A DNA stretch of 64,000 nucleotides, taken from positions 64,001 to 128,000 of the IMG/VR virus record IMGVR_UViG_3300023110_001773; one strand, written 5' to 3'. Shown piece by piece: positions 1 through 64,000 of this stretch; within the stretch, counting starts at the first letter, position 1, and each line of letters starts with the position of its first letter. This DNA is from a virus. Below the pieces are notes generated by a model. The model did no database searches. It saw nothing but the letters and a program-made list of their open reading frames with translations, and had not been told where the DNA came from. Made by a program: the position numbers and the translations under genes.

Positions 1-888
1 GTAAAACCGTTTGTTTGTTGTTACATCAGTGGATGATTTGATAGTGTCGGTAAATCTTTTGTACTCTTCGGCATCATGTTCCTTGAGAGATGCCTTAACA
101 ATCCCAACCATCTTGGTTTGATACTTTAGTTTGCGACTAGATGCACCCTTGTGAATCAAAGGTTCTCCGCCGTTTCTTTCCTCAAACCAATCTCTTAGGT
201 GAAAGTATATATCTTCACCCATAGTCAACAAAAATGATGACATGGTGTCACCCTTGTATCTTAGATAAGGGCGCATACCATCATACATAGATGCACCCTT
301 TATGTTGCCATAAAGAGATGTCGTCTCAAACAAACAAAACTCCGTGTCATACTTCTTGTTCAACATCCTGCGAACATCATGGGAACAACAGATTGCAGCC
401 ATGAGTTTACCCCCAAGATAGTTGAAACCAAAAGGTTGAACGGGCACAATGTTGAACCCCATGATTGCACGTTGGTTGAAAATTCCCAGATCGGGAACAC
501 CGCCGAGGTAGTCGTTTCTGGGTTTTGAGTTGATGAGGGGGGAACCCATCTTAATAAACCCAACGGCTTTATTGGTGTTTGTTTCTTTGACAATCAGTTT
601 AAGAGTTTTACCTGGCGCCTCATCGGGGGAAAACGAAGCGGTCATCTCCAACATCTGATCAAAGATTTCATTGTTCATTTGAACAACTTCAAAGTCCAAG
701 TCCTCAGGCGGTGTGTCCCATAACTGAAACATATCGTCTTCAACACTCATACCAAACAGGGGCGGAGGCAAAGCCTTCACCCGTTCAATTTTTCTTGCAC
801 GAAAGTAATCGTCTATCCTTCCAAACTTGGAAAAATAATCAATAATTAGCTTGCTCGCATACAGCGAGTCTTCTTTGGATAGAATCAT
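1..888 (-). CDS. Conserved phage protein, DUF4338/DruA-like (truncated at window start; not in ORF track)
   Basis: ATG at 888 overlaps the stop of the upstream ORF (ATGA). The frame appears open to position 1: MILSKEDSLY...FNIVPVQPFGFNYLGGKLMAAICCSHDVR...FETTSLYG. The LGGKL and TTSLYG motifs recall DUF4338/DruA. Confidence 0.55.
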   Translation of the reverse strand, partial: MILSKEDSLYASKLIIDYFSKFGRIDDYFRARKIERVKALPPPLFGMSVEDDMFQLWDTPPEDLDFEVVQMNNEIFDQMLEMTASFSPDEAPGKTLKLIVKETNTNKAVGFIKMGSPLINSKPRNDYLGGVPDLGIFNQRAIMGFNIVPVQPFGFNYLGGKLMAAICCSHDVRRMLNKKYDTEFCLFETTSLYGNIKGASMYDGMRPYLRYKGDTMSSFLLTMGEDIYFHLRDWFEERNGGEPLIHKGASSRKLKYQTKMVGIVKASLKEHDAEEYKRFTDTIKSSTDVTTNKRFY

Positions 889-1427
889 ACAGCAGTCATG
901 AATTGTGGAATAGGTCTATTAGTCCACTTAGAGAAGTGTGCTTTGTATTTGCGATAGTAAGCTTGATATGCTTCAACAAAGTCATCACATTTTACATCAT
1001 CTGGCATTGCTTGTGGTATCTCGGTCATTGGCCCGTCTGGAATATTTCTTGGTACTGACTTGAGTACATCACCGAGTTTTGTCCAACATGCATGTTGTTT
1101 ACCATAACGATGTGTATATTCTTTTGCAAGTGATTCCCACAACCCATACAACCAGATATAGTTTGCCACGGTGGTTCTTGTCCAGATGGCAGTAGGATGA
1201 TTGATGTGAGATGCTTTATACAATGTGTTTTCCATCATATCATCTGGATGTTTCCATCGCTTGATGTTTCTACCATTAGCAGTTTTGCCAAGATAGATAG
1301 TACCATCTAACACACGATGTGCAGTAGACAACAGTTGTGGATATTCAATGTTCATTTTCACAACGTGTTTGTCGTTGTGAAGTTTTGCAGCTACAGTGTA
1401 GTTGCGGTCAAGTCCAAATGCATTCAT
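885..1427 (-). CDS. Pyrimidine-dimer DNA glycosylase / endonuclease V-like protein
   Basis: MNAFGLD...HNDKHVVKMNIEYPQLLSTAHR, HINHP, PQAMPD and W(TNR)P motifs typical of the Pyr_excise-like family in marine T4-like phages. Confidence 0.7.
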   Translation of the reverse strand: MNAFGLDRNYTVAAKLHNDKHVVKMNIEYPQLLSTAHRVLDGTIYLGKTANGRNIKRWKHPDDMMENTLYKASHINHPTAIWTRTTVANYIWLYGLWESLAKEYTHRYGKQHACWTKLGDVLKSVPRNIPDGPMTEIPQAMPDDVKCDDFVEAYQAYYRKYKAHFSKWTNRPIPQFMTAV

Positions 1428-1453
1428 AATATATACCCCCTAGTATTTGTATC

Positions 1454-1482
1454 ATTATACATATGTTGAGAGCAGATGTCAA
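1454..1482 (-). promoter_or_regulatory. sigma70-type early promoter TTGACA-N17-TATAAT
   Basis: Minus strand reads ttgaca tctgctctcaacatatg tataat, upstream of the 1427 ORF. Confidence 0.8.
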
Positions 1483-2069
1483 GAGTCTTTTAAAGCGTTA
1501 ATTTTTTCTTTAGCTAAGTCCATTGCTTCCTTGTCATTGAAGTATTTTGGTCTGCGTTTCGGAACATTCTTAGATTGATCGGCAAATTTCTCGTTCATCT
1601 TATCAGACTCTTCAATTTGTTTCTTCATATATTCAAGAAATTCATTTGATCCACCGTCCTCTCCGAGTTCATCTAGAATACCATGCAAATCGAGACTCTG
1701 AATGTATCGATATTTTGTATCTAGTTGTTTCTTTTCTTTTTGAATACGCCGAAGAAAAGCATAATAAGTGATCTGTGTAAAATACGCAAAGGGGTTCTTG
1801 GATTTTTCTGGGTCGAAGTTATGAATATATGTGATACAATTTTCAATACCATCAAGGATCATTTCTTCTCGGAAGGTGTAGTTTACAAAGTTAGATTTGT
1901 AAGCCAAGTGATTTGCAATCTTAACGAAACACTCACCGATGTAATTTGACACTCTCGGTTTAGGTTCGCCTTTCTTTTCGGCTTCATTTACTTGTTCTCT
2001 GTATTCTATCATTGCCGCCAAAAACTCTTTGTTGTTGACGTAATGTCTGTTCTCAGTTTTTTTGCTCAT
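1479..2069 (-). CDS. g55: Late transcription sigma factor gp55
   Basis: HYVNNKEFL, YIGECFVKIANHL, NFVNYTFREEMILDGIENC, FDPEKSKNPFAYFTQI motifs. Confidence 0.95.
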   Translation of the reverse strand: MSKKTENRHYVNNKEFLAAMIEYREQVNEAEKKGEPKPRVSNYIGECFVKIANHLAYKSNFVNYTFREEMILDGIENCITYIHNFDPEKSKNPFAYFTQITYYAFLRRIQKEKKQLDTKYRYIQSLDLHGILDELGEDGGSNEFLEYMKKQIEESDKMNEKFADQSKNVPKRRPKYFNDKEAMDLAKEKINALKDS

Positions 2070-2099
2070 AATAAAAGTCCTTTAATACTTTATAACACA

Positions 2100-2128
2100 A
2101 GTATAATTTATTTTATAATAAATGTCAA
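2100..2128 (-). promoter_or_regulatory. sigma70-type promoter for g55 (TTGACA-N17-TATACT)
   Basis: Direct match on the minus strand about 30 nt upstream of the g55 ATG. Confidence 0.7.
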
Positions 2129-2145
2129 TAGTGTTTTGAAAGCCC

Positions 2146-2174
2146 TTGACAGGTGCTCAAAAAATCATTATAAT
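2146..2174 (+). promoter_or_regulatory. Perfect sigma70 promoter TTGACA-N17-TATAAT pointing antisense into the uvsW operon
   Basis: ttgaca ggtgctcaaaaaatcat tataat; no credible plus-strand CDS downstream. Confidence 0.7.
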
Positions 2175-2203
2175 TAGGATGTGCCATTAAGGGATATTAA
2201 GCC

Positions 2204-2608
2204 TTAATGAATTTGATCATTTCCTTTATCTTTTAAAGAATTCATAAATTCTTCTATGGACAAACCGTCTTCAAATTCTGGTTCAAAGTCGTCCATGGCG
2301 TCCATAAAATCCAACCCTTCTTTTTTGTCTTCCATATACCCCTCGGTCATCTTGTAGAATCCCTCTTCATAATGCTGACTGAGCGGCGAAATAGAAATAA
2401 TTTTATCTTGTTTAATAGAATAAAATTCGGAGTCGGTGAAAGCAATCCAAGGGCGCAAAGACAAAGCTTCATGTGTGGAGTTAATTTTTACTCTAGTAAC
2501 TTCTAGAGGTATGGTTGTTTCTAGATGTGTTTCTGATTCAGATACAATACCAGCAATAAGCTGCATGCCGTTATCTAAACAAATAATACTAGGTTTGCAT
2601 TTTACCAT
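2204..2608 (-). CDS. Conserved hypothetical protein between uvsW and g55 (Sm-like fold possible)
   Basis: 134-aa ORF with LxNGxxLIA and LRPWI motifs; this position is typically occupied in marine T4-like phages. Confidence 0.6.
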   Translation of the reverse strand: MVKCKPSIICLDNGMQLIAGIVSESETHLETTIPLEVTRVKINSTHEALSLRPWIAFTDSEFYSIKQDKIISISPLSQHYEEGFYKMTEGYMEDKKEGLDFMDAMDDFEPEFEDGLSIEEFMNSLKDKGNDQIH

Positions 2609-4076
2609 TAGAGTCTATCCTTATAACTTTGTATTCAAAATTTTCTTCATTGTATAATTTAATTCTTTCAAGGACATGATTTAAAGTATAGTTCTTTTTT
2701 GACTTCCATGATAAATCATCACCAACATCAAACAAGTTACAACTTGACTTGTCGTTCCCCTTTCTCAACCCCCTACCAATAGACTGCAAGTTTCTAATCC
2801 TGCTTTTACTTGGAGAGGCAAACACTACATTGTGTAGGTTTCTAATATTTATACCAGTAGAAAATGTACCATATGAGGCTACAATTATAGTGTCTTTTGA
2901 TTGTTCCGTCAACTCACGAATCTTCTCCCTTTGTTCCGTCTCAGTGCCTCCGAAAACAAAGTACACCGATTTATCAGTCATTCCTTTTATCATCTTGTAT
3001 AAGACATCGCCGTGTTTCTCTACATACTGATATAAAACCAACGTATTGCCCTTCTGAGAGGTCGCCAGCTTCGCCAGGATGTCATTGCGTTCTGGGTTAG
3101 ATACTAGGAAGTCCATTTCCTCTTGATAAGACATTTTGGATACAAGTTTTCTTTGTTCATCTGGGTATCCAATTATCATACAGATGATTTTAAGTTCTGC
3201 GAGTTCCTTTTTGTCCATCAATTTTTTGGTTGAGGTCACCTTGAATACTGGCCCAAACACACCCTCTAAGACAAGTTTGTGTGTCTTTGTGCCGTCTAGC
3301 GTACCAGTAGTACCTATTCGGAAACGAGCGTTTTTACATTTGTCCATGAGTGTCATCAAAGACTTCGCTTTGAATAAGTGTGCCTCATCACCGTAGACCA
3401 CATCAAACTGACTGAACCATTCTTGTGGAAATTTGTATATAGATTGCCATGTAGAAATAACTACATCGGCGTTGTTGGATTTTTCTTTCCCGCCATAAAT
3501 TCTGTGACAGTGTTTTGCCACGTTGAACCCGTTGTTACTTGAGTAGTCTCGGAAGTCACCGTACATTTGTTCTACCAGTGAGGTGGTGGGTACTACGATC
3601 AACTGTTTGCGCCCCAGAGCTTGATGATATCTAATCAACGAGTAAATGATAAGTGACTTACCAGATGCAGTCGGCGACAACAACAGAGTCCTACCAGAGT
3701 TTATCGCCTCATGAATAGCAGACTGTTGGTAGTCTCTGGCCTGAATAGGTTTCTTTTGACTGTGAAGTTTAAGGACATTACAAAACTCGGATACTTCTTC
3801 TTTAGAAATCTTTTCACCGAATGGTTCAAGATCGATCTGAATCTCATACTCTAATTGTTTGGCAAACTTAATAAGATAGGGAACCAAACCAATATAGAGT
3901 TCGGCCTTGTTCACATTGTACAAACGAATTTTGCCATCCCAATACTTGTTTCTATAGGATGGCATAAACTTGGCGCCAGGTACTTCAAATGTAAAGAAGT
4001 CTGATATCTCCCGTCTGATACTATCAGATGCTTCTACATAAACATGAACGTTGTCTTTTTGTTTTACCCAGATCAT
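2589..4076 (-). CDS. uvsW: UvsW SF2 DNA/RNA helicase
   Basis: Motifs SPTASGKS, DEAH, GTTGT, GTFSTGINI, QSIGRGLR. Start probably at 4076 (ATGA overlap with the uvsY stop). Confidence 0.95.
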   Translation of the reverse strand: MIWVKQKDNVHVYVEASDSIRREISDFFTFEVPGAKFMPSYRNKYWDGKIRLYNVNKAELYIGLVPYLIKFAKQLEYEIQIDLEPFGEKISKEEVSEFCNVLKLHSQKKPIQARDYQQSAIHEAINSGRTLLLSPTASGKSLIIYSLIRYHQALGRKQLIVVPTTSLVEQMYGDFRDYSSNNGFNVAKHCHRIYGGKEKSNNADVVISTWQSIYKFPQEWFSQFDVVYGDEAHLFKAKSLMTLMDKCKNARFRIGTTGTLDGTKTHKLVLEGVFGPVFKVTSTKKLMDKKELAELKIICMIIGYPDEQRKLVSKMSYQEEMDFLVSNPERNDILAKLATSQKGNTLVLYQYVEKHGDVLYKMIKGMTDKSVYFVFGGTETEQREKIRELTEQSKDTIIVASYGTFSTGINIRNLHNVVFASPSKSRIRNLQSIGRGLRKGNDKSSCNLFDVGDDLSWKSKKNYTLNHVLERIKLYNEENFEYKVIRIDSNGKMQT

Positions 4077-4516
4077 ATGAGCCCAGATTGCATTTTCGTC
4101 CATTCAACAGCAGTCTTGATATCCCAACCTCTGCCATTCAAACTGCGAAGTACTCTGTCTAGAAAATCAACAGTAGTCTCTAGGTAGTAAACTTTATCTT
4201 GTTGTTTGATAACATCTGAATCACTGTCTAGTTGATCTCGCATATCAGACCTAAGAATGGCATTTTTTCTCCAAGGTTCCCACCCCAGAGAATCAAGTTC
4301 TTCTTTGGAAAGTTCTCCACGATAGTAATCTGACTTTACTCTTTCAAGTCTTTTTAAGTCAGCGACTGCCTTTCGGAGTTGGAGTTTTGTGTTTGCTAGA
4401 ATCGTTACATACTTTGAGTGCAGTATGGGAGTCCTAGTTGACTCCCCACCCAAATCTAATTCATCAAGTTTGCAATCTTCAGCCCACATAGACTGAAGTT
4501 CAATAAGTGTAGCCAT
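4073..4516 (-). CDS. uvsY: UvsY recombination mediator
   Basis: W.EDCKLD, P.LHSKY, YY.G, RGWDIKTAVEW; adjacent to uvsW. Confidence 0.9.
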   Translation of the reverse strand: MATLIELQSMWAEDCKLDELDLGGESTRTPILHSKYVTILANTKLQLRKAVADLKRLERVKSDYYRGELSKEELDSLGWEPWRKNAILRSDMRDQLDSDSDVIKQQDKVYYLETTVDFLDRVLRSLNGRGWDIKTAVEWTKMQSGLI

Positions 4517-4532
4517 AATAAATTAACCAAAT

Positions 4533-5120
4533 TTAACCAACAGATTTAATATTATATATTCGATATTTAAAGGAAGCTAATCCAACAAAGTAAGGGGAGT
4601 CTCCTGCTGACTGATCAAAGTCCAGTCCAGACAAAGCAACTGGAAACGCATCTCTGAAGACAATCTCTATGTTAGGATTGTCATTTGAATCTAAGACAAA
4701 TAAACTAGCATCACTTACTTGGGCAATTGCTTCTTGTTTATCTTTCCTAGCACTCTGCGTTCTCCATTTTTGAGTATTAACATAGTCGGTGAACTGTCTG
4801 TGTTTTTCTGGGAATCCAAGACCAATCATCCAGTTATACAACTCTTTATAATTTGTCATATCCTCTTGAATCAAAAAACGAATGTTTAAATCACCAAAGG
4901 TAATTTTGTCGCCTGGATATGGAATATCAGATAATGGGGTATTCTGTACTGGAAACCCCATATTTACATCTGGAATGTTTGCTCCCTGACAAAAGAATGC
5001 AACATGCGGGATGTTATGCACTTGGAATTTAAATCCATTCGGCCGCAAATAGTCTAATTCTGAACCAGACTGAGAAGTATATGTGCCGTTATTTACCGAA
5101 ATGGTTGGAGTGTAAGCCAT
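4533..5120 (-). CDS. g3: Tail completion / tube terminator gp3
   Basis: YLRPNGFKF, FFCQGANIP, PGDKITFGDL, FLIQEDMTNYKELYNW, DAFPVALSGLDF; follows g23. Confidence 0.85.
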   Translation of the reverse strand: MAYTPTISVNNGTYTSQSGSELDYLRPNGFKFQVHNIPHVAFFCQGANIPDVNMGFPVQNTPLSDIPYPGDKITFGDLNIRFLIQEDMTNYKELYNWMIGLGFPEKHRQFTDYVNTQKWRTQSARKDKQEAIAQVSDASLFVLDSNDNPNIEIVFRDAFPVALSGLDFDQSAGDSPYFVGLASFKYRIYNIKSVG

Positions 5121-5473
5121 TAAAGACCTCTATTCTGTTTAGGATGCCATCTTCCATACATACAGTGAACCAACTCATGACCTATAAATTCTGGTTGATA
5201 GGACACCGCTGGGTCAATGATATAAATGGTGCAGTTGTTTGTAGCTGGTGACACTTTTCCAAATGCTGCAACCTTCTTCGCAGTCTCTTTGTCCATGTGC
5301 TTAGAAGCTTCCTTTTCCATGGCTTTTTCACTTTCTAGCACCACAATCGTGACACCCAAAGAAGTCTTTTCATACTCCTTTTCCTCAAAATAATAATCGT
5401 CTGCACCCTTTTTCGGTGATTGGTCACACGATGCAAGGAAGAGTAACAACACTGGCAGTATTAATTTTTTCAT
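5120..5473 (-). CDS. Predicted lipoprotein with HExxH zinc-binding motif
   Basis: MKK plus hydrophobic stretch plus lipobox LASC; C-terminal GHELVHCMYGRWH. Confidence 0.65.
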   Translation of the reverse strand: MKKLILPVLLLFLASCDQSPKKGADDYYFEEKEYEKTSLGVTIVVLESEKAMEKEASKHMDKETAKKVAAFGKVSPATNNCTIYIIDPAVSYQPEFIGHELVHCMYGRWHPKQNRGL

Positions 5474-5478
5474 GCCAC

Positions 5479-5486
5479 TATTTATA
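5479..5486 (-). promoter_or_regulatory. T4 late promoter TATAAATA (lipoprotein/g3 operon)
   Basis: Exact consensus, 5 nt before the ATG at 5473. Confidence 0.8.
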
Positions 5487-5501
5487 ATGATTGTGAGCCA
5501 T

Positions 5502-5528
5502 AAAAAAAGGGACTCCGAAGAGTCCCTT
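5502..5528 (-). terminator. Intrinsic terminator after g23 with C(UUCG)G tetraloop
   Basis: gggactc-ttcg-gagtccc-ttttttt on the minus strand. Confidence 0.9.
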
Positions 5529-5557
5529 AAAACGATCCCTTATGGGGATTCTTTTTA

Positions 5558-6832
5558 TTACATCAGGTTAGTAACCTTGACTGAACGGTAGTACTGGTTA
5601 CGATCAGCAGTGAAAGTATCTGCGTCAGTAGCACCACCATCAGTAGTAGTGACGTAAGGGTTAGCAATCATACCGTAACGAGTCTTGAAGCCAATCTTGG
5701 GCTGGAAGGTGTTAGGATCGATTGCCCGTACCATCTGGAGAGGTACATAGGGGCAGTAGAACAGACCGGCGTCATAAGGTGAAGTACCCTTGTAACCCGC
5801 AACGTAGAACTGAGCAGAAGCACCAGTGTTTGCAGAGTAAGGATCAATGTATACCTTATAACGACCATTTAGTACACCAGCAAAAGTGTTACCAGTGTCG
5901 TCAACATTCAGGTTCGTGTTCAACGCAGGGTTGTAATCAAGTACACCAGCCATAGACAGGGCAGAAGCAACATCTGAAGAACAGATGATGAAGTTACCCT
6001 TCCCTCTACGAGTGTCTTGTGCAATTACGTTAGCATCTCTTTCGATGTTGAAGAGAAGACCCTTGAATCTTTCAACAGACCAGCGACCATTTGAATCTAC
6101 GTCAAGGTCGAAAGTACCAGGCGTTGCAGTAGAAGCAGCACCAGTCTTAGCGACTTTGTAGATTGTACGGATCACTTCACGGTTGATTTCAGCAAGGATT
6201 TCCTGAGACAGAATGTTTGACAACTCTGACTCAGCGTCCAGACCGTGAACTGCCTTGAGGTCTTGCGCCAATTCGACAGTGTATTCTGCCTTCAGAGCAC
6301 GAGACTTAGCAGTTACAGTGGTCTTCTCGATTGAGAATGCCATCTGGTTCAGTGTAGTACCACCCGAATCACCGAATACTTCAGCGGCGTCACGAGTTAC
6401 ACCAGTACCCGTGGTGTAAGCACCATCAACGGGGTTAGAACCAGCGTGAGTACCAGTACCAGAGAAGTCTGTGTCAGCTTCGTTGAACAGAGCTTCATCA
6501 CCAGTCTGTGAATCATAATGCGACTTCATCGCAAAGATCAGACCAGTAGGGCCAGTCATAGGTTGAACACCAGCAACGTCATATGCCATCAGGTTAGGCA
6601 ACGCACGGCGAACGAGAGAGATCAGGATCGGATCGTAGGTATCGATCTCACCAGACATGTTGTTAGCGTGTACCGCTTCAGAGAAAACGGCTTTCTCTTC
6701 ACGGAGAGCCTTTTCTTGGTTCTCCAGAATTACAGAAGTTACTGCCTTACGATAAGGGTCAGTAATCTCTTGCAGATCGGGATGATCCAGAACAGGACTC
6801 CACTTTTTTTGGATTTCTTCGGAAAGATACAT
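5558..6832 (-). CDS. g23: Major capsid protein gp23
   Basis: KKWSPVLDH, DPILISLVRR, GVQPMTGPTGLIFAM, KSRALKAEYT.ELAQDLKAVHGLDAE, FQPKIGFKTRYG. Confidence 0.99.
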   Translation of the reverse strand: MYLSEEIQKKWSPVLDHPDLQEITDPYRKAVTSVILENQEKALREEKAVFSEAVHANNMSGEIDTYDPILISLVRRALPNLMAYDVAGVQPMTGPTGLIFAMKSHYDSQTGDEALFNEADTDFSGTGTHAGSNPVDGAYTTGTGVTRDAAEVFGDSGGTTLNQMAFSIEKTTVTAKSRALKAEYTVELAQDLKAVHGLDAESELSNILSQEILAEINREVIRTIYKVAKTGAASTATPGTFDLDVDSNGRWSVERFKGLLFNIERDANVIAQDTRRGKGNFIICSSDVASALSMAGVLDYNPALNTNLNVDDTGNTFAGVLNGRYKVYIDPYSANTGASAQFYVAGYKGTSPYDAGLFYCPYVPLQMVRAIDPNTFQPKIGFKTRYGMIANPYVTTTDGGATDADTFTADRNQYYRSVKVTNLM

Positions 6833-6872
6833 TGTAGTCTCCTTGATTTTGGTTTTTGTTTTTACCTAAGTT

Positions 6873-6880
6873 TATTTATA
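6873..6880 (-). promoter_or_regulatory. T4 late promoter (g23)
   Basis: Exact TATAAATA followed by an A/C-rich leader and AGGAG. Confidence 0.85.
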
Positions 6881-6886
6881 AAAGTT

Positions 6887-8107
6887 TTACTTTTTGATTT
6901 GTTTTGAAATAGCCTGAGCATACTTATTGATAGATGAACTTTCCTCAAGGAAACTAGAGTCAACTGTATCAGTCAACTTTTCATCTTCAGTTTCAACACT
7001 TTGTTTGGGGAAATAGTTTTCCTTAACAACGGAAACCTTTTCAGCGAACAACTCTGAACTACCGAAGTCTACATCAACAAGAAGTGAAGACAGTTTTTCT
7101 GATTCTGTCATTGTCAAATCTTCTGAGGCCTCAGCGATGATTTTCTCACGCATCATTGTCTCTTTCTCAGAAGAAAGGGCAACTTCACGCTCGATACTCT
7201 CGTTGAGTTTTGACTTTAGTTCTTCGATTTCGCTTTCCATTTCACCAAGTACATCGTACTTTTCTTCGGGCACTTCAATGTAGTGTTCGGTGAAAACAGT
7301 TTTCAGAGACTTGATAAAGTCTTCTGTAATTTCTGTGCGGAGACCACGCTCAATGGCGAGCTCGTTCTCTTTCATCCAGTTCTCAGCAACATAGTTGAGG
7401 TAAGAATCAATTTTCTCAACCATTTCTTCTTTGAACTGTTCTTTCTCGGCAGCAAATTCTTCAGCAAGTTCTGCCTGAATTGATTCGATCTCATTGGCAA
7501 GGCGAGCAGTAACAACTGTCTCGAAAAGATCAGCAGCCTTAACCTTGAAGTCTTCTGAAAGATGTTCTTCGTCAGCAAACAGATTCATGATGTCGCCTTC
7601 AAAAAGATTTTCGGAATCGTCTTCTTCTTCTTCGATTTCCTCTTCTTCTGCAACAACTTCTGTTTCTTCCTCTTCAGAATCAACTTCTTCTTCTGAAATT
7701 ACTTCGTCTTCCTCAGACTCTTCTACTTCTTCTCTTGCAACGTTGCCCTTAGATGAAGCCTGTGCAACTACTTTGCGGGGGTCTTCTTCATCTTCAAAGT
7801 TGGGGGCATCGCCTGCACCTTGGTTTGTAAGCTCACCAGACTGACTCATCTTGTCAGCAGCAGCCTTACCTACAGAAGATGTCAAACCACCATGCTTGTC
7901 ACCTGTACCAGAAAGGTCTTGCATTTCTGGTGAAGGGTTAGAACTGCCTTGTGTAGGATTCTTGGAATCACCAGGCGTTGCATTGGGCTTCAGATTTTCC
8001 GCCGCAGCCTTCTCTTCCAGTTCATTGACTTCTTCAGCAAGGTCAAGAGCTTCTTCAATCTCTTTGCCTTTCTTGAGAAAGTCTCTGATTTTACTTTCTA
8101 CGCTCAT
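6887..8107 (-). CDS. g22: Prohead core scaffolding protein gp22
   Basis: Glu-rich; LSEDFKVKA..LFE, IDSYLNYVAENWMKENELAIERGLRTEITEDF, KENYF; upstream of g23. Confidence 0.93.
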   Translation of the reverse strand: MSVESKIRDFLKKGKEIEEALDLAEEVNELEEKAAAENLKPNATPGDSKNPTQGSSNPSPEMQDLSGTGDKHGGLTSSVGKAAADKMSQSGELTNQGAGDAPNFEDEEDPRKVVAQASSKGNVAREEVEESEEDEVISEEEVDSEEEETEVVAEEEEIEEEEDDSENLFEGDIMNLFADEEHLSEDFKVKAADLFETVVTARLANEIESIQAELAEEFAAEKEQFKEEMVEKIDSYLNYVAENWMKENELAIERGLRTEITEDFIKSLKTVFTEHYIEVPEEKYDVLGEMESEIEELKSKLNESIEREVALSSEKETMMREKIIAEASEDLTMTESEKLSSLLVDVDFGSSELFAEKVSVVKENYFPKQSVETEDEKLTDTVDSSFLEESSSINKYAQAISKQIKK

Positions 8108-8142
8108 GATTTTCTCCTTTGAGATTTTGCGTTACTGATAAT

Positions 8143-8150
8143 TATTTATA
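8143..8150 (-). promoter_or_regulatory. T4 late promoter (g22)
   Basis: Exact TATAAATA. Confidence 0.8.
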
Positions 8151-8155
8151 CAAAA

Positions 8156-8809
8156 TTATATTTTAGATAGACGATCTAGGAATGAACTAAACACTGCAAG
8201 TTTCTGTTCCTCCAGTTCACGAGAACTAGACTTTTTAATAACAGATTGTGCAATGTCCATTTCTCTTTCAGTCCATACACCGTTTATCATCATCCATTCT
8301 TTGTTCTCCATAATACCTCTAACAAAGGCATCTGGAGCAGAAGGGTCTGCCACGATATCAGCAGCAGTCGAAAGAACAAAATCATCTTGTACTTCGTTGA
8401 TGCCGTTCTTCTCTTTAAGTGAACCAAGACCTCTTGAACTCACTCCGAGTTGTGCGCCTTCATCCATTAAATTCTTAACGATATTCCCCATAGGAGTGTC
8501 TAGGATTTTTGCCTTGCCAATCCAGTTATCGCCATCTTCTTTCAAAGAAGTAATCATATGAGATACACGATCTAGATTCAGAGTCGGGCCTTCTGGATGA
8601 CCCAGTTCACCCATCGCTCTCTTCTTGTCGATCTGTTCGGTTCGGTATCTATCTACTTCTTTACGCATAATCTCCTTGGGATAAGAACGATTATTGCGAT
8701 TGGTGATATTAGATTGCAAGAAAACACCTTCAATGTAAAGGTTTCTCTTACCATTTTTTTCTTCTGAGATATATTGAATATCTTCAGTAACTTCCGTAAT
8801 TAGTTTCAT
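8156..8809 (-). CDS. g21: Prohead protease gp21
   Basis: MKLITE start at 8809; LYIEGVFLQ, NRNNRSYP, GELGHP, GVSSRGLGSL, DIVADPSAPDAFV. Confidence 0.97.
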   Translation of the reverse strand: MKLITEVTEDIQYISEEKNGKRNLYIEGVFLQSNITNRNNRSYPKEIMRKEVDRYRTEQIDKKRAMGELGHPEGPTLNLDRVSHMITSLKEDGDNWIGKAKILDTPMGNIVKNLMDEGAQLGVSSRGLGSLKEKNGINEVQDDFVLSTAADIVADPSAPDAFVRGIMENKEWMMINGVWTEREMDIAQSVIKKSSSRELEEQKLAVFSSFLDRLSKI

Positions 8810-9195
8810 TAGCCTAGGTCTCCTTGATCTTGATGTTGCTGCGGGCCAAAACCAGAAACCTTTGACAACTCCAACCAAAGAACTGCATCACCGTTTGAAA
8901 TTGCTACGTCAATGTCTTGATCATTTTCTGTGTTCTCTACCCAACCATACCAATCGGTGAAACCAGTGCCGTGGACATGCATGATATCAACACTGTTACG
9001 AGAGATAGTTACTGAGGCGTTTTTGTCACAGTTCCAATGTACTCTTGTGATATTAACTTCTGGAGAAGTGGCGGTCTCGGTGGATTTTTTAATATCTACG
9101 TCAAGATCAATAGAACCACTATCCCCACCAGTACCAGAACAACGAACAACGGCCTGTACTTGGGTCAGTTTTAAATTGGATTTAGCGAATGCCAT
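8809..9195 (-). CDS. Hypothetical head-module protein
   Basis: 128-aa beta-rich ORF, translationally coupled to g21 (TAATG). Confidence 0.6.
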   Translation of the reverse strand: MAFAKSNLKLTQVQAVVRCSGTGGDSGSIDLDVDIKKSTETATSPEVNITRVHWNCDKNASVTISRNSVDIMHVHGTGFTDWYGWVENTENDQDIDVAISNGDAVLWLELSKVSGFGPQQHQDQGDLG

Positions 9196-9207
9196 CTATC
9201 GTCTCCG

Positions 9208-9552
9208 TTACTTTTTCTTGTGGTTACCGTGAGATGATTCTTCAATCACCTCAAGAGCATATGTTTCGCAGTGCTCAATACCATGTTCAAACATGACTTT
9301 GTACCACCAAACGTTTCCGTTAGCATCTGGTTCCGCATGTTCACCCATAATTGGTTTTCCTTCACCAAACTTGGGATGTACCACCTTTGTAGCACACATG
9401 TGAGTCAGTTTAGGTTCTTCGGAACCACCCTGTTTGGGTGGAGTCTTATCCCCTTCGATGCCATCTTCAGCAGGATGGTTTGCAATAGGTTCTTCTTTTG
9501 AAACCTTCTCTACGGGTTTAGCTTCTTCACGGAAATCTCTAAACGTCTTCAT
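9208..9552 (-). CDS. Putative internal head / prohead core protein (gp68 position)
   Basis: Likely start MKTFRDFREE at 9552, resembling the T4 capsid-targeting sequence; lies between g67-like and g21. Confidence 0.55.
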   Translation of the reverse strand: MKTFRDFREEAKPVEKVSKEEPIANHPAEDGIEGDKTPPKQGGSEEPKLTHMCATKVVHPKFGEGKPIMGEHAEPDANGNVWWYKVMFEHGIEHCETYALEVIEESSHGNHKKK

Positions 9553-9808
9553 CTGACTCTTCCTCTGATTCTTCTGGGGTTGCTTCCAAACCCATCTTCT
9601 GCATTTCTGGATCATTAAAAATAGCAGGAGCAATTTCGGATTTTCTTACCGCAAGCATGTCATCAGCACGTTTGTTCATCATTGCAAAAAAATCATCATT
9701 AGCACCAGCGAGGTCACCATCAGCCCATTTATCCATCATCTGTCTGATAGAATCTTGAGGACTAACCTCGTCCTGTACTTCCAACTCTACTGTTTCTGCT
9801 TCACTCAT
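9539..9808 (-). CDS. Prohead core protein, gp67-like
   Basis: Small acidic helical ORF directly after the portal; F..MM..R..D.L..RK.EIA..IF pattern. Confidence 0.6.
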   Translation of the reverse strand: MSEAETVELEVQDEVSPQDSIRQMMDKWADGDLAGANDDFFAMMNKRADDMLAVRKSEIAPAIFNDPEMQKMGLEATPEESEEESDEDV

Positions 9809-11309
9809 TTGAATCTCCAATCACATTATCTTCTGGTTGACTTGCTCCAATCTGTTTGTCCATCAAAGCAATTTCTTCATCGGTAAATCTCAAGATGTTT
9901 TTCTGAACATACTCTTTACTGAACAACTGTCCAACGAAAGGTGCAACGTTATTCAAAATTTCTATTCTACTTCTCAAAACCTCTTGTTCTTTTGACTCTG
10001 TATAGTAAGCATCTGACGCAAACTTATACTGAATACTTTCTCGCAATTCTGGCCATTCTGATTCATTTATGACTCCTTTGAGTATCAACTGAGTCTTTAA
10101 TAGATCATCAAACACACCAGAAAATCTTCTTCTTAACTTAGAAATAAACTTTGTAAACTTTAATTCATCTCTAGTAATCTCAGCAGATCGACCAAAGTTT
10201 AATCCAGTTTGTTGTTCTAGTCTAGAGATAGGAACGTTAAGAGATTGATACAACTTCTTCTGGAAGTAGTTTACGTCTTCAATCTCACCCAAGTTTTGTC
10301 CACCAGGCAATGTTTGAATCTCCGTACCTCTGCCACCTTCTTTTCGTGGTAACCAGAAATCTTCAAGCATTGACATGAACTTCTTGTCGTCTCTAATTTC
10401 TCCAGTCTCGGAATCGTAAACCAACTTATTACGATACCTATTCATAACATCTTTTAGATACTGTTCCGCCTTATTAGTAGGCAGGTTGCCAACATCTATA
10501 TAAAAAATTCTTCTTTCTGGAGAACGTGTGATACGATAAATCACTACAGCATTCTCCATCATCCTAAGTTGGTTAGCAGGACGAATTGCCTTGTGCAAAA
10601 AGGACAGAGGTATATTTCTGTCCTGATCTACTAGACCAGATGTGCAATAACACACCGCATCTTTACTAACCTTGATTGCTTTGTCGTTAGCAACATCTGT
10701 TTTATACATCTGGTTGCTATTCAGAGCAATACCTTTTTCATCATAAACAAAATACTCGTTGACTTCTTTTACCAAAGTTACCTGAGTCTTTGCATCTTTT
10801 TCCTTTTTAATTTCCCTGACCTTTCGGATTTTCCTTGGGTCAACGTATCGAATGTCTTTAATCCCATCTTTGGGTTTAGTACCATCCACTACTTTGTGGA
10901 AATAAATTCTACCATCAATGTACCATCGTCTGAAATAATCTTGAGCTTTAGTATTAAAATCCAAGATAGTCATGATATTGTTAAACTCTTCCGCAATAGC
11001 CTTCTTGACAGTGGCCGGTTGAGAAACATTATCCAGATCGATCTGTACTGGTTTTTCATCATCAAAGTTTGATATAGCATCGTTGACCACATCTTCAATA
11101 GCTGCGTCAACATCTCCCATCATGGAGATATCTCTATATCTTTTAATTAGCTGACTTTCATTATTGGCAGTACCTTCAATATCAAAGTATGTGCCGTAAT
11201 ATCCACCAGCCTTAATAGCCTCAAGCGATCCGTCATCATGGGGAGCTACGAAAGACTTCTCTCCCTTAGATGGTTTGGATCGCTCGATTGTGTATCCAAA
11301 CAATTCCAT
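9801..11309 (-). CDS. g20: Portal protein gp20
   Basis: MELFG, FRRWYIDGR, LHKAIRPANQLRMMENAVVIYRITRSPERRIFYIDVGNLP, MLEDFWLPR. Confidence 0.99.
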   Translation of the reverse strand: MELFGYTIERSKPSKGEKSFVAPHDDGSLEAIKAGGYYGTYFDIEGTANNESQLIKRYRDISMMGDVDAAIEDVVNDAISNFDDEKPVQIDLDNVSQPATVKKAIAEEFNNIMTILDFNTKAQDYFRRWYIDGRIYFHKVVDGTKPKDGIKDIRYVDPRKIRKVREIKKEKDAKTQVTLVKEVNEYFVYDEKGIALNSNQMYKTDVANDKAIKVSKDAVCYCTSGLVDQDRNIPLSFLHKAIRPANQLRMMENAVVIYRITRSPERRIFYIDVGNLPTNKAEQYLKDVMNRYRNKLVYDSETGEIRDDKKFMSMLEDFWLPRKEGGRGTEIQTLPGGQNLGEIEDVNYFQKKLYQSLNVPISRLEQQTGLNFGRSAEITRDELKFTKFISKLRRRFSGVFDDLLKTQLILKGVINESEWPELRESIQYKFASDAYYTESKEQEVLRSRIEILNNVAPFVGQLFSKEYVQKNILRFTDEEIALMDKQIGASQPEDNVIGDSNE

Positions 11310-11335
11310 AATTTACCCTAGTTACTGAGACTATA

Positions 11336-11851
11336 TTAAGCTACATCGTAGGATGTATACTGGAAAGTCACCGTAAACTCTTCAAAAATATCATTTTGTG
11401 CATAGTTCAATGCGATTTCTGACATCTGAATCGGAAACGCATTGCGAAGGGTGTAAACACCACCAGGCAATACAGCGTCATTTCGATCTAGATGTTCAAC
11501 AATAACATCCGTTTGGTAATCACGAGGTGTAAGAACACCAGTGTTGTCTTCACGATTATTCATTCCGTCCATCCATTGTTCAAATGGTGTTCTAAGACTG
11601 AACTCAGAATCGTTTACAACCGTAATTGTCCACGGATCAAAGATACGTTCACCAGCCAACTTAACCTCACGACCCCTATACTGAATGATAGCGGGGTTTA
11701 CGTTGGATGCTGGTAACGCAGCGCCCGTTACAAGCAGACTATAAGAGGGATCAACACCAGCCACATAAGAGGGAAAACCAAGTTTCACTCTAAACTGGTT
11801 AGGTCTTGCACCTCCGGCGCCAAGTCTTGACTTAAACTCTTCAATATTCAT
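11336..11851 (-). CDS. g19: Tail tube protein gp19
   Basis: GGARPNQF, YRGREVKLAGER.FDPWTITV.ND, EEFTVTFQY. Confidence 0.95.
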   Translation of the reverse strand: MNIEEFKSRLGAGGARPNQFRVKLGFPSYVAGVDPSYSLLVTGAALPASNVNPAIIQYRGREVKLAGERIFDPWTITVVNDSEFSLRTPFEQWMDGMNNREDNTGVLTPRDYQTDVIVEHLDRNDAVLPGGVYTLRNAFPIQMSEIALNYAQNDIFEEFTVTFQYTSYDVA

Positions 11852-11890
11852 CTAACTTTTCTCCTAACTTTCTGTTATTTATTCTTACTA

Positions 11891-13861
11891 TTAAGCGCCA
11901 AGTTCTTCAAACGAGATGCCAGTTCTAGTAGCAATAAACGTCAGCGTGATGAAGTTAATAGACTTAGCAGGTTTAACGTAAATGTCAGCTCTAAATTCAT
12001 TAGAGTCAACAACCTGTGGAGTGTTATTTGTCTCGTCACAAACTACACGGAAGTCGTAGATACCTCTGCGACCCTGTACGTCTCTCAAGAACGGTTCTAC
12101 CAGTGCAACAAACTGCGCTCTTGTGAATGCATCGTTGAATTCAAACAACTGGAATTTAGCAGCAGTTGCAATTGCTTTCTCAAGAACAATAAACAATCTG
12201 CGAACGTTGATTCTATTGAAGGCAGAAGGTTTACCCAACATAGTCTTGTCACCGAAAAGAACGATACCAGCTTCTGGTGTGTTCATTACGGGGTTAATTC
12301 CTCTAGAGTACAGTGTGTCTCTAGCAGCTTTTCTCGGAGACCATGCAAGTTTAATTGCATTTTTAATGATGCCACGATTCAAACCAGCAGGAGAGAACCA
12401 AGGATCATTCCCCTGATCAGTAACAACACAACAACCAGCAACGTCACCATTAAGGGGAACATATACATATCGGTCATTGTACTTGTCATACTGATATTTC
12501 CAACCACTATCGAAAACACCATAAGATGATCTAGTATAAGCACCAAAGTCGGCCTGACCAGTAATGTCTGTAAGTTCGTCACCCTCGTTATTAACAACAC
12601 TTGATCTCTGCGGCGAGATAAATGCAAGACAGTCTTTACGAACTTCAGCGATATTATCAAGAACAAAATCACCAACAGTTGTTGGATGTGCTGAAGTCAA
12701 GACAAGAGCAACATCAACCAATTCATCATTGGCGAACAGGAGGTATCCATCTTGAATATCTCCAGTTGCCGGATCGTCATCAACACCACCACTCAAAGAA
12801 AGAGACTGGTCTGTGTCACCTATCACCAAAGTGTCAAAGACGATTCCGCCAGAAGCACCAGCAGTACTTTCGCCCCAGTTTGAACCAACAGTAGGATGAT
12901 CCATCCACCAAATATACTTAGAACGATCATTGATTACGTTCTTGTAGTAATTGGTCTGGTTGAGATCGTCTTTAGCATCTCTTGCTTTAGAAACGCCTGC
13001 AAACTTCTCAAGGATAGTACCAGCACTACCACTGATGCCACCATCTTCATCGATGACAATTATGTGCATTTCATCGTATGAAGAACCGTTTTTCTCAGCC
13101 CAAGTTGTAGATGTGGGGATTGAATCAAACTCGTCTCTGTATACCCACTCCGATGTAGGAAGAGAAGCGGTAGCAGTCAAAACTACATCGGTTTCTCCAC
13201 CCTGACCATCGTCTTGTTTACAATTAAGAGTTACGGTTGGAGCAGTAATGTAACCGAAACCAGAATTGGTAACAGTGATGGCATTCACTACACCGGCAGT
13301 GATAGTTGCTGTTGCAGCGGCATTGATTCCACCAGCAGGAGCATCAGCAATATTTACTGATTCTACGCTGAGGATATCAACGTTGTTGGCCTGACTGCTA
13401 TCTACTGCAATACTTTTAATACTTGTAGTAGTGATTGAGGAAATGTCAGCCATCTCCACTTTAATGTTATTGCCAAGTGAACCAGCATATTTTGCAGCCC
13501 AAACACCGACAGAGGCAGCACCATTTGCAAACTGTTCTTGATAATTATCTTCGTTGGTGATCAAAAGGCCTGATGCGTCAGCAGTAGCATTTCTAGCAGC
13601 AGTCCCAACTTCTCTTACAGTTAAAAGATTTGATCCGTAAGCCAAGAAACTAGCAGCGGTCATAAAGTCATAGTAGACTTCGGTAGTAGGCCTACCAAAT
13701 CTTTCTACCAAATTATTTTCTGAATCAATTTGTACAATTTCGTGTACGGGGCCCCACTGAAAGTTACCAACAATTCCACCAATCGTAGTTGCGACTGCTG
13801 GAACAACGTTGGTAAGGTCTCTTTCTTGGACTAAGACGCCAGGTGAAATCTGGAAAGCCAT
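11891..13861 (-). CDS. g18: Tail sheath protein gp18
   Basis: SPGVLVQERDLT, WFSPAGLNRG, FGDKT, RINVRRLF, FEFNDAFTR, KPAKSINFI.L.F. Confidence 0.99.
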   Translation of the reverse strand: MAFQISPGVLVQERDLTNVVPAVATTIGGIVGNFQWGPVHEIVQIDSENNLVERFGRPTTEVYYDFMTAASFLAYGSNLLTVREVGTAARNATADASGLLITNEDNYQEQFANGAASVGVWAAKYAGSLGNNIKVEMADISSITTTSIKSIAVDSSQANNVDILSVESVNIADAPAGGINAAATATITAGVVNAITVTNSGFGYITAPTVTLNCKQDDGQGGETDVVLTATASLPTSEWVYRDEFDSIPTSTTWAEKNGSSYDEMHIIVIDEDGGISGSAGTILEKFAGVSKARDAKDDLNQTNYYKNVINDRSKYIWWMDHPTVGSNWGESTAGASGGIVFDTLVIGDTDQSLSLSGGVDDDPATGDIQDGYLLFANDELVDVALVLTSAHPTTVGDFVLDNIAEVRKDCLAFISPQRSSVVNNEGDELTDITGQADFGAYTRSSYGVFDSGWKYQYDKYNDRYVYVPLNGDVAGCCVVTDQGNDPWFSPAGLNRGIIKNAIKLAWSPRKAARDTLYSRGINPVMNTPEAGIVLFGDKTMLGKPSAFNRINVRRLFIVLEKAIATAAKFQLFEFNDAFTRAQFVALVEPFLRDVQGRRGIYDFRVVCDETNNTPQVVDSNEFRADIYVKPAKSINFITLTFIATRTGISFEELGA

Positions 13862-13915
13862 GTTGTTCTCCTTCGTATTTTGGTTTAAATACTAATAAAT
13901 AGTGTTCCTGAGAAT

Positions 13916-13923
13916 TATTTATA
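13916..13923 (-). promoter_or_regulatory. T4 late promoter (g18)
   Basis: Exact TATAAATA overlapping the g17 stop. Confidence 0.8.
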
Positions 13924-15547
13924 AAAAATCTTTTCTCTCATCTGCCCACATCCAGTAGTCACCATCAATGACCTCTGCCTCTACTTCAAGTCCATTTTCT
14001 ATGAACCCGAATGGAGTCAGATCGGTTTGTATTGATCTCATTTGAGCGTTATACAATCCTTCTCGTATATCTACATCTGTTAAGTCTTTGAAGAACTGTT
14101 GAGTTGATAGCCACGCAAACAAAACCATACACATGGCCAAGTCATCGTGATAACCTTCATCAGCAGAAAAGGAACCAGCCTTCTCTACGAATGTTGATAG
14201 TTCATTAATGCAATCAGCATCCCAAACTAAAAACTTACTTTCTTCTATTAAACTTTTTAAAGCAAGACAACCCTGCCTTTTTACAGCCTTCGATGTTCTG
14301 ACACCGAGAGTTGTCTGTTTTCCAAATCCAGGCGATACATACTGTTTATTTTTTTCTTGTACCGTACTAAAAATATTTTCGTATTCTAGTTCTTGGTGCA
14401 ATATGTCAACTACTTGTTGACCGATATCGTTATTCTCAATCAATACATACGCATTATTATAGTCTTTTGCCACTCTTGCAATAAAGTCTGGATACAGGAG
14501 CGGCGCCACCTTGTTGTCTCTAAACTTTCCAACAACACGGAAAGGCATTTCTGTAATATCAACAACAACAAAAGCAGAAAAATCTCCACCTATTCCCCTT
14601 GATGTGTCGGTTGTGATTACATAATATTTATTTTCTTTCGGTTCTTCATAAATGTCTAGTCCATCTTTCTTATATATGACCTCTTTGGAAGACATCATAG
14701 ACAGTGCTTTACCACTAATCAGAGTGTTGGTTGACCCCAAGAACTCACATAAAACTTCCTGATTGTACTTTACTTCACCGAGAAGTTTAAACTGTTCTTC
14801 TGCCCACTTCTCATCTCTGCCTGGGATTTCGGTGTAGTGGATGAACATATTTTTAAAACCATTGGTTCCCTTCTCCGATTCGTTCCAGAATTTCCAGAAG
14901 TGATTGTAACCCAACGGGGTAGATGTCAAAAGAATCTTTGTAGTTTCACCAGCAGAAATAGTAGGATATACGGAAGCAAAAAACTCATCCGCAATGTTGT
15001 TTGGAATGATCGCCGCCTCATCAATGTACAACCAGTTTACAGACTTACCACGAATACCAGATGTCGTTGTAGCAGAGGTGAATACCCGAGAACCATTCTC
15101 AAGATCAACGTCACCCTTGTTCCAAGTCTTTACGCCTTGTTGCATCCATATAGGCAAATTTTCATACATGATTTGATATCGAGACAGAACCTCTCTCGCA
15201 GCAGCGGTCTTGTTTGCCATGATTGCCACCATCTTGTTGTCTTGAAAGATAGTGTAATGCAAAATACAAGCAGCTGCGGTGATCGTTTTGCCTTGCTGAC
15301 GACCTTCCATCAAGATAGTCTTACGATTATTCATAATAAAATCAACTTTATTTTTCTGACAATCGTATAGTTTAAAAGGTTGCAAACCTCTATCAAGAGT
15401 TACAATCTTGCAATAGTTTTCTATGAAATAGATGGGGTCTTCGGAACACTTAACAAACTCTGTCAGTTGTTCTTTTGTGAAATCGTGTTGATATCCAACT
15501 GGTTTGAGATTTGGGTTTCCGTGATAGGAGGTATCAATCTGGCTCAT
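13919..15547 (-). CDS. g17: Terminase large subunit gp17
   Basis: Y.GNPNLK, RQQGKT, YIDEAA, STPLGYNHF, DTSRG.GGDFSAF, HDDLAM. Confidence 0.99.
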   Translation of the reverse strand: MSQIDTSYHGNPNLKPVGYQHDFTKEQLTEFVKCSEDPIYFIENYCKIVTLDRGLQPFKLYDCQKNKVDFIMNNRKTILMEGRQQGKTITAAACILHYTIFQDNKMVAIMANKTAAAREVLSRYQIMYENLPIWMQQGVKTWNKGDVDLENGSRVFTSATTTSGIRGKSVNWLYIDEAAIIPNNIADEFFASVYPTISAGETTKILLTSTPLGYNHFWKFWNESEKGTNGFKNMFIHYTEIPGRDEKWAEEQFKLLGEVKYNQEVLCEFLGSTNTLISGKALSMMSSKEVIYKKDGLDIYEEPKENKYYVITTDTSRGIGGDFSAFVVVDITEMPFRVVGKFRDNKVAPLLYPDFIARVAKDYNNAYVLIENNDIGQQVVDILHQELEYENIFSTVQEKNKQYVSPGFGKQTTLGVRTSKAVKRQGCLALKSLIEESKFLVWDADCINELSTFVEKAGSFSADEGYHDDLAMCMVLFAWLSTQQFFKDLTDVDIREGLYNAQMRSIQTDLTPFGFIENGLEVEAEVIDGDYWMWADERKDFL

Positions 15548-15971
15548 GGTCTATAACATTCTCATTTTTTTCATCACGAATTGCTTTAAGAATATCGCTG
15601 GTAGTACCAGCAAAAACTATATTATTTTGTGTTTTTATGAGGGGTTTCTCAACACCAGACTTGACATCTATGCGATTCTTTTTCTCTTGAATCTCCATGA
15701 CATCTTTTGCCTGTTCACCCATTGTCTTGATAATCTGACCAGCAACCTCGTATGCTCTAGGGTTATCGCTGTTCATTGCAACATTCAAAATGCCTTCAGC
15801 AGCCTGTTCGCTATAGGCCATTGCTTTCTCAAGAGTTTGTCTAGCCTTTTGGAAGTCGGTATCAACATCGTTGTTACCAGTTTCGGCCGGAGGTTTCACT
15901 TGATTGGTTTCCGTAGAAACCGTTTGAAATGTTTTATCTAGAGCGTCAAAAACTTTATTTCTGCTCATCAC
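15534..15971 (-). CDS. g16: Terminase small subunit gp16
   Basis: DF..AR, PRAYEVAGQIIK, NNIVF.GTT.D.LK. Confidence 0.9.
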   Translation of the reverse strand: MMSRNKVFDALDKTFQTVSTETNQVKPPAETGNNDVDTDFQKARQTLEKAMAYSEQAAEGILNVAMNSDNPRAYEVAGQIIKTMGEQAKDVMEIQEKKNRIDVKSGVEKPLIKTQNNIVFAGTTSDILKAIRDEKNENVIDHEPD

Positions 15972-15976
15972 ATCAC

Positions 15977-16978
15977 CTATTCATATACTTGTTCAAATTC
16001 TTCAATGAACCTATATGGTTCATCCTTGTATGGGTTTGGATTGTAGTTCGGTGGTTCCTCAAAGGCAACGGCAGGTGGTGTTATGTATCCAGAACCAGCA
16101 TCGTCAATGACAATTTTTGTCACAACTCCATTTGTAATTTCTGCGTGTGCTCTAGCGTTACCATCTATAGTTATATTAGGTGCGCTTTCTGTATATCCTT
16201 CTCCACCATATTCTATTTCAATTTGACTAACAGAACCGTTTTGTATAGATGCAGTTGCTACTGGCAAAGTACCAGTGACCTCAAACCCAAACTTGATATG
16301 TGGGCCTTGCATATCTGGATTTTCGTATGTTCTTGCAATAGACTTTTTGATGAAACCTTGGTTCTGTATAAACCCATAGTAATTAAGTTTCATCGTAAAA
16401 GTCAAAGACCACACAATACTTTGTCTTGCCGCAAAATCTCCTTCATACTGATCTTCAAAAGTTACGCTGTCCAGTACAATTTTTATGTCTCTTTTGATTC
16501 CCATTTCTGGTAGATCATTAACCGTCACACTAAAATCTGGATTGAAGTATGGTAGAATCTGTTCTACAATCTGTAGTGCATCTTCTTGGTTTTTAGAAAA
16601 AATATATAATCCCATTTGCATATCATATGGAGTAGATACGAAAGACTTTCTATATGTGTTAGAATCATCTCCATCACCAACAGCAATGGTTTTTTGTACC
16701 TGTGATATTTTTCTACTGGGATCAAAATTAAATCCAAGAATCTCAAACCCCATTCTGGGGAGAGATATTGCTACCTCACCTCTGGATTCTGCATCAGGAA
16801 CCTGTGCAATACGAGACAGAAATTTTTGTTTTGGTGAGTAAGCAAGAGGCACACGAAGATTCTGAGCAACATCACCATCGGCATTTCTTCTTTCTATCTG
16901 AATATTATTAAAGATAGTGCCGAAAGCTATGATTGCTTTCTTTGTATGTTTGTGATAAAATTGTCTATTCTGAAACAT
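15977..16978 (-). CDS. g15: Tail sheath stabilizer gp15 with C-terminal Ig-like insertion
   Basis: FYH....IIAFGTIFNNI, VPLAYSPKQKFL, LPRMGFE, QIVEQILPYFNP. Confidence 0.93.
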   Translation of the reverse strand: MFQNRQFYHKHTKKAIIAFGTIFNNIQIERRNADGDVAQNLRVPLAYSPKQKFLSRIAQVPDAESRGEVAISLPRMGFEILGFNFDPSRKISQVQKTIAVGDGDDSNTYRKSFVSTPYDMQMGLYIFSKNQEDALQIVEQILPYFNPDFSVTVNDLPEMGIKRDIKIVLDSVTFEDQYEGDFAARQSIVWSLTFTMKLNYYGFIQNQGFIKKSIARTYENPDMQGPHIKFGFEVTGTLPVATASIQNGSVSQIEIEYGGEGYTESAPNITIDGNARAHAEITNGVVTKIVIDDAGSGYITPPAVAFEEPPNYNPNPYKDEPYRFIEEFEQVYE

Positions 16979-17724
16979 TATCTTAACTCACCAAATGGGT
17001 TGACTTCACTGAAATCAAGAATATCTTCTAAGTCTTGCAGTGTATCAAAATCTGTGTTGTCGGTATTGGCCAATGCTTTTTGTGCAGCAAATTCTTCCAA
17101 TATAAGAGTCCCATTATCTTCAAGTACCAATGCATTACCATCTTCAAGTAGAAACTGAAATGCCAACATATCGATTGACTGTTCATCTGCAACAACATCA
17201 AGATCGCCAATACCAGTGTCGATGATTTCAGAAGAGTACTCGAACAATTCGCATTGCAATTTGAACACATAAATCTTTCCTAATTGATAGAAAGGATTTT
17301 GAAATTCTACATATTTAATCTCAAAGATAGAACCAGTCTTTTCAAAATATAACAAGTCACCTTCTGCTGGTCTTGCGTCCAACTGAAAGTCTCCACCAGT
17401 AGTGACAACCATTTCTTCCCATCTTCTCTTTGACAGAACAAATGTTGCAGAATCTCTAATTTCTATACCAAATTTTGTAAATAAATCTCCCTCACCTTCA
17501 AACCCATCTACGTTTTCTAAATACATTTCTAGAGGATAGGCTTGTGTAAACTTAGACAATGCATCCTCATCAAGAATCAGGTCTCTGTTTACAATTGTTC
17601 TGGGAAGATAGTAAACATCGTGGCCGTAAATTTTGAGACTTTCAATAACTAAGTCTTCAACCAAACGTTGTTCGTTTGTTGTACCAGATGTGTTTCCAGA
17701 TTGGAAATAGAAGTTAGTAGCCAC
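16978..17724 (-). CDS. g14: Neck protein gp14
   Basis: EQ.LVEDL..ESLKIYG.DVYYLPR, KFGIEIRD, RP.EGDL.Y, FYQLGK, C-terminal FSE.NPFG; GTG start. Confidence 0.95.
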   Translation of the reverse strand: MATNFYFQSGNTSGTTNEQRLVEDLVIESLKIYGHDVYYLPRTIVNRDLILDEDALSKFTQAYPLEMYLENVDGFEGEGDLFTKFGIEIRDSATFVLSKRRWEEMVVTTGGDFQLDARPAEGDLLYFEKTGSIFEIKYVEFQNPFYQLGKIYVFKLQCELFEYSSEIIDTGIGDLDVVADEQSIDMLAFQFLLEDGNALVLEDNGTLILEEFAAQKALANTDNTDFDTLQDLEDILDFSEVNPFGELR

Positions 17725-17727
17725 GAT

Positions 17728-18687
17728 TTACCCCACCATGAAGGAAGGAGGCAACTCGTACTTTAATTGCATTTCTTCTTCTATCTGAGATATCTCTTGT
17801 ACTGCCTCTTGATAGATGGTTTCACCATTAAGAGTAACTCCGCCCGGCATTTGGATGCCTTGGAATTTTTTCATATTTTCACCCCACTGTTTCTTGATTA
17901 ATGCGGTTGCATATCTCTTTAGAAACATGTCATCGTAAACCTCGGTGTATTCACTGGGGTCTAATATTGCATAAGCTTCAGCTACAATATAGTCTCCAAT
18001 GTCATATGTCTCTGACAAGTCTGCATCAATATGCAGCTTGTTTGTTTTTCTGTTCCACCTAATCTGTCTTTCGTTTCGGAACAGTTGTTCAAGAGTTGTC
18101 ATGTGACTCTTTGTCATTGCGTAGTATGTGACATCAGCAGACAACAAGTTGTATAGATCATTCAGTGCAAACTGGTAGTCAACATCAAACAGTCCGTCTG
18201 ACTTTCCTCCCACCAAGGAACCAAACTTAAACAATCTTACAATATTTAGGATGTTATTGCTGATAGGGACATATCCATTCTCAATGTCCCCCTTAGTATA
18301 TGGGGTCGAAGAAAGAGTAGCAGTATAACCAGAAGTATTACCAGTGATAGTTTCACTGGCAGCCCAAGTTCCCTTACTTTCTTCTACGGAGATGTCGTTT
18401 CCGTCCAAGGATACTATATTCGCAGTGGCCCCAGAAGTATTCCCCGTGATTAGTTCACCAACATGAAAGTTGCTAGCCAAAGAAGCCTGTAGGTTTACAG
18501 TAGAACCCGTCAGTTTATGTTTGACGTAAGTTCTTTCCGTACCATCAAAATGATATTCTTGCCAAAATTGTAATGCGTCATCAATTCTGTCTGAGATTTG
18601 ATCTTCATCGACATTTATTTCAATGACGGGAAAACCAAGTCTTCTCAGACAGTAATCAATGAGCTCCTGGCGACTTGATAAAGCCAT
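17728..18687 (-). CDS. g13: Neck protein gp13
   Basis: LIDYCLRRLG.PVIEINV, EYHFDG, YATALIK.QWG.N..KF.G...PGGVTLNG. Confidence 0.95.
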   Translation of the reverse strand: MALSSRQELIDYCLRRLGFPVIEINVDEDQISDRIDDALQFWQEYHFDGTERTYVKHKLTGSTVNLQASLASNFHVGELITGNTSGATANIVSLDGNDISVEESKGTWAASETITGNTSGYTATLSSTPYTKGDIENGYVPISNNILNIVRLFKFGSLVGGKSDGLFDVDYQFALNDLYNLLSADVTYYAMTKSHMTTLEQLFRNERQIRWNRKTNKLHIDADLSETYDIGDYIVAEAYAILDPSEYTEVYDDMFLKRYATALIKKQWGENMKKFQGIQMPGGVTLNGETIYQEAVQEISQIEEEMQLKYELPPSFMVG

Positions 18688-18699
18688 TCAACTCTCCTA

Positions 18700-19887
18700 T
18701 CAGGAAGCATCAGCAGCGTATAGTCTCGCTTCAAGTTCTGCAATAGCTGCTTGAACGAATGCAGTCGTTGCAATCTGTGTAGTGTCAGTGCCTGTTGTAG
18801 CAGTAGGAGCGGTTGGAGTACCTGTCAGTGCAGGTGAAGCCAGTGCAGCCTTATCATCCAATTGTGTCTGAATATTGCTTGTTACACCATCAACATAGTT
18901 GAGTTCTGTTACAGTTGAAGTCAAACCTGTAAGTGTTACAGCAGTGGTCGCATTTGATGCTGTACCAGTCAAGTCACCAGTTACGTTACCCGTTAAGTTT
19001 GCTTCAACTGTTCCTGCGACAAATGTCTCAGAACCAATTGTCCACTTATCATTAGTTTCGTCCCAAAGGAATGTGACAGAAGTAGACCCACCACGAGAAA
19101 TACTGAGTCCAGCATCTTCCGTTGGACTTCCAGAGGTGAAGTTACTGTTAAGAACCAGAGTGTTGTCGGCAATGTTTACAGTTTCAGAGTTTACAGTAGT
19201 TGTTGTTCCAGAAACAGTTAAACTACCAGTAACAGTCATGTCATCATTAACCGTGACATTACCAGTTCCGTTACCACTCAATACCAAATTAGTATCGCTA
19301 CTATAAGTTGTGATCTGATTTACTTTGATATTGTTTGCAAAGGTAATATCGTTACCAGCAGAGTTGGTGATATTCTCACCGTCCGTAATCTGTAACGTAC
19401 CCTTAACTTGAATAACACCCGTACCAGTGGGATCAAATTCAATATCACCCGTACCAGATGTTTGTACACTAACATTCTGATTGGAGTCAGCAGAAATTGT
19501 AATTGTACCAGAGTTATCTGATACCACCTGTTGTCCGTTTACATACAGAGACCCCGGCCCAACATAGACATCTGCCCACTGTTTTGATGATGAACCGAGA
19601 CTTCTTGTGTTGTCTGCATCAGGAACGATGTCCTGATTTACCGATGAGAGAAATGTTCCAACTCTAGCATCCGTGTACCAAAGATTTGTAGAACCTTCAG
19701 TGATATCGTCTGTATCTGTAATTCCAGCAAGTTCCGAGTAAAGAGCGAGTCTAAATCCGCCTGCTGTTGAACCGTCATGAACACGCAACGTATTATTGGT
19801 AGTATCATAGGAAATCTCACCTTCTGCTCCAGTGAAGCTACCGTTCTGCGTTGCTGTTCCCCGTCTAAATTGTACCTGTGTTGGCAT
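18700..19887 (-). CDS. Fibre-like virion protein with N-terminal Mtd_N-like (QVQFRRGT) domain
   Basis: MPTQVQFRRGT..FTGAEGEI; T/G/S-rich fibre modules; SPALTGTPTAPT...TQIATTAFV motif. Confidence 0.7.
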   Translation of the reverse strand: MPTQVQFRRGTATQNGSFTGAEGEISYDTTNNTLRVHDGSTAGGFRLALYSELAGITDTDDITEGSTNLWYTDARVGTFLSSVNQDIVPDADNTRSLGSSSKQWADVYVGPGSLYVNGQQVVSDNSGTITISADSNQNVSVQTSGTGDIEFDPTGTGVIQVKGTLQITDGENITNSAGNDITFANNIKVNQITTYSSDTNLVLSGNGTGNVTVNDDMTVTGSLTVSGTTTTVNSETVNIADNTLVLNSNFTSGSPTEDAGLSISRGGSTSVTFLWDETNDKWTIGSETFVAGTVEANLTGNVTGDLTGTASNATTAVTLTGLTSTVTELNYVDGVTSNIQTQLDDKAALASPALTGTPTAPTATTGTDTTQIATTAFVQAAIAELEARLYAADAS

Positions 19888-19914
19888 AGTAGTTTCTTCC
19901 TATAATCTTATAAT

Positions 19915-20142
19915 CTAAAATGTTCCACCATCTAGCGAATCTACCTGAGCGCCAGGTATAGTGGCACTAGAATTAAGATTATTTAAATCCGCTCTGAGAT
20001 GTTCTATTCCTCCCTGAGTAGTACCATCGTGTACTACCAGAGCCTTTTTGGTTGTGTTGATAGTTATCTCGCCCTCTGCACCAGTAAAACTGGCGTGTTG
20101 GGTCGTAGTACCTCTTTTAAACTGAACTTGCGTGCCAGCCAT
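19915..20142 (-). CDS. Small Mtd_N-like domain protein
   Basis: QVQFKRGTT.QH.SFTGAEGEIT...HDG.T.GG; ends LDGGTF. Confidence 0.65.
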   Translation of the reverse strand: MAGTQVQFKRGTTTQHASFTGAEGEITINTTKKALVVHDGTTQGGIEHLRADLNNLNSSATIPGAQVDSLDGGTF

Positions 20143-20154
20143 CTCTCTTTACCC

Positions 20155-20463
20155 TTATGATAATGCGCCCAAATCTTCGGTTGCTAAAGTACCAGTAGGT
20201 GTCGTTTTGCAATCAAAACTATTTTCAATAATTACTCCAAAAGCATCTGAATCTGGGTTGGTCAAACCACCATAGTCACCAGTTGGAAAGACTAAATTTG
20301 GATCACTTATGGAAAAATTTGCAATAGTAACAATATTATCAGCAGAGTCACGAACAAAAATCTTTTTATCAGCGGTATTTACTGCAACCTCACCCACCAC
20401 CAAATCACTGGTAGTTGGTAAAGAAGATGCAGTTTCGCTTCTTTTTAATTTAATCGTTGCCAC
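20155..20463 (-). CDS. Small fibre adaptor (IKLKRS...GEVAVN domain)
   Basis: GTG start; MATIKLKRS..P...L..GEVAVNTAD.KIF; contains DYG and DLG motifs. Confidence 0.6.
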   Translation of the reverse strand: MATIKLKRSETASSLPTTSDLVVGEVAVNTADKKIFVRDSADNIVTIANFSISDPNLVFPTGDYGGLTNPDSDAFGVIIENSFDCKTTPTGTLATEDLGALS

Positions 20464-20719
20464 TTATCTCTCCAGCAGAAAAATTAGCAGGTTGTTTTTT
20501 AAATTGACTTGGAGGAGAAACTTTCGGTGTTTTTTCTTCAACCTTTTTTGGTTGTACTAAAACCTTTTCCTCTGTCTCTTTATTTTCAACCGTCTCCAAT
20601 CTAGTTAGTTTTAAATTTGCAAACTCTAATTGAGATTTCAACAAAATGTTTTCTTGTTGTAACTCATTTACTTTAGTAGCCAATTTGTTCACATAAGTTT
20701 GTAAAAATTCTTCATCCAT
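20450..20719 (-). CDS. Hypothetical coiled-coil protein
   Basis: 89 aa with a heptad pattern in the N-terminal half. Confidence 0.55.
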   Translation of the reverse strand: MDEEFLQTYVNKLATKVNELQQENILLKSQLEFANLKLTRLETVENKETEEKVLVQPKKVEEKTPKVSPPSQFKKQPANFSAGEISGND

Positions 20720-20770
20720 TATATGTCTCCATAATATTAATGGGGGGATAAACTCCCCCCGTCAATTTAA

Positions 20771-22159
20771 TTAGTAAGAACCGCCATCAATAGCAAGTTC
20801 TACCCACTCTGGTGTCCCATTGTTAGAACGTAGGTAGTAACCATCAGCTCCAGCAGCAGTAGCCTGAATTGCACCAGTACCGTTACCAAAAAGAATACCG
20901 TTGCTGGTCAGTGTAGTAGCACCAGTACCACCATCGGCAACTGCGATTGCGGCAGACAGACCAGAAACAGTACCACTGGTCAAGTTGCCTTCGATGTTAG
21001 CAACCAATGTTGCAACTGCATAACCAGTTGAACCAGTGTCTACTGTAGTAGTAGGAGCAGACTGAGAGTCCTTAAACAGTTTCCACTTACCACTGTCAGA
21101 CGCATCACGGAACAGACCAGCGTACAGGTCTTGTGAACCAGATGTGTCATACAGACCGTAGAAACCAACGTCCACTGAGTCGGATGAATTGTTGCCAGAA
21201 GCCAACTTGAACAGCGGGTCAGTAACGTCCAAGTTTGTGGTGTTTACTGTGGTAGTTGTACCGTTTACAGTAAGGTTACCAGAAACCGTCAAGTTACCAC
21301 CAACAGTCGGGTTAGTTGCAAGACCAACCGTGACTTGGTTGTTAGAAACCGCAGTTGTTACTTCGTTCGCAGTACCAGCAAAGGTAAGAGTCTCACCACC
21401 GTTTACCGTATCAGTTGTACCACTGTCAGCAGCGACATCAAAAGACGTTGCAATCGCAGCGGTAGTTGCAGCAGTGATACGACCCTGTGCATCAACCGTG
21501 ATTACGGGAACAGCAGTTGTAGAACCGTAAGATGAGGCAGTAACACCAGAAGCAGGCATACTGATTTGACCGCCAGACTTAGAAAGAGTGGAGTCAACAC
21601 TAATTGCAGCCTGTGCTCTTGCGTCTGTGTAGTAGAGGTTAGTAGAACCTTCTGCTAGGTCATCGGTATCGTTGTCAGAAAAATCGTCAGCATCAGCAGC
21701 AGGAGCCCAACTTGTACCATTGTACTTCAGTACTTGACCAGAAGTCGCACCAGATGTTGAAACGTCACTAAGGTTGTCAATTGCAATGGTGATATCAGCA
21801 GAACCATCGAAAGACTGACCAGCGATGTTACGAGCAGTTTCCAAAACTGTTGCATCTGAAGCAGTACCATTTAGGTCAGCAGTAATAGTACCAGCAGAGA
21901 AGTTACCAGAACCATCTCTCTTGACAATCTTACTTGCAGTATTTGCATCAGTAGCACCATCTACTGCATCGGTATAGTACTTACCACCGATTGCATGAAT
22001 AACCTGTTGTGAACCAGAATCAAGAGACTCAATGTACAGTTTGGCGCCCGCACCATCTCCAGACTGATCTTCTGCATAAGCAAGTTCTCCCTGCACCAAA
22101 TCACTGGTGCCTGGAGCAGCGCTTCCACTCGATCTTTTGATTTGAATTGTTGTTGCCAT
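20771..22159 (-). CDS. Fibre protein (IQIKRS N-domain, T/G/A-rich modules, ends IDGGSY)
   Basis: MATTIQIKRS...GELAY, AIGGKY, VTASSYGS.T.VP.ITVDAQGRIT fibre repeats. Confidence 0.7.
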   Translation of the reverse strand: MATTIQIKRSSGSAAPGTSDLVQGELAYAEDQSGDGAGAKLYIESLDSGSQQVIHAIGGKYYTDAVDGATDANTASKIVKRDGSGNFSAGTITADLNGTASDATVLETARNIAGQSFDGSADITIAIDNLSDVSTSGATSGQVLKYNGTSWAPAADADDFSDNDTDDLAEGSTNLYYTDARAQAAISVDSTLSKSGGQISMPASGVTASSYGSTTAVPVITVDAQGRITAATTAAIATSFDVAADSGTTDTVNGGETLTFAGTANEVTTAVSNNQVTVGLATNPTVGGNLTVSGNLTVNGTTTTVNTTNLDVTDPLFKLASGNNSSDSVDVGFYGLYDTSGSQDLYAGLFRDASDSGKWKLFKDSQSAPTTTVDTGSTGYAVATLVANIEGNLTSGTVSGLSAAIAVADGGTGATTLTSNGILFGNGTGAIQATAAGADGYYLRSNNGTPEWVELAIDGGSY

Positions 22160-22201
22160 TTAGTTTCTCCCAATTAAGGTTTGTTTTTTGTTATCTAAAA
22201 T

Positions 22202-22432
22202 TTAAAAAGTTCCACCATCAATACTGTTTACTTGGACATCTGCCGAAGTCAGTGGAGCAGCTTCCCAATTTCCTGAAGCGGCATTATAAACAAGAGTCTC
22301 TCCATCCTGTGCGTCAGTAACATCAACACCAGCAAGACCTTCTATTCTAGTAGAAGTCTGAGTTTTAGAGTTAGTAGTAGTAGTAACTCTTTTTGTAGAT
22401 GTGGGCGTATTAACCCTTACTCTGACTACCAT
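22202..22432 (-). CDS. Small fibre adaptor ending IDGGTF
   Basis: 76 aa; L.GVD....DG.TLVYN...GNW motif. Confidence 0.6.
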   Translation of the reverse strand: MVVRVRVNTPTSTKRVTTTTNSKTQTSTRIEGLAGVDVTDAQDGETLVYNAASGNWEAAPLTSADVQVNSIDGGTF

Positions 22433-22758
22433 TACCTAGTTACCTCTGGGGTTACTGTAATAATGCCTTCTAATATCCTCAGTGTTTCCGAGGGGTCTTC
22501 AATTTCTAAATCATAAACATATCTACCAGCTTTCAAAGCACTTGTTTGTGCTGAAGTTAAACTCATTGTAACTTCTCCAGTCAAATCAACTTTGCTCGTT
22601 GTAAAAGCTGTATAAGTATTAGTATAATAACTCTTTCTAAGTTGAGCTCTAGGAGTATATAAAGACAAGTCTTTTGGACTCCCATCATCATTAGTTAGGT
22701 CAATCGACAAGGCAAAAGTTGTTCCCTGATCAATTACCAAATTTTGTACAGTAGCCAT
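22432..22758 (-). CDS. Conserved virion protein (BppU-N-like Ig fold)
   Basis: NL.IDQG.TF, AQLRKSY, LT..QT..L..GRYVYD.EI, RILEG.ITVTP.VTR. Confidence 0.65.
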   Translation of the reverse strand: MATVQNLVIDQGTTFALSIDLTNDDGSPKDLSLYTPRAQLRKSYYTNTYTAFTTSKVDLTGEVTMSLTSAQTSALKAGRYVYDLEIEDPSETLRILEGIITVTPEVTR

Positions 22759-22781
22759 TTATGATTCCATCTTTTACAAGT

Positions 22782-22789
22782 TATTTATA
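22782..22789 (-). promoter_or_regulatory. T4 late promoter (fibre/neck operon)
   Basis: Exact TATAAATA in the short divergent gap between 22758(-) and 22804(+). Confidence 0.8.
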
Positions 22790-22803
22790 AGAAAAAGAAA
22801 CTT

Positions 22804-23532
22804 ATGAAATCCGTGATAACATTGAAGTTTGGAGACAAATATAACTCCAACGATGTCAATTGTATTTATGATAATTCAAATATTTACAGACATGTCTGTA
22901 TCACAGACGATCCAGCAGGATTAAATCCCAACATAGAAATTATACCAATAGATTCTGATACCGATGGATGTTGGGAAAAAATAAAAATTTTCAAGAATGA
23001 TTGGGTTGGGGATTGCCTCTATCTAGACTTAGATGTTATAATACAGGGTAGTTTAGATAGGTTGTTTAATCACTGTTCAACACCGACAATATGTTATTGC
23101 TATTGGAAAAATAAAGATACTCATGAAACCAAGAATAGAAGATACCAACGAGAGATGCCATACCTTGGAAATGGACTATCAACTGATCCGTGGATGCAAA
23201 AATGGAAAGGTCTTTATAATTCCAGCGTAATGGTTTGGAATGGGAATGATGCAAGATACATTTACGATCATTTTGAAAAAAATGATGAATATTTCATGAC
23301 TAAATATTGTGGTGATGATAGATTTTTATATCATGAAAATATGTTTGACAATGTATTTCCAAAAGGATTAATCTATTCGTTGACGGGAGGCGTAGATTTA
23401 GACACGGACGTATCTCCAAGAGGGTATCAAATAAAACCAGACTATCCAATAGTTTTGTTAAACGGTAACGAACCAAAAGAAGAATTGAGAAAAAAATATT
23501 ATGATGCACTTTCTCTGCATGAAATGGGGTAA
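22804..23532 (+). CDS. Glycosyltransferase-like protein (GT-A fold, DxD)
   Basis: LKFGDKY...VN, CITDD, W.KI..F, LYLDLDVII, NSSVMVW, GDD.FL. Confidence 0.75.
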   Translation: MKSVITLKFGDKYNSNDVNCIYDNSNIYRHVCITDDPAGLNPNIEIIPIDSDTDGCWEKIKIFKNDWVGDCLYLDLDVIIQGSLDRLFNHCSTPTICYCYWKNKDTHETKNRRYQREMPYLGNGLSTDPWMQKWKGLYNSSVMVWNGNDARYIYDHFEKNDEYFMTKYCGDDRFLYHENMFDNVFPKGLIYSLTGGVDLDTDVSPRGYQIKPDYPIVLLNGNEPKEELRKKYYDALSLHEMG

Positions 23533-26224
23533 CAAATACTCGGCAGAATATGTAAACAATTTACGCAAGATGGTTCAACAGAACTATACGAAACGCCACA
23601 AGTTTATTTGTTATACCGATGACCCAGATGGAATAGACAAAAATATAACCATTAGATCAATTCCCAGAGTTGACCCACTTCATCCAGACTATTGGTTTGG
23701 CAAAGAGAACTGGTGTTGGGATAGGTCGAAATTCTTAGTATTAAACTCTCACCGATGGTTAAAAACCAAGGGGCCTTTTTGTTATTTAGATTTGGATGTT
23801 GTAATTCAAAACAACATCGATGAAATCTTTGATCTTTCATCTACTCCTCACATGTTGTATTCTCACTGGGAAGACCCCAGAGTACTAAAAGACAGACGTT
23901 TCACTGACATTAGAGGTAGTCTGTACAATTCTAGCGTGATGTTGTGGTGCAATGATGAGGGAGAAAAAATTTACAATGATGTTCTAAAACACAAGAACAC
24001 CGTATTTAAAACCTTTTGGAAGGGAACCGATAACTATTATCCATATCGTGAACACGATGTGGTTGGTGATAATTATTGGTCTTTCCTTCCGTCTGATTGG
24101 GTATACTCTTACAATAGAGGACAACAATATCCAGATAATGTGACAGAACATCTGTATAGAGAAACGGCAAAGTTTTGTATATTTGATAACCCAGTTGTAC
24201 CAAGCAAAGGTCAATTCATAAAACCACATGAAGTCAAAGACTATAACATTCTTATACACTGGCATGGGAAAACTGAGTTTGAAAAACTTTGGATGCCAAA
24301 GTTTCCAGAAAATTTCTTTACTAAAAATAAACACACAGAAAGAATTGATACTCTGATAAATGATGCAAACTCTTACGATCCTTTTGTAAAACAGATTGAA
24401 TCCAGACACCTAGAAACCATCAAAGAACTTGATGGAGACTTGATTTCAATGCACAAGAAATTCTTGGCAGACTTTCCCACCGATCCATTTTTGTTGGACG
24501 GAGATGAATCTTTATACTGGAACAAAGATGTAAATGGAATCTATGATTTCTATAAGGAAAGATATGTTTACAAGATGCACAAGGTTGTCTTTGATGTTCT
24601 TATTGATAAGTTCTACAAGGACTTACCAAAAATAAAAGAGGATTGGGAAAAGTACAACGACAAGTTTGATAGCATTAAGAACTGGTCTCAGTTTGATTCT
24701 ATGACGGATGACACACTAGAAAAAAACTACATGGATCAAAAGATCGTAAGCAGACTCAGACATATGTTGGATGAGAATGATCTGACATCTTTATCAAAAC
24801 AAATGATAGAGTACTTCCCAGAGTTAGAAACTCTGAAAGAGGACACCATTCCAAATATCAAGGAAAAGTTCCCAGAGTTAGAAAAAGAAATTTCAGACTT
24901 CACATTTATTAGAAGAATAGAATCTCATCACAGAAAAATAATTAAAGAGATATATGAAACTGGTGATATGATTTCTATGCACAAAAAGTTTTTGGCTGAT
25001 TTTCCAGAAGACAAGATATTGCAGAACGGAGATCAATCACTGTATTGGAATAAAAACGTTGATGGAATCTATGACTTCTATAAAGAAAGGTATATATCCA
25101 GACAACACAAAATTGTTTATGAAGAAGCAAAAGAATATGGGCCGGTGAGATACTTCTGGAACATCAGCTGGCTACAGTGTTTTGCACTGTATCGTAGACT
25201 GTGGCATAAAAATGAACTGCCAAAAATAAAAAAAGAGTTCATGAAAAATGTTAGAATGTATGGGATGCAAAGATTATTCTGGGATGCAGATGACGGTGAC
25301 ATCCAGAGTTTATACCGCAGATACTACATAGACAATCTAAAAGAGTTGTTCTACAAACAAGATTATGAAGCAGTATTTGAAAGACTGTATAACATCATGC
25401 CAAAGGATGAACTTTTGGGAATCTTGAAACAAGATAACATATCAGACGATACTCTAGTTAAGTATTTCCAAATGCATGGGGAACAGTACTCTGATATGTA
25501 TCGAGGACTATATGAAGATGGAGCCCCAGAAGGAGCCTTGGTTCAATTAAGTAGCAAAAGAAACGATACCAATGACCCGTACAATGATTTATTCTTAACA
25601 GAAAACGAACATACAATCTCATCTATCAGAAAGATTTTCGATAGGTATAGAGTCAATTGGGTTACGCTTATGTGTGAATTGTCAGACCCTACCAAATCAG
25701 AACACTTTGAGGAAATCTGTAAATACTTCCAAGACAATGGGATTACCGTTACGGTTCAAACATATGATCAAACGTTTATCAAACCAACTTGGGTTGATAA
25801 AATAGAATATATCGATCATCCGCAACAGACGGAAAACATTCCCATAGTACAAGAAACTATCGCCAGTGACATCCCCGTAAACTTGGAAACGTTAAAGATG
25901 TTCAAACAAAAGGACGAGGTTCGTAGACCAAAACCAAAGGCGAAGAAGTCCGAGGCAGTCTGGTGCGATGCAAGAAAGAGTGGATATTTTTATGTTAGTG
26001 CTGACAGTGGCGCATATCCGTGTGCCTATATAGCAAGAGATGTATTAGAAAGTAGATTATTACCCTATCATCCACTTGACTACACATACAATTCGCAGTA
26101 TAATAGTTTAAAGAATTTTACTGTTGGCGAGATAATTTATAGTAACGACTTTGAAAATGTTAGTCAGAGTTTAAAAAGAAACCCCCTGACTATTTGTAAT
26201 AAAAAATGCGGAGGGTGTAAGTGA
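23501..26224 (+). CDS. Multidomain protein: GT-A domain, duplicated helical repeat, degenerate radical-SAM/SPASM-like C-terminus
   Basis: CMKWGNKY, CYTDD, YLDLDVVI, NSSVM; 53-aa internal duplication; C-terminal WC...YVSAD..AYPC...IC.KKCGGC. Confidence 0.65.
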   Translation: MMHFLCMKWGNKYSAEYVNNLRKMVQQNYTKRHKFICYTDDPDGIDKNITIRSIPRVDPLHPDYWFGKENWCWDRSKFLVLNSHRWLKTKGPFCYLDLDVVIQNNIDEIFDLSSTPHMLYSHWEDPRVLKDRRFTDIRGSLYNSSVMLWCNDEGEKIYNDVLKHKNTVFKTFWKGTDNYYPYREHDVVGDNYWSFLPSDWVYSYNRGQQYPDNVTEHLYRETAKFCIFDNPVVPSKGQFIKPHEVKDYNILIHWHGKTEFEKLWMPKFPENFFTKNKHTERIDTLINDANSYDPFVKQIESRHLETIKELDGDLISMHKKFLADFPTDPFLLDGDESLYWNKDVNGIYDFYKERYVYKMHKVVFDVLIDKFYKDLPKIKEDWEKYNDKFDSIKNWSQFDSMTDDTLEKNYMDQKIVSRLRHMLDENDLTSLSKQMIEYFPELETLKEDTIPNIKEKFPELEKEISDFTFIRRIESHHRKIIKEIYETGDMISMHKKFLADFPEDKILQNGDQSLYWNKNVDGIYDFYKERYISRQHKIVYEEAKEYGPVRYFWNISWLQCFALYRRLWHKNELPKIKKEFMKNVRMYGMQRLFWDADDGDIQSLYRRYYIDNLKELFYKQDYEAVFERLYNIMPKDELLGILKQDNISDDTLVKYFQMHGEQYSDMYRGLYEDGAPEGALVQLSSKRNDTNDPYNDLFLTENEHTISSIRKIFDRYRVNWVTLMCELSDPTKSEHFEEICKYFQDNGITVTVQTYDQTFIKPTWVDKIEYIDHPQQTENIPIVQETIASDIPVNLETLKMFKQKDEVRRPKPKAKKSEAVWCDARKSGYFYVSADSGAYPCAYIARDVLESRLLPYHPLDYTYNSQYNSLKNFTVGEIIYSNDFENVSQSLKRNPLTICNKKCGGCK
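24434..25120 (+). repeat. In-frame 159-bp / 53-aa duplication (24434-24592 and 24962-25120)
   Basis: GDLISMHKKFLADFP..GDESLYWNKDVNGIYDFYKERY versus GDMISMHKKFLADFP..GDQSLYWNKNVDGIYDFYKERY. Confidence 0.9.
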
Positions 26225-27039
26225 GAGTAAATTATGTATGTTGCAAGTGGGGAACAAAGTATGGCCCGCACTTCGTCAACAGATTAAAAGAAATGGCGAA
26301 AAGAAACACGCCAGAAGAATTTGAATTTTATTTTTATTGTTACACGGACAATTCAGATGGATTTGACTCTGACATCAATGTTATACCATTTCCTGATATT
26401 CCTAATATTCATCCTAAGTATTGGTTTGGGACTGAAGATTTTAAGTATGGTATGGCACGTTGCTGGGATCGTCCTAAAACTTTTGTTTTCAATACTCATA
26501 ATTTTGCTGACGATAAACCTACTGGGCGCTTTGTTTTTTTTGATCTTGATGTTATTATCCAAGGTGATCTTACACCTGTCCTAACATACAACATGGAAAG
26601 ACCCACTAAGATGAAGTCTTGGTGGCAAGACCCAAGACCGATGACCACACGGCAATTTAAATTGGCCCACGGTGCATATACGAATGGTTCTTGTCAAGTG
26701 TGGTCAGATGATCAGTGTGAGTGTATCTGGAATGATGTATTAGAGAATCAAGAAAAAATTTGGTTCACATACACCGATGGAACCGACAACTATCACTCTT
26801 GGAAATGGGGTAGGTACGGCGAAGACTTGTGGGATCACTTCCCTTCTTGGATGGCATACTCATATAACCGTGGTAGGTCATGGGATGAAGATGATTTGAA
26901 CGTTGGAATCTACAGACCAAACTGTATCATATGTGTGTTCAATGTTGATCTTTTGCCTTTTGAAGACAAAAGTAGAGGTCACACAAAACAAGATGAACTC
27001 GCAGACCCTCAACTACTAAAACATTGGACTGGTGAATGA
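26221..27039 (+). CDS. Glycosyltransferase-like protein (GT-A, DxD)
   Basis: CCKWGTKY...FVNRL, CYTD, FFDLDVII, NGSCQVW; paralogous to the 23501 N-domain (HP.YWFG, CWDR.K). Confidence 0.78.
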   Translation: MRVNYVCCKWGTKYGPHFVNRLKEMAKRNTPEEFEFYFYCYTDNSDGFDSDINVIPFPDIPNIHPKYWFGTEDFKYGMARCWDRPKTFVFNTHNFADDKPTGRFVFFDLDVIIQGDLTPVLTYNMERPTKMKSWWQDPRPMTTRQFKLAHGAYTNGSCQVWSDDQCECIWNDVLENQEKIWFTYTDGTDNYHSWKWGRYGEDLWDHFPSWMAYSYNRGRSWDEDDLNVGIYRPNCIICVFNVDLLPFEDKSRGHTKQDELADPQLLKHWTGE

Positions 27040-27710
27040 ATATTTACACTGTTAAATGGGGCAACAAATATATTGCTTCTCATGTAAATCAACTCTATGA
27101 GAGTTGTAAGCAACATATAAGTTGCGACTTTGACTTCTATTGTCTAACAGAAGATTCAAAAGACCTAGACCCCGCTATAAAAGTATTGTCATTTCCAGGC
27201 GGAAACAAACTAGAAAAGTGGTGGAATAAGATGTATCTGTTTGATGATACTATTGTTACACAAAAAGGCGAAAAGATGTTCTTTGACTTGGACGTAATCA
27301 TCCAAAAGAACATCGATGATATTGTAAACTATGATCCAGAAGATTGTCTGTGTTTTGTAAAAACATGGTGGCACGATCTAGAAACACAGTACAGGGACAC
27401 TAGACACATTCCACACAAGTACACTGACTTGAACTCATCTGTGTTGCGCTGGAATGACAGTCTAAATACTAGAGAACTGATCGAATATTTTAACAAGTAT
27501 AAGAAACAAATACTGTGGTACTATCGAGGCCTTGACAACTTCTTCTACAACAGAAGGGTGGTAAAAACAAAAATGTTTCCACTAGGATGGGTGTACAGTT
27601 TTAATCAGGGATATGTTTTTCCGCATGACATAGAAAGACATACATACAGAGAACTACCATATATTTGTATATTTGACTCAATGGGAAAAAGTGAAGATGT
27701 TAAATTCTAA
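27036..27710 (+). CDS. Glycosyltransferase-like protein (GT-A, DxD)
   Basis: VKWGNKY, CLTED, WWNKM.LF, FFDLDVII, NSSVLRW. Confidence 0.78.
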   Translation: MNIYTVKWGNKYIASHVNQLYESCKQHISCDFDFYCLTEDSKDLDPAIKVLSFPGGNKLEKWWNKMYLFDDTIVTQKGEKMFFDLDVIIQKNIDDIVNYDPEDCLCFVKTWWHDLETQYRDTRHIPHKYTDLNSSVLRWNDSLNTRELIEYFNKYKKQILWYYRGLDNFFYNRRVVKTKMFPLGWVYSFNQGYVFPHDIERHTYRELPYICIFDSMGKSEDVKF

Positions 27711-28380
27711 TTTTATCAACAACTATAAAAACTGGGGCGAAGCTCTACATATTATCGAAAAGAAAATGCCACATAAACTGGCAGACTTCAGACAATCTTT
27801 GTCGGAAAATAATATGGAAGCTAGTGTCTGGTGTGTAGAAGAACTAAAAAAATATCTTGAGGAGTATTACACAAAAACTGGCAACCTAAGAATTCTAATT
27901 CTAAACTCTTGGTTGGGGATTCCTATGGTTCCTCTTCTCTGTGAAAATCTAGACGTATCACAGATTCACATGGTTGACTTGGATGAAGAGTCAATCGAAC
28001 TGTCAAAAATTTTTCATAAACACTACGCCCAAGAAAAATTTGTCAACATCCGTCACTGGAATCTTGATGTACCATTTGAATTTGAAAACTTAAACAAGAT
28101 TGAAGTTGATGTGGTAATTTGTATTCATACTGAACAGATGTATCCTCTGCAAGAACTCAATGGAAAAAATGCACAAGCGGTTTATGCAGTACAGAATTCA
28201 AATGTGGTAGAAGAAATGTACGGTATCAACTGTGTCGGATCAATTGAAGAGCTGAAAGAACAGATGGGAATATCCGAAACTGGATACGAAGGAACAAAAC
28301 AACAGACATACTTCTCTTGGGAAGGAAAGAAAGAATATGATCGTTACATGATCATCGGGCAGAGAGAGGGTTTCTTTTAA
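27697..28380 (+). CDS. Class I SAM-dependent methyltransferase-like protein (motif I degenerate)
   Basis: RILILNSWLG, HMVDLDEESI, DVVICIHTEQM, QNSN, INCV; likely start at 27697. Confidence 0.55.
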   Translation: MLNSNFINNYKNWGEALHIIEKKMPHKLADFRQSLSENNMEASVWCVEELKKYLEEYYTKTGNLRILILNSWLGIPMVPLLCENLDVSQIHMVDLDEESIELSKIFHKHYAQEKFVNIRHWNLDVPFEFENLNKIEVDVVICIHTEQMYPLQELNGKNAQAVYAVQNSNVVEEMYGINCVGSIEELKEQMGISETGYEGTKQQTYFSWEGKKEYDRYMIIGQREGFF

Positions 28381-28982
28381 CCCTCGATGTCCTCTACCAT
28401 CATTTCCCACATAGTTTTGTCGGGAATAACAAACCCTATTGTTTGTCTTGGACTATTTGATCCAGCACAGTGCCAATAGGGTTCTTCCTCTTTACCACCA
28501 TAATATCCAACCTTTGCAGACCAACCAGGCTGGTCATTGATCGTTTTTATTTTACCATCTTCTAGGTGTTTAAAAAATCCACCCCCGTCACTATGAGACA
28601 GAAGTATGTTATAGCCTGGACAATCCCAGTTATTGTGCCAAGACATAAATCCACCTACGGGATAATAAACGTGGACTGCGGTAAACTTTGCACCAAGATA
28701 TGCTGATAGATTTTTGCTGAAGTCTAAAGATTTTTCTCTGGCTTCTTTTGGAACCTTTGCAGTTAGGTGAAAGTCACATACCTTAGCAAACTCTGGCGGG
28801 CCTTTATGTTTGTTTCCCTTTGACATAACTTCATTAAGATATTCTTGAGAGCAATAATATTCCATATCATTGTCTCCAATCCGTCTCTCATCAAAAGATA
28901 GATCAAAGTTTTTTTTGTTGAACCAAACAATGTAGTCTTCAAGAATCTTATTTAATTCTTGATTGATGGTTATGGTTTGCAT
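28377..28982 (-). CDS. 2OG-Fe(II) oxygenase-like (DSBH) protein
   Basis: YP.GGFMSWHNN...YWHCA....PR.TIGF (Hx[D/N]...H...R arrangement). Confidence 0.6.
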   Translation of the reverse strand: MQTITINQELNKILEDYIVWFNKKNFDLSFDERRIGDNDMEYYCSQEYLNEVMSKGNKHKGPPEFAKVCDFHLTAKVPKEAREKSLDFSKNLSAYLGAKFTAVHVYYPVGGFMSWHNNWDCPGYNILLSHSDGGGFFKHLEDGKIKTINDQPGWSAKVGYYGGKEEEPYWHCAGSNSPRQTIGFVIPDKTMWEMMVEDIEG

Positions 28983-29667
28983 TTAAAGTTACTCTTCCCA
29001 ATGTATAATGAGTGATAACAACATCTTGTCCCACAAGTTCTTCTGGTCTTTGACCCATACAAAAGTTCCATCTGGCATCTGGTTCTGGGAACTCACCAAC
29101 TTTTATTTTATCTTTGTGGTCTGTTTTATTTAGTAGATACCACATAGTAAAGGTATCCCAAGGTTTCACCATGTGCGTGTATGGACTAGGATCATAAGAT
29201 GGTTTTATTTGTTCGCAATAATACTCATACCAATCATCCATGAGGTCAACTGTTTTTGCGTTCTTTTTATAAACAAAAACACCACAGTGATAAACCATTT
29301 CTTCCGTATCATTTAGTTTTGTTATTTTAGCATTGTATGGACGATTTTTGGTAAAGATAATATCGTTGTTGCCTATAAAACCAAAGACATCTTTGATATC
29401 TTCATGTTGAATGTAAGTATCACAATCAATATACATGGTGATATCATATGGAGTTCTTGACAAAGCCCACAACTTTGTTCTAACATGATTGGGGATGTCA
29501 GTTATAATATGATCAAAGATTTCGTGGTCTTCTTCTTCAATCCATTCTTCTAGTGCGAATAAAGTTATTCTTGCTTCTGGATTAAAGTCGAGGAGCGAAA
29601 GAGCTGACTCTTTGGCGGCGAGATAATATTCTTTTCTCACCGTTGCAACGTATAGATATCCGTTCAT
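28948..29667 (-). CDS. Glycosyltransferase-like protein (GT8-like, DCD)
   Basis: GYLYVA, SA.SL, RTKLWAL..TPYD.TMYIDCD, HCGVF.Y, WN, HY. Confidence 0.75.
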   Translation of the reverse strand: MNGYLYVATVRKEYYLAAKESALSLLDFNPEARITLFALEEWIEEEDHEIFDHIITDIPNHVRTKLWALSRTPYDITMYIDCDTYIQHEDIKDVFGFIGNNDIIFTKNRPYNAKITKLNDTEEMVYHCGVFVYKKNAKTVDLMDDWYEYYCEQIKPSYDPSPYTHMVKPWDTFTMWYLLNKTDHKDKIKVGEFPEPDARWNFCMGQRPEELVGQDVVITHYTLGRVTLNANHNHQSRIK

Positions 29668-30101
29668 TCAGAATTAGAGATAGCTTCTTGTAATAAAAGT
29701 GTTGCGTAAGCCTGAACCTCAACAACGGTTTTAGCTTTTCTAAGAAGTTTTTTTAATTCTTTGTTGGGAGATTCTTTGATTAGATCAATCTCAAATGCTT
29801 CAAGTTTCATCTCAAAGAGAGTTTCTTGTTTGATCCGATTGATGTGAACTTCTCTAGCTTCTTCAGCCTTCTTTCGATCTTCATCTAAATTTTCTTCATA
29901 AAGTTTGGTATTCTCATCAAGAACTTCTTCACCAAACTCTTCCATGATATTATCAAAATCTTTATTGACAAGACCCTCTTCTGGGTTGCCAGCATTAATA
30001 TTACATTGATGATATCTTTCTCCGACAAGAATTTCACACCATACTCGGCGAGTTTCTTTATCGACCCATCTAGGATTTTTGTACTTGGGGAGGTCTGACA
30101 T
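29664..30101 (-). CDS. Hypothetical protein (possible fibre chaperone/adaptor)
   Basis: NPRW...RVWCEI N-terminus and helical C-terminus; coupled to the downstream GT gene; GAGG before the ATG at 30101. Confidence 0.5.
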   Translation of the reverse strand: MSDLPKYKNPRWVDKETRRVWCEILVGERYHQCNINAGNPEEGLVNKDFDNIMEEFGEEVLDENTKLYEENLDEDRKKAEEAREVHINRIKQETLFEMKLEAFEIDLIKESPNKELKKLLRKAKTVVEVQAYATLLLQEAISNSE

Positions 30102-30118
30102 AATATTCCTCATAATGT

Positions 30119-30154
30119 AAAAAAATAGTGAGTGTCACCACAACACTCACTATT
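30119..30154 (-). terminator. Hairpin plus U-tract between the Tyr-Gly repeat gene and the modification genes
   Basis: aatagtgagtgt-N7-acactcactatt followed by a T-run on the minus strand. Confidence 0.6.
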
Positions 30155-30169
30155 ATATATGTCAATTGA

Positions 30170-31144
30170 TTAAGCGGTTCTCAAGAAAAGTTGTTTTGTT
30201 TCTTGTGTAGAAGATGAAGACTGAATCGTAGCACCAGCATAGTAACCAGTATATGTACCAGAATAACTACCAGCATAAGACCCGTTTAAATATCCAGAGA
30301 AGAATCTGTCATAGTAACCAGTATATGTACCAGTATAACCACCCGCATAATTTACATTTGTAATATCTTTGAGGTTGTCTGTCATTGTTCCACCCATTTG
30401 AACCCATGTGCCTGGGTCTGTGGGCGAACCAGTCTGAACAAGATATGTTCCTACACCAGAAGAGATAATTCTGTTTCTAAAACTATTATCCAGCGTTTCT
30501 ACATCAGCAACTGACATTTCTGTGACATTACCAAAGTCATCAGATTTTAACAGGAGATTACTATCAGTACCAGCATTAGTGGTAACACCAGTTTTTTGCC
30601 ACAAATAATATGAGACAGTTGTGCCATCTGTCTGAGTATCAGTGATAGTATATCTAGCAGTCCACGTTCCTCCAGCCGGAGAAGATGTGTCAATTTTATA
30701 CTGACCTACAGTATTAGCATCTTCTGATACCATCGCATTAATAACAATATCTAAAATTTCTGTGTCAATTTCTCCATCACTACTTTCTTCTACTCCAGAC
30801 CCATTCCATCTCAAAGGTCTGGTAGGATTTTCTGATAAAACAGTATTCACCTGACCGAAAGTGTTTGTAGTAGTGCTAATAGCGCCACTTGCTGGATGAG
30901 CTCCAACCGATTCCTGTCTCACTCTATCCGAGAAAGAACCAATGTTAGTAACTCCAGCAGAAAGACTTCCAGTAGTTACTACGAGTTCGGCAGTACCAGT
31001 TCCATCAGTATCAGTTGCAAACTTTGATGTAATAACACCAGCAATTTGGTTTGCAATTTCGGTATTAGTAAGCTCACGAAATCCTTGCAAACCATCTGCG
31101 GCAGCTGGATATGAACCTGCTTTTAGTGTTATTGGGCCAGCCAT
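30170..31144 (-). CDS. Virion/fibre protein with C-terminal [Y/F]-x-G-x repeats
   Basis: S/T/G-rich; tail NYAGGYTGTYTGYYDRFFSGYLNGSYAGSYSGTYTGYYAG; exact 24-bp direct repeat at 30238-30261 and 30310-30333. Confidence 0.6.
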   Translation of the reverse strand: MAGPITLKAGSYPAAADGLQGFRELTNTEIANQIAGVITSKFATDTDGTGTAELVVTTGSLSAGVTNIGSFSDRVRQESVGAHPASGAISTTTNTFGQVNTVLSENPTRPLRWNGSGVEESSDGEIDTEILDIVINAMVSEDANTVGQYKIDTSSPAGGTWTARYTITDTQTDGTTVSYYLWQKTGVTTNAGTDSNLLLKSDDFGNVTEMSVADVETLDNSFRNRIISSGVGTYLVQTGSPTDPGTWVQMGGTMTDNLKDITNVNYAGGYTGTYTGYYDRFFSGYLNGSYAGSYSGTYTGYYAGATIQSSSSTQETKQLFLRTA

Positions 31145-31155
31145 CTATAAACTCC

Positions 31156-32001
31156 TTAGTTAATCAATGTACCACTAGAGTTGAACACAGCGAGTCCACG
31201 ATGTCTGATCCAATCTGTAGTATCTTTGCATGTCAAAGTAAATGTTGTATGTGCGGGCAAAGTTACCGCAACGTTAGAACTTCCGCCATTGATCGTATCA
31301 GATGTATTCGGATACAATTTACAATCGGTTGAAGTTGTGTTAGCAACAACAATAGTAAGTCCAGCTGCAGCAGCAGGAAGTTTTACACCCTGAGAAGAAG
31401 AACCAACAGTAGTAATTGCGTTGAAAGTTTCTGTGAGTGCAGTAGCATCTCCTTGGGAAGTACCAGCAGAAGAAACAGAAGCAGTTACACCAACCTTCAA
31501 GTCTCCAAGAAGTGAAGCAGTACCATTGATAGTAAAGTCTTCCACGTTGTTACCACCAGAACCTACCTGTTGCCAAGCACCAGTTCCAGTACCAACAAAC
31601 TCAGAACCATTGTCTGTCACCAGTTCAACGGCTGCGTTTGCGGCGCCACCATCAATGGTCTCAGTAGAAGTGGGATAAACTTTGATAGTAGCACCACTAG
31701 TATTGTAGATATTGATGATCAAACCAGCAGCAGCTGAGGGAAGTACAACACCTTGATTCGCAGAAGCGGTTTCGACAATATTATAAGTTTTTGTGATTGC
31801 AGTTGCAGTTCCCTGAGTAGTACCAGCAGCTGTAACAGAAGCAGCAATGCCAAATGTTACATTTCCAGTAGCACTTAGAGTACCAAAAGAAGCGTTATCA
31901 CCAGACTCATATTTGTCGTTGTTTAGGTTGGTAAAGTTTGTATCCACTTCGGTGTTAGTAAGTGGAGACCCTTTTGCTGACCTTAAAGTAATCGTAGCCA
32001 T
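31156..32001 (-). CDS. Fibre protein with two tandem ~95-aa domains
   Basis: N-terminal ITLR..KGSPLT..EVD.NF; the motif ASV..AGT.QG.ATA...QGV.LP.AAAG...YP...TI.GG occurs twice. Confidence 0.65.
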   Translation of the reverse strand: MATITLRSAKGSPLTNTEVDTNFTNLNNDKYESGDNASFGTLSATGNVTFGIAASVTAAGTTQGTATAITKTYNIVETASANQGVVLPSAAAGLIINIYNTSGATIKVYPTSTETIDGGAANAAVELVTDNGSEFVGTGTGAWQQVGSGGNNVEDFTINGTASLLGDLKVGVTASVSSAGTSQGDATALTETFNAITTVGSSSQGVKLPAAAAGLTIVVANTTSTDCKLYPNTSDTINGGSSNVAVTLPAHTTFTLTCKDTTDWIRHRGLAVFNSSGTLIN

Positions 32002-32009
32002 TTTAGTCC

Positions 32010-32258
32010 CTATCTGTCATTTTTGTTGTAAGAATTTAAAAACGTGCTCAAGAGGTTTTTCATTTCTTTGAGTTCTTCTTTCAAACTATTTATATCATTT
32101 GACATTTCGGAAATTTGTTTTTTTCCTCTAATGTCAGAAGCTATTTTTCTTTTATATCGTTGAAGACCAGCGTGATCCACAGATAAAAGAGCACCAGAAT
32201 GAGGGTCTCTGGTATACTGTTCCGAAGATACTTCGTTATCCATCATTGGTCTATTCAT
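32010..32258 (-). CDS. Small conserved protein downstream of the large baseplate protein
   Basis: RDPHSGALL...I.SLK.EL.EMK.LL; likely start at 32258, 5 nt after TATAAATA (32264-32271). Confidence 0.6.
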   Translation of the reverse strand: MNRPMMDNEVSSEQYTRDPHSGALLSVDHAGLQRYKRKIASDIRGKKQISEMSNDINSLKEELKEMKNLLSTFLNSYNKNDR

Positions 32259-32275
32259 TGACTTATTTATACTCA

Positions 32276-35200
32276 TTACACTGCACCAGCCTGACAAGCA
32301 ATCATTCTAAGTTGTTTTGCTTTTGGCACTAAAGAAGTATTTTCTGCACAGAAAACGATCTTACACTGGAAATATTTGAATTGAACAAATTCTGCTGTAT
32401 CTATTGTTGCAGTCATTGTAGCCTGTGTACCACGATATTGCCAAGTAATAGTACCATCGGTAGCAGTACCACTGGTATGAGTAGGTTCGGAACCAGACAC
32501 AGCAGCAGTTATACCTCCAACAATTGCTTCATATGTGTTTCCACCGTAAGCAACCAATTGACCAGTTTGATACGTCTCAGCAAGTTCATGTTCGTATCCA
32601 ACTTGAATAGTAGGAGCAACGCCATTATATCCAGAGCCTGGGTTTACAATTTCCACTTCATTTATTGCACCAGAACTCAAAGATTTTATTGCTACATCAC
32701 CACCCCCAGATATGAAAAGAGGAACCTCTTGAATAGAAGCATAACCACTGCCGCTGTTAGTAATAGTAACAGCAGAAATCCTATCAGTGTTATAAGAAAA
32801 CTTTCCTTCAGCATTTAAAGCAGAACTGGGAAGTTTGTAATCCAAATCAATAAATGAAGTTTTTGCAGCAGGAGCTCCATTTGGATTTGCTTCATCATAT
32901 TCCATTTCAATCCAATTTAATTCTCTCCTAATATCAGAATCATCATGTGGGTGCAATCCTCTAAAGTATACTTTTGCACTAGACCCAGGCGGAGTAAACA
33001 GAGAAACAGAAAGTTTTATGTCGTCCGCTTCCTGACCATCAGCGAGTCTAACTATCTTACTGATAAATCTGGATTTAGCCTGACCACCCAAAGGAGTTTC
33101 TTCATCAGTAAAAGTATTATTAATAACGTTTTCTCGTACAATAGCAGAAAATCTAGAAGGATTTAGAATTGGAGATACATTTGGATTCGTATTAGTCAGA
33201 ACAACATGATGTCTATAACTCTTCTTAGACCAAATATCAGTACCAGTAAATCCTAATTCTTCACTCAAAGAGTAAATAGCTGCTTCTCTGGAAGTGTCGG
33301 TAAATAGAGTTGGTGTCATGTTTACGAATTCATTTCCACGAGTATTCGTACCAGTGGAGTTTGTGACGGCTCTGCCAATAGCTATATCGGTTTCAATAAA
33401 CTCTTTTACAGTCATTGATGTTCTAGATGTATTAATAATCTTTTTGAGTCCAGCCTGTTGAATATACATGGACTTCCTATTCACTTGATCACACCACCAA
33501 AGTTCATCTGCTCTTGGCAACAAAGTGGTGTCTCCGTCAACAAGAATATCATCTACATCAAACAAGTTGGTAGATTCTGGTAAAATGAAATCGTATCTAT
33601 TTTTTTGATTATCAATCTTTTTCATTCTCATTGATTTGATTGAAAGATTTATTTCAAATCCAGCTCCGCCTCCACTAGTTGTGGATTGTATGAAAGTATT
33701 GTTTGATCCATCGGTAGAACCAAATGTATAGGGTTTCGCCTCAAATGAGTCTTTTGATCCATCGTGATACTGTATCGGTTTTACAGCAGTAACAACACCA
33801 CCACCAGTACCCAGACCACTGTCAATCTCGGTTACCTCAAATATGATACCCTTTGGACATCTGTTTCTAGATGTATCAAGAGTTATGGTATCTCCGACTG
33901 CGTAATTGACACCACCTTCATTGATAGTGTGGTTGAAACTATACCAAGTTCCAGGCCTAGATGGGTCTGGTTTTCCTCCAGTGAATTCTTCACCGATCAC
34001 AAATTCTGCGTGTTCGTTGACAACTTCTACCGTACCAGTACCAGTGGGGAAAGTATTAGCATACATAACAAACTTGATGTCTTCACCTTGGTGTGGTGTC
34101 CACGTTCTGTTGTTAGAAGAAGTAAACAACATACCACTGTATGTTTCATCAGCGGTAACTCTATCCGATTGAGTACCAATCTTATTTTCGCCTAACTTAG
34201 ATACCCAAATATTGTAATTCGGGTTGTTGTTTTGTGGCAACAGTACAAATGCATACTCTTCTGTTGGGTCTAATACAACTGGTCTACCATTGATGTTACT
34301 GTTTTGACCAGTGACTCCCACGGCGTAAGTTTGATCTCCAAAATAGAATGTAGTAGCGTATTGCGCCCTAAAATCAAAATTGGTTGCATTACCACCAGAA
34401 ATATCTGGTGTAGTTTTTACTGCCTGATGCGACAAAGTACATGTACCTAAAATTTCTTTGGTCGGATATCCGTTCAGACACTTTCTTATTTCCATTGTAA
34501 TACCGCCAATGGTGGGCTGAACAACACCAGTACCAGTACCAGCCTGAGTTGCGGTAAATATTGTACCCACATCACTACTAGATGCTCCAACATCAGCCCA
34601 ATCGGTGTTTCCAGATTCTACAATTTTATATGATCTGCCAATTTTGAGTTCTGTAGCCGATACGTCAGAAAACAGAAGAGTTTCTGGCAAAGTTACTCCA
34701 TCTTTTTCGCCTGGTCTTTCTCTAAAGAATACTTTTACCTGAGACAAGAAAACTGGCGTAGGAGAATTCTCAACAGTGAAAGATTGAGCTATTGGATCAC
34801 CAAACTGCCTAGGTGGATGGAAAATAAATTGCGGTTGAGTAACATCGATGTTAGCTTCTAGGTCGTCAATAGATACATTTATTTCTGCATTGGTGTTTTT
34901 CACATCAGTAACAACAGTACCTACAGTAGAAGTTCCACCATCTACGGCTGTAGTGCCATACTCTACTGTATAAATTTCAGCAGTCAAACTAACTTCTTGA
35001 GTTGCTTGATGCAAACCAAAAGCGGAGTATTGATTTTCTGCTTGAGTGGTAATAAAGTTATCTCTGTTTTGAGGATCGTCTACTACCCAGATTCTTCTGG
35101 TTCCCACTGGGAATCTATTGCCAGGCAAATCAAGTATGAAGGCAGCATCTCCGCCTTCATTCGTAATAATATCTGTTCTGATAGTTGGTGGATATATACA

Positions 35201-38200
35201 CTGTTCAAATACAGAACCATCTCCCTGAGACCCAGATGCCCAGACCGAAGTAAGACTATCAAATCCACTATTTAGCGATTCTGTTTCGTCTGTAGTGTCA
35301 ATATAATCTTCTACATATGCGGGAGCACAAAACTCAGTAACATTATCATTATCAAAGTAAACATACAATCTGGTGTTTGGTTTCATTGCTGTAACACGAA
35401 CACCAATTTTTTTGTTTCTCATGTAAGGAAGTAGACTTACATCTCTAACAACATTACCAATATTAAATTCAAGAGAACCGGCAGATGTAGCAGAAGCATT
35501 CAACAAATAGTTAGTAGTTGAAGCTTGAATGTCTTGTGTAGTTACAATTTGGTCATAACTACCATTTACATTAACCTCACCAGAGATAGAAACATCTATC
35601 TGTCCCTCACCAACCTGTTCCCACATACCTCCACCACCAACAGGAACCATTGTTTGCGGGAATCCACCAGTTATGGGAGCATCAGCTGAGACTTGGAATG
35701 AACCGTCATTCCCTTGAGTGATGTCAACTGTGTTGGTTGTCTGGTTACTTGCCCCTGGCACGAATTGTTGTGAGGGGTTACAAGGAGTACCAGTATTTAC
35801 AACAGCACCCATTTCAAAAGTAGTACTAGAACCAACAATGTTTTGTGATGCATTGACACTAGCTGCAACCGCCTGAGCACCAGCTTGGTTACTAGCAGTC
35901 AAGTTCATTGGTTGTAGGTTTGATGTTTCTGCCCAGTTATCCGATCTGGGGAACAACTCCATTTTACCAGTGTAGTTAAACAATAGTTCACCAACACAAT
36001 TTCTAGTTTTTGTGGCAAATCTGTTTTCTAAAAGATCAGCTATTTCATATGGTCGTGTGATATGTTGTCCCATATAAGACCAACCACTATTTCCATAGTT
36101 GGCATTCAACATCAAGGATATTTCCGACTCATCAAAGTTTGGCGCCATCTCTTTTTTCATAGAGTTGTAAGCAGCATTGTAAGTTGGATCAGCGATATCA
36201 CTTAGTAGATCACTGTCAAATGGGTTTACATATATACCATTTTTAAATCTATCGTTATTATTTGCGTCTAGGATAACCTTATCTTTTGCAGCCATTTCCA
36301 TAAGAGACAGTGCTAGGTAATATTCCAGCCTACCAATTCTCTTTTCGATGGCACCAATATCCTTCATTGTATATCTTCTTGTTTGTCCCTTCAAGAAGAA
36401 ACCAACAGATTTTTCTACTACTCCAAACTTAACAGCAAGATTTCTAGCTATAGATGGATATGGAGGAATCCTAATCTCAGCGATTTGCATCCCCTCTTTC
36501 AATACGGGGGGTCTAGAGGGTATGTCAGAAACACCCTCTACTATTTTCATCGTTCCATTTTTACTAATATAAAGTCTATCTGTTCTTGGCAGATAATACT
36601 CAACATCGGTAGTAAATGGAGTAGACGTAATCGGGTACTGAATTCCGTTTGTTGGGAGTTCTAGTTCCTCTGTCTTGTATGGATTCTGTGTTGCAGCTGC
36701 AAGAATGCTCGCAGAAACAGCAGTATTTTTTACATATGGTCTAAAGTCAATACAGTCTCGCAGATCATAAGTACCAAGTTTTTGTGATCTGTAATATGGA
36801 ATTTCAAATGTGTATATTCCAGTAGAACCAGTATCATCTACTGGATACGAATCAACGGCAAAGTATGTTCCGTTTGAACTGCTATAGTCTGGAACAAAGT
36901 GACTTAATTTAACTGTAATATACTTGTTAGTAGTATTGAGAGTTGAACTGCCCTTTTTAACTAATTGGGCGTGGCCATAATAGCTATCTCGCTGGCCATT
37001 ATCCAAAACAAATTCGTCTTTGAAATCAACTGGATCATCGTCATCATCCAAATATGCATTGTTATCTGAATCTGTGATATAAACCGATACTATTTCCTTC
37101 ACATCTGTAATACCAAGACCCCACGGGCCATTAGCTCCACCGGCATTATCATTTGTACGAATTTTGACGTATCTATTAATATTGTAGTTTTTCTGAACTG
37201 GTTCAGCATCAACCACTTTCAATTTTACTTGAATGTAAAGATCAACAGCTCCACTTACGGTTCCAAGGTCAAAGTCCATCTGTTGAGTGGTATGTCCAAC
37301 TACCATTGATGGAGTGAGTCTAACCTGTTGTCCGGCCGAATAGGCAGTGCCATTAATAGTGACAACATTTTTGGTAACTACATAGAAAGAATTGTCCAAC
37401 TCTCCTTGTGTGGGAGAACTAGAATAGGGTAGGGTTACTTCTGATCCCAAGGAAGAAGTTGAAATCTCAAAAGTTCCATCACCGAGAGTTGAAATATTAA
37501 ATTCTTCGGTGTAATAATACTGCGTATCGAGAGTACCAGCACCAGCAGCATATAGAGTTTTAGTTGCCATCCAAGATACTGGGAACACCATTCTATTTTG
37601 TTGCGATGCCTGTAAGAAGGCAGAATCCCCTAATCCGTCTCCGTTTAAATCATAGAGAAGTAAATCGGCAACACCGTTGTTTCCGTTGGGATCATTATAG
37701 AAAAGAACTCTAGCATCTTTGAGATCACCTCCACGAAGTTTTACATCATAAACAAAAATTCGGTGTACAGCACTAGCTGTTCCAATAGTTCCACCAATGT
37801 GTTTTACACTGCGAACTCTACACGTTCCGAGAACGGTGGCAGGAGCAGAAGTAGAACCAAAAGAACCACTGCCATAATTGTTTGGATCACCGTCCCCAGT
37901 AGCAGCGTAAGCTGGACTTAGGTTCGGACTAACCCCATAGTGTCCAAGTTGTACTTGAGCGCCTTGTTCTAAGTTCCAATTACCAACAACTTCAACACAA
38001 TCGAAAAAATTACCATAAGACAAAGAGACATCTAACGCTTCTTGAATTTTTGTTGACGTTCCTTTTCTTATTTTGACATAATTGTTTTGTATGAACTCTC
38101 TGCGATACCCGTCAACATAAGCAATGCCTGGGGATACCTTAGCAACTACAAAGTTTGGATCGCCTGGGTCTGTTGCATCGGTTGCATAATGATATCCATC

Positions 38201-39556
38201 ATTGTCAATTCTATAGGAGTCTCCACGGTATTGAAAAACAACACTTCCAGAAGTTGCAGTGCCTTCGGTGTGGGTTGGTGGAATTGTATGATCAGAGGTG
38301 CCATTACCATTGACTACCTCGTAGAGATTTCCATTGTGGTTTACAAATGTTCCTCTAGCAAAAGACTCATCAGTGCTAAGGTTAAAAGTAACGCCCCTTA
38401 CGGTTCTAAGGTGTTCGATGATTTCTAACGTGAATGGATTAATAACATAATCACCAGATTCTTCACTGGTTCTTCTAGCTAAAGTTTTTCCTAGTTCAGA
38501 AAGTTCTTTTAATTCTTCATTTAGTTTTTTCTGAAGTCTTCCGTTTACAATTTTATAAACAGAAGTAAAATTTTCTGGAAATTCATAATAGGTAAATTCT
38601 ACGGAACCACTTGTTACGGAACCAGAAAGATGTACTGGAGCTCCATCACTAGAAGGAGAAGTACCAGCAGAAGTAACCTCGTAAATATTTCCTTCGTAAG
38701 CAACATGGTCACCAAGTTTGTAGAAAGTACTATTAGCGTATTCACTACCAAAAGGAACCTTTGTAAGTGTGGTAGTAATTTTTGTTCTATCTGCGCCAGG
38801 TGCATTATAATTAAATGCGCCAGTAGCTGGATCAAGAAGAGTGCCATCGTCATCAGATGTTACAATTTCTTCGTTTAGAACTACACCCAGAAAGTAGTTG
38901 ACTTTTGCTGTATATGGGTCTAATCTAATTTTCTGTGTTTCGTGTTTAATAAAACGACCTTGTGCATACAATACGCCTTCTGGCATACTGAAGTCCAAGA
39001 TCATACCATAAAAGTTGTTTGTGAAACTGGTTAAATCAGTATCAGTATTTACAACAAATGTATCACCATTTCTATCAGAATTTGTACTTACAACAGTAAG
39101 GGTTTCTCCAGAATCAAATCTTTTATTGATACCGTCTCCCCTGAGTTCTTCGTTCCCCTTCACATACTGAAGGTAGATAACTTTTTTGTCGGTAACTTCT
39201 GTTTGAACGCCAGTTTTTACATCGTAGACAATCGCTTCTATACCAGTCGTAGAACCTACAAGTTTGTCACCAATATAATTTGCAAGAGTATCATTTGAGA
39301 CCGTACTTCCGTTTGAGTCCGTATCGTTGATCTTCACATAATCAACAATTAGGGGTTCTGCCTCGCAACCACGAACAGCTGCACCATCTACAAATACATA
39401 ATCAGCAAAATCTTTTATGGTTTCATAAAAATAATCTTGCATCTGTGTAAGTTCACGAGCCTGAACAGCAACGCCAGGCTTAAAGACAACTCGATTGAAT
39501 TTTTTATTCGGATCGAAATCGTCATAATATGGAGATACGTTTAGATTAATTGCCAT
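32276..39556 (-). CDS. Large virion structural protein, DUF4815/VrlC-like
   Basis: NLNVSPYYDDFD...VFKPG.AVQARELTQ.Q, DPATG.FNY.APGADR, LARRT.EESGDY, YYLPR.D, YTMKDIG.IEKRI..LEYY, DPIAQSF. Confidence 0.85.
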   Translation of the reverse strand: MAINLNVSPYYDDFDPNKKFNRVVFKPGVAVQARELTQMQDYFYETIKDFADYVFVDGAAVRGCEAEPLIVDYVKINDTDSNGSTVSNDTLANYIGDKLVGSTTGIEAIVYDVKTGVQTEVTDKKVIYLQYVKGNEELRGDGINKRFDSGETLTVVSTNSDRNGDTFVVNTDTDLTSFTNNFYGMILDFSMPEGVLYAQGRFIKHETQKIRLDPYTAKVNYFLGVVLNEEIVTSDDDGTLLDPATGAFNYNAPGADRTKITTTLTKVPFGSEYANSTFYKLGDHVAYEGNIYEVTSAGTSPSSDGAPVHLSGSVTSGSVEFTYYEFPENFTSVYKIVNGRLQKKLNEELKELSELGKTLARRTSEESGDYVINPFTLEIIEHLRTVRGVTFNLSTDESFARGTFVNHNGNLYEVVNGNGTSDHTIPPTHTEGTATSGSVVFQYRGDSYRIDNDGYHYATDATDPGDPNFVVAKVSPGIAYVDGYRREFIQNNYVKIRKGTSTKIQEALDVSLSYGNFFDCVEVVGNWNLEQGAQVQLGHYGVSPNLSPAYAATGDGDPNNYGSGSFGSTSAPATVLGTCRVRSVKHIGGTIGTASAVHRIFVYDVKLRGGDLKDARVLFYNDPNGNNGVADLLLYDLNGDGLGDSAFLQASQQNRMVFPVSWMATKTLYAAGAGTLDTQYYYTEEFNISTLGDGTFEISTSSLGSEVTLPYSSSPTQGELDNSFYVVTKNVVTINGTAYSAGQQVRLTPSMVVGHTTQQMDFDLGTVSGAVDLYIQVKLKVVDAEPVQKNYNINRYVKIRTNDNAGGANGPWGLGITDVKEIVSVYITDSDNNAYLDDDDDPVDFKDEFVLDNGQRDSYYGHAQLVKKGSSTLNTTNKYITVKLSHFVPDYSSSNGTYFAVDSYPVDDTGSTGIYTFEIPYYRSQKLGTYDLRDCIDFRPYVKNTAVSASILAAATQNPYKTEELELPTNGIQYPITSTPFTTDVEYYLPRTDRLYISKNGTMKIVEGVSDIPSRPPVLKEGMQIAEIRIPPYPSIARNLAVKFGVVEKSVGFFLKGQTRRYTMKDIGAIEKRIGRLEYYLALSLMEMAAKDKVILDANNNDRFKNGIYVNPFDSDLLSDIADPTYNAAYNSMKKEMAPNFDESEISLMLNANYGNSGWSYMGQHITRPYEIADLLENRFATKTRNCVGELLFNYTGKMELFPRSDNWAETSNLQPMNLTASNQAGAQAVAASVNASQNIVGSSTTFEMGAVVNTGTPCNPSQQFVPGASNQTTNTVDITQGNDGSFQVSADAPITGGFPQTMVPVGGGGMWEQVGEGQIDVSISGEVNVNGSYDQIVTTQDIQASTTNYLLNASATSAGSLEFNIGNVVRDVSLLPYMRNKKIGVRVTAMKPNTRLYVYFDNDNVTEFCAPAYVEDYIDTTDETESLNSGFDSLTSVWASGSQGDGSVFEQCIYPPTIRTDIITNEGGDAAFILDLPGNRFPVGTRRIWVVDDPQNRDNFITTQAENQYSAFGLHQATQEVSLTAEIYTVEYGTTAVDGGTSTVGTVVTDVKNTNAEINVSIDDLEANIDVTQPQFIFHPPRQFGDPIAQSFTVENSPTPVFLSQVKVFFRERPGEKDGVTLPETLLFSDVSATELKIGRSYKIVESGNTDWADVGASSSDVGTIFTATQAGTGTGVVQPTIGGITMEIRKCLNGYPTKEILGTCTLSHQAVKTTPDISGGNATNFDFRAQYATTFYFGDQTYAVGVTGQNSNINGRPVVLDPTEEYAFVLLPQNNNPNYNIWVSKLGENKIGTQSDRVTADETYSGMLFTSSNNRTWTPHQGEDIKFVMYANTFPTGTGTVEVVNEHAEFVIGEEFTGGKPDPSRPGTWYSFNHTINEGGVNYAVGDTITLDTSRNRCPKGIIFEVTEIDSGLGTGGGVVTAVKPIQYHDGSKDSFEAKPYTFGSTDGSNNTFIQSTTSGGGAGFEINLSIKSMRMKKIDNQKNRYDFILPESTNLFDVDDILVDGDTTLLPRADELWWCDQVNRKSMYIQQAGLKKIINTSRTSMTVKEFIETDIAIGRAVTNSTGTNTRGNEFVNMTPTLFTDTSREAAIYSLSEELGFTGTDIWSKKSYRHHVVLTNTNPNVSPILNPSRFSAIVRENVINNTFTDEETPLGGQAKSRFISKIVRLADGQEADDIKLSVSLFTPPGSSAKVYFRGLHPHDDSDIRRELNWIEMEYDEANPNGAPAAKTSFIDLDYKLPSSALNAEGKFSYNTDRISAVTITNSGSGYASIQEVPLFISGGGDVAIKSLSSGAINEVEIVNPGSGYNGVAPTIQVGYEHELAETYQTGQLVAYGGNTYEAIVGGITAAVSGSEPTHTSGTATDGTITWQYRGTQATMTATIDTAEFVQFKYFQCKIVFCAENTSLVPKAKQLRMIACQAGAV

Positions 39557-39565
39557 CTTTTTTCC

Positions 39566-41173
39566 CTAGAACGTAAAAATTAATTTTACGGTTTCAACTT
39601 GATCCTCATCTCTGGTGATCGGTTTTCTGTTATCGAAGTATAGTAATTCACCAGAACTAGTATCTATTTCTGGTTGTGTGAGAGTATTACTATTTATAGT
39701 CAATCCAGAGATGTCCTTAGTAATATTTGTGAGAAGATCAGAGTTTGATATTCCAGCAACCGTTTCCAAAAGATATACGGTATCATCTGTACCATCGGTA
39801 TTTCCGTCTCTAACTTGAGTAACAACAAATTCCCCATTACTTTCTGTAGATATAATATCATCTGGTTCATAACTAGTGGGGGCGTTTGTTCCAATAGTCC
39901 AGCAAGAACTACCAGTTGCTTCTGCAAACAGTGTAGTTGTATCGTACTGATAAATATTTTTTAACAGACCAACCTGCCTGTAATCATTGCCAGTTACTAA
40001 GTCTTGTGAATCATTATCAAATGAAACGGTAATACCTACTCTTCTAGCAAACAATTCTTGTTGTGGATTTGCACCGTGACCAGCCCAAGGAGAAATTATT
40101 ATTCTGAAGGATGCTCCACTACCTCCGCCAGAAACCTGATTTAAAACAACATTTGCTTTCGTATATCCGCTGCCTGGATTCGTAATAGAAACAGACTCTA
40201 CATTTCCGTTTGAGTTTATAAAAATAGAAGCATCGGCACCTTCGCCATCTCCTTCGATGGTAATAGTAGTATCTCCGTTTACATAATCAGAACCAAGATC
40301 AGTAATTAATATATTGTCAATTGTTCCACCAACTGCTGTGCTTTCTACAGCGGTCTGCAAGGTGGGACTTTCTGTTGACCCCAAATTAGCATCAGCCCTT
40401 GCAATGCTAGTATACCCACCGCCGGTTAGAACAACGTCAGCAAAACTATATCCATACCCACCATTGGTAATATTTATTGCACTAACAGCACCACCAGAAA
40501 CGGTTGCAGTAGCTACTGCACCAACACCATCTCCCTGTATGGTAACAATAGGAGAAGAAGTATATCCAGTTCCACCATTGCTTATAGTTATAGAATCTAT
40601 CTCACCATTGATATCAAATGATGGTTCTCCAGACCCAGATACTTTTCTAACTGGCATGTAATTGTCCGATAGAAATTTAGTTCTGTCGGAAGAACCGATT
40701 TGAAACATAAATTTCCACTTATAACCATCAATAGATTCAAATATTTCTGTACCTGTTCCATCTGGTTTTACTGTACTAGCAGTGTTGGAATTATTATCCA
40801 TACACTTATAGACATTATAATCATCTGTAAGCACATAAAAATTTGCATCTTGTAGATTGTCAGCACCAGAATTACTAAGATTTTCTGGACTTAGTGCATC
40901 GTCATACTTATCATAAACCGTGCCACTTACCCAATCTATTCTTCTAGCAAGCATGGCTACATCGGCGTTTTGGACTTTCTTTACAAAAAGAATGTCACGC
41001 CTAAACTGAGAAATATCAACCCGATTATCATAAGATGTGTCGGGTGATGTATCTGTTGTCCAAGTTTGAGTACGAGAGGCCGCTAGATAATATCTATCAT
41101 TTCCGTTGTAGATATCTCTATAAAACGACCTAGCTTGTTGTACCCTAGCTTGGTCTCGTATTAATATAGCCAT
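39566..41173 (-). CDS. g8: Baseplate wedge gp8-like
   Basis: RRIDW.SG.VYD.Y, FYVLT..YNVYKC.DN, DGYKWKFM, GHGANP..EL, GELLY.DNR.PI.R...Q.E.VK. Confidence 0.85.
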   Translation of the reverse strand: MAILIRDQARVQQARSFYRDIYNGNDRYYLAASRTQTWTTDTSPDTSYDNRVDISQFRRDILFVKKVQNADVAMLARRIDWVSGTVYDKYDDALSPENLSNSGADNLQDANFYVLTDDYNVYKCMDNNSNTASTVKPDGTGTEIFESIDGYKWKFMFQIGSSDRTKFLSDNYMPVRKVSGSGEPSFDINGEIDSITISNGGTGYTSSPIVTIQGDGVGAVATATVSGGAVSAINITNGGYGYSFADVVLTGGGYTSIARADANLGSTESPTLQTAVESTAVGGTIDNILITDLGSDYVNGDTTITIEGDGEGADASIFINSNGNVESVSITNPGSGYTKANVVLNQVSGGGSGASFRIIISPWAGHGANPQQELFARRVGITVSFDNDSQDLVTGNDYRQVGLLKNIYQYDTTTLFAEATGSSCWTIGTNAPTSYEPDDIISTESNGEFVVTQVRDGNTDGTDDTVYLLETVAGISNSDLLTNITKDISGLTINSNTLTQPEIDTSSGELLYFDNRKPITRDEDQVETVKLIFTF

Positions 41174-41195
41174 TAGGCAAACTCCTAATTAATTA

Positions 41196-41645
41196 TTAGG
41201 AGTCGCTTACGGTCAGCGTCCAAGTAATTTTTAACGTATCCGCCGCTGCTTTATTCACAACTGAAAATACCGTCCGGCAAAGAAGAGTACCGCCAGTAGA
41301 GTTGTTCAAGATACCAGCTTCAACAACAGCACCAGTACCAGTGCCAGCAGGAAAATCTCCAACATAGGTTACTGCATTACTCGTAACTGTGGTGGACGTA
41401 AGTGTAACCCGACCAAGTTCACCACCAAGAGCAGTGTCGCCAGATGCGGCAGCAGTGGTGTCTGAACCAATAGCCATGTGAGACATAGCAGTGGCGGTTG
41501 CATCTTTCATACGAGATGCGATATAGTCAAGACCATCAGCAACAACAACGTTGGTTGTGTCTTGAGTGTGAATCAGGTTTCCGTCCTTATCGAACTGTTC
41601 GATAGTGAGTTTACCCTTTGCATTAAAGGCACTAGATTGTAACAT
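41196..41645 (-). CDS. Small virion structural protein
   Basis: N.VV..G...IASRM, MSHMAIG, EAGI.N....GTLLCRTVFSVVNK...D...ITW; own late promoter at 41686-41693 and strong RBS. Confidence 0.7.
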   Translation of the reverse strand: MLQSSAFNAKGKLTIEQFDKDGNLIHTQDTTNVVVADGLDYIASRMKDATATAMSHMAIGSDTTAAASGDTALGGELGRVTLTSTTVTSNAVTYVGDFPAGTGTGAVVEAGILNNSTGGTLLCRTVFSVVNKAAADTLKITWTLTVSDS

Positions 41646-41700
41646 GTTTGTTCTCCTTTGGGATTTTGTTTTGCCTTGATTTACTTATTTATAAAACTTT

Positions 41701-44700
41701 TTAAAAGTTTACTACAGTATCCGCCACATAATCTTCCGCAAAATATGTTAAGTCTACTGTGAATGATTGTGATATGAGACTACCCTCATCATCAACATTA
41801 AATATATCCGACTTCGTATTTGTAGATTCAAATGCAGTCAAATCATTTAATCCAATGGTGTCAGTCGATAAAGTTGTAATATCAAAGTTGTTTATCGAAT
41901 CTCCAGCAGAGAAAGTTTGTGCTGGAATGACTCCAATATTTAGTCCATCGATTGTATCCGCAGTAGAGAATGCGTCAGATAAAGTTGGTTGAGCCTCTAT
42001 AGAAACTGTTTGAAGAACTCTTAGAGAATCGGACTGGATGGTGGTTATATCAAATGATGTTGAATCATCTACGTCAAAAGTATCTGTCAAATTCTTTCCA
42101 AACGATTCTATGGACAAGTCTTGTATAACAGCAACTCTATTTTCTTGTAATTTTTCTTTGAAAAGTTCAACCGCATCATCTTCCATCGTAACGGAATCAT
42201 CTACTAGTCTTCCTCTTTCAAAGAGAATAGATGTGTCATCCAACTCTACAGAATCAGATGGATTTCTAAAGAATACGAAAGACAGAACAAGCGAATCATC
42301 GATTAGAATCGTCTCCCCACTTGGAAGGGTTCTTCTTACATAATCGTCATCTGGATTGGCATGCTGGAAGAAGTAGGGATCGCCAAGCGCTGTGCCGTCA
42401 GAAGTAGCATAGAGAGTATCTACTGCACTGGCGCCTCCCGTGACTTCAATCTCAACATTCAACGAGGTAATTACATCGTTAATTTGGAATAGTTCTGTTC
42501 CTCTCTCTGGGTCTTGATTAAGGAACTGTACATAATCCTCCAAGAAATAGTCTGTTGCATATCCACCAACGTTGGTGGAATCGAACACCATTTCAATATC
42601 TTTATAAGGATTTCCTAGTAACACATAATCTTCTAAGAAGTAGTCACCAGTTTGAAGTCTCTCCACATAGTCATCATTTTCATTTGGATATCTAAAGAAG
42701 TATGGATCACCAAGCGTTGAACCATCAGAAGTAGCATAGAAGTTTTCTACTTCTGTACCCTGAAAGGTATATGGCCCAAACTCTGAGTTAGCTCCAACGC
42801 CATCTGATCTGACAGCATGTATATCCAGTTTATTAACAACACTTGCAATATTTTGTCTATCAGCAAAACCATCGCCTGGGAATATGGACTCTATGACATC
42901 GTTCTTAGAAAAATCCCTAGTAACATCTTCGTCAGAAATTAATACCGTTTCAATATCTGGATACTTGAAGAACATGTAGACATCTGTTTCGACATTAAAA
43001 TTGCCAGAGAGATCAACAGATTGTCTTATTTGTAAATTACCAAAAAGTCCAAATCCAATTGGGTGAGCAGCTCTTCTTACATAATCATTCCACTCTGATT
43101 GTGGTCTTTCGCTTTCAATTTCATAAGAGAAGTTTTGATAAATTCTATTATCAAACAATCTGTTTGCATCCGATAAGAAACTTCCTGCGTCTTCGTATAC
43201 TCCAGCAAGTAGTGCATTAAATCCAGTTGTTAAATCAATAACACAAGTATTGCCAGTATTCGAAGTAATATTGAATTGGAAGTCGGCACGGAAGAATCCA
43301 ACACCAACTGCGATAATATCAAAAGCAGATGGATATCCATTGGAGTCAACTTTTGATATTTTGATATATCCTTTATTATCAATGCCAGTTAAAGTATAAT
43401 CTTCAGCAAAATAATCAATAGCATAGACACCAAGAATGTCTCCAGTCTCGGAAATTTTAAATGTTTGTCCTACTTTAAAACCACCGTTGGTTGTAGAAGA
43501 ACCTTCTGCAATAGAATTAAATGATGCAGAATTAAGAACTCTGGATGGATAGGCTCGAATATTAAAGAACCCAGACTCCCCCTCAAGAGTAATATAAGTT
43601 AAAATAGAAGCAACATTTATTGCTAAATCTGGTCTGTTGTTATATCCTCTACCCTGTTGATTAGCAACAAAGACAGTTGAAGTAATTGTACCATCTGTTA
43701 GTCGAGTATCAATTACTGCATTAGAAGAAATGGTGTCTAAAGAATTTGGTCGTATTGTAACACTTGGGTTTGCACTAAATCCAGTACCGCCATCCAAAAT
43801 TAAAACATTATCAATCTTACCAGAAGATATTTGATCTACTTTAAATTTTACAGATGGCGTACCACTTCCACCAAAAAATGTGGTGGGTATTTCAATTATT
43901 TCGTTTGGTTGAAAGTTGGTTCCATTATCGACCACAGTAATATTGGAAACAGAATTTCCAGAAATAACAACAGTGAATTCTCCTCCAGAACTATCCGTTG
44001 TTTTGTGCGAATCAAAACTTACAAATCTAAATTTAGAAGTCCCATTTAGTTCATCACCAGATTCATGTGTTGGGCCAGTACCAACAGAATCGGTGGTTCC
44101 TTCGTTCACCGTGACGTATATTTTTGAGTTTGCTTTTACATATGTGCCGACTTCATACACGGTATTGTTAGTATATTCAACATCAAGATAACTTTCATAG
44201 TCTGCATCGGTTACAGTGTAAATCCCGTCTACAACAGAAGAACTGGGGTTTTCAAATGATCCATTAGAACCAGTACCAGTTATTGTAGATATTTCGCCAG
44301 ATACATAAGCTAGCAGTTGTTCGTCATATCCAGATTGACCTACTCCAGGCCCAACGATATCGAAAGTGGCGGGAAGATCAAGAGTCAATTCATATACTTG
44401 TGGGGAAGTATATGATATCTTTTTAACTCGCTGAACAGTAGTAGTTTTTTTATAGTAATTTGTTGCGGCGCCTTCGGATACAGCATAATGAATGTCAATT
44501 CTTTTTCCCTGCAAATCATCTACATTTGGGACTTGAGCCTCATAAACCTTTACGACATAATCTTGTCTCCATCTGTTTGAGGACGGCCTTAAAACAAATT
44601 GTCCAGAATTTCTTAAAGAAACATTTTCATTATACAAAACTTTGAAAAGGTATTTCGTAGCTTCCACACTACCCTTAGCAGTGTAGAAACTATTAATATC

Positions 44701-45564
44701 TTTTATTACTCTTGATAATTTCGCTGCTTGATTTAATGGAAAGTCTTTAGCATAATCATGGAAAAATTCTCTGATAAAATTATCATCAGTGTTTATACTT
44801 CCATCATCATTAAAATCAACATCGAGTTTTGATAAAAAATCTTGGAGTACTTTTAACGGGCCGTGTTTAGTATTGTCAATTGAGTTCGTTTGTTCCATGA
44901 ACTCATAATATTTTTCAAACAGAGTTTTGAAGAGGGGAAACTCTTCTTGTAATACTTCTGGAATTTGTTCGCCAACAAATGGAGATATTTTTGGTTGAGC
45001 ATAAACATAGTTTTTAAAAACTTTATCAATTTCTGTACTAAATGTAGCTCCTGATCCATTATTGATTTTTACAATAGATGCAATAATTTCTGGATCATCT
45101 TCCATCCCACCCATCTCAATTGGGTCGATAGTAATCCTATCTCCTTCTCTGTATAGTGCATTACCATCATCATTGGTTGAAAAAGTAGAGTAACCAAATT
45201 CGTCAACAGTTATGTTTACTGTCAACCCAGAACCGTCAGCAGAATCAGTAGTGGTTGGAATGCCGATATATGTACCAGCATCAATTTCAGTGCTGGGATC
45301 AGATATCAGAGAGTAATCAGTAGGAAATCCGACAACATAGGGGACTGGTGCTTCGATGTACCCATCACCGTCCTCTATAATATTAACTTCAGTAATACTT
45401 CCCCCAGTAACAACTACCTCTGCAACAGCTTGAACAGGTTCATCGTTGCTGCGATCTGGAGGAGGAATGATAAGTGTTGGGGGTTCAGAATATCCTGAGC
45501 CAGATGTTACAACAAATATCTCTTTGATGTATTCCTTAAATGTAGGGACTGTATGATTACTCAT
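41701..45564 (-). CDS. Baseplate wedge gp7-like protein with Ig-like and carbohydrate-binding-like insertions
   Basis: Q.PE...E.P.F..L...YYEF.E, FY.AKGS....YLFK.LY, YQ.FSY.I.S, HP.G...FG; lies between g6 and g8. Confidence 0.75.
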   Translation of the reverse strand: MSNHTVPTFKEYIKEIFVVTSGSGYSEPPTLIIPPPDRSNDEPVQAVAEVVVTGGSITEVNIIEDGDGYIEAPVPYVVGFPTDYSLISDPSTEIDAGTYIGIPTTTDSADGSGLTVNITVDEFGYSTFSTNDDGNALYREGDRITIDPIEMGGMEDDPEIIASIVKINNGSGATFSTEIDKVFKNYVYAQPKISPFVGEQIPEVLQEEFPLFKTLFEKYYEFMEQTNSIDNTKHGPLKVLQDFLSKLDVDFNDDGSINTDDNFIREFFHDYAKDFPLNQAAKLSRVIKDINSFYTAKGSVEATKYLFKVLYNENVSLRNSGQFVLRPSSNRWRQDYVVKVYEAQVPNVDDLQGKRIDIHYAVSEGAATNYYKKTTTVQRVKKISYTSPQVYELTLDLPATFDIVGPGVGQSGYDEQLLAYVSGEISTITGTGSNGSFENPSSSVVDGIYTVTDADYESYLDVEYTNNTVYEVGTYVKANSKIYVTVNEGTTDSVGTGPTHESGDELNGTSKFRFVSFDSHKTTDSSGGEFTVVISGNSVSNITVVDNGTNFQPNEIIEIPTTFFGGSGTPSVKFKVDQISSGKIDNVLILDGGTGFSANPSVTIRPNSLDTISSNAVIDTRLTDGTITSTVFVANQQGRGYNNRPDLAINVASILTYITLEGESGFFNIRAYPSRVLNSASFNSIAEGSSTTNGGFKVGQTFKISETGDILGVYAIDYFAEDYTLTGIDNKGYIKISKVDSNGYPSAFDIIAVGVGFFRADFQFNITSNTGNTCVIDLTTGFNALLAGVYEDAGSFLSDANRLFDNRIYQNFSYEIESERPQSEWNDYVRRAAHPIGFGLFGNLQIRQSVDLSGNFNVETDVYMFFKYPDIETVLISDEDVTRDFSKNDVIESIFPGDGFADRQNIASVVNKLDIHAVRSDGVGANSEFGPYTFQGTEVENFYATSDGSTLGDPYFFRYPNENDDYVERLQTGDYFLEDYVLLGNPYKDIEMVFDSTNVGGYATDYFLEDYVQFLNQDPERGTELFQINDVITSLNVEIEVTGGASAVDTLYATSDGTALGDPYFFQHANPDDDYVRRTLPSGETILIDDSLVLSFVFFRNPSDSVELDDTSILFERGRLVDDSVTMEDDAVELFKEKLQENRVAVIQDLSIESFGKNLTDTFDVDDSTSFDITTIQSDSLRVLQTVSIEAQPTLSDAFSTADTIDGLNIGVIPAQTFSAGDSINNFDITTLSTDTIGLNDLTAFESTNTKSDIFNVDDEGSLISQSFTVDLTYFAEDYVADTVVNF

Positions 45565-47470
45565 CGCTTACTCTTGGAACCATTGTTACGTTCAAACCTT
45601 TGCGAATATTATTTACAACATCTTCGGCAGCATCATCTAGTTGAAGGATGATGTTTCTCGCTGGTTGTGCAAAAACAGCATAATCCGCTTCCTCTGTTGT
45701 TCTAACAAGAATATCGGTAGAGATATTTTTAGAAGATTCGTGTGGAGTAGAGACAACTCTGAAAATACTATTTCCAGCACCACTAATTGAGTCTATTCTC
45801 AAATCAACTATATCAAGTGCTCCAGTATCATAGTCAATAGTCCCAACATTTTTGTCTACAATTTCGCCCCTTATTTTTGTTTTCAATTGCAGTATACCCC
45901 TACCACTGTACACTGGTGCGATAACATCTGGGTTTGGTTTGTCGCACAAAAATACTTCTACTTTAGAACCGTTTAAATCAGCAGTAAAATAATTTGATCT
46001 GATAGACAGAGGTAAAATTTTGTTATTAAATTTTGGTTCATATCTCGCAACACCACCTAAGACTGGATTCAATTTCTTAATCAATCTCATTTCAATTCCA
46101 GTTGCAACGATAGATTCTGAAATAGCATCGATATCTTTTGTTAATCTAGAATAATAAAAATTCTTTTTTAGAGCATTTACGTTCGTCTCAAAATGATTTT
46201 CTGTTCTTTGAACAATTAGTGACTTCAAAGAATCCGATGACAACGTGGTTAATTTTTGGTCGTATGTAACGCTCGCATTGATACCAATATAAACATACTC
46301 TGGATCAACAAATTCTGGTGTCAGTCCAATAGGCATTCTATCATTAAGAACAGAATTTCTTATATTTTTTTTATCGTCTTCAGTGATAACAAAATTATCT
46401 TGCGGCTGCATAGAAATAAAAACCTTTCCATAAATGGGTGGGATATTATCTTCTCCGCCCCAAACGGCAACCGATTTAATATTTGGATTAGACTGTTTTA
46501 TGGTAGATTCGTAGTCAGTTTTAGTTATTGTTCTACCCTTAGAAGCATTAAATCTTGGTGCATTGAATCGAATACTATCGGCTGTTTCTGCGGCAAATCC
46601 ACCAGCAGATGCAGAAATAAGTTCACTACTTACACTTTCGCCAACGGCAGAAATTGCAGACGGGTAATTAAAAACTCTAGCACCATTTCCGTCTGCACCA
46701 TTTGACACAACATAATCAACGATTACAATGTTTCCAACTTCTAATGATTTGCCAAGAACATCATCACCAAAAACGATTTGATAGTGTCCATCAGTTCTTT
46801 CATCTAAATAGAAAACTTTAGATGTAGATGTGACATCCAAAACATTGTCAACGATGTTGAAGGTTTCTGTAGATGCGTTGCGAGTAGAAGTCTGAACTTT
46901 GACCCTGATTGTCGTGGTGTCGATGTTATCATTTTCAAGAACAATTGGGCCAGAAGTAGTGGTGTTAGTAATAATCTGAGAAGTTGTGGTTCTAGTTCCT
47001 TCCACCAACCGTATGTTTTCAAATCTAAAAGCAGATACCCCATCGACAACACTCTTGGTCACCGTATAATCATCTTGGGGGACAAACGATCTACTTTTTC
47101 CATTCACTGTGCTGGAAAATACACTGTCTCTTGGCAACTGTAATGTACTACTTGTATAAGAAGCCGGGGGTCGAACAGTAAGATTAATTGTTGCTACGGA
47201 AGACCTAGTTGACCTTGGAGTATAACCCATAGTCTTAGCAATAGATACTACAGAATTTCTTCTTACAGCAGAATCAAGAAATGCCTCGTTTGCCACCATG
47301 TGGGCCAACACTGCATTATAATGTGTATTATAAGCAAGTAGGTCTACCAAAGTAGATAGACCAGAAGCTTCAAAACTATAATCAGAAAACTCGTCCTGAT
47401 TTTGCAAAAAGACTCTTAGATTCTCTCTAATGTCAGCATAGTCTAATTCGGTGACATTTTTAACTGGCAT
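45557..47470 (-). CDS. g6: Baseplate wedge gp6
   Basis: ELDY..IR.NL..FL, F.DY.FE.SGLS.LVDLLAYNTHYNA, NEAFLDSA..R.SVVS.AK..GY.PRS, VWGGEDN.PP.YGKVFI. Confidence 0.97.
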   Translation of the reverse strand: MPVKNVTELDYADIRENLRVFLQNQDEFSDYSFEASGLSTLVDLLAYNTHYNAVLAHMVANEAFLDSAVRRNSVVSIAKTMGYTPRSTRSSVATINLTVRPPASYTSSTLQLPRDSVFSSTVNGKSRSFVPQDDYTVTKSVVDGVSAFRFENIRLVEGTRTTTSQIITNTTTSGPIVLENDNIDTTTIRVKVQTSTRNASTETFNIVDNVLDVTSTSKVFYLDERTDGHYQIVFGDDVLGKSLEVGNIVIVDYVVSNGADGNGARVFNYPSAISAVGESVSSELISASAGGFAAETADSIRFNAPRFNASKGRTITKTDYESTIKQSNPNIKSVAVWGGEDNIPPIYGKVFISMQPQDNFVITEDDKKNIRNSVLNDRMPIGLTPEFVDPEYVYIGINASVTYDQKLTTLSSDSLKSLIVQRTENHFETNVNALKKNFYYSRLTKDIDAISESIVATGIEMRLIKKLNPVLGGVARYEPKFNNKILPLSIRSNYFTADLNGSKVEVFLCDKPNPDVIAPVYSGRGILQLKTKIRGEIVDKNVGTIDYDTGALDIVDLRIDSISGAGNSIFRVVSTPHESSKNISTDILVRTTEEADYAVFAQPARNIILQLDDAAEDVVNNIRKGLNVTMVPRVSDE

Positions 47471-47482
47471 TTTTTTATCCTA

Positions 47483-47794
47483 TTAAATTATACTTACTGT
47501 TGGACTTAGAGTTTTCGGCGGCGGGCCAGAATCAATTCCTCCGCCGCATGTAGCTGTTGTTGTTGCTATTGCAACTCTAAGTCCAGCGATAGTGACTGTT
47601 GCTTTTGCACATGTAGACGGATCAATTGTTATTGTCCCTGTGTGACTACCGTGTGGTGCAACAACACTGCCTTCTAGAATTGGAACAGAACCACTTATTG
47701 TGACCCCCGCAGCTGCAGCTGCTGGGTTTGGTGTAATTGCCGCAACACCCTGTCCATCTTTTATAACACCAGGCGCAACCCAAACAAATGACAT
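47483..47794 (-). CDS. PAAR-like spike tip protein (gp5.4-like, divergent)
   Basis: V.I.G.......V.PH..H......V.I.G..VA......CG. Confidence 0.55.
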   Translation of the reverse strand: MSFVWVAPGVIKDGQGVAAITPNPAAAAAGVTISGSVPILEGSVVAPHGSHTGTITIDPSTCAKATVTIAGLRVAIATTTATCGGGIDSGPPPKTLSPTVSII

Positions 47795-48192
47795 TATCGC
47801 AACCTCTCCAGAACAACACCCATAGATTGTATTTGTGTAATACCAATGACATAAAATCTAATTTCAACATCATATGTGTGTTGATCAATATTTGGCGTAC
47901 ATATAACCTCTTCTACTTTTACTCTCGGTTCATATGTAGTAATAGCATTATCTATTTCATTTGAAAGCATACTTGCAGTACTTCTACCAAAAGGTTCAAA
48001 TAACATTCTTCTTATATTAGAACCGTACAATGGGTCAAATGGTTTTTCATAAAACTGGGTATTCATTAATATTTTTAAAGCTTGTTTGACCGCCTGAACA
48101 TCCAATTTCTTGGAAATGTCCTTTGTATTGGGATTCATCGAAAACGATAGATCGATGTCCTTGTAAAGTCTTGTCGGTGTATTGATAGGCAT
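47794..48192 (-). CDS. g25: Baseplate wedge gp25
   Basis: YKDIDLSF..NP.T.D, AVKQ, EKPF.P..GS....LFE, YEPRV, LERLR; late promoter at 48198-48205. Confidence 0.93.
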   Translation of the reverse strand: MPINTPTRLYKDIDLSFSMNPNTKDISKKLDVQAVKQALKILMNTQFYEKPFDPLYGSNIRRMLFEPFGRSTASMLSNEIDNAITTYEPRVKVEEVICTPNIDQHTYDVEIRFYVIGITQIQSMGVVLERLR

Positions 48193-48209
48193 AGTATTAT
48201 TTATAACCC

Positions 48210-49148
48210 TTAACAGTCAGTCCAAGAACATTTTCCATCAGCTTTTTGATCATATTTGTCATAATAGTCATGAACTTTATCTATTGAAAATCCTAGTTTC
48301 GCAAGAATCTCCTCTATCCTAGATACGAATGGAGAAGCTCCCTCCATAATAATTTCTTTAATGTCAATCTCTGGGCCTTCTAAACCAAATTCCGCAACAC
48401 GAATTTTTATTTGTGCGGTCTTTGAGTCTTCCCATTGAGGAAGTTCTTTACAAAGTCCTGTGAGATCACCGCCGAGTCCTTGTAAGAACCCCTTTGGATC
48501 ATCCAGTATTGCATCAATTACTGCATCACTGTTTCCATACTTGTTCTTTAGCTGTTGAATCTTCTGATAATACTGAAAAGTGTCATATCCAAATGCGATC
48601 AGACCATTTAATTCATCGCCGAACGGCAATTGTTTACGAAGTGAATCAAGCAAAGCAGTAGTCGATGGTAAGTCTTTTCTAATAGATGCCAATAACAATG
48701 CATATTCTACTTTGAATTTTACCTCAACAGCGGCAACACCAAAAAAATTACAAATCTTATCTGTAAGTTTATCTACTATAGCATCGAATTTATCACTGAG
48801 TTCATCGATCTTATCTGATAGTTCTTGAAATTGTTCTCCAATAGCATCACATCTAGCTTCTTGATCTCTAATCGCCTGTTCACCCTTCAAAAGATCGTCA
48901 TATCTCTCAAATTGTGCAAATTCTTCATCGGTATAGTCTAATAACTCTTTGCCAAGATTGAGTGGGTCGGTGATGTCTGGGCCGGGGTAGTCATCCGGCA
49001 AAACTTCTTGACTTCTTATAATCTCAATATTCGCTTGAGCTTCAGATAACTTATTGATACCTTCGGATTTTGCCTGATCTATGGCAGCCTGTGCTTCACT
49101 TTTAGCCTTATTGGTAGCGTCCTTAACAAAATCGTCAATGTAACCCAC
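48210..49148 (-). CDS. Hypothetical helical protein between g5 and g25
   Basis: 312-aa ORF with GGAG RBS; no recognisable motif. Confidence 0.55.
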   Translation of the reverse strand: MGYIDDFVKDATNKAKSEAQAAIDQAKSEGINKLSEAQANIEIIRSQEVLPDDYPGPDITDPLNLGKELLDYTDEEFAQFERYDDLLKGEQAIRDQEARCDAIGEQFQELSDKIDELSDKFDAIVDKLTDKICNFFGVAAVEVKFKVEYALLLASIRKDLPSTTALLDSLRKQLPFGDELNGLIAFGYDTFQYYQKIQQLKNKYGNSDAVIDAILDDPKGFLQGLGGDLTGLCKELPQWEDSKTAQIKIRVAEFGLEGPEIDIKEIIMEGASPFVSRIEEILAKLGFSIDKVHDYYDKYDQKADGKCSWTDC

Positions 49149-49160
49149 AATATTCTCCCG

Positions 49161-51338
49161 TTATCCTATTGATACCGTAGCACCAGTAACAATTGTTGGA
49201 CTGGTGATAATACCAAGAGTTGTTGTCGCAGTACCAAACATTGATGCGGCTCCACCAGCAGTGACCGTAACAGCACCACCAGCGGTAACAGAAACAAATG
49301 CACCAGAAGCTACAACACTTCCTGCACCAGATGTCATTGTAGCAGTACCAGCAACAGCATTTGCAAGATATGCACCAGCAGTAACGTTGTTTGCCATGCC
49401 ACCAGCAGTAACATTATTTGTTATCCCGCCAGCAGTAACGTTACTGAGTATTCCTCCGGCAGCAACGTTATTTGCAATACCTCCAGCAATAACAGTATTA
49501 AATTGACCACCAGCAACCACGGTGTTATATTGTCCGCCAGCTTGAACGGTGTTTATCATTCCTCCAAGAAGAATGGTATTGAACATACCTCCAGCAGTCA
49601 CAAAGTTCTGAATGCCTGGAATCAAACTAAATACACCAGTATCAACCCCTTGAATATTGTTAATAGCAATACTAGCCTGTCTTGTTGCGTAGCCTGGTTT
49701 CAACAAAATAGAAGCGGCTCCAGTAAATGAGGCAGTAGGGCCAATTTTCTCATAAAGATCAGCAGTAGCACTCAAGTTATATCTAGCAGTAGCGATACTC
49801 ACACTGGGTGCTGGGTTAAATGGTAAAAATGGGTCTGGATAAAGTTGTCCAGTGGCAATAGATACATCTTGTTGTGCAAACAATTCTAGTTTGGATACCG
49901 ATTTTAATAGAGCAGTTGGATCAGCTTTAACGGTAGGATCAAATAACATATCACGGAATGCGTCAACGTCCAACTCATATCTCGGGTACACATTAATCTT
50001 ATGGTTTCCGAATGTGATGTCTTTTCTGTCCTGAGTAGCAATAGTTTTCCATTTCCCCTTTACTCGCCAGTTTGCTTGTCCAACGACTCTTAGAGAATCG
50101 TTTCCAACATAGGCAAGGTCTGGGTCTTGAGAACCCACTTGAACGTTTCTATTTTTTCTGATGTGATGATGCATGGTACTTTCAGTATCAATCTCTTCCG
50201 TACCTTGAATCTTGCTAATCCTACTACCACGAACAGTTTGAAAAGCATGACCACTAATGTGTTCTACTTTGTTACCTTTGATGTTTAAGTAATAGTCACC
50301 ATCCACGGTCATGCTGTAATCACCCCGAACATAAATTAATTTGTTCTTCAAATCAATTACATAATTGTTCCCAACAACCTTTTCTACTTTGGTTCCATCT
50401 GGTTGAATTTCTCTGAAAGTGCCAGCCTTGTGCATTTCATGAATTCGTTCTGCACCAAGTGTATCATCAACCTCAAATATATGTCCGCTCTCGCTTTCAT
50501 AAACGTGGTTGTAGGGGTACTCAGACTTAGATTCTTCTGGGTCTGCGTTTGGGTCTGGTGGGGTAGATTGTGGATGTGGTTCATTCCAACTTCTAGGTCT
50601 ATACTTTGGGTCTTTGATTTCCAGTCTTTCGCCACTGCCATCATCTGGGTGAGTAAATCCTTTTGGAGTAGTTCCTCCGCTGGCTAGACTTGCATAAGCC
50701 ATGGGAATGTCTTTTATTCTCGTTTCTCTTTTCGATTTCAAAGACCAATGTTCTTCTGCCCACTTTCTCTCACTGTGGTTTCTAGAAAGACGAGAAGAAT
50801 CGGCTTCTTCTAAAATATTTTCTCCAACGTCCTCCCCACCATCTTCGTCATACTCTGGTGTTTCCCTCGGTCTACCGCTAGCATGGGTATCTGGGCCTGG
50901 GTCTTTTCTATTTGTTACTTTTCTTTTGGGATACCTATAGTGCGGATGAGTTCCTTTTGGATCAAAGAAACCAACCAGACTTCTATCAATATCAATTACT
51001 GGGCCCGTATCATCTTCTCTTGGCAAATAAGAAGCAACACCAAGTGATCCCATAATGATTGGGATTTGTCCGTTATCACCATCTGCAAAAAATCCAACAA
51101 CAGCAGAACCCTCTACCAAACCAGTAGGAGAGTGTCCTATACCAGAAATGCCAGCAGAAGTAATTGGTTGCATTGGTACTGCCCAAGGAAGATGTGCAGT
51201 TGGAAGTCTCTCTTTACTCTGGGTATGGTGTCCAAAAATACGCACACGATAACGTCCCAACTTTGCTGGGTCATCTCTATCTTCTACGATACCCTGCCAC
51301 CAAGTAAACTTTGGATATTTTATATCTTTTCTAGCCAT
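49161..51338 (-). CDS. g5: Baseplate hub / central spike gp5 (no lysozyme domain)
   Basis: WWQG.VEDR.DP.KLGR.RVRI.G.H, LPWA, GFF.DG...Q.P.I.G, YPYNHV.ESESGH.FE.DDT.G.ERI...H..GT. Confidence 0.92.
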   Translation of the reverse strand: MARKDIKYPKFTWWQGIVEDRDDPAKLGRYRVRIFGHHTQSKERLPTAHLPWAVPMQPITSAGISGIGHSPTGLVEGSAVVGFFADGDNGQIPIIMGSLGVASYLPREDDTGPVIDIDRSLVGFFDPKGTHPHYRYPKRKVTNRKDPGPDTHASGRPRETPEYDEDGGEDVGENILEEADSSRLSRNHSERKWAEEHWSLKSKRETRIKDIPMAYASLASGGTTPKGFTHPDDGSGERLEIKDPKYRPRSWNEPHPQSTPPDPNADPEESKSEYPYNHVYESESGHIFEVDDTLGAERIHEMHKAGTFREIQPDGTKVEKVVGNNYVIDLKNKLIYVRGDYSMTVDGDYYLNIKGNKVEHISGHAFQTVRGSRISKIQGTEEIDTESTMHHHIRKNRNVQVGSQDPDLAYVGNDSLRVVGQANWRVKGKWKTIATQDRKDITFGNHKINVYPRYELDVDAFRDMLFDPTVKADPTALLKSVSKLELFAQQDVSIATGQLYPDPFLPFNPAPSVSIATARYNLSATADLYEKIGPTASFTGAASILLKPGYATRQASIAINNIQGVDTGVFSLIPGIQNFVTAGGMFNTILLGGMINTVQAGGQYNTVVAGGQFNTVIAGGIANNVAAGGILSNVTAGGITNNVTAGGMANNVTAGAYLANAVAGTATMTSGAGSVVASGAFVSVTAGGAVTVTAGGAASMFGTATTTLGIITSPTIVTGATVSIG

Positions 51339-51340
51339 AA

Positions 51341-52741
51341 TTATTTCTGCTCGTGCGAGTCCCTGATAACTTCCAGTTTCATTTTATGTTCAAATGCATC
51401 ACCAAACATAAAGTCGTGGCGAATGCCTATGATCTGATATAATCCAGATAATTTTTTATCTAGTTTCAAACTTTCTGGGGGATTTTCTCCCTTTTCTTCT
51501 GGGTTTGGAAATTGCAAATAAACCAACATACCCAAGTCAACATCTGTCCTTCCGTTTACATTAATATCTATTTGGTGTCGTGTCAGTTCAGCAATAGCAC
51601 TATCTCGGAAAGAAATATTTTCAAAATGGAATTTGTCATATCCAAATTCTTTATCATCCCACAAATTGTGATTACCCATAGCAACATTAACGTTTGAAAA
51701 TGGATGAAACATAATACCAGAGTGGATGGGGTTTACCCTTTGTTTGTCATATAGATGATAGAAACTATCATATGTAAAATCTAATAGCGCCTGATTACCT
51801 TTGACCTTAGGCAAGTTTCCATTGGGTACACCAGCTTGATTAGGCGTGTAATCAAACATCATTAGATATGGCATTCTTTTTCCCATATCAAATCCAACCG
51901 TAAGACTTCCCATATATCCAGTATTTAAATCATGGTAAATGTCTGTAAATGTTGGATGAGATACCCCATCCATAACCACATATTTTTCGTGAATCCAAGG
52001 GTGAATGTAGTTATACGATGGTTCTCTGGAGTCACCCTCCGACCTTTCCATCTGTTCAGAAACATAGTTAAAACAGTCATATACCAGTCTGTTCGATTTG
52101 TATATATGAGCCATTTTTGATAAACTAGTACAATAGTTTTTCTTGTCACTCTGGAAAAAGAGTGTGTTTGGCATATACTCTGGAGAACCTTTTGGTGCGG
52201 CCTGTCGGCAAACGTAATTCATACATTTAAACCCAGACCAATAATTCGCTACAAAAACAAACTCTTCTCTCTTGAATTCTAAACCAAAAAAATCTAATCC
52301 CTTGTCTACAGCAATAAACTCGTCATAAATCTGTTGTAATACCGCTTTTGGTTTTCCATCAAATCTTTTTGTTGCAACCATACTAGAATCACGATAAGCT
52401 TCTTCGGATGACAATCTAAGAGTATACATAGATTCTCTATCTTCTTTCAAAACTCTGTTGGTAATTCCAGTTACAACAAAAGTATATTTTAAAGGTGTGA
52501 CTCCCTGTTCAGATTGAAACTCCACAATAACCTTTTCGGTTCCTCTGAGTTTTAATCTTCTTACTAAGTTTTTTGCATCACCAATAGCCAACTCCCCAAA
52601 AATGCCTTGGGTTAGTACGTTTTCAAAAATGGTTAATTGTCCAGCAAAGTTCTGTAAATCTTGTGTACCACCCTCTCCCACCAACTTGAAGACGTTTGGT
52701 CTAAATCGGCCAGGAACGGTTCTGGGTTTTGTATTCGACAT
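51341..52741 (-). CDS. Baseplate hub protein, gp27-like
   Basis: IFEN.....FG.L.I.D, G.EK..V.F, C-terminal SGLY.I..IRH; lies between g53 and g5. Confidence 0.65.
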   Translation of the reverse strand: MSNTKPRTVPGRFRPNVFKLVGEGGTQDLQNFAGQLTIFENVLTQGIFGELAIGDAKNLVRRLKLRGTEKVIVEFQSEQGVTPLKYTFVVTGITNRVLKEDRESMYTLRLSSEEAYRDSSMVATKRFDGKPKAVLQQIYDEFIAVDKGLDFFGLEFKREEFVFVANYWSGFKCMNYVCRQAAPKGSPEYMPNTLFFQSDKKNYCTSLSKMAHIYKSNRLVYDCFNYVSEQMERSEGDSREPSYNYIHPWIHEKYVVMDGVSHPTFTDIYHDLNTGYMGSLTVGFDMGKRMPYLMMFDYTPNQAGVPNGNLPKVKGNQALLDFTYDSFYHLYDKQRVNPIHSGIMFHPFSNVNVAMGNHNLWDDKEFGYDKFHFENISFRDSAIAELTRHQIDINVNGRTDVDLGMLVYLQFPNPEEKGENPPESLKLDKKLSGLYQIIGIRHDFMFGDAFEHKMKLEVIRDSHEQK

Positions 52742-52743
52742 AA

Positions 52744-53250
52744 TTAAGCTCTAAGCAATGATTCGTATTGTCTTGCAAACGAAATGATATATTCTTTTTT
52801 TACTAGAAAAATATTTCTTCGTTTTTCATTTTCTTCTACTTCGTGTTCAAAGTTTGTTATAGGAACAATTTGTCCACCAACTCCATCCAAGTGATCAAAG
52901 TCTACTTGGATGTCTGTCCCAGCAAATATATAATGGTGGGCCTCGTTTAATCTTTCTGAACTTCCATATTTTGCCAAAGCCCAGTCTCTAAGTTCTTCCG
53001 CCGGTTTTAACCAGTCATGATAAGGATTAATAATATCATTTACCAAAAGTATAGTCCAATAATATTCAACATGTCCGTAGTAATCGTATGAAATTTGCCA
53101 CGGAGTCTGACCATCTCTCAAAGTGATTTTTTCAAGTATCAAAACCTCATCGATTCTTTCGTTCGGTGCAACCCTACGAAAAATATCAGGGGTATCTATT
53201 TCAACCCCATCAATAACATAGTTTCTTCTAGGAAACCTATCAAAGAACAT
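52744..53250 (-). CDS. g53: Baseplate wedge gp53
   Basis: FF..FP...Y, DIFRRV, DG.TP..I...YYG...Y.W.ILL.N.I.NP..DW, TN.E.E...NE.RR.I. Confidence 0.9.
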   Translation of the reverse strand: MFFDRFPRRNYVIDGVEIDTPDIFRRVAPNERIDEVLILEKITLRDGQTPWQISYDYYGHVEYYWTILLVNDIINPYHDWLKPAEELRDWALAKYGSSERLNEAHHYIFAGTDIQVDFDHLDGVGGQIVPITNFEHEVEENEKRRNIFLVKKEYIISFARQYESLLRA

Positions 53251-53261
53251 TGTATCTACTC

Positions 53262-54302
53262 CTACTTAATATCTTTTCTATCTCTGAGAAGAATTTCTTT
53301 AAACATCAGAGACAAGGTAATTTCTGTTGGCGCACCACCTTCAAAACTAGTCATAAAACCATTGTGTCCATAGTCTACTTTCATATCAGTAAGAACACAT
53401 GTGTTAAGTTCATTCAACCAAGTGTTTTTCTTATTGTCGTATCGATATTCGATTTGAAATTCTGAAGGATATCTTAAAAATATTTTTTCTTTTTCTGGGT
53501 GCATGTGATATTCTAATTGATATAAAATATCTTTGACAGTTGCAGATTCAGCGGCAGATTTCGGAGCAAATTTAAATTGCATCGGAAAACTTCTGAAGTT
53601 CATGGTTTTAAATAATTGTTCTTTGAAGGGGTTTTCTACTTTTCTAGTAAATACTTGAATGCCATCGGAAACTGGAAGATTGATTCCCAATTGTTTTCCT
53701 ATGTTAAATATAGAAGCTAACTGTCTTGTTGCGTACTCAGAGCCCGTCCCAACATTTTTAGAAATGCTTTCCAACACATCATTCATAGAAGCATCTTTTC
53801 TAAACTGTTCTATAGCTGCACCAAGAAGACCAAAATCAGTAGCATCCCACTGAGCAGAGATTCTGTTTTCTGGTGCATTTGTCATGGCCAAAGTAATAGT
53901 ACCAGCAGCGGTTGTTCTTCCTTGACTGAAATTCCTCATAAATCCAGCAGCAGCCTCAGAAGCGGTACTGACAACTGCTTCTCCAACACTCAATCCACCA
54001 CCCTCTGCACTTGTTGCAGCATTGAAATTACCAGCAGCACTCTCTGCGGAACTGGCAGCACCGGCAGCACCATCAGGATTAATTCCTCCAGTGCCGCCTT
54101 TGTTAGTCCTTATGGAAATGTGTACAGTATGCAAGTAATTTCCACTGGCAGCATCACTCGGCCACTGGTGAGAAAAAAAATCAGTTGCAGTACTTTCTAC
54201 AGTATTTCCAGTATCATTTCCAACACTGCTAACATCACCAGTACCTTCAGCGGCACTGGTTGATGGAGTTGTTGATACTGCGCCTGGAGTTGTATCTGGC
54301 AT
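53262..54302 (-). CDS. g48: Baseplate tail-tube cap gp48
   Basis: NP..EQLF....FR.F...FKF.PKS..ES, YP.EF.I.Y, CVLT...VDY, P....LSL.FKE. Confidence 0.85.
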   Translation of the reverse strand: MPDTTPGAVSTTPSTSAAEGTGDVSSVGNDTGNTVESTATDFFSHQWPSDAASGNYLHTVHISIRTNKGGTGGINPDGAAGAASSAESAAGNFNAATSAEGGGLSVGEAVVSTASEAAAGFMRNFSQGRTTAAGTITLAMTNAPENRISAQWDATDFGLLGAAIEQFRKDASMNDVLESISKNVGTGSEYATRQLASIFNIGKQLGINLPVSDGIQVFTRKVENPFKEQLFKTMNFRSFPMQFKFAPKSAAESATVKDILYQLEYHMHPEKEKIFLRYPSEFQIEYRYDNKKNTWLNELNTCVLTDMKVDYGHNGFMTSFEGGAPTEITLSLMFKEILLRDRKDIK

Positions 54303-54338
54303 GATTGTATTACCTAAATAGTTATTTGGTTATGGGAC

Positions 54339-54346
54339 TATTTATA
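54339..54346 (-). promoter_or_regulatory. T4 late promoter (g48 operon)
   Basis: Exact TATAAATA on the minus strand; a CTAAATA variant at about 54314-54320 faces g4. Confidence 0.7.
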
Positions 54347-54786
54347 TGCCTTATAGAAAAGATTTGCATCAAGGACGATTTATTCCTAAAAATCCTAAGA
54401 AATATCGTGGAAATTCTAACCAAATCATATATCGATCTGGATATGAGTTGAAATTCATGAATTGGTGTGACATGAATCCAGATGTTAAGTTCTGGTCTTC
54501 AGAATCAATAGTAATTCCCTACAAGTCTCCTTTAGATAAAAGAGTACACAGATACTTTGTTGACTTCTACGCCAACATCAAAGGAAAGTCATATCTAATA
54601 GAAATCAAACCCTCTAGATTTACAAGACCACCAGAACCAAGAAAGAGAACAAAAAAATATCTAGAAGAAGTGGCTCAATGGGGAGTCAATGAAGCCAAGT
54701 GGAAATCTGCAAAAGAATTTTGTCTTGATCGGGGGTGGGAATTTAAGATAATCACAGAAAAGGAGTTGGGAATCTCTTATAAATAG
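54346..54786 (+). CDS. g4: Head completion nuclease gp4
   Basis: G.F.PKNP.KY.G, IYRS..E.KFM.WCD, W.SE...IPY, HRYF.DF, IEIKP, NEAKW..A, IITE. Confidence 0.93.
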   Translation: MPYRKDLHQGRFIPKNPKKYRGNSNQIIYRSGYELKFMNWCDMNPDVKFWSSESIVIPYKSPLDKRVHRYFVDFYANIKGKSYLIEIKPSRFTRPPEPRKRTKKYLEEVAQWGVNEAKWKSAKEFCLDRGWEFKIITEKELGISYK

Positions 54787-54791
54787 TGTTC

Positions 54792-55361
54792 ATGGCAAAC
54801 CCATTTGAACAAATAAGAGCCAATTCTAACGATCAATCAAAATCGTATAATTGGTACATGAACCAAGTTAGGAACGTTGCGAGAGGAATTAATAATCCTA
54901 GTACAGCGATGTCTTCTAGCATTGCAAAAAGACAAGGGTCATATGACATCGGTTCTATGTATTTGTTTAGATATGATGCAAAACACAAAAGTAAGTTGCC
55001 ATACTTTGACGCATTTCCTCTGTGTCTACCATTTGAACCAACCAACGATGGTTTCTGGGGAATGAATTTACATTATCTACCATATCTTTTACGAGCAAAA
55101 CTGTTGGGCAAATTACTGGAAACCATGAACGATCAGAAACTCACATCACAGTCTCAGATGTCATACAATTGGGATTTGTTGAGTAGTGCGGCCAGATTTC
55201 CAGAAGTAAAACCCTGTGTAAAAAGATATCTGAATACTCAGATGCGTAGTTCTTTTTACAGGATCGATCCATTGGATTGGAAGGCTGCAATCTTTTTGCC
55301 AGTAGAAGATTTCAATACTAGTAAGAGCAAAGTATTTTCAGATTCTAGAGGAATAATGTAA
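54792..55361 (+). CDS. g2: DNA end protector gp2
   Basis: G.MY.F.YD.K.K..LPY.D.FPL, F.G.NLHYLP, PCVKRYL, W..A.FLP.E.F; TATAAATA at 54778-54785. Confidence 0.9.
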   Translation: MANPFEQIRANSNDQSKSYNWYMNQVRNVARGINNPSTAMSSSIAKRQGSYDIGSMYLFRYDAKHKSKLPYFDAFPLCLPFEPTNDGFWGMNLHYLPYLLRAKLLGKLLETMNDQKLTSQSQMSYNWDLLSSAARFPEVKPCVKRYLNTQMRSSFYRIDPLDWKAAIFLPVEDFNTSKSKVFSDSRGIM

Positions 55362-55957
55362 TGAGTCTTAGTAGATTCTTGGGTCACGTTCAAGGAAACG
55401 ACTTAGCAAGAGCAAACAGATTTGAAGTAGAAATTTATGGGCCTGGTAGCGGAAGGTTGCCATCACTATTATGTGAAGAAGCTCAGATACCAGGCTTGCA
55501 AGCACTGTGGTCTCCAACAAAAATAGGAATGTGGACTGAAAACAGAGTTCACGGCATGGAATTTTTTGGGGAATCAGCTGCATTCACTTTCTATTGCGAC
55601 ACGGACTGGAATGTAAGATCGTATTTTGAAAACTGGATGCAACAAGTAGCATCTTTTGAAACCAAAGAACCAAAATATCAAGACACCTATGTTGGGGAAG
55701 TTAAAGTAAAAGTACTCAACAGAAGAGACAGTGAAAGAAAATCTTGGACTATGAAAGAAGCCTTTCCAAGACTATTGAATATTATTCCAGTAGCTCAGGG
55801 TGGCGATGGCATTGTAAGAGTGACAGTAACGTTTGCATTTAGAAGTTGGGAAGCAGGCGGCGGTGGCGGTTCAAGTATTGCGGATATTTACGACACGATC
55901 ACTGGTGGTGGAAACGTGAGAGAGAAAATGAGAGATGTATTGGACAAAGTTTTTTAA
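55361..55957 (+). CDS. Tail tube-like baseplate initiator (gp54-like)
   Basis: LARANRFEV, LCE...IPG, F..W, L.EAFP, VTVTF.FR.W (gp19/gp54 fold). Confidence 0.75.
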   Translation: MSLSRFLGHVQGNDLARANRFEVEIYGPGSGRLPSLLCEEAQIPGLQALWSPTKIGMWTENRVHGMEFFGESAAFTFYCDTDWNVRSYFENWMQQVASFETKEPKYQDTYVGEVKVKVLNRRDSERKSWTMKEAFPRLLNIIPVAQGGDGIVRVTVTFAFRSWEAGGGGGSSIADIYDTITGGGNVREKMRDVLDKVF

Positions 55958-55977
55958 TTAATTGGAGTTTTTAAATT

Positions 55978-56673
55978 ATGGGATTACCTATTACAGAATA
56001 CCCGCTAGTTGAGGTTTATGTTTATTCAGAAAAAAAGAAGGTCAATTTCAGACCATTTTTAGTAAAAGAAGAAAAACTATTAGTATTTGCAGCTGAAACT
56101 GGTGAGGCCATGGAAATGATAAAGGCCTCCCAGCAGATTGTCACCAACTGTTCTTTTGGAAAAGTTAAGGGTGATGAGATACCAATTTTTGACATGCAAA
56201 ATATATTTCTTGAACTTAGAAAAGCTTCTATAGGAACAGATATTGAAGCGAGGTTTGGATGCGGTCATTGCGAAAAGAAAACCAATGTTACAATTGATTT
56301 AAACAGGTTTAAACTAAAAGAAAGTGAAGATCATTCTCCAATTGTAAAACTAACAGATGAAATGTCTGTCGAAATGAGGTATCCGAAATCGGAAGAACTC
56401 AAAGAGATTGCAGGCAAAGAATCCGATGCAGATATCTATGAAGTATCATCAAGGTGTATAGAGAAAATTTTTATTAAAGATGAAGTCTATGAAGAAATTA
56501 GTGACGGGGATAAAAGAGAATTCATTGACAACATGCCCCCAACACAGTTTCAAAGTATTAGACAATTCTTTGAGACAATGCCGGTATTAGAAAACAAAAT
56601 AGAATTTATTTGTAATGGTTGCGGTAGAGAAAATTATGCATTTATGAATGGGTACATGGATTTTTTCGTATAA
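55978..56673 (+). CDS. g26: Baseplate hub assembly protein gp26
   Basis: LP, FRPFLVKEEK.L, FD...IFL.LR..S.G, CxxC, MRYP, FFETMP.L, CxxC, ends DFFV. Confidence 0.9.
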   Translation: MGLPITEYPLVEVYVYSEKKKVNFRPFLVKEEKLLVFAAETGEAMEMIKASQQIVTNCSFGKVKGDEIPIFDMQNIFLELRKASIGTDIEARFGCGHCEKKTNVTIDLNRFKLKESEDHSPIVKLTDEMSVEMRYPKSEELKEIAGKESDADIYEVSSRCIEKIFIKDEVYEEISDGDKREFIDNMPPTQFQSIRQFFETMPVLENKIEFICNGCGRENYAFMNGYMDFFV

Positions 56674-56846
56674 ACCTCTTCCATGAAAATCTCGAAAACT
56701 ATTTCAAAACCAACTTTTTATTGATGCAAGAACATAAATATAGTTTAACAGAGATTGAGAATTGGATGCCTTGGGAGAGGACAGTTTACATTTCCATGCT
56801 AGTTCAACACTTAAAAAAGAAATCAGAAAAATCAAAGAGTCGATAA
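56661..56846 (+). CDS. g51: gp51-like baseplate assembly ORF in the -1 frame (probably expressed as a gp26-gp51 frameshift fusion; not in ORF track)
   Basis: The -1 frame reads FFRINLFHENLENYFKTNFLLMQEHKYSLTEIENWMPWERTVYISMLVQHL..., and KYSLTEIEN.MPWER is the gp51 signature. First ATG is only at 56724. Confidence 0.8.
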   Translation, partial: FFRINLFHENLENYFKTNFLLMQEHKYSLTEIENWMPWERTVYISMLVQHLKKKSEKSKSR

Positions 56847-58562
56847 ATGGCGCCATTTTTTACTAGTTTGTTGGGATTTGGGTCGAGAACAATCGGCGGC
56901 CTTGGCCGTGCAATAATGAATCCCATAAAGAAGGTTGGGGGTCTGTTAGGAAACGCTGGCAAGGCTGGTGCTTATTATGGACTAGGAAATGCACTTTTTG
57001 GTGGCAACAACAACGAAGAACAAATTCAATCCGGCGGTTCTGGTGGCGGTGAAATGGGTGGATTCGGTGGAACCGTATCCGGCGCAACACCAGTAAGTAC
57101 CGCAGCCTCTGCAACAAGTGCTTTGTCAGATGCAGATAGTTCTGATCCAGTCGTAAGACAATTACAGGACATCGAAAGAGTCTTAGTATCAATCAAAGGT
57201 GATACATCCCAATTTGTTGGGGGAATGTCAAGAGCCGCACAAGCTGGCCCAAATAAAAATGCGTTGAGAAATATGTTCGGCCGCAGTGGTGGTGGTATTG
57301 GCCCCGCAGCTGCTGGTGGACTTGGACTCGCTTCACTTTTTGCATTGGGTATGGCCGGCAAGATGGGAGACAATGACAAAGGTGATACCGAGGCAGGAAC
57401 TCAAGAAAGATTCGATGCCACCATAGGAAATGAATTAGAAGATTTCGGCGCCACCGCTGGGATGAAGGCGGCAGGAATAGCAGCTGGTGCAGCTGGAGAA
57501 AGAGCATCAAAGGCAGCTATAGAAGCAGGAGCAAACAGAGCAGGAAAAATGGCCGCCTCTACTATAGACACAAGTACTGGCGGGGTGAAATTTGATAGAA
57601 ATGGTACTGCAATTAATAAAGCTGGAGATGAAGTACATGGAGCAGCAAAAGAATCTGCAAGACAATCAATGGAAAAACTCCAGAAAGAAGCAGCAGAAGC
57701 AGCTTCAGAAACAGCTGCAAAAAATCCACAAATAGCAGCGAAGATAACAGCATCTATCGCCAAAAACCTTGGTCAAACTGGTGCGAAAGTTTTACCATTT
57801 GTAGGAGCAGGGTTTAACCTAATTTTTGCAATGGAAAAGGCTATAGCAGGGGATTGGAAAGGAGCTGCATTAGAAACTGCTGGTATGATTCCTTTTGCCG
57901 GAATAGGTGCTGACGTTGGTTCCTTGGTAAGAGATGTCTATAAAGACGTATATGATGTATTCCCAGAAGATGACTCAGAGAATTATGAGGAACGATTCCC
58001 AGAATTATTTAACATGGTTACTAGTGCTATTGCTGACTTGATGTCCTCTAACATGGATAATGCTGTAAATGATCTAGAAGCAGTAGAGGCTAGACCAGAA
58101 GTTTCAGATCGTATGACTGGTAGACGGCGAGGACGAGCTCTAGAGAGACAAAGATCATGGGACAACAAATATGGAAATACACACAATGCAGATGGTAGTG
58201 TAAAAGCAGAACTATTAGAAAGTGCGGTGGAAGCAAGAATAGATACCAATCCTGATCAAACTACTAGTATGATGGATGCAGCAATCGAAACTGGACAAGA
58301 AGCTCTTGGTGGATTGGGAGTTGATGTTCCCCTAAATGATTCTGCTAGAGTAGAGGATATGACTACATCAAGTTTTGAACAGACCAATGCATCATCTAAT
58401 GATGCTCTAGTAGCTGCTCTTGGTGGAATGCCTGGGGCAACAGCTCCAGTACAAGGCGGACAGGGAGAAATCTCTGTACATGTGTCTTCTCCAAAAACAA
58501 GTTTCCCACAGTCAAATTCTGAATTGACTTGGATAAACAGCAACGCATCTGGATTTGTTTAA
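56847..58562 (+). CDS. Putative tape measure / hub protein (gp29-like)
   Basis: 571 aa, Ala/Gly-rich helical; K.LPFVGA...A....GDW.GA.LE; follows g26/g51. Confidence 0.65.
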   Translation: MAPFFTSLLGFGSRTIGGLGRAIMNPIKKVGGLLGNAGKAGAYYGLGNALFGGNNNEEQIQSGGSGGGEMGGFGGTVSGATPVSTAASATSALSDADSSDPVVRQLQDIERVLVSIKGDTSQFVGGMSRAAQAGPNKNALRNMFGRSGGGIGPAAAGGLGLASLFALGMAGKMGDNDKGDTEAGTQERFDATIGNELEDFGATAGMKAAGIAAGAAGERASKAAIEAGANRAGKMAASTIDTSTGGVKFDRNGTAINKAGDEVHGAAKESARQSMEKLQKEAAEAASETAAKNPQIAAKITASIAKNLGQTGAKVLPFVGAGFNLIFAMEKAIAGDWKGAALETAGMIPFAGIGADVGSLVRDVYKDVYDVFPEDDSENYEERFPELFNMVTSAIADLMSSNMDNAVNDLEAVEARPEVSDRMTGRRRGRALERQRSWDNKYGNTHNADGSVKAELLESAVEARIDTNPDQTTSMMDAAIETGQEALGGLGVDVPLNDSARVEDMTTSSFEQTNASSNDALVAALGGMPGATAPVQGGQGEISVHVSSPKTSFPQSNSELTWINSNASGFV

Positions 58563-60064
58563 GATAAAAGTTTTTTAGTAATATACTCATCGACATGACC
58601 GAGTATATATTTACTTCTTCTCTCCATGTGAACTTCAGTTGCAAAGTCTTCCCACTTGACACTGGGATCAATAAAGAACTTATCATACATGAATGGGTCT
58701 ATTAGATTCTTTGCCTGATACTGTGAGAACTCTTCTGCACAAAACTTCATAACCTCGTGTAGATTGGTGCAATCATTTTCCCACGGCAGATAGTATCCAG
58801 ATTCTTTGACATAGTTGTATAGGGTCTCGTAGTATGGATTTCTACTCTTTGACCAATCAATCGGATCATCTGGAAACTCTGTTCTGCGGTATCCAAACTT
58901 ACTCCAATCACGATCAAACTCAGAGTTGTGATTCAATGTCTCTACATTGTTCTGCAAGTCTTTGATCATCAGTACATTCATGTGATAACTGTTTCTGTTC
59001 CAGTACTGCGATAACCACTTGCCAGTGTCCCTCAGATCGTCCACAGTCTCGTGTGGGAGTCCGGCGATAAGAGAGATATGTCCTTTGTAGAATCCAGCGT
59101 TCTCTCTGAAATACTCATCGACCTCTATCAAACCTTCTTTGATTCTACCACTGTCCATACCTTTGCCGATGGACTTGGCAGACTCATGTTTCATAGACTC
59201 GACACCATAGAAGTGTGAGGTGATACCCATCTTGATTAGATTGTCCCAATCTTGTTTGCGAGACACAATAAGATCAGCTCTAATATAGGCAGTCATCTTG
59301 GGTGTAAAGGGAAGTTTTTCTATGACGTTGGCAAACTTCTCAATCTTCTGTGAACTATCGTTGAAGGTTTCATCCAGAACAATATAATGTTCTGTACCCC
59401 ACTTGTCATAGTTTTCCAACATCTCATCATATACACTCTGTGCTGTGCGTGAGTAATCACCCTTAACTCCGAGAACAGGGAAACTACAGAACTTGCATTT
59501 GAACTTGCATCCACGGGCAAACTCTAGTAACAGAATTTCTCTGGGGTTGATAAAGTCTGTATCCTTGTAAGACACCGTGAGATCGTCTTTCGGAAAGGAC
59601 TTGTAGTTGACGTAACAGTTTATTACACGATTGGTATGGATAGGTTCTGGCCCACCTTTGAAGTGATCTATGAGTGCAAGTATTGCATTCTCACCGTAAC
59701 CGTAAACATACCAATCCATCTCCAATTCTTTCATAGAGTTGTTTTGACTGCCTGCAACAAGGGGAATGCGTGGATAAGTTTCTCGTAACCATTTTACGAG
59801 ACCGATAACGCTTGGACTATTTAAAAAGAAGGTAGAACCAAATCCGAAAAATAAAAATTCATCATCAACTTTACGAGAAATATATTTTTTTAATTGATCC
59901 AAACTCCATCTTTGAACGTAGTCAATGACTTCGACATCATATCCGTGTTGACGTAAAAAGGTGCTTATTTTGTGGCCGCCAGATGAACGCCTGATACTGA
60001 TCTTGGAACTATCAAAGTCTAATCCCAAATCTTCAAGTTGTCCACCAAAAATAATACTATGCAA
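58559..60064 (-). CDS. B12-binding-type radical SAM protein
   Basis: LEFARGCKFKCKFC (CxxxCxxC), DETFND, AYIRADL, FYGVES, IGKG, LIAGLPHET; N-terminal L...GY.VEVID, G.GE Rossmann-like domain; TTG start. Confidence 0.85.
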   Translation of the reverse strand: MHSIIFGGQLEDLGLDFDSSKISIRRSSGGHKISTFLRQHGYDVEVIDYVQRWSLDQLKKYISRKVDDEFLFFGFGSTFFLNSPSVIGLVKWLRETYPRIPLVAGSQNNSMKELEMDWYVYGYGENAILALIDHFKGGPEPIHTNRVINCYVNYKSFPKDDLTVSYKDTDFINPREILLLEFARGCKFKCKFCSFPVLGVKGDYSRTAQSVYDEMLENYDKWGTEHYIVLDETFNDSSQKIEKFANVIEKLPFTPKMTAYIRADLIVSRKQDWDNLIKMGITSHFYGVESMKHESAKSIGKGMDSGRIKEGLIEVDEYFRENAGFYKGHISLIAGLPHETVDDLRDTGKWLSQYWNRNSYHMNVLMIKDLQNNVETLNHNSEFDRDWSKFGYRRTEFPDDPIDWSKSRNPYYETLYNYVKESGYYLPWENDCTNLHEVMKFCAEEFSQYQAKNLIDPFMYDKFFIDPSVKWEDFATEVHMERRSKYILGHVDEYITKKLLS

Positions 60065-60079
60065 ATCAGATTACCAGAT

Positions 60080-60109
60080 AAAAAAAGGGCGCCATTATTT
60101 ATGGCGCCC
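60080..60109 (-). terminator. Intrinsic terminator after g32
   Basis: gggcgccat-aaata-atggcgccc-ttttttt. Confidence 0.85.
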
Positions 60110-60129
60110 AAAGAGGAGACGACTATATC

Positions 60130-61044
60130 TTAGTCATCATCAGCCAGTCGGGAGAAATACGACATAGCATCTTCATCATCAGATGTGGCAACTGTGACTG
60201 TATCTGTAGATGCGGTACTTTCCGCAATAAAGATATCGTCTTCAATATCATCAGTCTGACTAGAAACAGTAGATGCAGGACTTACTGATACACTACCTTT
60301 TAGAACACCATTGAGTTTATCTTTGAGTTCATCATAAGACTTGAAGTTACTAGGATCAACAATCTCATTCAAAGAGTACTGTTGTTCCCAGATCGCATCA
60401 ATAGCCTCATCCGAGTCGGCAATGGGACGAACCCTAGAAGCAAACTTAGATTTGTCATAGTTACGATAACCAGCAACGTTCCTTGCAACAAGTGCAAAGT
60501 CTACACCTTCCCACGGATCAAACGGATTGATCGGATCATCGGAAGGAACGGTGGGTTTGATAACGTCTTGAATCATTTCAAAAATTTTCTGTCCATACCT
60601 GTACAAGAAAACTTTGCCTTCATTTTCTGGGTTGGCGGGATCAGAAACAACCAAAATGTTTGAGTAATAATTCAAACGGCGTTTCTGTTTGCGAGCGATT
60701 TCCTTATCGGCCTCTACACCAGAGTTCCAGAGTTGGGTGTTCAATTCTGAAACGGGGTCAGGTTGGTTCAGAGTTGTAAGAGAGTTTTCGATATACCACT
60801 TACCAGTAGGGCCTTGGAAACCATGTGTCCAAAGACGTACCCAATAACTGTCCTCGCCCTTGGAGGGGGGAAGGAAACGAATTACGGCAGAACCATTACC
60901 AGCCTTGTCAACGGAAAGTTTCCATTCTTTGCCAGTATCGTTTGATTCTGTAGTGGTGGTAGTTGACATTTTCTCAACCTGCTTAAGCAGGGTATCGAAA
61001 CTGCCACGACTCTTACGAAGATCAGAGATAGAATTTGCAGACAT
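60130..61044 (-). CDS. g32: Single-stranded DNA-binding protein gp32
   Basis: DKAGNG.AVIRFLP, HGFQGPTGKWYIENSLTT, KQKRRL.YY.NI, NPFD.W.G, NYDKS.F, acidic tail YF..LA. Confidence 0.98.
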   Translation of the reverse strand: MSANSISDLRKSRGSFDTLLKQVEKMSTTTTTESNDTGKEWKLSVDKAGNGSAVIRFLPPSKGEDSYWVRLWTHGFQGPTGKWYIENSLTTLNQPDPVSELNTQLWNSGVEADKEIARKQKRRLNYYSNILVVSDPANPENEGKVFLYRYGQKIFEMIQDVIKPTVPSDDPINPFDPWEGVDFALVARNVAGYRNYDKSKFASRVRPIADSDEAIDAIWEQQYSLNEIVDPSNFKSYDELKDKLNGVLKGSVSVSPASTVSSQTDDIEDDIFIAESTASTDTVTVATSDDEDAMSYFSRLADDD

Positions 61045-61064
61045 ATGTTGCTCCTTTGTGCGGT

Positions 61065-61256
61065 TTATTTACTATCGTGTTTACTGTATATTTTGCTTTT
61101 TGCGGTTAGTGACTCGGCGAACTCATCACTATCATATACATCTTCATCATATAACAAATGTTTGTACTTGTCAAGCCTAGTTTTGCCTTCACTAGAAACT
61201 CGATGAATACGTTGTTCCTTTTGGTTACTACCTCGGGAACTTTTTGACTTACTCAT
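61065..61256 (-). CDS. Small hypothetical protein
   Basis: 63 aa; ATGA-coupled to g59; late promoter at 61270-61277 upstream. Confidence 0.5.
   Translation of the reverse strand: MSKSKSSRGSNQKEQRIHRVSSEGKTRLDKYKHLLYDEDVYDSDEFAESLTAKSKIYSKHDSK
61146..61174 (-). promoter_or_regulatory. sigma70-type promoter for g32 (TTGACA-N17-TATGAT)
   Basis: Direct match inside the 63-aa ORF. Confidence 0.65.
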
Positions 61257-61855
61257 TGATGTACTTCCTTATTTATAACATCTTTAAGCGGTGTTGCAAC
61301 AGACTTCATATTGTCTGTCAGTCTAACGAATGGACGGTACTTGGTTATACACATAGACGCATCTTCAAGCAATATGTCATTCGCATTCATATCGACAAAG
61401 TTAAAAATCTTATCTAAGATTGTCATTGTCTCTATATTAATTATATTACCAAAAAAGAGACGAAATGTCAAGGGGTGTTTTCCATTAATTGAAATAAATG
61501 GGTCGGCGATTTCTTCCTTTTCCATGTCGAGTAGAATTCTGTCAATATCTTGTTTAAACTGATATTCTCTTTTGACTTTTCTGTTCTGCCACTGATCGTA
61601 TCTTCTTGCAGCATCAACATCAAACAACCCACCCCATTTCTCTCCAGAGACAAAATTAGCAACAAGGAAATTAATTATTTCCTCACGAGAATAATCTCTG
61701 GCAAGTTTTTTAATAGAAACGAGGTCTTTTCTTTTACGAAATGTTTCTTCTTTGACTCTTACTTTTCCTTTATACTTTACTATGTCATAATTCTTGGTTG
61801 TAAAGTGCAATTTGATTGCAAGGTAAAGTCGATAAACTTCAAACGGTTCTATCAT
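61253..61855 (-). CDS. g59: Helicase loader gp59
   Basis: FEVY..YLA.KLHFT...YD..KY.GK, F.KRKD, F.VANF, I..ET..IL, KY.PF. Confidence 0.9.
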   Translation of the reverse strand: MIEPFEVYRLYLAIKLHFTTKNYDIVKYKGKVRVKEETFRKRKDLVSIKKLARDYSREEIINFLVANFVSGEKWGGLFDVDAARRYDQWQNRKVKREYQFKQDIDRILLDMEKEEIADPFISINGKHPLTFRLFFGNIINIETMTILDKIFNFVDMNANDILLEDASMCITKYRPFVRLTDNMKSVATPLKDVINKEVHQ

Positions 61856-62118
61856 ATTGGCAGTTTAGATGTCTTCTTTGCTTTTAACAAATTGAGGTTT
61901 TGAGCCTCGGCAGTAATCTTTTCTTTTAAAGACGGTGTAAGAAGTTTCTTAATACTTTCAATTTCTACTTCATTGCGAACACAAAAATCTGTTAGTACGT
62001 CAATATAATTTTGGCCCATACTAGCCTTTCTTTCAATATGTTGAGAAAACTCAACAGCACTAGAAAACTGTTGATTGCTTATTAGAAACTCATCGGTTTT
62101 TTTAACTTCTTCAATCAT
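61852..62118 (-). CDS. g33: Late transcription coactivator gp33
   Basis: FS..IE, YID....C..N..E.E...KL....LKEKI..EA..LN.L......LPI. Confidence 0.9.
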   Translation of the reverse strand: MIEEVKKTDEFLISNQQFSSAVEFSQHIERKASMGQNYIDVLTDFCVRNEVEIESIKKLLTPSLKEKITAEAQNLNLLKAKKTSKLPI

Positions 62119-62971
62119 TACTTTTTTCCTTTTGCATCAAAAAATCTTCTTTCCAGTCCTTAATATATTTTAGGACATCATATTCACATTCGATAAAAGG
62201 ACTATCACAGATAGTCTTTTCTGCCTCGCCTGGTCTATCAAATTCATGGACAATGGGGTGATCAAAAGCTTTTGCTACTTCCAAAATACTCACTGGTTTG
62301 CCCCTACCCAAATTAACATGTTTTGTTTTTCTTCTGGTTTGCAATAGTTTTAACATGCCATCAACCACATCATAAACATGGGTAAAATCTCTTTCTTTTT
62401 TACCACTACCGAAAACTCGTAGTGGTTCATCATTTTCTACACATCTTTTAAATGCCCTGACTACAGTACTATATTCTCCGTAGTCTGCTTCTCTTGGCCC
62501 ATAAACATTATAGAAGTATAACATATGATACTTAACTTTGTAAAGAGATTCATACAAATTTAATATCTCTTCACATGTATATTTACTAAAGGTATACGGA
62601 TTAGAATCTTTGTTAGAAAATTTTGTGCTTGATGATGCTGCAAAGAAAATTGGAACTTTTAATTTTCTGGCCCACTCACATACAGTAAGAGTGGAGTTTA
62701 CATTATTTTTAATAGTAATGTAGGGATTCTTGTGTGACATGCGAACTCTGGGAGTTGCAGCAAGATGAAAAATTGCATCATAATTTCCAGCAGGAAAAAC
62801 GTCTGCAACATCTTGATGTAGGTACTGAACTTTTTTGTGTGGTATCTTATAAGAACCAACACTCATGTCATCCACTACCAAAACATTTTGATCATGTAAG
62901 AGTAACGCCTCTACCAAGTGGGAACCAATGAAACCGCATCCACCAGTAACAATAAAATTGTGTTTTGCCAT
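62111..62971 (-). CDS. NAD-dependent nucleotide-sugar epimerase/dehydratase
   Basis: VTGGCGFIGSHL, FHLAA, ASSS, YxxSK, YNVYGP, RDFTHV.D. Confidence 0.9.
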   Translation of the reverse strand: MAKHNFIVTGGCGFIGSHLVEALLLHDQNVLVVDDMSVGSYKIPHKKVQYLHQDVADVFPAGNYDAIFHLAATPRVRMSHKNPYITIKNNVNSTLTVCEWARKLKVPIFFAASSSTKFSNKDSNPYTFSKYTCEEILNLYESLYKVKYHMLYFYNVYGPREADYGEYSTVVRAFKRCVENDEPLRVFGSGKKERDFTHVYDVVDGMLKLLQTRRKTKHVNLGRGKPVSILEVAKAFDHPIVHEFDRPGEAEKTICDSPFIECEYDVLKYIKDWKEDFLMQKEKSND

Positions 62972-63553
62972 TTAATACCTATAAAATATGTGCGAATCAA
63001 ATACCGCACTCACTTGCAAACTATCAGACCATTTTGGTTTTACATAATCTGCGTGATAGTATATTGCTCCATTTGTATTGTCTTCGTGGTATCCTTTTAT
63101 AATTTGTCTAGAGACTTCAACAATATTATCAAAAGTTTTCCAATCAGTTATCTTATCTGATTTGCCATCACAATACCAACTAAATTGACATTGGTGTTTC
63201 ATTGGAACCTTTTTACCTTGGGACAACCACCACTTGCTCAATTTAGCTTGATACACCACTTCACATATGGTATTGGGGTATTTGTCATTTTTTACTCTGT
63301 TAATTGTAACATGAGCAACAGCCATTTGTCCAGCGATATCTTCGCCTCTTGCTTCAAAATAAATGTTTTGTGCAAGACAGAAAACTTCTTCTGGATCGGG
63401 TAGTTTTTCTTTTATCACGGCTGGTGTGACAACAACAGTTATTGGTTCTAATGGTGGTTTCGTGGGGGTTGGTTTAACAGATAGTACTGCGACTGTTGGG
63501 GTAAGAATTAAAACTAATGCAAATGTCCAAGATAAAACCTTTGGCGATACCAT
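62972..63553 (-). CDS. SleB/CwlJ-like cell wall hydrolase (Hydrolase_2) with N-terminal signal or TM segment
   Basis: CLAQNIYFEARGE...GQ.AVA.V..NRV, P.TICEVV.Q, CQFSWYCDGK, GA.YYHA.YV.P.W, H.FY. Confidence 0.92.
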   Translation of the reverse strand: MVSPKVLSWTFALVLILTPTVAVLSVKPTPTKPPLEPITVVVTPAVIKEKLPDPEEVFCLAQNIYFEARGEDIAGQMAVAHVTINRVKNDKYPNTICEVVYQAKLSKWWLSQGKKVPMKHQCQFSWYCDGKSDKITDWKTFDNIVEVSRQIIKGYHEDNTNGAIYYHADYVKPKWSDSLQVSAVFDSHIFYRY

Positions 63554-63574
63554 TGATTTCTCCTTCTTTTAAAA

Positions 63575-63850
63575 ATGGGCCCGTTGGATTATAAGGTGGA
63601 ACCCATACCCCACTAGCCTTAAGCGGCTAGAGCATAAACGTCATCGTTTGCGTTTACTTTAGGTTGGCACTTTGCCAGTCAATCAGTCTCACCTTTCCTA
63701 GACAATCGCAGTCGAACCTGTTCACCCCCATCAAAAGCACACTAGGAAGTCTTAATTTCGACACTGTACGTCCGTGCCTAATGTGCTTATGGTGGAGGTG
63801 GGGGGAATCGCACCCCCGTCCTACAATCTTTCAGTCCACTTCAACGACCG
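63575..63850 (-). ncRNA. ssrA: Circularly permuted (two-piece) tmRNA, tag ANDDVYALAA
   Basis: Acceptor piece ends ...GACGGGGGTGCGATTCCCCCCACCTCCACCA at 63790, then a 60-nt stem-loop spacer, then the coding piece starting GGGGGTGAACAGGTTCGAC at 63729. The acceptor stem has G3.U70. Tag ORF at 63651-63619. Confidence 0.93.
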
Positions 63851-63856
63851 ATTCAA

Positions 63857-63891
63857 TATTTATAATAACATGACTAGGCAGCAGATGTCAA
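63857..63891 (-). promoter_or_regulatory. Overlapping late (TATAAATA, 63857-63864) and sigma70-like (TTGACA-N18-TATTAT) promoters for the tmRNA
   Basis: ttgacatctgctgcctagtcatgttattataaata. Confidence 0.7.
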
Positions 63892-64000
63892 TACCTCAGC
63901 CTCATATAAATCACGACATTCTAGTAAATAATCCACATAATCGTCTCGTTTTTTGACAAATATCTGTGGTTCATCGTCTTGAACACCAATAATTACTACG
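63874..64000 (-). CDS. C-terminus of a truncated gene, possibly the PD-(D/E)xK (Cas4-like) exonuclease of T4-like phages
   Basis: VVIIGVQDDEPQIFVKKRDDYVDYLLECRDLYE...; only 41 residues visible. Confidence 0.45.
   Translation of the reverse strand, partial: VVIIGVQDDEPQIFVKKRDDYVDYLLECRDLYEAEVLTSAA

Follow-up and report, generated by a model that had tools for sequence, protein, structure and literature searches.

What are eight non-structural genes doing among the tail-fibre genes of a marine phage? The window, the whole 64,000-nucleotide stretch of DNA that was analysed, comes from an uncultured marine phage with a complete genome of 165.6 kb, whose assignment as T4-like was borne out by gp23, gp32, UvsW, gp15 and gp14. 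Between the VrlC-like gene (DUF4815, 32276-39556) and gp14 (16978-17724), two convergent gene arms occupy 22804-30113 inside the tail-fibre gene region (Table 1). Every ORF of the eight contiguous genes in the initial annotation was found at its coordinates, and the stop codons overlap in TTAA at 28377-28380 as described there (plus TAA 28378-28380, minus 28377-28379). PHROG matches place fibre genes on both sides of the island, which encodes five sugar-transferase-like enzymes, a hydroxylase-like enzyme, a methyltransferase-like protein and hel149. No Pfam model scored above its cut-off for any of these eight proteins. In pelagimyophages this region is known as the "host recognition cluster", and its GT8 genes have been read as modifying the host O-chain (PMC7029224), which weakens the reading that we tentatively rank best, glycosylation of the virion fibres.

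Table 1. Features of the island and its surroundings in the window.
Feature	Position	Strand	Description
GTa1	22804..23532	+	242-aa GT-A paralogue, most variable of the four
GTa2	23501..26224	+	907-aa fusion with GT-A N-terminus
GTa3	26221..27039	+	272-aa GT-A protein, GT8/GT24-like shape
GTa4	27036..27710	+	224-aa GT-A paralogue
Methyltransferase-like	27697..28380	+	Rossmann; ORF open from TTG 27673
cup201	28377..28982	-	Prolyl-hydroxylase-like double-stranded beta-helix
GT8-like transferase	28948..29667	-	239 aa, putatively glycogenin-like
hel149	29664..30113	-	149-aa acidic, helical protein
Terminator-like hairpin	30124..30154	-	14-bp stem and T run, between fib324 and hel149
fib324	30170..31144	-	Fibre-like, repeat tail; from translation and family alignment
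fib281	31156..32001	-	Fibre-like, first gene of late unit; from translation
Sigma-70-like site TTGACT-17-TATAAT	26076..26104	+	116 nt 5' of GTa3
Late promoter motif TATAAATA	32087..32094	-	T4-type, upstream of fib281
Late promoter motif TATAAATA	22782..22789	-	Upstream of LtfC-like gene 22432-22758 (Pfam match)
Nucleotide-sugar epimerase/dehydratase	62111..62971	-	NAD-dependent; outside the island

Comparison of the four plus-arm transferases revealed 25-32% mutual identity with invariant K-G-K-Y, C-T, D-L-D-V and N-S motifs, in agreement with their description as GT-A paralogues. A homologue search of the phage's own genome recovered all four at E values of 1e-80 to 1e-94 and no further copy elsewhere. 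The AF2 model of GTa3 (pLDDT 91) has a GT-A fold, with Z scores of 17.1 to LgtC, 16.9 to WbbM, 16.7 to GlyE, 16.3 to UGGT and 15.9 to glycogenin, and the catalytic-type residues K86, D108 and D110 of the family are invariant in 78 sequences. GTa1 and GTa4 align with their paralogues and match phrog_1962, "glycosyltransferase" (1e-15 and 2e-9, respectively). The N-terminus of GTa2 also aligns with them as a GT-A domain; the protein further contains two copies (63% identical, E 2e-32) of a helical module about 73 aa long and a Cys-rich, SPASM-like C-terminus without the CxxxCxxC motif. Family searches gave weak SPASM matches in homologous fusions and none for GTa2 of the window itself. GTa3 is the most conserved protein of the region, with a median identity of 84% in near lineages and 77% in far ones, compared with 78% and 56% for GTa4. 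GTa1 is 42-67% identical to its orthologues in near relatives, and the GTa2 proteins of relatives are 251 to 912 aa long. The GTa family is broad, with 4622 representative clusters at E up to 0.001, P1 PmgQ among them.

The fifth gene of the plus arm appears weakly methyltransferase-like from its sequence. The nearest named Atlas clusters have Methyltransf_31, in support of the MTase-like label, but the Pfam matches to Spermine_synth (E 0.007) and Methyltransf_12 (E 0.087) are both under the cut-offs, and motif I reads as a degenerate LNSWLG in place of GxGxG. The mean column identity of the protein is 78%. Its Atlas record begins at residue 9 of the ORF open from TTG 27673, and the start codon is probably ATG 27697.

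In the minus arm, the GT8-like protein has the D-C-D motif noted in the initial annotation, and K65, D81-C-D83, H127-C-G129 and H220 are invariant, with K65, D81-C-D83 and H220 conserved across lineages. Its Atlas neighbours have Nucleotid_trans and Glyco_transf_8, and its profile retrieved glycogenin-1 as the sole PDB match (E 0.17) with the K...DxD block aligned; however, this match and that to Pfam GT8 (E 0.021) fall below threshold. The protein is thus a putative glycogenin-like, GT8-type transferase, from a family of 148 members that is far narrower than the GTa family.

The AF2 model of cup201 (pLDDT 91.5) gave PHD2 and P4H as best Foldseek matches (E 2e-5), and VIA comparison yielded a Z score of 11.2 for PiuC and scores of about 10 for PHD2, P4H and Tpa1. 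The fold supports the proposed 2OG-Fe(II)-like oxygenase, but the metal motif is H-x-N, not H-x-D. The site H116-N-N118 ... H171 ... R179 is invariant across lineages, and HxN replaces the usual HxD in 74 of 74 distinct homologues. The oxygenase may therefore be inactive, which, together with the weak methyltransferase assignment, counts against fibre glycosylation. In its favour, AspH is an active protein hydroxylase without a carboxylate ligand (PMC13168262).

The gene for the third protein, hel149, always has the fibre gene on one side and the GT8-like gene on the other. Calling it chaperone-like was a guess: it is conserved, with a homologue at the same position in Phage C48C1 (38% identity, E 2e-15) and the position kept in IMG/VR loci, but family and profile searches matched it to no known family.

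Genes directly 3' of phage fibre genes often encode chaperones, and the GT8-like and oxygenase-like proteins could now serve as fibre chaperones or as minor components of the virion, with no catalytic role left. The absent carboxylate ligand in all cup201 homologues and the lack of any match above a Pfam cut-off for the eight proteins would fit such use. We consider it improbable, as residues that only catalysis or the binding of a cofactor would require (K65, D81, D83 and H220; H116, H171 and R179) are invariant over deep divergence, and a hairpin, plus a separate promoter in relatives, separates the trio from the structural transcript. This invariance, shared by the GTa family, favours fibre glycosylation.

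Modification of the phage's own DNA bases by the transferases and the oxygenase is very improbable. Hydroxylase and transferase pairs do act on DNA in other phages, and the start of the window has another candidate cassette, which includes a DruA-like gene. However, the island enzymes are GT-A or GT8-like, unlike the GT-B enzymes of T4, and the complete 165.6-kb genome contains no thymidylate-synthase/dCMP-hydroxymethylase (PF00303) homologue, in keeping with the initial annotation, which had argued against a DNA target. In addition, cup201 is nearest to protein hydroxylases, TET/JBP are not among its listed structural matches, and the island is located in the fibre region.

The synteny survey counted distinct IMG/VR loci of the fib324 family whose sequence continues for at least 2.3 kb downstream. 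In 71 of 71 such loci, hel149, the GT8-like gene and cup201 (Arm A) directly follow a (Y/F)xGx-tailed fibre-like protein; the one apparent exception ran off the end of the retrieved sequence. The linkage spans lineages only 33-47% identical. Among deposited phage genomes the trio was found only in Phage C48C1, where it is kept although the repeat tail ends a 3348-aa giant protein; no homologue of the plus-arm transferases or of the fibre protein was found in these genomes. The constant adjacency, and its survival on the giant protein and without the plus arm, favour fibre glycosylation. Structural modules of phages inherit their gene order, so common descent rather than function may explain the adjacency.

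From its genomic context, fib324 is presumably a virion protein, and fib281 is kept upstream of it in relatives. It consists of a duplicated N-terminal module, the (Y/F)xGx tail and a conserved C-terminal cap ending RTA. The Tyr/Gly/Ser/Thr repeat tail reported earlier is real, spanning 40 aa in the window (residues about 266-305, nt 30230-30349) and far more in relatives, of which IMG/VR holds 267. Tails in the family range from 40 to about 700 aa; far lineages have tails of 120-208 aa, and that of locus L170 measures several hundred. The far-lineage tails comprise 27-43 Y-x-G-x units, Tyr accounting for about 25% of the residues and Ser+Thr for about 30%. The 40-fold variation in tail length fits the expectation for a decorated spacer. 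Tyr cannot be the universal acceptor, because the aromatic position is mostly Phe in L049 and L051.

Across deep lineages, 43 of 47 loci also have the plus arm (Arm B) in collinear order, and its company with Arm A favours fibre glycosylation by both. In L051 and L049 the convergent arm begins instead with a radical SAM/SPASM enzyme, which favours the same reading, as this class typically comprises peptide maturases. It is doubtful, on the other hand, that the arms are two unrelated modules, with Arm A serving fibre maturation or assembly and Arm B an independent early islet in a plastic spot, directed at host glycans, a small molecule or another phage protein. Such independence would account for C48C1, L049 and L051, which have Arm A without Arm B, and for the LtfC-like gene, which flanks Arm B in the window and directly follows the cup201 homologue in C48C1. 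It would also suit the much wider distribution of the GTa family than of the GT8-like family. The same is true of the junction, where relatives have genes for DNA ligase, ThyX, PTOX, HNH, PNKP-type phosphatase, 2OG-FeII_Oxy_5 and other unrelated proteins between the arms; therefore position alone proves little, and fibre glycosylation is weakened. Against two modules stand the collinearity of Arm B and the same kind of chemistry, GT-A transferases, in both arms.

The T4-type late motif TATAAATA has 15 matches in the window, where 4 would be expected, and 14 of the 15 are on the minus strand. The match nearest the plus arm sits in the 45-nt divergent spacer common to the LtfC-like gene and GTa1, and is retained upstream of the LtfC-like gene in most relatives. 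The motif scan of the window found none for the plus arm. The fibre-modification reading of the initial annotation is partly supported, by enzyme folds and motifs and by the trio linkage, but not by late promoters in this arm. The sigma-70-like site before GTa3 (score 11/12) lies inside the 3' end of the GTa2 coding sequence. Of 32 distinct relatives, 17 have it equally far from GTa3, and coding constraint may account for part of this conservation. In most relatives a separate consensus sigma-70 promoter precedes the trio and lies behind a terminator hairpin at the same fib324/hel149 spot; the hairpin stems differ in sequence, and the loop contains the -10 hexamer. In the window, the site before hel149 is degenerate. 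RNA-library contigs end at 30155-30161 in three of four runs and at 30099 in the fourth, a weak hint of termination. Thus, the promoter-like sites detected for the two arms are of sigma-70 type, not late, which weakens fibre glycosylation.

These sites bear on the main rival, remodelling of the host envelope, which is possible though on the unlikely side. The soluble GT8-like enzymes, together with the oxygenase and the methyltransferase-like protein, would act early at the inner face of the host membrane and alter the LPS/LOS core, O-chain or capsule, so that superinfection is blocked or progeny are kept from sticking to infected cells or debris. The fibre linkage would then couple the receptor-binding apparatus with receptor masking, as in T5, where llp adjoins the pb5 gene. 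The published O-chain reading, the absence of a late motif from Arm B and, as weak evidence, RNA-library contigs that are short and thin over the enzyme genes compared with the fibre genes agree with this. So do a phosphomannomutase in relatives, a carbamoyltransferase in a variant arm, the LOS galactosyltransferase LgtC and WbbM as the top two GTa3 matches, and the existence of 2OG oxygenases that modify lipid A-Kdo (LpxO and KdoO). However, envelope remodelling leaves the invariable linkage of Arm A to the repeat tail unexplained, even with the tail on a giant protein. In far lineages fib324 is 45% identical, compared with 28% for the VrlC-like protein, and is not hypervariable like a receptor-binding tip. 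GTa3 remains 77% identical where fibre proteins are 28-45% identical, and its substrate thus does not track host-range change. Moreover, cup201 is closest to enzymes acting on proteins, and family searches matched no membrane or export protein family.

On balance, we tentatively favour fibre glycosylation by a conserved two-armed enzyme set acting in the cytoplasm. The folds, the catalytic-type residues, the paralogy and the conserved gene order are observed; we infer the acceptor and the donors, the sequence of steps and the action of both arms on one product. Arm A would be a maturation module for fib324, encoded just upstream. The GT8-like enzyme would first transfer sugar from a nucleotide sugar to a repeat hydroxyl (Tyr, Ser or Thr); cup201, with its 2OG-binding Arg kept and a His/Asn/His site, would then oxidise a residue or the glycan of fib324, and hel149 would hold or present the repeat. 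Arm B would extend and cap the glycan, GTa3, GTa4 and the methyltransferase-like protein making a conserved inner part and GTa1 and GTa2 a variable outer part. The epimerase, correctly named earlier (Pfam Epimerase 3e-40, GDP_Man_Dehyd 2e-31), possibly supplies the sugar donor. The enzymes of the island may form one multi-step pathway. The unusual cup201 metal site and the degenerate methyltransferase motif are observations that run against such a pathway.

Among known systems, the GT8 shape is equally typical of LPS-core synthesis, and the structure closest to GTa3 is LgtC. Yet the closest solved relatives include enzymes acting on proteins, which favours fibre glycosylation: glycogenin (Tyr-O-glucosylation), GlyE, UGGT and Skp1 Gat1 for the transferases, and PHD2, bacterial P4H, Tpa1 and the chlorovirus prolyl hydroxylase for cup201.

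The window comes from the central part of an IMG/VR virus record of 165,637 bp, which CheckV rates as complete. This T4-like myophage encodes a gp23 capsid protein, scaffold, portal, sheath, terminase and baseplate wedge and hub, together with gp32, gp59, UvsW, gp15 and the gp14 neck protein, in agreement with its initial annotation as T4-like. The capsid protein is about 70% identical to those of the Methylophilales phage Melnitz and Pelagibacter myophages, and about 63% to those of cyanomyophages. As psbA is missing from the complete genome, the host is probably a marine heterotroph; a cyanophage host was rejected on this ground, though PTOX occurs in some relatives. Elsewhere in the window, a 501-aa B12-binding radical SAM protein adjoins gp32, and a Druantia DruA-like domain (Pfam E 3e-8) was found in the early region.

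Locations of the features discussed (coordinates without a locus prefix refer to the window)
Feature	Location	Strand	Remark
DruA-like domain	1-888		window start
Sigma-70-like sites before early-type genes	1482, 2128, 2912, 61174, 63891
gp15	15977-16978
T4 neck protein (gp14)	16978-17724
LtfC-like gene	22432-22758		flanks the plus arm
Plus arm	22804-28380	plus	five genes
GTa2	23501-26224	plus	plus-arm transferase
Overlapping stop codons	28377-28380		TTAA
Minus arm	28377-30113	minus	three genes
GT8-like protein	28948-29667	minus	minus-arm enzyme
fib324-hel149 spacer	30114-30169		hairpin
fib324	30170-31144		repeat-tailed protein
DUF4815 protein (VrlC-like)	32276-39556
B12-binding radical SAM protein	58559-60064
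Phage C48C1, cup201 match	L001:7893-8567
Spacers with -10 hexamer in hairpin loop	L003:7499-7554		likewise L014, L033
Radical SAM/SPASM convergent arm	L051:4411-6897
Variant arm	L100:6598-12206		one lineage
Tandem fib324 paralogues	L170:4995-7871, 7873-10128		958 and 751 aa
Junction insertions	L011:9279-10465, L022:8702-9385, L077:7292-8425, L083:10767-11480, L096:2930-4106		examples

The island ORFs were recovered where they had first been called. Five plus-strand genes, the four GT-A paralogues GTa1 to GTa4 and a methyltransferase-like gene, converge on three minus-strand genes encoding hel149 (149 aa), a GT8-like protein and the oxygenase-like cup201 (201 aa), and the terminal stop codons of the two arms do overlap in a TTAA. 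The minus-strand genes follow the gene of the fibre-like protein fib324. Lying between the VrlC-like gene and gp14 together with fibre and glycosyltransferase genes, the island corresponds to the definition of the pelagimyophage host recognition cluster (PMC7029224). This exact position favors a remodelling of the host envelope by the island enzymes, as glycosyltransferase genes of that cluster have been read as modifiers of the host O-chain (PMC7029224) and such cyanophage genes likewise as cell-surface or DNA modifiers (PMC12801897). We regard envelope remodelling as less likely than not, but as the main rival to a glycosylation of the fibre.

IMG/VR was scanned three times, once with the GT8-like protein, once with cup201 and once with an alignment of fib324; the fib324 scan gave 267 relatives. 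In 71 of the 72 distinct fib324-family loci with at least 2.3 kb downstream, hel149, the GT8-like gene and cup201 come directly after the tail protein; at the remaining locus hel149 is present and the fetched DNA then ends. The suggested association between the island and YxG-repeat fibre genes is thus borne out for the minus-arm trio. The convergent methyltransferase-like gene, GTa4 and GTa3 are also carried by 43 of 47 loci with at least 5.2 kb downstream. The conserved order is VrlC-like gene, small ORF, fib281 (a fibre-like protein), fib324, hel149, GT8-like gene, cup201, inverted arm, LtfC-like gene and more fibres, and it is kept even where cup201 is only 41-47% identical to that of the window. 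In the region as a whole GTa3 is the best-conserved protein: its median identity in the far lineages is 77%, whereas cup201, fib324 and the GT8-like protein reach 44-47% and the VrlC-like protein 28%. The small LtfC-like protein, assigned by a sub-threshold Pfam match (E 0.0018) to a domain of the T5 L-shaped tail-fibre protein, is 81% identical in the far lineages, which is unusually conserved for the region.

Phage C48C1, L049 and L051 have the minus-arm trio only. The LtfC-like gene comes directly next in C48C1, and the convergent arm of L051 consists of one genuine radical SAM/SPASM enzyme and two unknown genes; a variant arm in L100 holds three radical SAM genes and a carbamoyltransferase. 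That the two arms are unrelated modules, a reading on which both the joint loci and these exceptions bear, seems to us quite unlikely. Insertions are frequent where the two arms meet, a hot spot whose contents differ by lineage: a DNA ligase, ThyX, a PNKP-type HAD phosphatase, an HNH endonuclease, an alternative oxidase/PTOX, a 2OG-FeII_Oxy_5 protein, a phosphomannomutase and DUF6071 were found there in relatives. As the junction accepts unrelated genes, a place among fibre genes is not evidence for a virion-related function. A random island of auxiliary metabolic genes was rejected for the core genes by the order kept across deep lineages, only the junction being plastic.

Megablast of the 10-kb region against phage genomes gave no match, nor did tblastn of GTa3 and fib324 against 50,697 phage records; in the same records GTa1 matched only the N-terminus of P1/P7 PmgQ/HdmD, and the GT8-like protein and cup201 matched Phage C48C1 only. 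The whole island was not seen in any cultured phage among the records searched.

The fib324 protein comprises an N-terminal duplicated module, a (Y/F)xGx stretch and a conserved cap ending in L-(W/F)-x-(R/K)-T-A. Its repeat tail is 40 aa long in the window and 120-208 aa (27-43 units) in more distant lineages, with a composition there of about 25% Tyr, 23% Gly and 30% Ser plus Thr. Proline is missing from the 40-aa tail of the window, and one to three prolines occur in the tails of some relatives. The same kind of tail and cap terminates a 3348-aa giant protein in Phage C48C1 (Kyanoviridae). The tandem paralogues in L170 are mostly (Y/F)-S/A-G-x repeat; with hundreds of repeat residues, they illustrate that the low-complexity tail can expand enormously. 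The aromatic position is mostly Phe in the tails of L049 and L051, indicating that the periodic aromatic residue is structural and that Tyr is not the universal acceptor; the notion of Tyr as such an acceptor is weakened accordingly.

No island protein reached the Pfam or NCBIfam cut-offs; therefore two of them, cup201 and GTa3, were modelled. With a pLDDT of 91.5, the modelled cup201 adopts a double-stranded beta-helix fold and falls into the prolyl-hydroxylase group, matching PiuC (Z 11.2, rmsd 2.8, 143 aligned), PHD2 and bacterial P4H (10.0-10.3) and Tpa1 (about 10); a PDB sequence-profile search with cup201 gave nothing significant. The metal motif is H116-N-N118...H171; the secondary structure of the model, and not a residue-level superposition, puts these residues where strand II ends and strand VII begins. 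Asn replaces the acidic ligand in 74 of 74 distinct homologues, and cup201 is outside the canonical HxD family. In 2OG oxygenases, the basic residue for the 2OG C5 carboxylate lies 8-10 residues after the distal His. The residue R179, invariant in cup201 and 8 residues after H171, would bind this carboxylate. The initial annotation as a 2OG-Fe(II)-like oxygenase therefore holds for the fold and the putative 2OG arginine and fails for the HxD/E...H triad, with HxN in its place. AspH is described as a protein hydroxylase working with two His ligands only (PMC13168262), and by this precedent, as described there, HxN in cup201 does not imply inactivity. With the invariant residues on one side and the missing acidic ligand on the other, a non-catalytic use of the island proteins appears very improbable. 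Matches to cup201 occur at three places in Phage C48C1, one of them between DnaB-like helicase and NifU-like genes in the replication module, so the family is not restricted to fibre regions.

The other enzyme of the minus arm (239 aa) had been called a GT8-like protein with a DCD motif. Its K...DxD block and C-terminal His were confirmed, with K65, D81, D83 and H220 invariant over deep divergence, and a significant family match was missing. The profile of the protein matched glycogenin as the only family in the PDB (E 0.17), HMMER aligning the K...DxD block, and Pfam GT8 scored 14.8 bits (E 0.021), short of its cut-off of 24.3. Among its Atlas neighbours, Nucleotid_trans or GT8 is annotated on only 20-51% of the members. 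The third metal ligand of GT8 enzymes is a C-terminal His, and H220 would take this role. For hel149 no family match was found; it is conserved and always at the same position.

The four plus-strand proteins sharing KWGxKY and DLD motifs proved to be true paralogues as proposed, with 25-32% identity and invariant K, G, K, Y, C, T, DLDV and N-S, and are the only GTa copies in the genome. The GTa3 (272 aa) model, built with a 78-sequence alignment (pLDDT 91), adopts a GT-A (Rossmann-like alpha/beta/alpha) fold. Its closest solved shape is LgtC (Z 17.1, rmsd 3.5 over 219 residues, identity 9-10%), followed by WbbM and by GlyE, UGGT, LARGE1 and glycogenin at Z 15.9-16.7; these nearest solved structures are retaining enzymes of the GT8 and GT24 kind. 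The residues K86, D108 and D110, a conserved Lys ahead of a DxD, are invariant in the 78 sequences, and the best viral matches are uncultured-phage entries labelled 'glycosyltransferase' and 'family 8'. None of the four GTa proteins reached the gathering score of PF01501 (Glyco_transf_8) or had another Pfam/NCBIfam match, phrog_1962 being the only hit, and a conserved His at the C-terminal position of the third GT8 metal ligand was not seen in the family consensus. As modelled, the paralogues are GT8-like in shape without being members of GT8. A PDB sequence-profile search with the GTa family gave nothing significant. The family is unannotated and comprises 4622 representative clusters (50% identity) at E up to 0.001; the N-terminus of phage P1 PmgQ belongs to it. 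No common family with the GT8-like protein is claimed, since the two profiles matched only around the DxD block at 7% probability.

GTa2 (907 aa) has an internal duplicated helical module of about 73 aa (63% identity) and a Cys-rich end; its homologues range from 251 to 912 aa and some are split into two genes. SPASM matches for the Cys-rich end were weak and confined to homologous fusions (E 0.003-0.01), the C-terminus of GTa2 itself having no CxxxCxxC and no SPASM match at E up to 1, nor detectable similarity to the radical SAM/SPASM enzyme of L051. A radical SAM/SPASM identity was thus rejected for want of the cluster motif and a Pfam match, and this end is only SPASM-like. The methyltransferase-like protein (235 aa) is very well conserved despite a degenerate glycine motif, LNSWLG instead of GxGxG in motif I. 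Its initial assignment persists as weak signals below the Pfam cut-offs (16.3 against 22.9 bits and 14 against 30), motif I and a family match of class I SAM-methyltransferases being absent, and a PDB profile search with it gave nothing useful.

A modification of DNA by the island enzymes is rated extremely unlikely. The GTa fold is GT-A and not GT-B, no dCMP-hydroxymethylase homologue was found (PF00303 is absent from the complete genome, and the control genomes scored), and no TET/JBP-like protein is among the cup201 structural matches listed. The earlier view that T4-type DNA glucosylation is not involved is upheld by the GTa fold and the missing PF00303.

The T4 late motif TATAAATA has 15 matches in the window against 4 expected, 14 of them on the minus strand ahead of structural genes. 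It precedes fib281 and the LtfC-like gene and is absent from the plus strand within 22000-32500. A terminator-like hairpin of 14 bp separates fib324 from hel149. A sigma-70 site agreeing with the consensus at 11 or all 12 positions (TTGACA, 17-18 nt, TATAAT or a one-base variant) occurs in this spacer in 21 of 31 distinct relatives, with the -10 hexamer in the hairpin loop and stems differing by locus; the window shows a degenerate (lost) hexamer and a longer stem. The spacer DNA may both end the upstream transcript and start the next. A TTGACT-17-TATAAT element 116 nt upstream of GTa3 is shared by the window with 17 of 32 relatives. The window has 10 sigma-70-like sites with scores of 11/12 or more, about 3-fold the 3.3 in shuffles, and several precede early-type genes.

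Four salt-marsh metatranscriptome libraries (2018) contained contigs at least 99% identical to the window (22400-32300); the phage or a near twin was present in those samples. Long RNA contigs cover the fibre genes; their ends lie beside the hairpin, at 30155-30161, in three runs, and the fourth run has its end at 30099. The enzyme genes are represented by short, thin contigs only. This pattern is a weak hint only, because the contigs are assembled, and so they neither allow a ranking of genes by depth nor establish transcript ends. Taken with the promoter motifs and the hairpin, it suggests a modest production of the enzymes from host-type promoters and does not point to their being part of the late fibre transcript. 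Late co-transcription with the fibre genes was discarded as evidence, given the terminator-like hairpin between the units and the sigma-70 consensus there in relatives.

The best reading is that the minus arm acts on the repeat-tailed protein, because of their invariable adjacency, the protein-modifying structural relatives of the enzymes and the invariant catalytic-type residues. This adjacency survives both fusion of the tail to a different protein and loss of the plus arm. The link of the plus arm to the fibre tail consists only of co-occurrence and shared chemistry. We consider a single pathway glycosylating the fibre tail a real possibility, somewhat short of an even chance. In such a pathway, a glycogenin-like primer enzyme would O-glycosylate a silk-like (YxGx)n tail of variable length while still in the host cytoplasm, and a prolyl-hydroxylase fold with a new His/Asn/His site would oxidise this tail; the four GT8-like paralogues would extend the glycan and methylation would follow. 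The fuller proposal, that a wide marine T4-like clade makes a glycoprotein fibre by these steps, the His/Asn/His oxygenase included, is tentative and on balance rather unlikely.

The occurrence of GT8 genes among fibre genes of marine T4-like phages is already published. Four points seem to be unpublished: a defined cluster of two arms with deep conservation, the strict linkage of this cluster to a (Y/F)xGx-tailed protein, the HxN variant of the oxygenase and the size of the GTa family. Our literature search found no paper on the island. The new material comprises a large GT-A family, a 2OG-oxygenase fold with invariant HxN and a new low-complexity fibre motif. If true, the pathway would be the first for virion glycosylation among T4-like phages with Gram-negative hosts and, in bacterial viruses, the counterpart of the Skp1 and giant-virus systems. 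With the fibre as acceptor, the host-recognition organs of abundant marine myophages would be coated with glycans of the phages' own making, affecting adsorption, protease resistance, marine-particle stickiness and the proteomic reading of virion proteins; with the host envelope as target, the island would serve uncultured phages as a conserved device for superinfection control or decoy avoidance.

The nearest known system by genomic place is the pelagimyophage host recognition cluster, which holds many glycosyltransferases, chiefly GT8, and for which a modification of the host O-chain against co-infection was proposed (Zaragoza-Solas et al. 2020, PMC7029224). Both are located at the same place in marine T4-like phages and mixed with fibre genes. 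However, that cluster is described as non-syntenic (PMC7029224), whereas the sub-cluster defined here keeps its gene order in about 80 distinct loci and is linked to a single repeat-tailed protein. Searches (tblastn) with GTa1, GTa3, the GT8-like protein, cup201 and fib324 against HTVC008M, Mosig and Melnitz gave no match. Similar to GTa3, the LPS/LOS core GT8 enzymes (LgtC and WaaJ-type) are soluble GT-A proteins with a DxD, and LgtC is the best structural match; the identity is only 9-10%, and the GTa family shows neither a Pfam GT8 match nor a conserved C-terminal His. Glycogenin glucosylates a Tyr hydroxyl and shares the K...DxD block with the GT8-like protein, but its match is not significant and it modifies itself.

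In virion O-glycosylation of mycobacteriophages, phage glycosyltransferases are described as decorating the phages' own structural proteins (Freeman et al. 2023, cited in PMC12801897). Those phages are siphoviruses of actinobacterial hosts with glycosylation shown experimentally, whereas the present system is a predicted one. The acceptors there are reportedly capsid and tail-tube proteins and not a (Y/F)xGx fibre tail, and to our knowledge no hydroxylase-like partner has been reported. In the hydroxyproline glycosylation of Skp1 in Dictyostelium and Toxoplasma, the prolyl hydroxylase PhyA acts with soluble glycosyltransferases including the glycogenin-like Gat1 (bioRxiv 10.1101/764241). There, a PHD-type hydroxylase of the cytoplasm works with several successive soluble GT-A enzymes to assemble a short linear glycan on a single protein, and both Gat1 and the Dictyostelium PHD are among the matches of the island proteins. 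The Skp1 system differs in being eukaryotic with a single Pro acceptor, whereas the window has an HxN oxygenase and a 40-aa tail without Pro.

We know of no bacteriophage with this enzyme combination. Chlorovirus PBCV-1 encodes A064R, with glycosyltransferase and methyltransferase domains, and a viral prolyl 4-hydroxylase, and mimivirus L230 is a lysyl hydroxylase and glucosyltransferase acting on collagen-like fibres. These giant viruses infect eukaryotes, are unrelated in sequence and use collagen or capsid acceptors. Like the system envisaged here, they glycosylate virions in the cytoplasm independently of the host with GT-A, methyltransferase and 2OG hydroxylase components, and the mimivirus acceptor is a repeat-containing fibre; the PBCV-1 vCPH structure (5c5t) matches cup201 at Z 9.2.

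Follow-up and report, generated by a model that had tools for sequence, protein, structure and literature searches.

Among long-tailed phages, the rule is that frameshifting in a single gene yields two tail chaperones, and the T4-like phages long seemed to be the exception. Does a T4-like gene 26 (g26) whose end carries a T run, with a gp51-like reading frame open behind it, encode one tail assembly chaperone (TAC) or two? The question arises at a locus in a 64,000-nt stretch of viral DNA (the window) from IMG/VR record IMGVR_UViG_3300023110_001773. The source is an uncultured marine T4-like phage, whose own genome record comprises 165,637 bp and is rated 100% complete.

The initial annotation of the window had proposed that gp26 and gp51 are fused by a programmed -1 frameshift. 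Our analysis supports this idea, which was already in print: judging by its title and by the papers that cite it, a study by Vladimirov, Gautam and Davidson (Virology 2022, 566:9-15) described the gp26/gp51 frameshift in T4-like phages and so closed the gap. It is cited in PMC10885494 and PMC12846349 as having identified gp26/gp51 as the T4-like tail assembly chaperones. A passage of the latter, the Pseudomonas phage Adele paper, describes poly-T stretches as -1 frameshift signals in the TAC-N genes of T4-like phages, while a passage of the former, the PRFect paper, describes some T4-like phages that have a short gene and a long fused gene in place of frameshifting. The window adds one clear example, from a further uncultured marine phage and with a minimal signal consisting of a bare heptamer.

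Gene 26 ends in a slippery heptamer and a gp51-like frame follows

The g26 product matches the Pfam family PF12322 (T4_baseplate) with 176.2 bits (cut-off 24.5) over profile positions 9-218 of 219, and phrog_150 ('baseplate hub') with E = 3.8e-55. A GGAG motif lies 5′ of its ATG. The 3′ end of the gene reads GAT TTT TTC GTA TAA and contains, exactly as the initial annotation had it, a T_TTT_TTC heptamer in the X_XXY_YYZ phase (Table 1). TTTTTTC occurs 28 times in the 64-kb window, which is 39% G+C, against 30 expected. The heptamer by itself is no rarer than chance; what makes it significant is where it lies, in which phase, and that relatives conserve it.

Table 1 Features of the gene 26 locus (window coordinates)
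Feature	Position	Strand	Remarks
Tail-tube-like gene (gp54/gp48/gp19 class)	55361..55957	+	phrog_45 'tail tube', E = 5.6e-30; directly upstream of g26
g26, short chaperone form (TAC-N)	55978..56673	+	231 aa, 26.8 kDa
Predicted transframe product gp26-51 (TAC-NC)	55978..56846	+	230 + 59 = 289 aa, 34.0 kDa
Slippery heptamer T_TTT_TTC	56661..56667	+	in X_XXY_YYZ phase
-1 frame extension, gp51 C-terminal module	56667..56846	+	59 codons + TAA; small helical domain
g26 stop TAA	56671..56673	+	one codon past the heptamer
571-aa Ala/Gly/Ser-rich ORF, probable tape measure	56847..58562	+	assigned by position after the chaperone gene and by size

The -1 frame is open from 56628 to the TAA at 56844-56846, and the ATG of a 571-aa ORF adjoins it at 56847; on both points, and in the -1 peptide it quoted, the initial annotation was right. 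Residues 2-58 of this 59-aa peptide match phrog_634 ('baseplate hub assembly catalyst') with E = 1.4e-24, and the peptide also matches the C-terminal end of phrog_150 (positions 236-281 of 282). The gp51-like sequence had been said to precede the first ATG, and it does: the first canonical starts in the -1 frame, TTG 56721 and ATG 56724, lie 18 codons into the gp51-like match. The nearest of them sits 48 nt past the g26 stop. The claim that ATG 56724 lacks a Shine-Dalgarno (SD) sequence also holds, since no purine-rich SD is present in the 25 nt 5′ of it, whereas g26 has its GGAG. The gp51-type tail can be reached from g26 by a -1 shift only. The predicted fusion junction reads ...YMDFF/RINLF.... 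An AlphaFold2 model of the -1 module (pLDDT 85.5) consists mainly of three helices; compared on its own with predicted viral structures, the C-terminal module gave no significant match. When the phage's own genome was searched with profiles, one PF12322 gene and one gp51 module were found, both at this locus. The genome therefore has neither a separate long-form gene nor a separate gene 51.

The T run and the -1 frame are conserved among relatives

Related loci were collected by a search with a three-sequence alignment; no loci were found when the window protein was used alone, and megablast of the locus against the phage collection gave no match. The relatives comprise ten isolate phages (tblastn hits) and 78 viral metagenome loci from IMG/VR in which the 3′ end of gene 26 is intact. 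We tabulated 84 distinct junction regions bearing a T run, drawn from IMG/VR contigs and from isolates that include cyanophages and Cronobacter, Aeromonas, Stenotrophomonas and Rhizobium phages.

The initial annotation had suggested looking for a conserved T run at a constant -1 phase to g51, and this is what the relatives have: NNT TTT TTN is kept, always in the same -1 phase, in 84/84 junctions. The codon preceding TTT is AGT, GAT, TCT, AAT or CAT. Its wobble base is T in all 84, even though the residue encoded may be Ser, Asn, Asp or His. The heptamer closes with C in 56 junctions, with T in 21, with A in 6 and with G in 1, and the run comprises six T in 63/84, seven in 7/84 and eight in 14/84. 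The gene 26 stop follows the heptamer by 0-3 codons, and by exactly one codon in 64/84. A -1 frame stop lies directly 5′ of the run in 10/84 junctions, which narrows the window for the shift to about 12 nt.

The -1 frame also carries a coding signature that starts from the heptamer. Over the 81 nt from the heptamer in 78 aligned sequences, the -1 frame has no stops, while the other two have 214 and 238. In the stretch from the gene 26 stop to the conserved Met, the entropy at -1 codon positions 1, 2 and 3 is 1.06, 0.83 and 1.55 bits, respectively, and it is at the third codon positions of the -1 frame that variability peaks, beginning at the heptamer. The slip site is likewise where the consensus -1 peptide begins (FFRIxLSHxSLxNYYxTNFxLMQHHKYSLTELENMxPWEREIY). 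Among the 84 junctions, the -1 ORF offers its first canonical start anywhere from +3 to +57 codons, and hence there is no conserved initiation site. Anatomy, conservation and homologies of the locus are thus established at the level of sequence.

Other layouts occur. The T run is missing from the Vibrio phages K476 and D531, whose module begins with an ATG that overlaps the stop of gene 26 (TAATG); Yut3 and P10VF have a T run plus TGATG. Given these arrangements, the gp51 module may sometimes work unfused. In K476 (locus L008, 2119-2303) and D531 (locus L009, 2095-2273) the large gene that follows encodes a gp5-like hub lysozyme instead of a tape measure.

T4 gp51 is an in-frame counterpart of the predicted fusion

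In T4, gp26 (208 aa) and gp51 (249 aa) are hub assembly chaperones (PMC3004832, Table 2). Residues 1-201 of T4 gp51 match PF12322 with E = 3.9e-52, and T4 gp26 matches this family too, so that T4 gp51 is a gp26 paralogue with a 48-residue tail. In alignment, T4 gp51 runs uninterrupted (DVFKLL) across the position of the DFF/RI junction of the window. The tail itself could be compared only through alignment and profile methods: a pairwise BLASTP comparison between the -1 peptide and T4 gp51 told nothing useful, whereas hhalign placed residues 2-47 of a 48-sequence -1 profile on residues 200-244 of T4 gp51 with E = 2.4e-5. By these sequence comparisons, T4 gp51 is the in-frame equivalent of the proposed fusion, and the window tail corresponds to the part of gp51 that gp26 lacks.

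The two phages thus share PF12322 chaperones and homologous tails, but differ in how the genes are laid out. Genes 26 and 51 of T4 are separate, divergently transcribed neighbours; its g26 carries TTC TTT and no slippery run; and genes 27 and 28 lie between its gene 51 and its tape measure gene 29. A T run at the end of gene 26 was found in 0/5 phages with a separate gene 51 (T4, RB16, 44RR2.8t.2, Acinetobacter phage Octan and KFS-EC). We considered whether the T run might be forced by the Phe-Phe motif, and rejected this: T4 gene 26 spells its Phe-Phe TTC TTT, and coding puts no constraint on the wobble T ahead of the run.

The long and short chaperone genes of phage RB16 (locus L091, 710-3287) are adjacent and co-directional, in the order 54, 51, 26, 25 on one strand, while the T4 pair is divergent.

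gp26 resembles solved tail assembly chaperones

The AlphaFold2 model of gp26 has a mean pLDDT of 91.7. Foldseek of the model against the PDB gave no match, nor did a sequence-profile search of solved structures with gp26. When residues 1-94 were compared with 48,161 chains by VIA-align, the top three were 3fgx (Z 7.5, 85 residues aligned), 2ob9 (Z 6.5, 84) and 3klu (Z 5.7, 85); the Z-scores are moderate, and the ranking is specific. 3fgx, 2ob9 (the HK97 tail assembly chaperone) and 3klu (YqbN) are the solved tail assembly chaperones (PMC9603447). The predicted N-domain of gp26 therefore folds like three solved TACs, HK97 gp13 (2OB9) among them. Together with the in-frame equivalence of T4 gp51, this supports the proposal that gp26 and gp26-51 are the TAC pair of this phage.

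The Cys residues of gp26 (95, 98, 212 and 215) form two distant CxxC pairs. The C-terminal half of the model gives weak matches to zinc ribbons, NrdR, ZPR1 and ZitP among them (Z 3.2-3.6), and the cyanophage homologues of Sf-FP1 and P-SSM4 keep only the first of the four Cys.

The gene upstream of g26 is tube-like. Besides its match to phrog_45, its product has weak Pfam matches below the cut-offs (Phage_TTP_2, E = 2.4e-4; Phage_T4_gp19, E = 0.009). The initial annotation had named the downstream gene as the tape measure. Position, size and composition fit: the 571-aa ORF is 37% A+G+S, its unnamed homologues are 544-640 aa long, and T4 gp29 has 590 aa. A family assignment did not follow, as neither the ORF nor 20 of its homologues has a Pfam match, BLASTP and hhalign found no similarity to T4 gp29, and PF25671 has no match in the phage genome. 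A weak language-model neighbour is the T4_Tape_measure cluster (score 0.86). From its position and size, the ORF is probably the tape measure protein.

Proposed mechanism and its signals

We consider it probable, on the comparisons above, that g26 is a tail assembly chaperone gene that yields gp26 and, by a -1 ribosomal slip, gp26-51. Most ribosomes would stop at the TAA at 56671-56673 and release the 231-aa gp26 (TAC-N). A minority would slip back by one base on U_UUU_UUC, with two tRNA-Phe re-pairing on UUU UUU, and would then read CGU AUA ... to the TAA at 56844-56846, giving the 289-aa gp26-51 (TAC-NC). By analogy with lambda G/GT and P2 E/E+E′, the common gp26 body would coat the tape measure protein of the next gene, and the rarer helical tail of 59 residues would link the coated tape measure complex to the tube or hub. 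It is the slip, its efficiency, its ribosomal nature and the binding partners that we infer.

The window differs from a stimulated -1 cassette of the dnaX/IS type, with neither the downstream structure nor the upstream SD-like element in place. The 70 nt downstream form no hairpin (MFE -2.0 kcal/mol, z +0.8), and no SD-like word occurs in the codons upstream (AAT GGG TAC ATG). This leaves the heptamer and the stop close behind it as the only signals, and we expect the slip in the window to be of low, lambda-like efficiency.

Some relatives have more. An SD-like GGAGG/GAGGG lies 8-10 nt 5′ of the heptamer in 47/84. The Glu at this site is encoded by GAG in 31/50 cases, compared with 27% elsewhere in the same genes (Fisher p = 5e-7, uncorrected for phylogeny), and GGA and GGG are also enriched at the Gly that follows. 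The pattern of codons indicates that the relatives' SD-like element is built by synonymous codon choice. As for structure downstream of the heptamer, RNAalifold found no consensus across the family, and a hairpin of 7 bp specified by hand was paired in only 48% of cells. Folding over all loci gave a mean z of -1.45, and some lineages have strong hairpins: in Synechococcus phage Sf-FP1 (locus L001, 3212-3282) one begins a few nt past the heptamer (70 nt, -22.4 kcal/mol, z -6.7), and other cyanophage lineages have similar hairpins in different registers.

Ribosome, polymerase or separate peptide

The conserved sequences place the putative shift within the T run, and conservation alone would fit either a ribosome or an RNA polymerase that slips there. 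If the polymerase added one U on the six T in some late transcripts, the same 289-aa gp26-51 would result. We regard this as rather unlikely, although several observations agree with it: the element kept in relatives is a 6-8 T homopolymer, the protein would be identical after insertion of one U, and the window has no ribosomal stimulators. Known slippage sites of bacterial polymerases need about 8-9 or more A or T, whereas 63/84 runs, and that of the window, have just six T, a length with which low-level slippage is still compatible. Productive polymerase slippage on six T would mean an unusually short site, clade-wide and hairpin-free, which we think unlikely. The run, moreover, always has the X_XXY_YYZ phase, with no NNV TTT TTT V among the 84 junctions; the SD-like element 8-10 nt upstream in relatives would matter to ribosomes but not to a polymerase; and P2 has the same in-phase T6 heptamer, annotated there as a site of translational frameshifting. 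Vladimirov et al. 2022, to judge by their title, leave room for a non-translational route. Taken together, the constant phase of the heptamer, the prevalence of six-T runs, the annotated P2 site and the SD-like element favour ribosomes.

A ribosomal slip must also be weighed against there being no fusion at all, with a small gp51 peptide made alone, either as 41 aa from TTG 56721 or ATG 56724 or by reinitiation past the g26 stop. Database annotation leans this way, as 12/12 single-gene isolate records annotate a small ORF or none and never a joined CDS, and so do K476 and D531, with an ATG in TAATG and no T run, and Yut3 and P10VF, with TGATG besides the run. In the window, however, 48 nt separate the stop from the nearest start, which lacks an SD. 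The 18 codons ahead of this start match gp51 profiles and show protein-level conservation in relatives, where start positions are scattered. A separate peptide would explain neither the invariant wobble T nor the loss of the run where g51 is separate. We therefore hold separate synthesis to be very unlikely; initiation at TTG/ATG 56721-56724, which had been named as a possible refutation of the fusion, is disfavoured by the conservation of the region upstream as protein. A mere coincidence in an AT-rich genome, with nothing expressed from the heptamer and its open -1 frame, would agree with the count of TTTTTTC (28 in the window, 30 expected), but is contradicted by conservation at 84/84 junctions, by the coding constraint on the -1 frame and by the homology of the tail to that of T4 gp51, and has a negligible chance of being right.

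Comparison with lambda and P2, and database annotation

The lambda G/GT system was reportedly described by Levin et al. in 1993 and by Xu, Hendrix and Duda in 2004. Lambda slips on G_GGA_AAG and has a non-contractile tail. To our knowledge, binding roles of the G and T parts have been shown for lambda only.

A further counterpart is P2 E/E+E′, with an annotated -1 translational frameshift on an in-phase GGT TTT TTG (NC_001895). P2 has a contractile tail, its run is followed within a few codons by the short-form stop, and its extension reaches to where the tape measure gene T starts. It differs from the window in that there is no detectable sequence similarity, in that gpE has 91 aa against the 231 aa of gp26, and in that gp26 has an extra C-terminal domain with four Cys.

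GenBank MT409116 (Acinetobacter phage Octan) labels gp26 and gp51 'tape measure protein assembly chaperone'. A joined 26-51 CDS is present in 0/12 of the single-gene isolate records examined, cyanophage RefSeq entries included; at the extension these annotate a "gp51" of 41-62 aa or nothing. A joined 26-51 coding sequence belongs in those places.

Other features near gene 26

Upstream of gp2, the ORF at 54346-54786 (146 aa) matches Pfam Tn7_TnsA-like_N with E = 1.6e-20, and occupies the place that cyanophage records give to the head completion protein gp4. The gp2-like gene, for a DNA end protector, starts with GTG at 54786; immediately 5′ of it, still within the end of the preceding gp4-like gene, lies TATAAATA (54778-54785), a perfect T4 late-promoter consensus. 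Within the gp51 module, CATAAATAT at 56733-56741, about 105 nt 5′ of the tape-measure-like ATG, agrees with the late-promoter box at 7/8 positions. A conserved His-Lys-Tyr is encoded there; ATAAATA is kept in 41/78 relatives, and this box is probably a by-product of coding.
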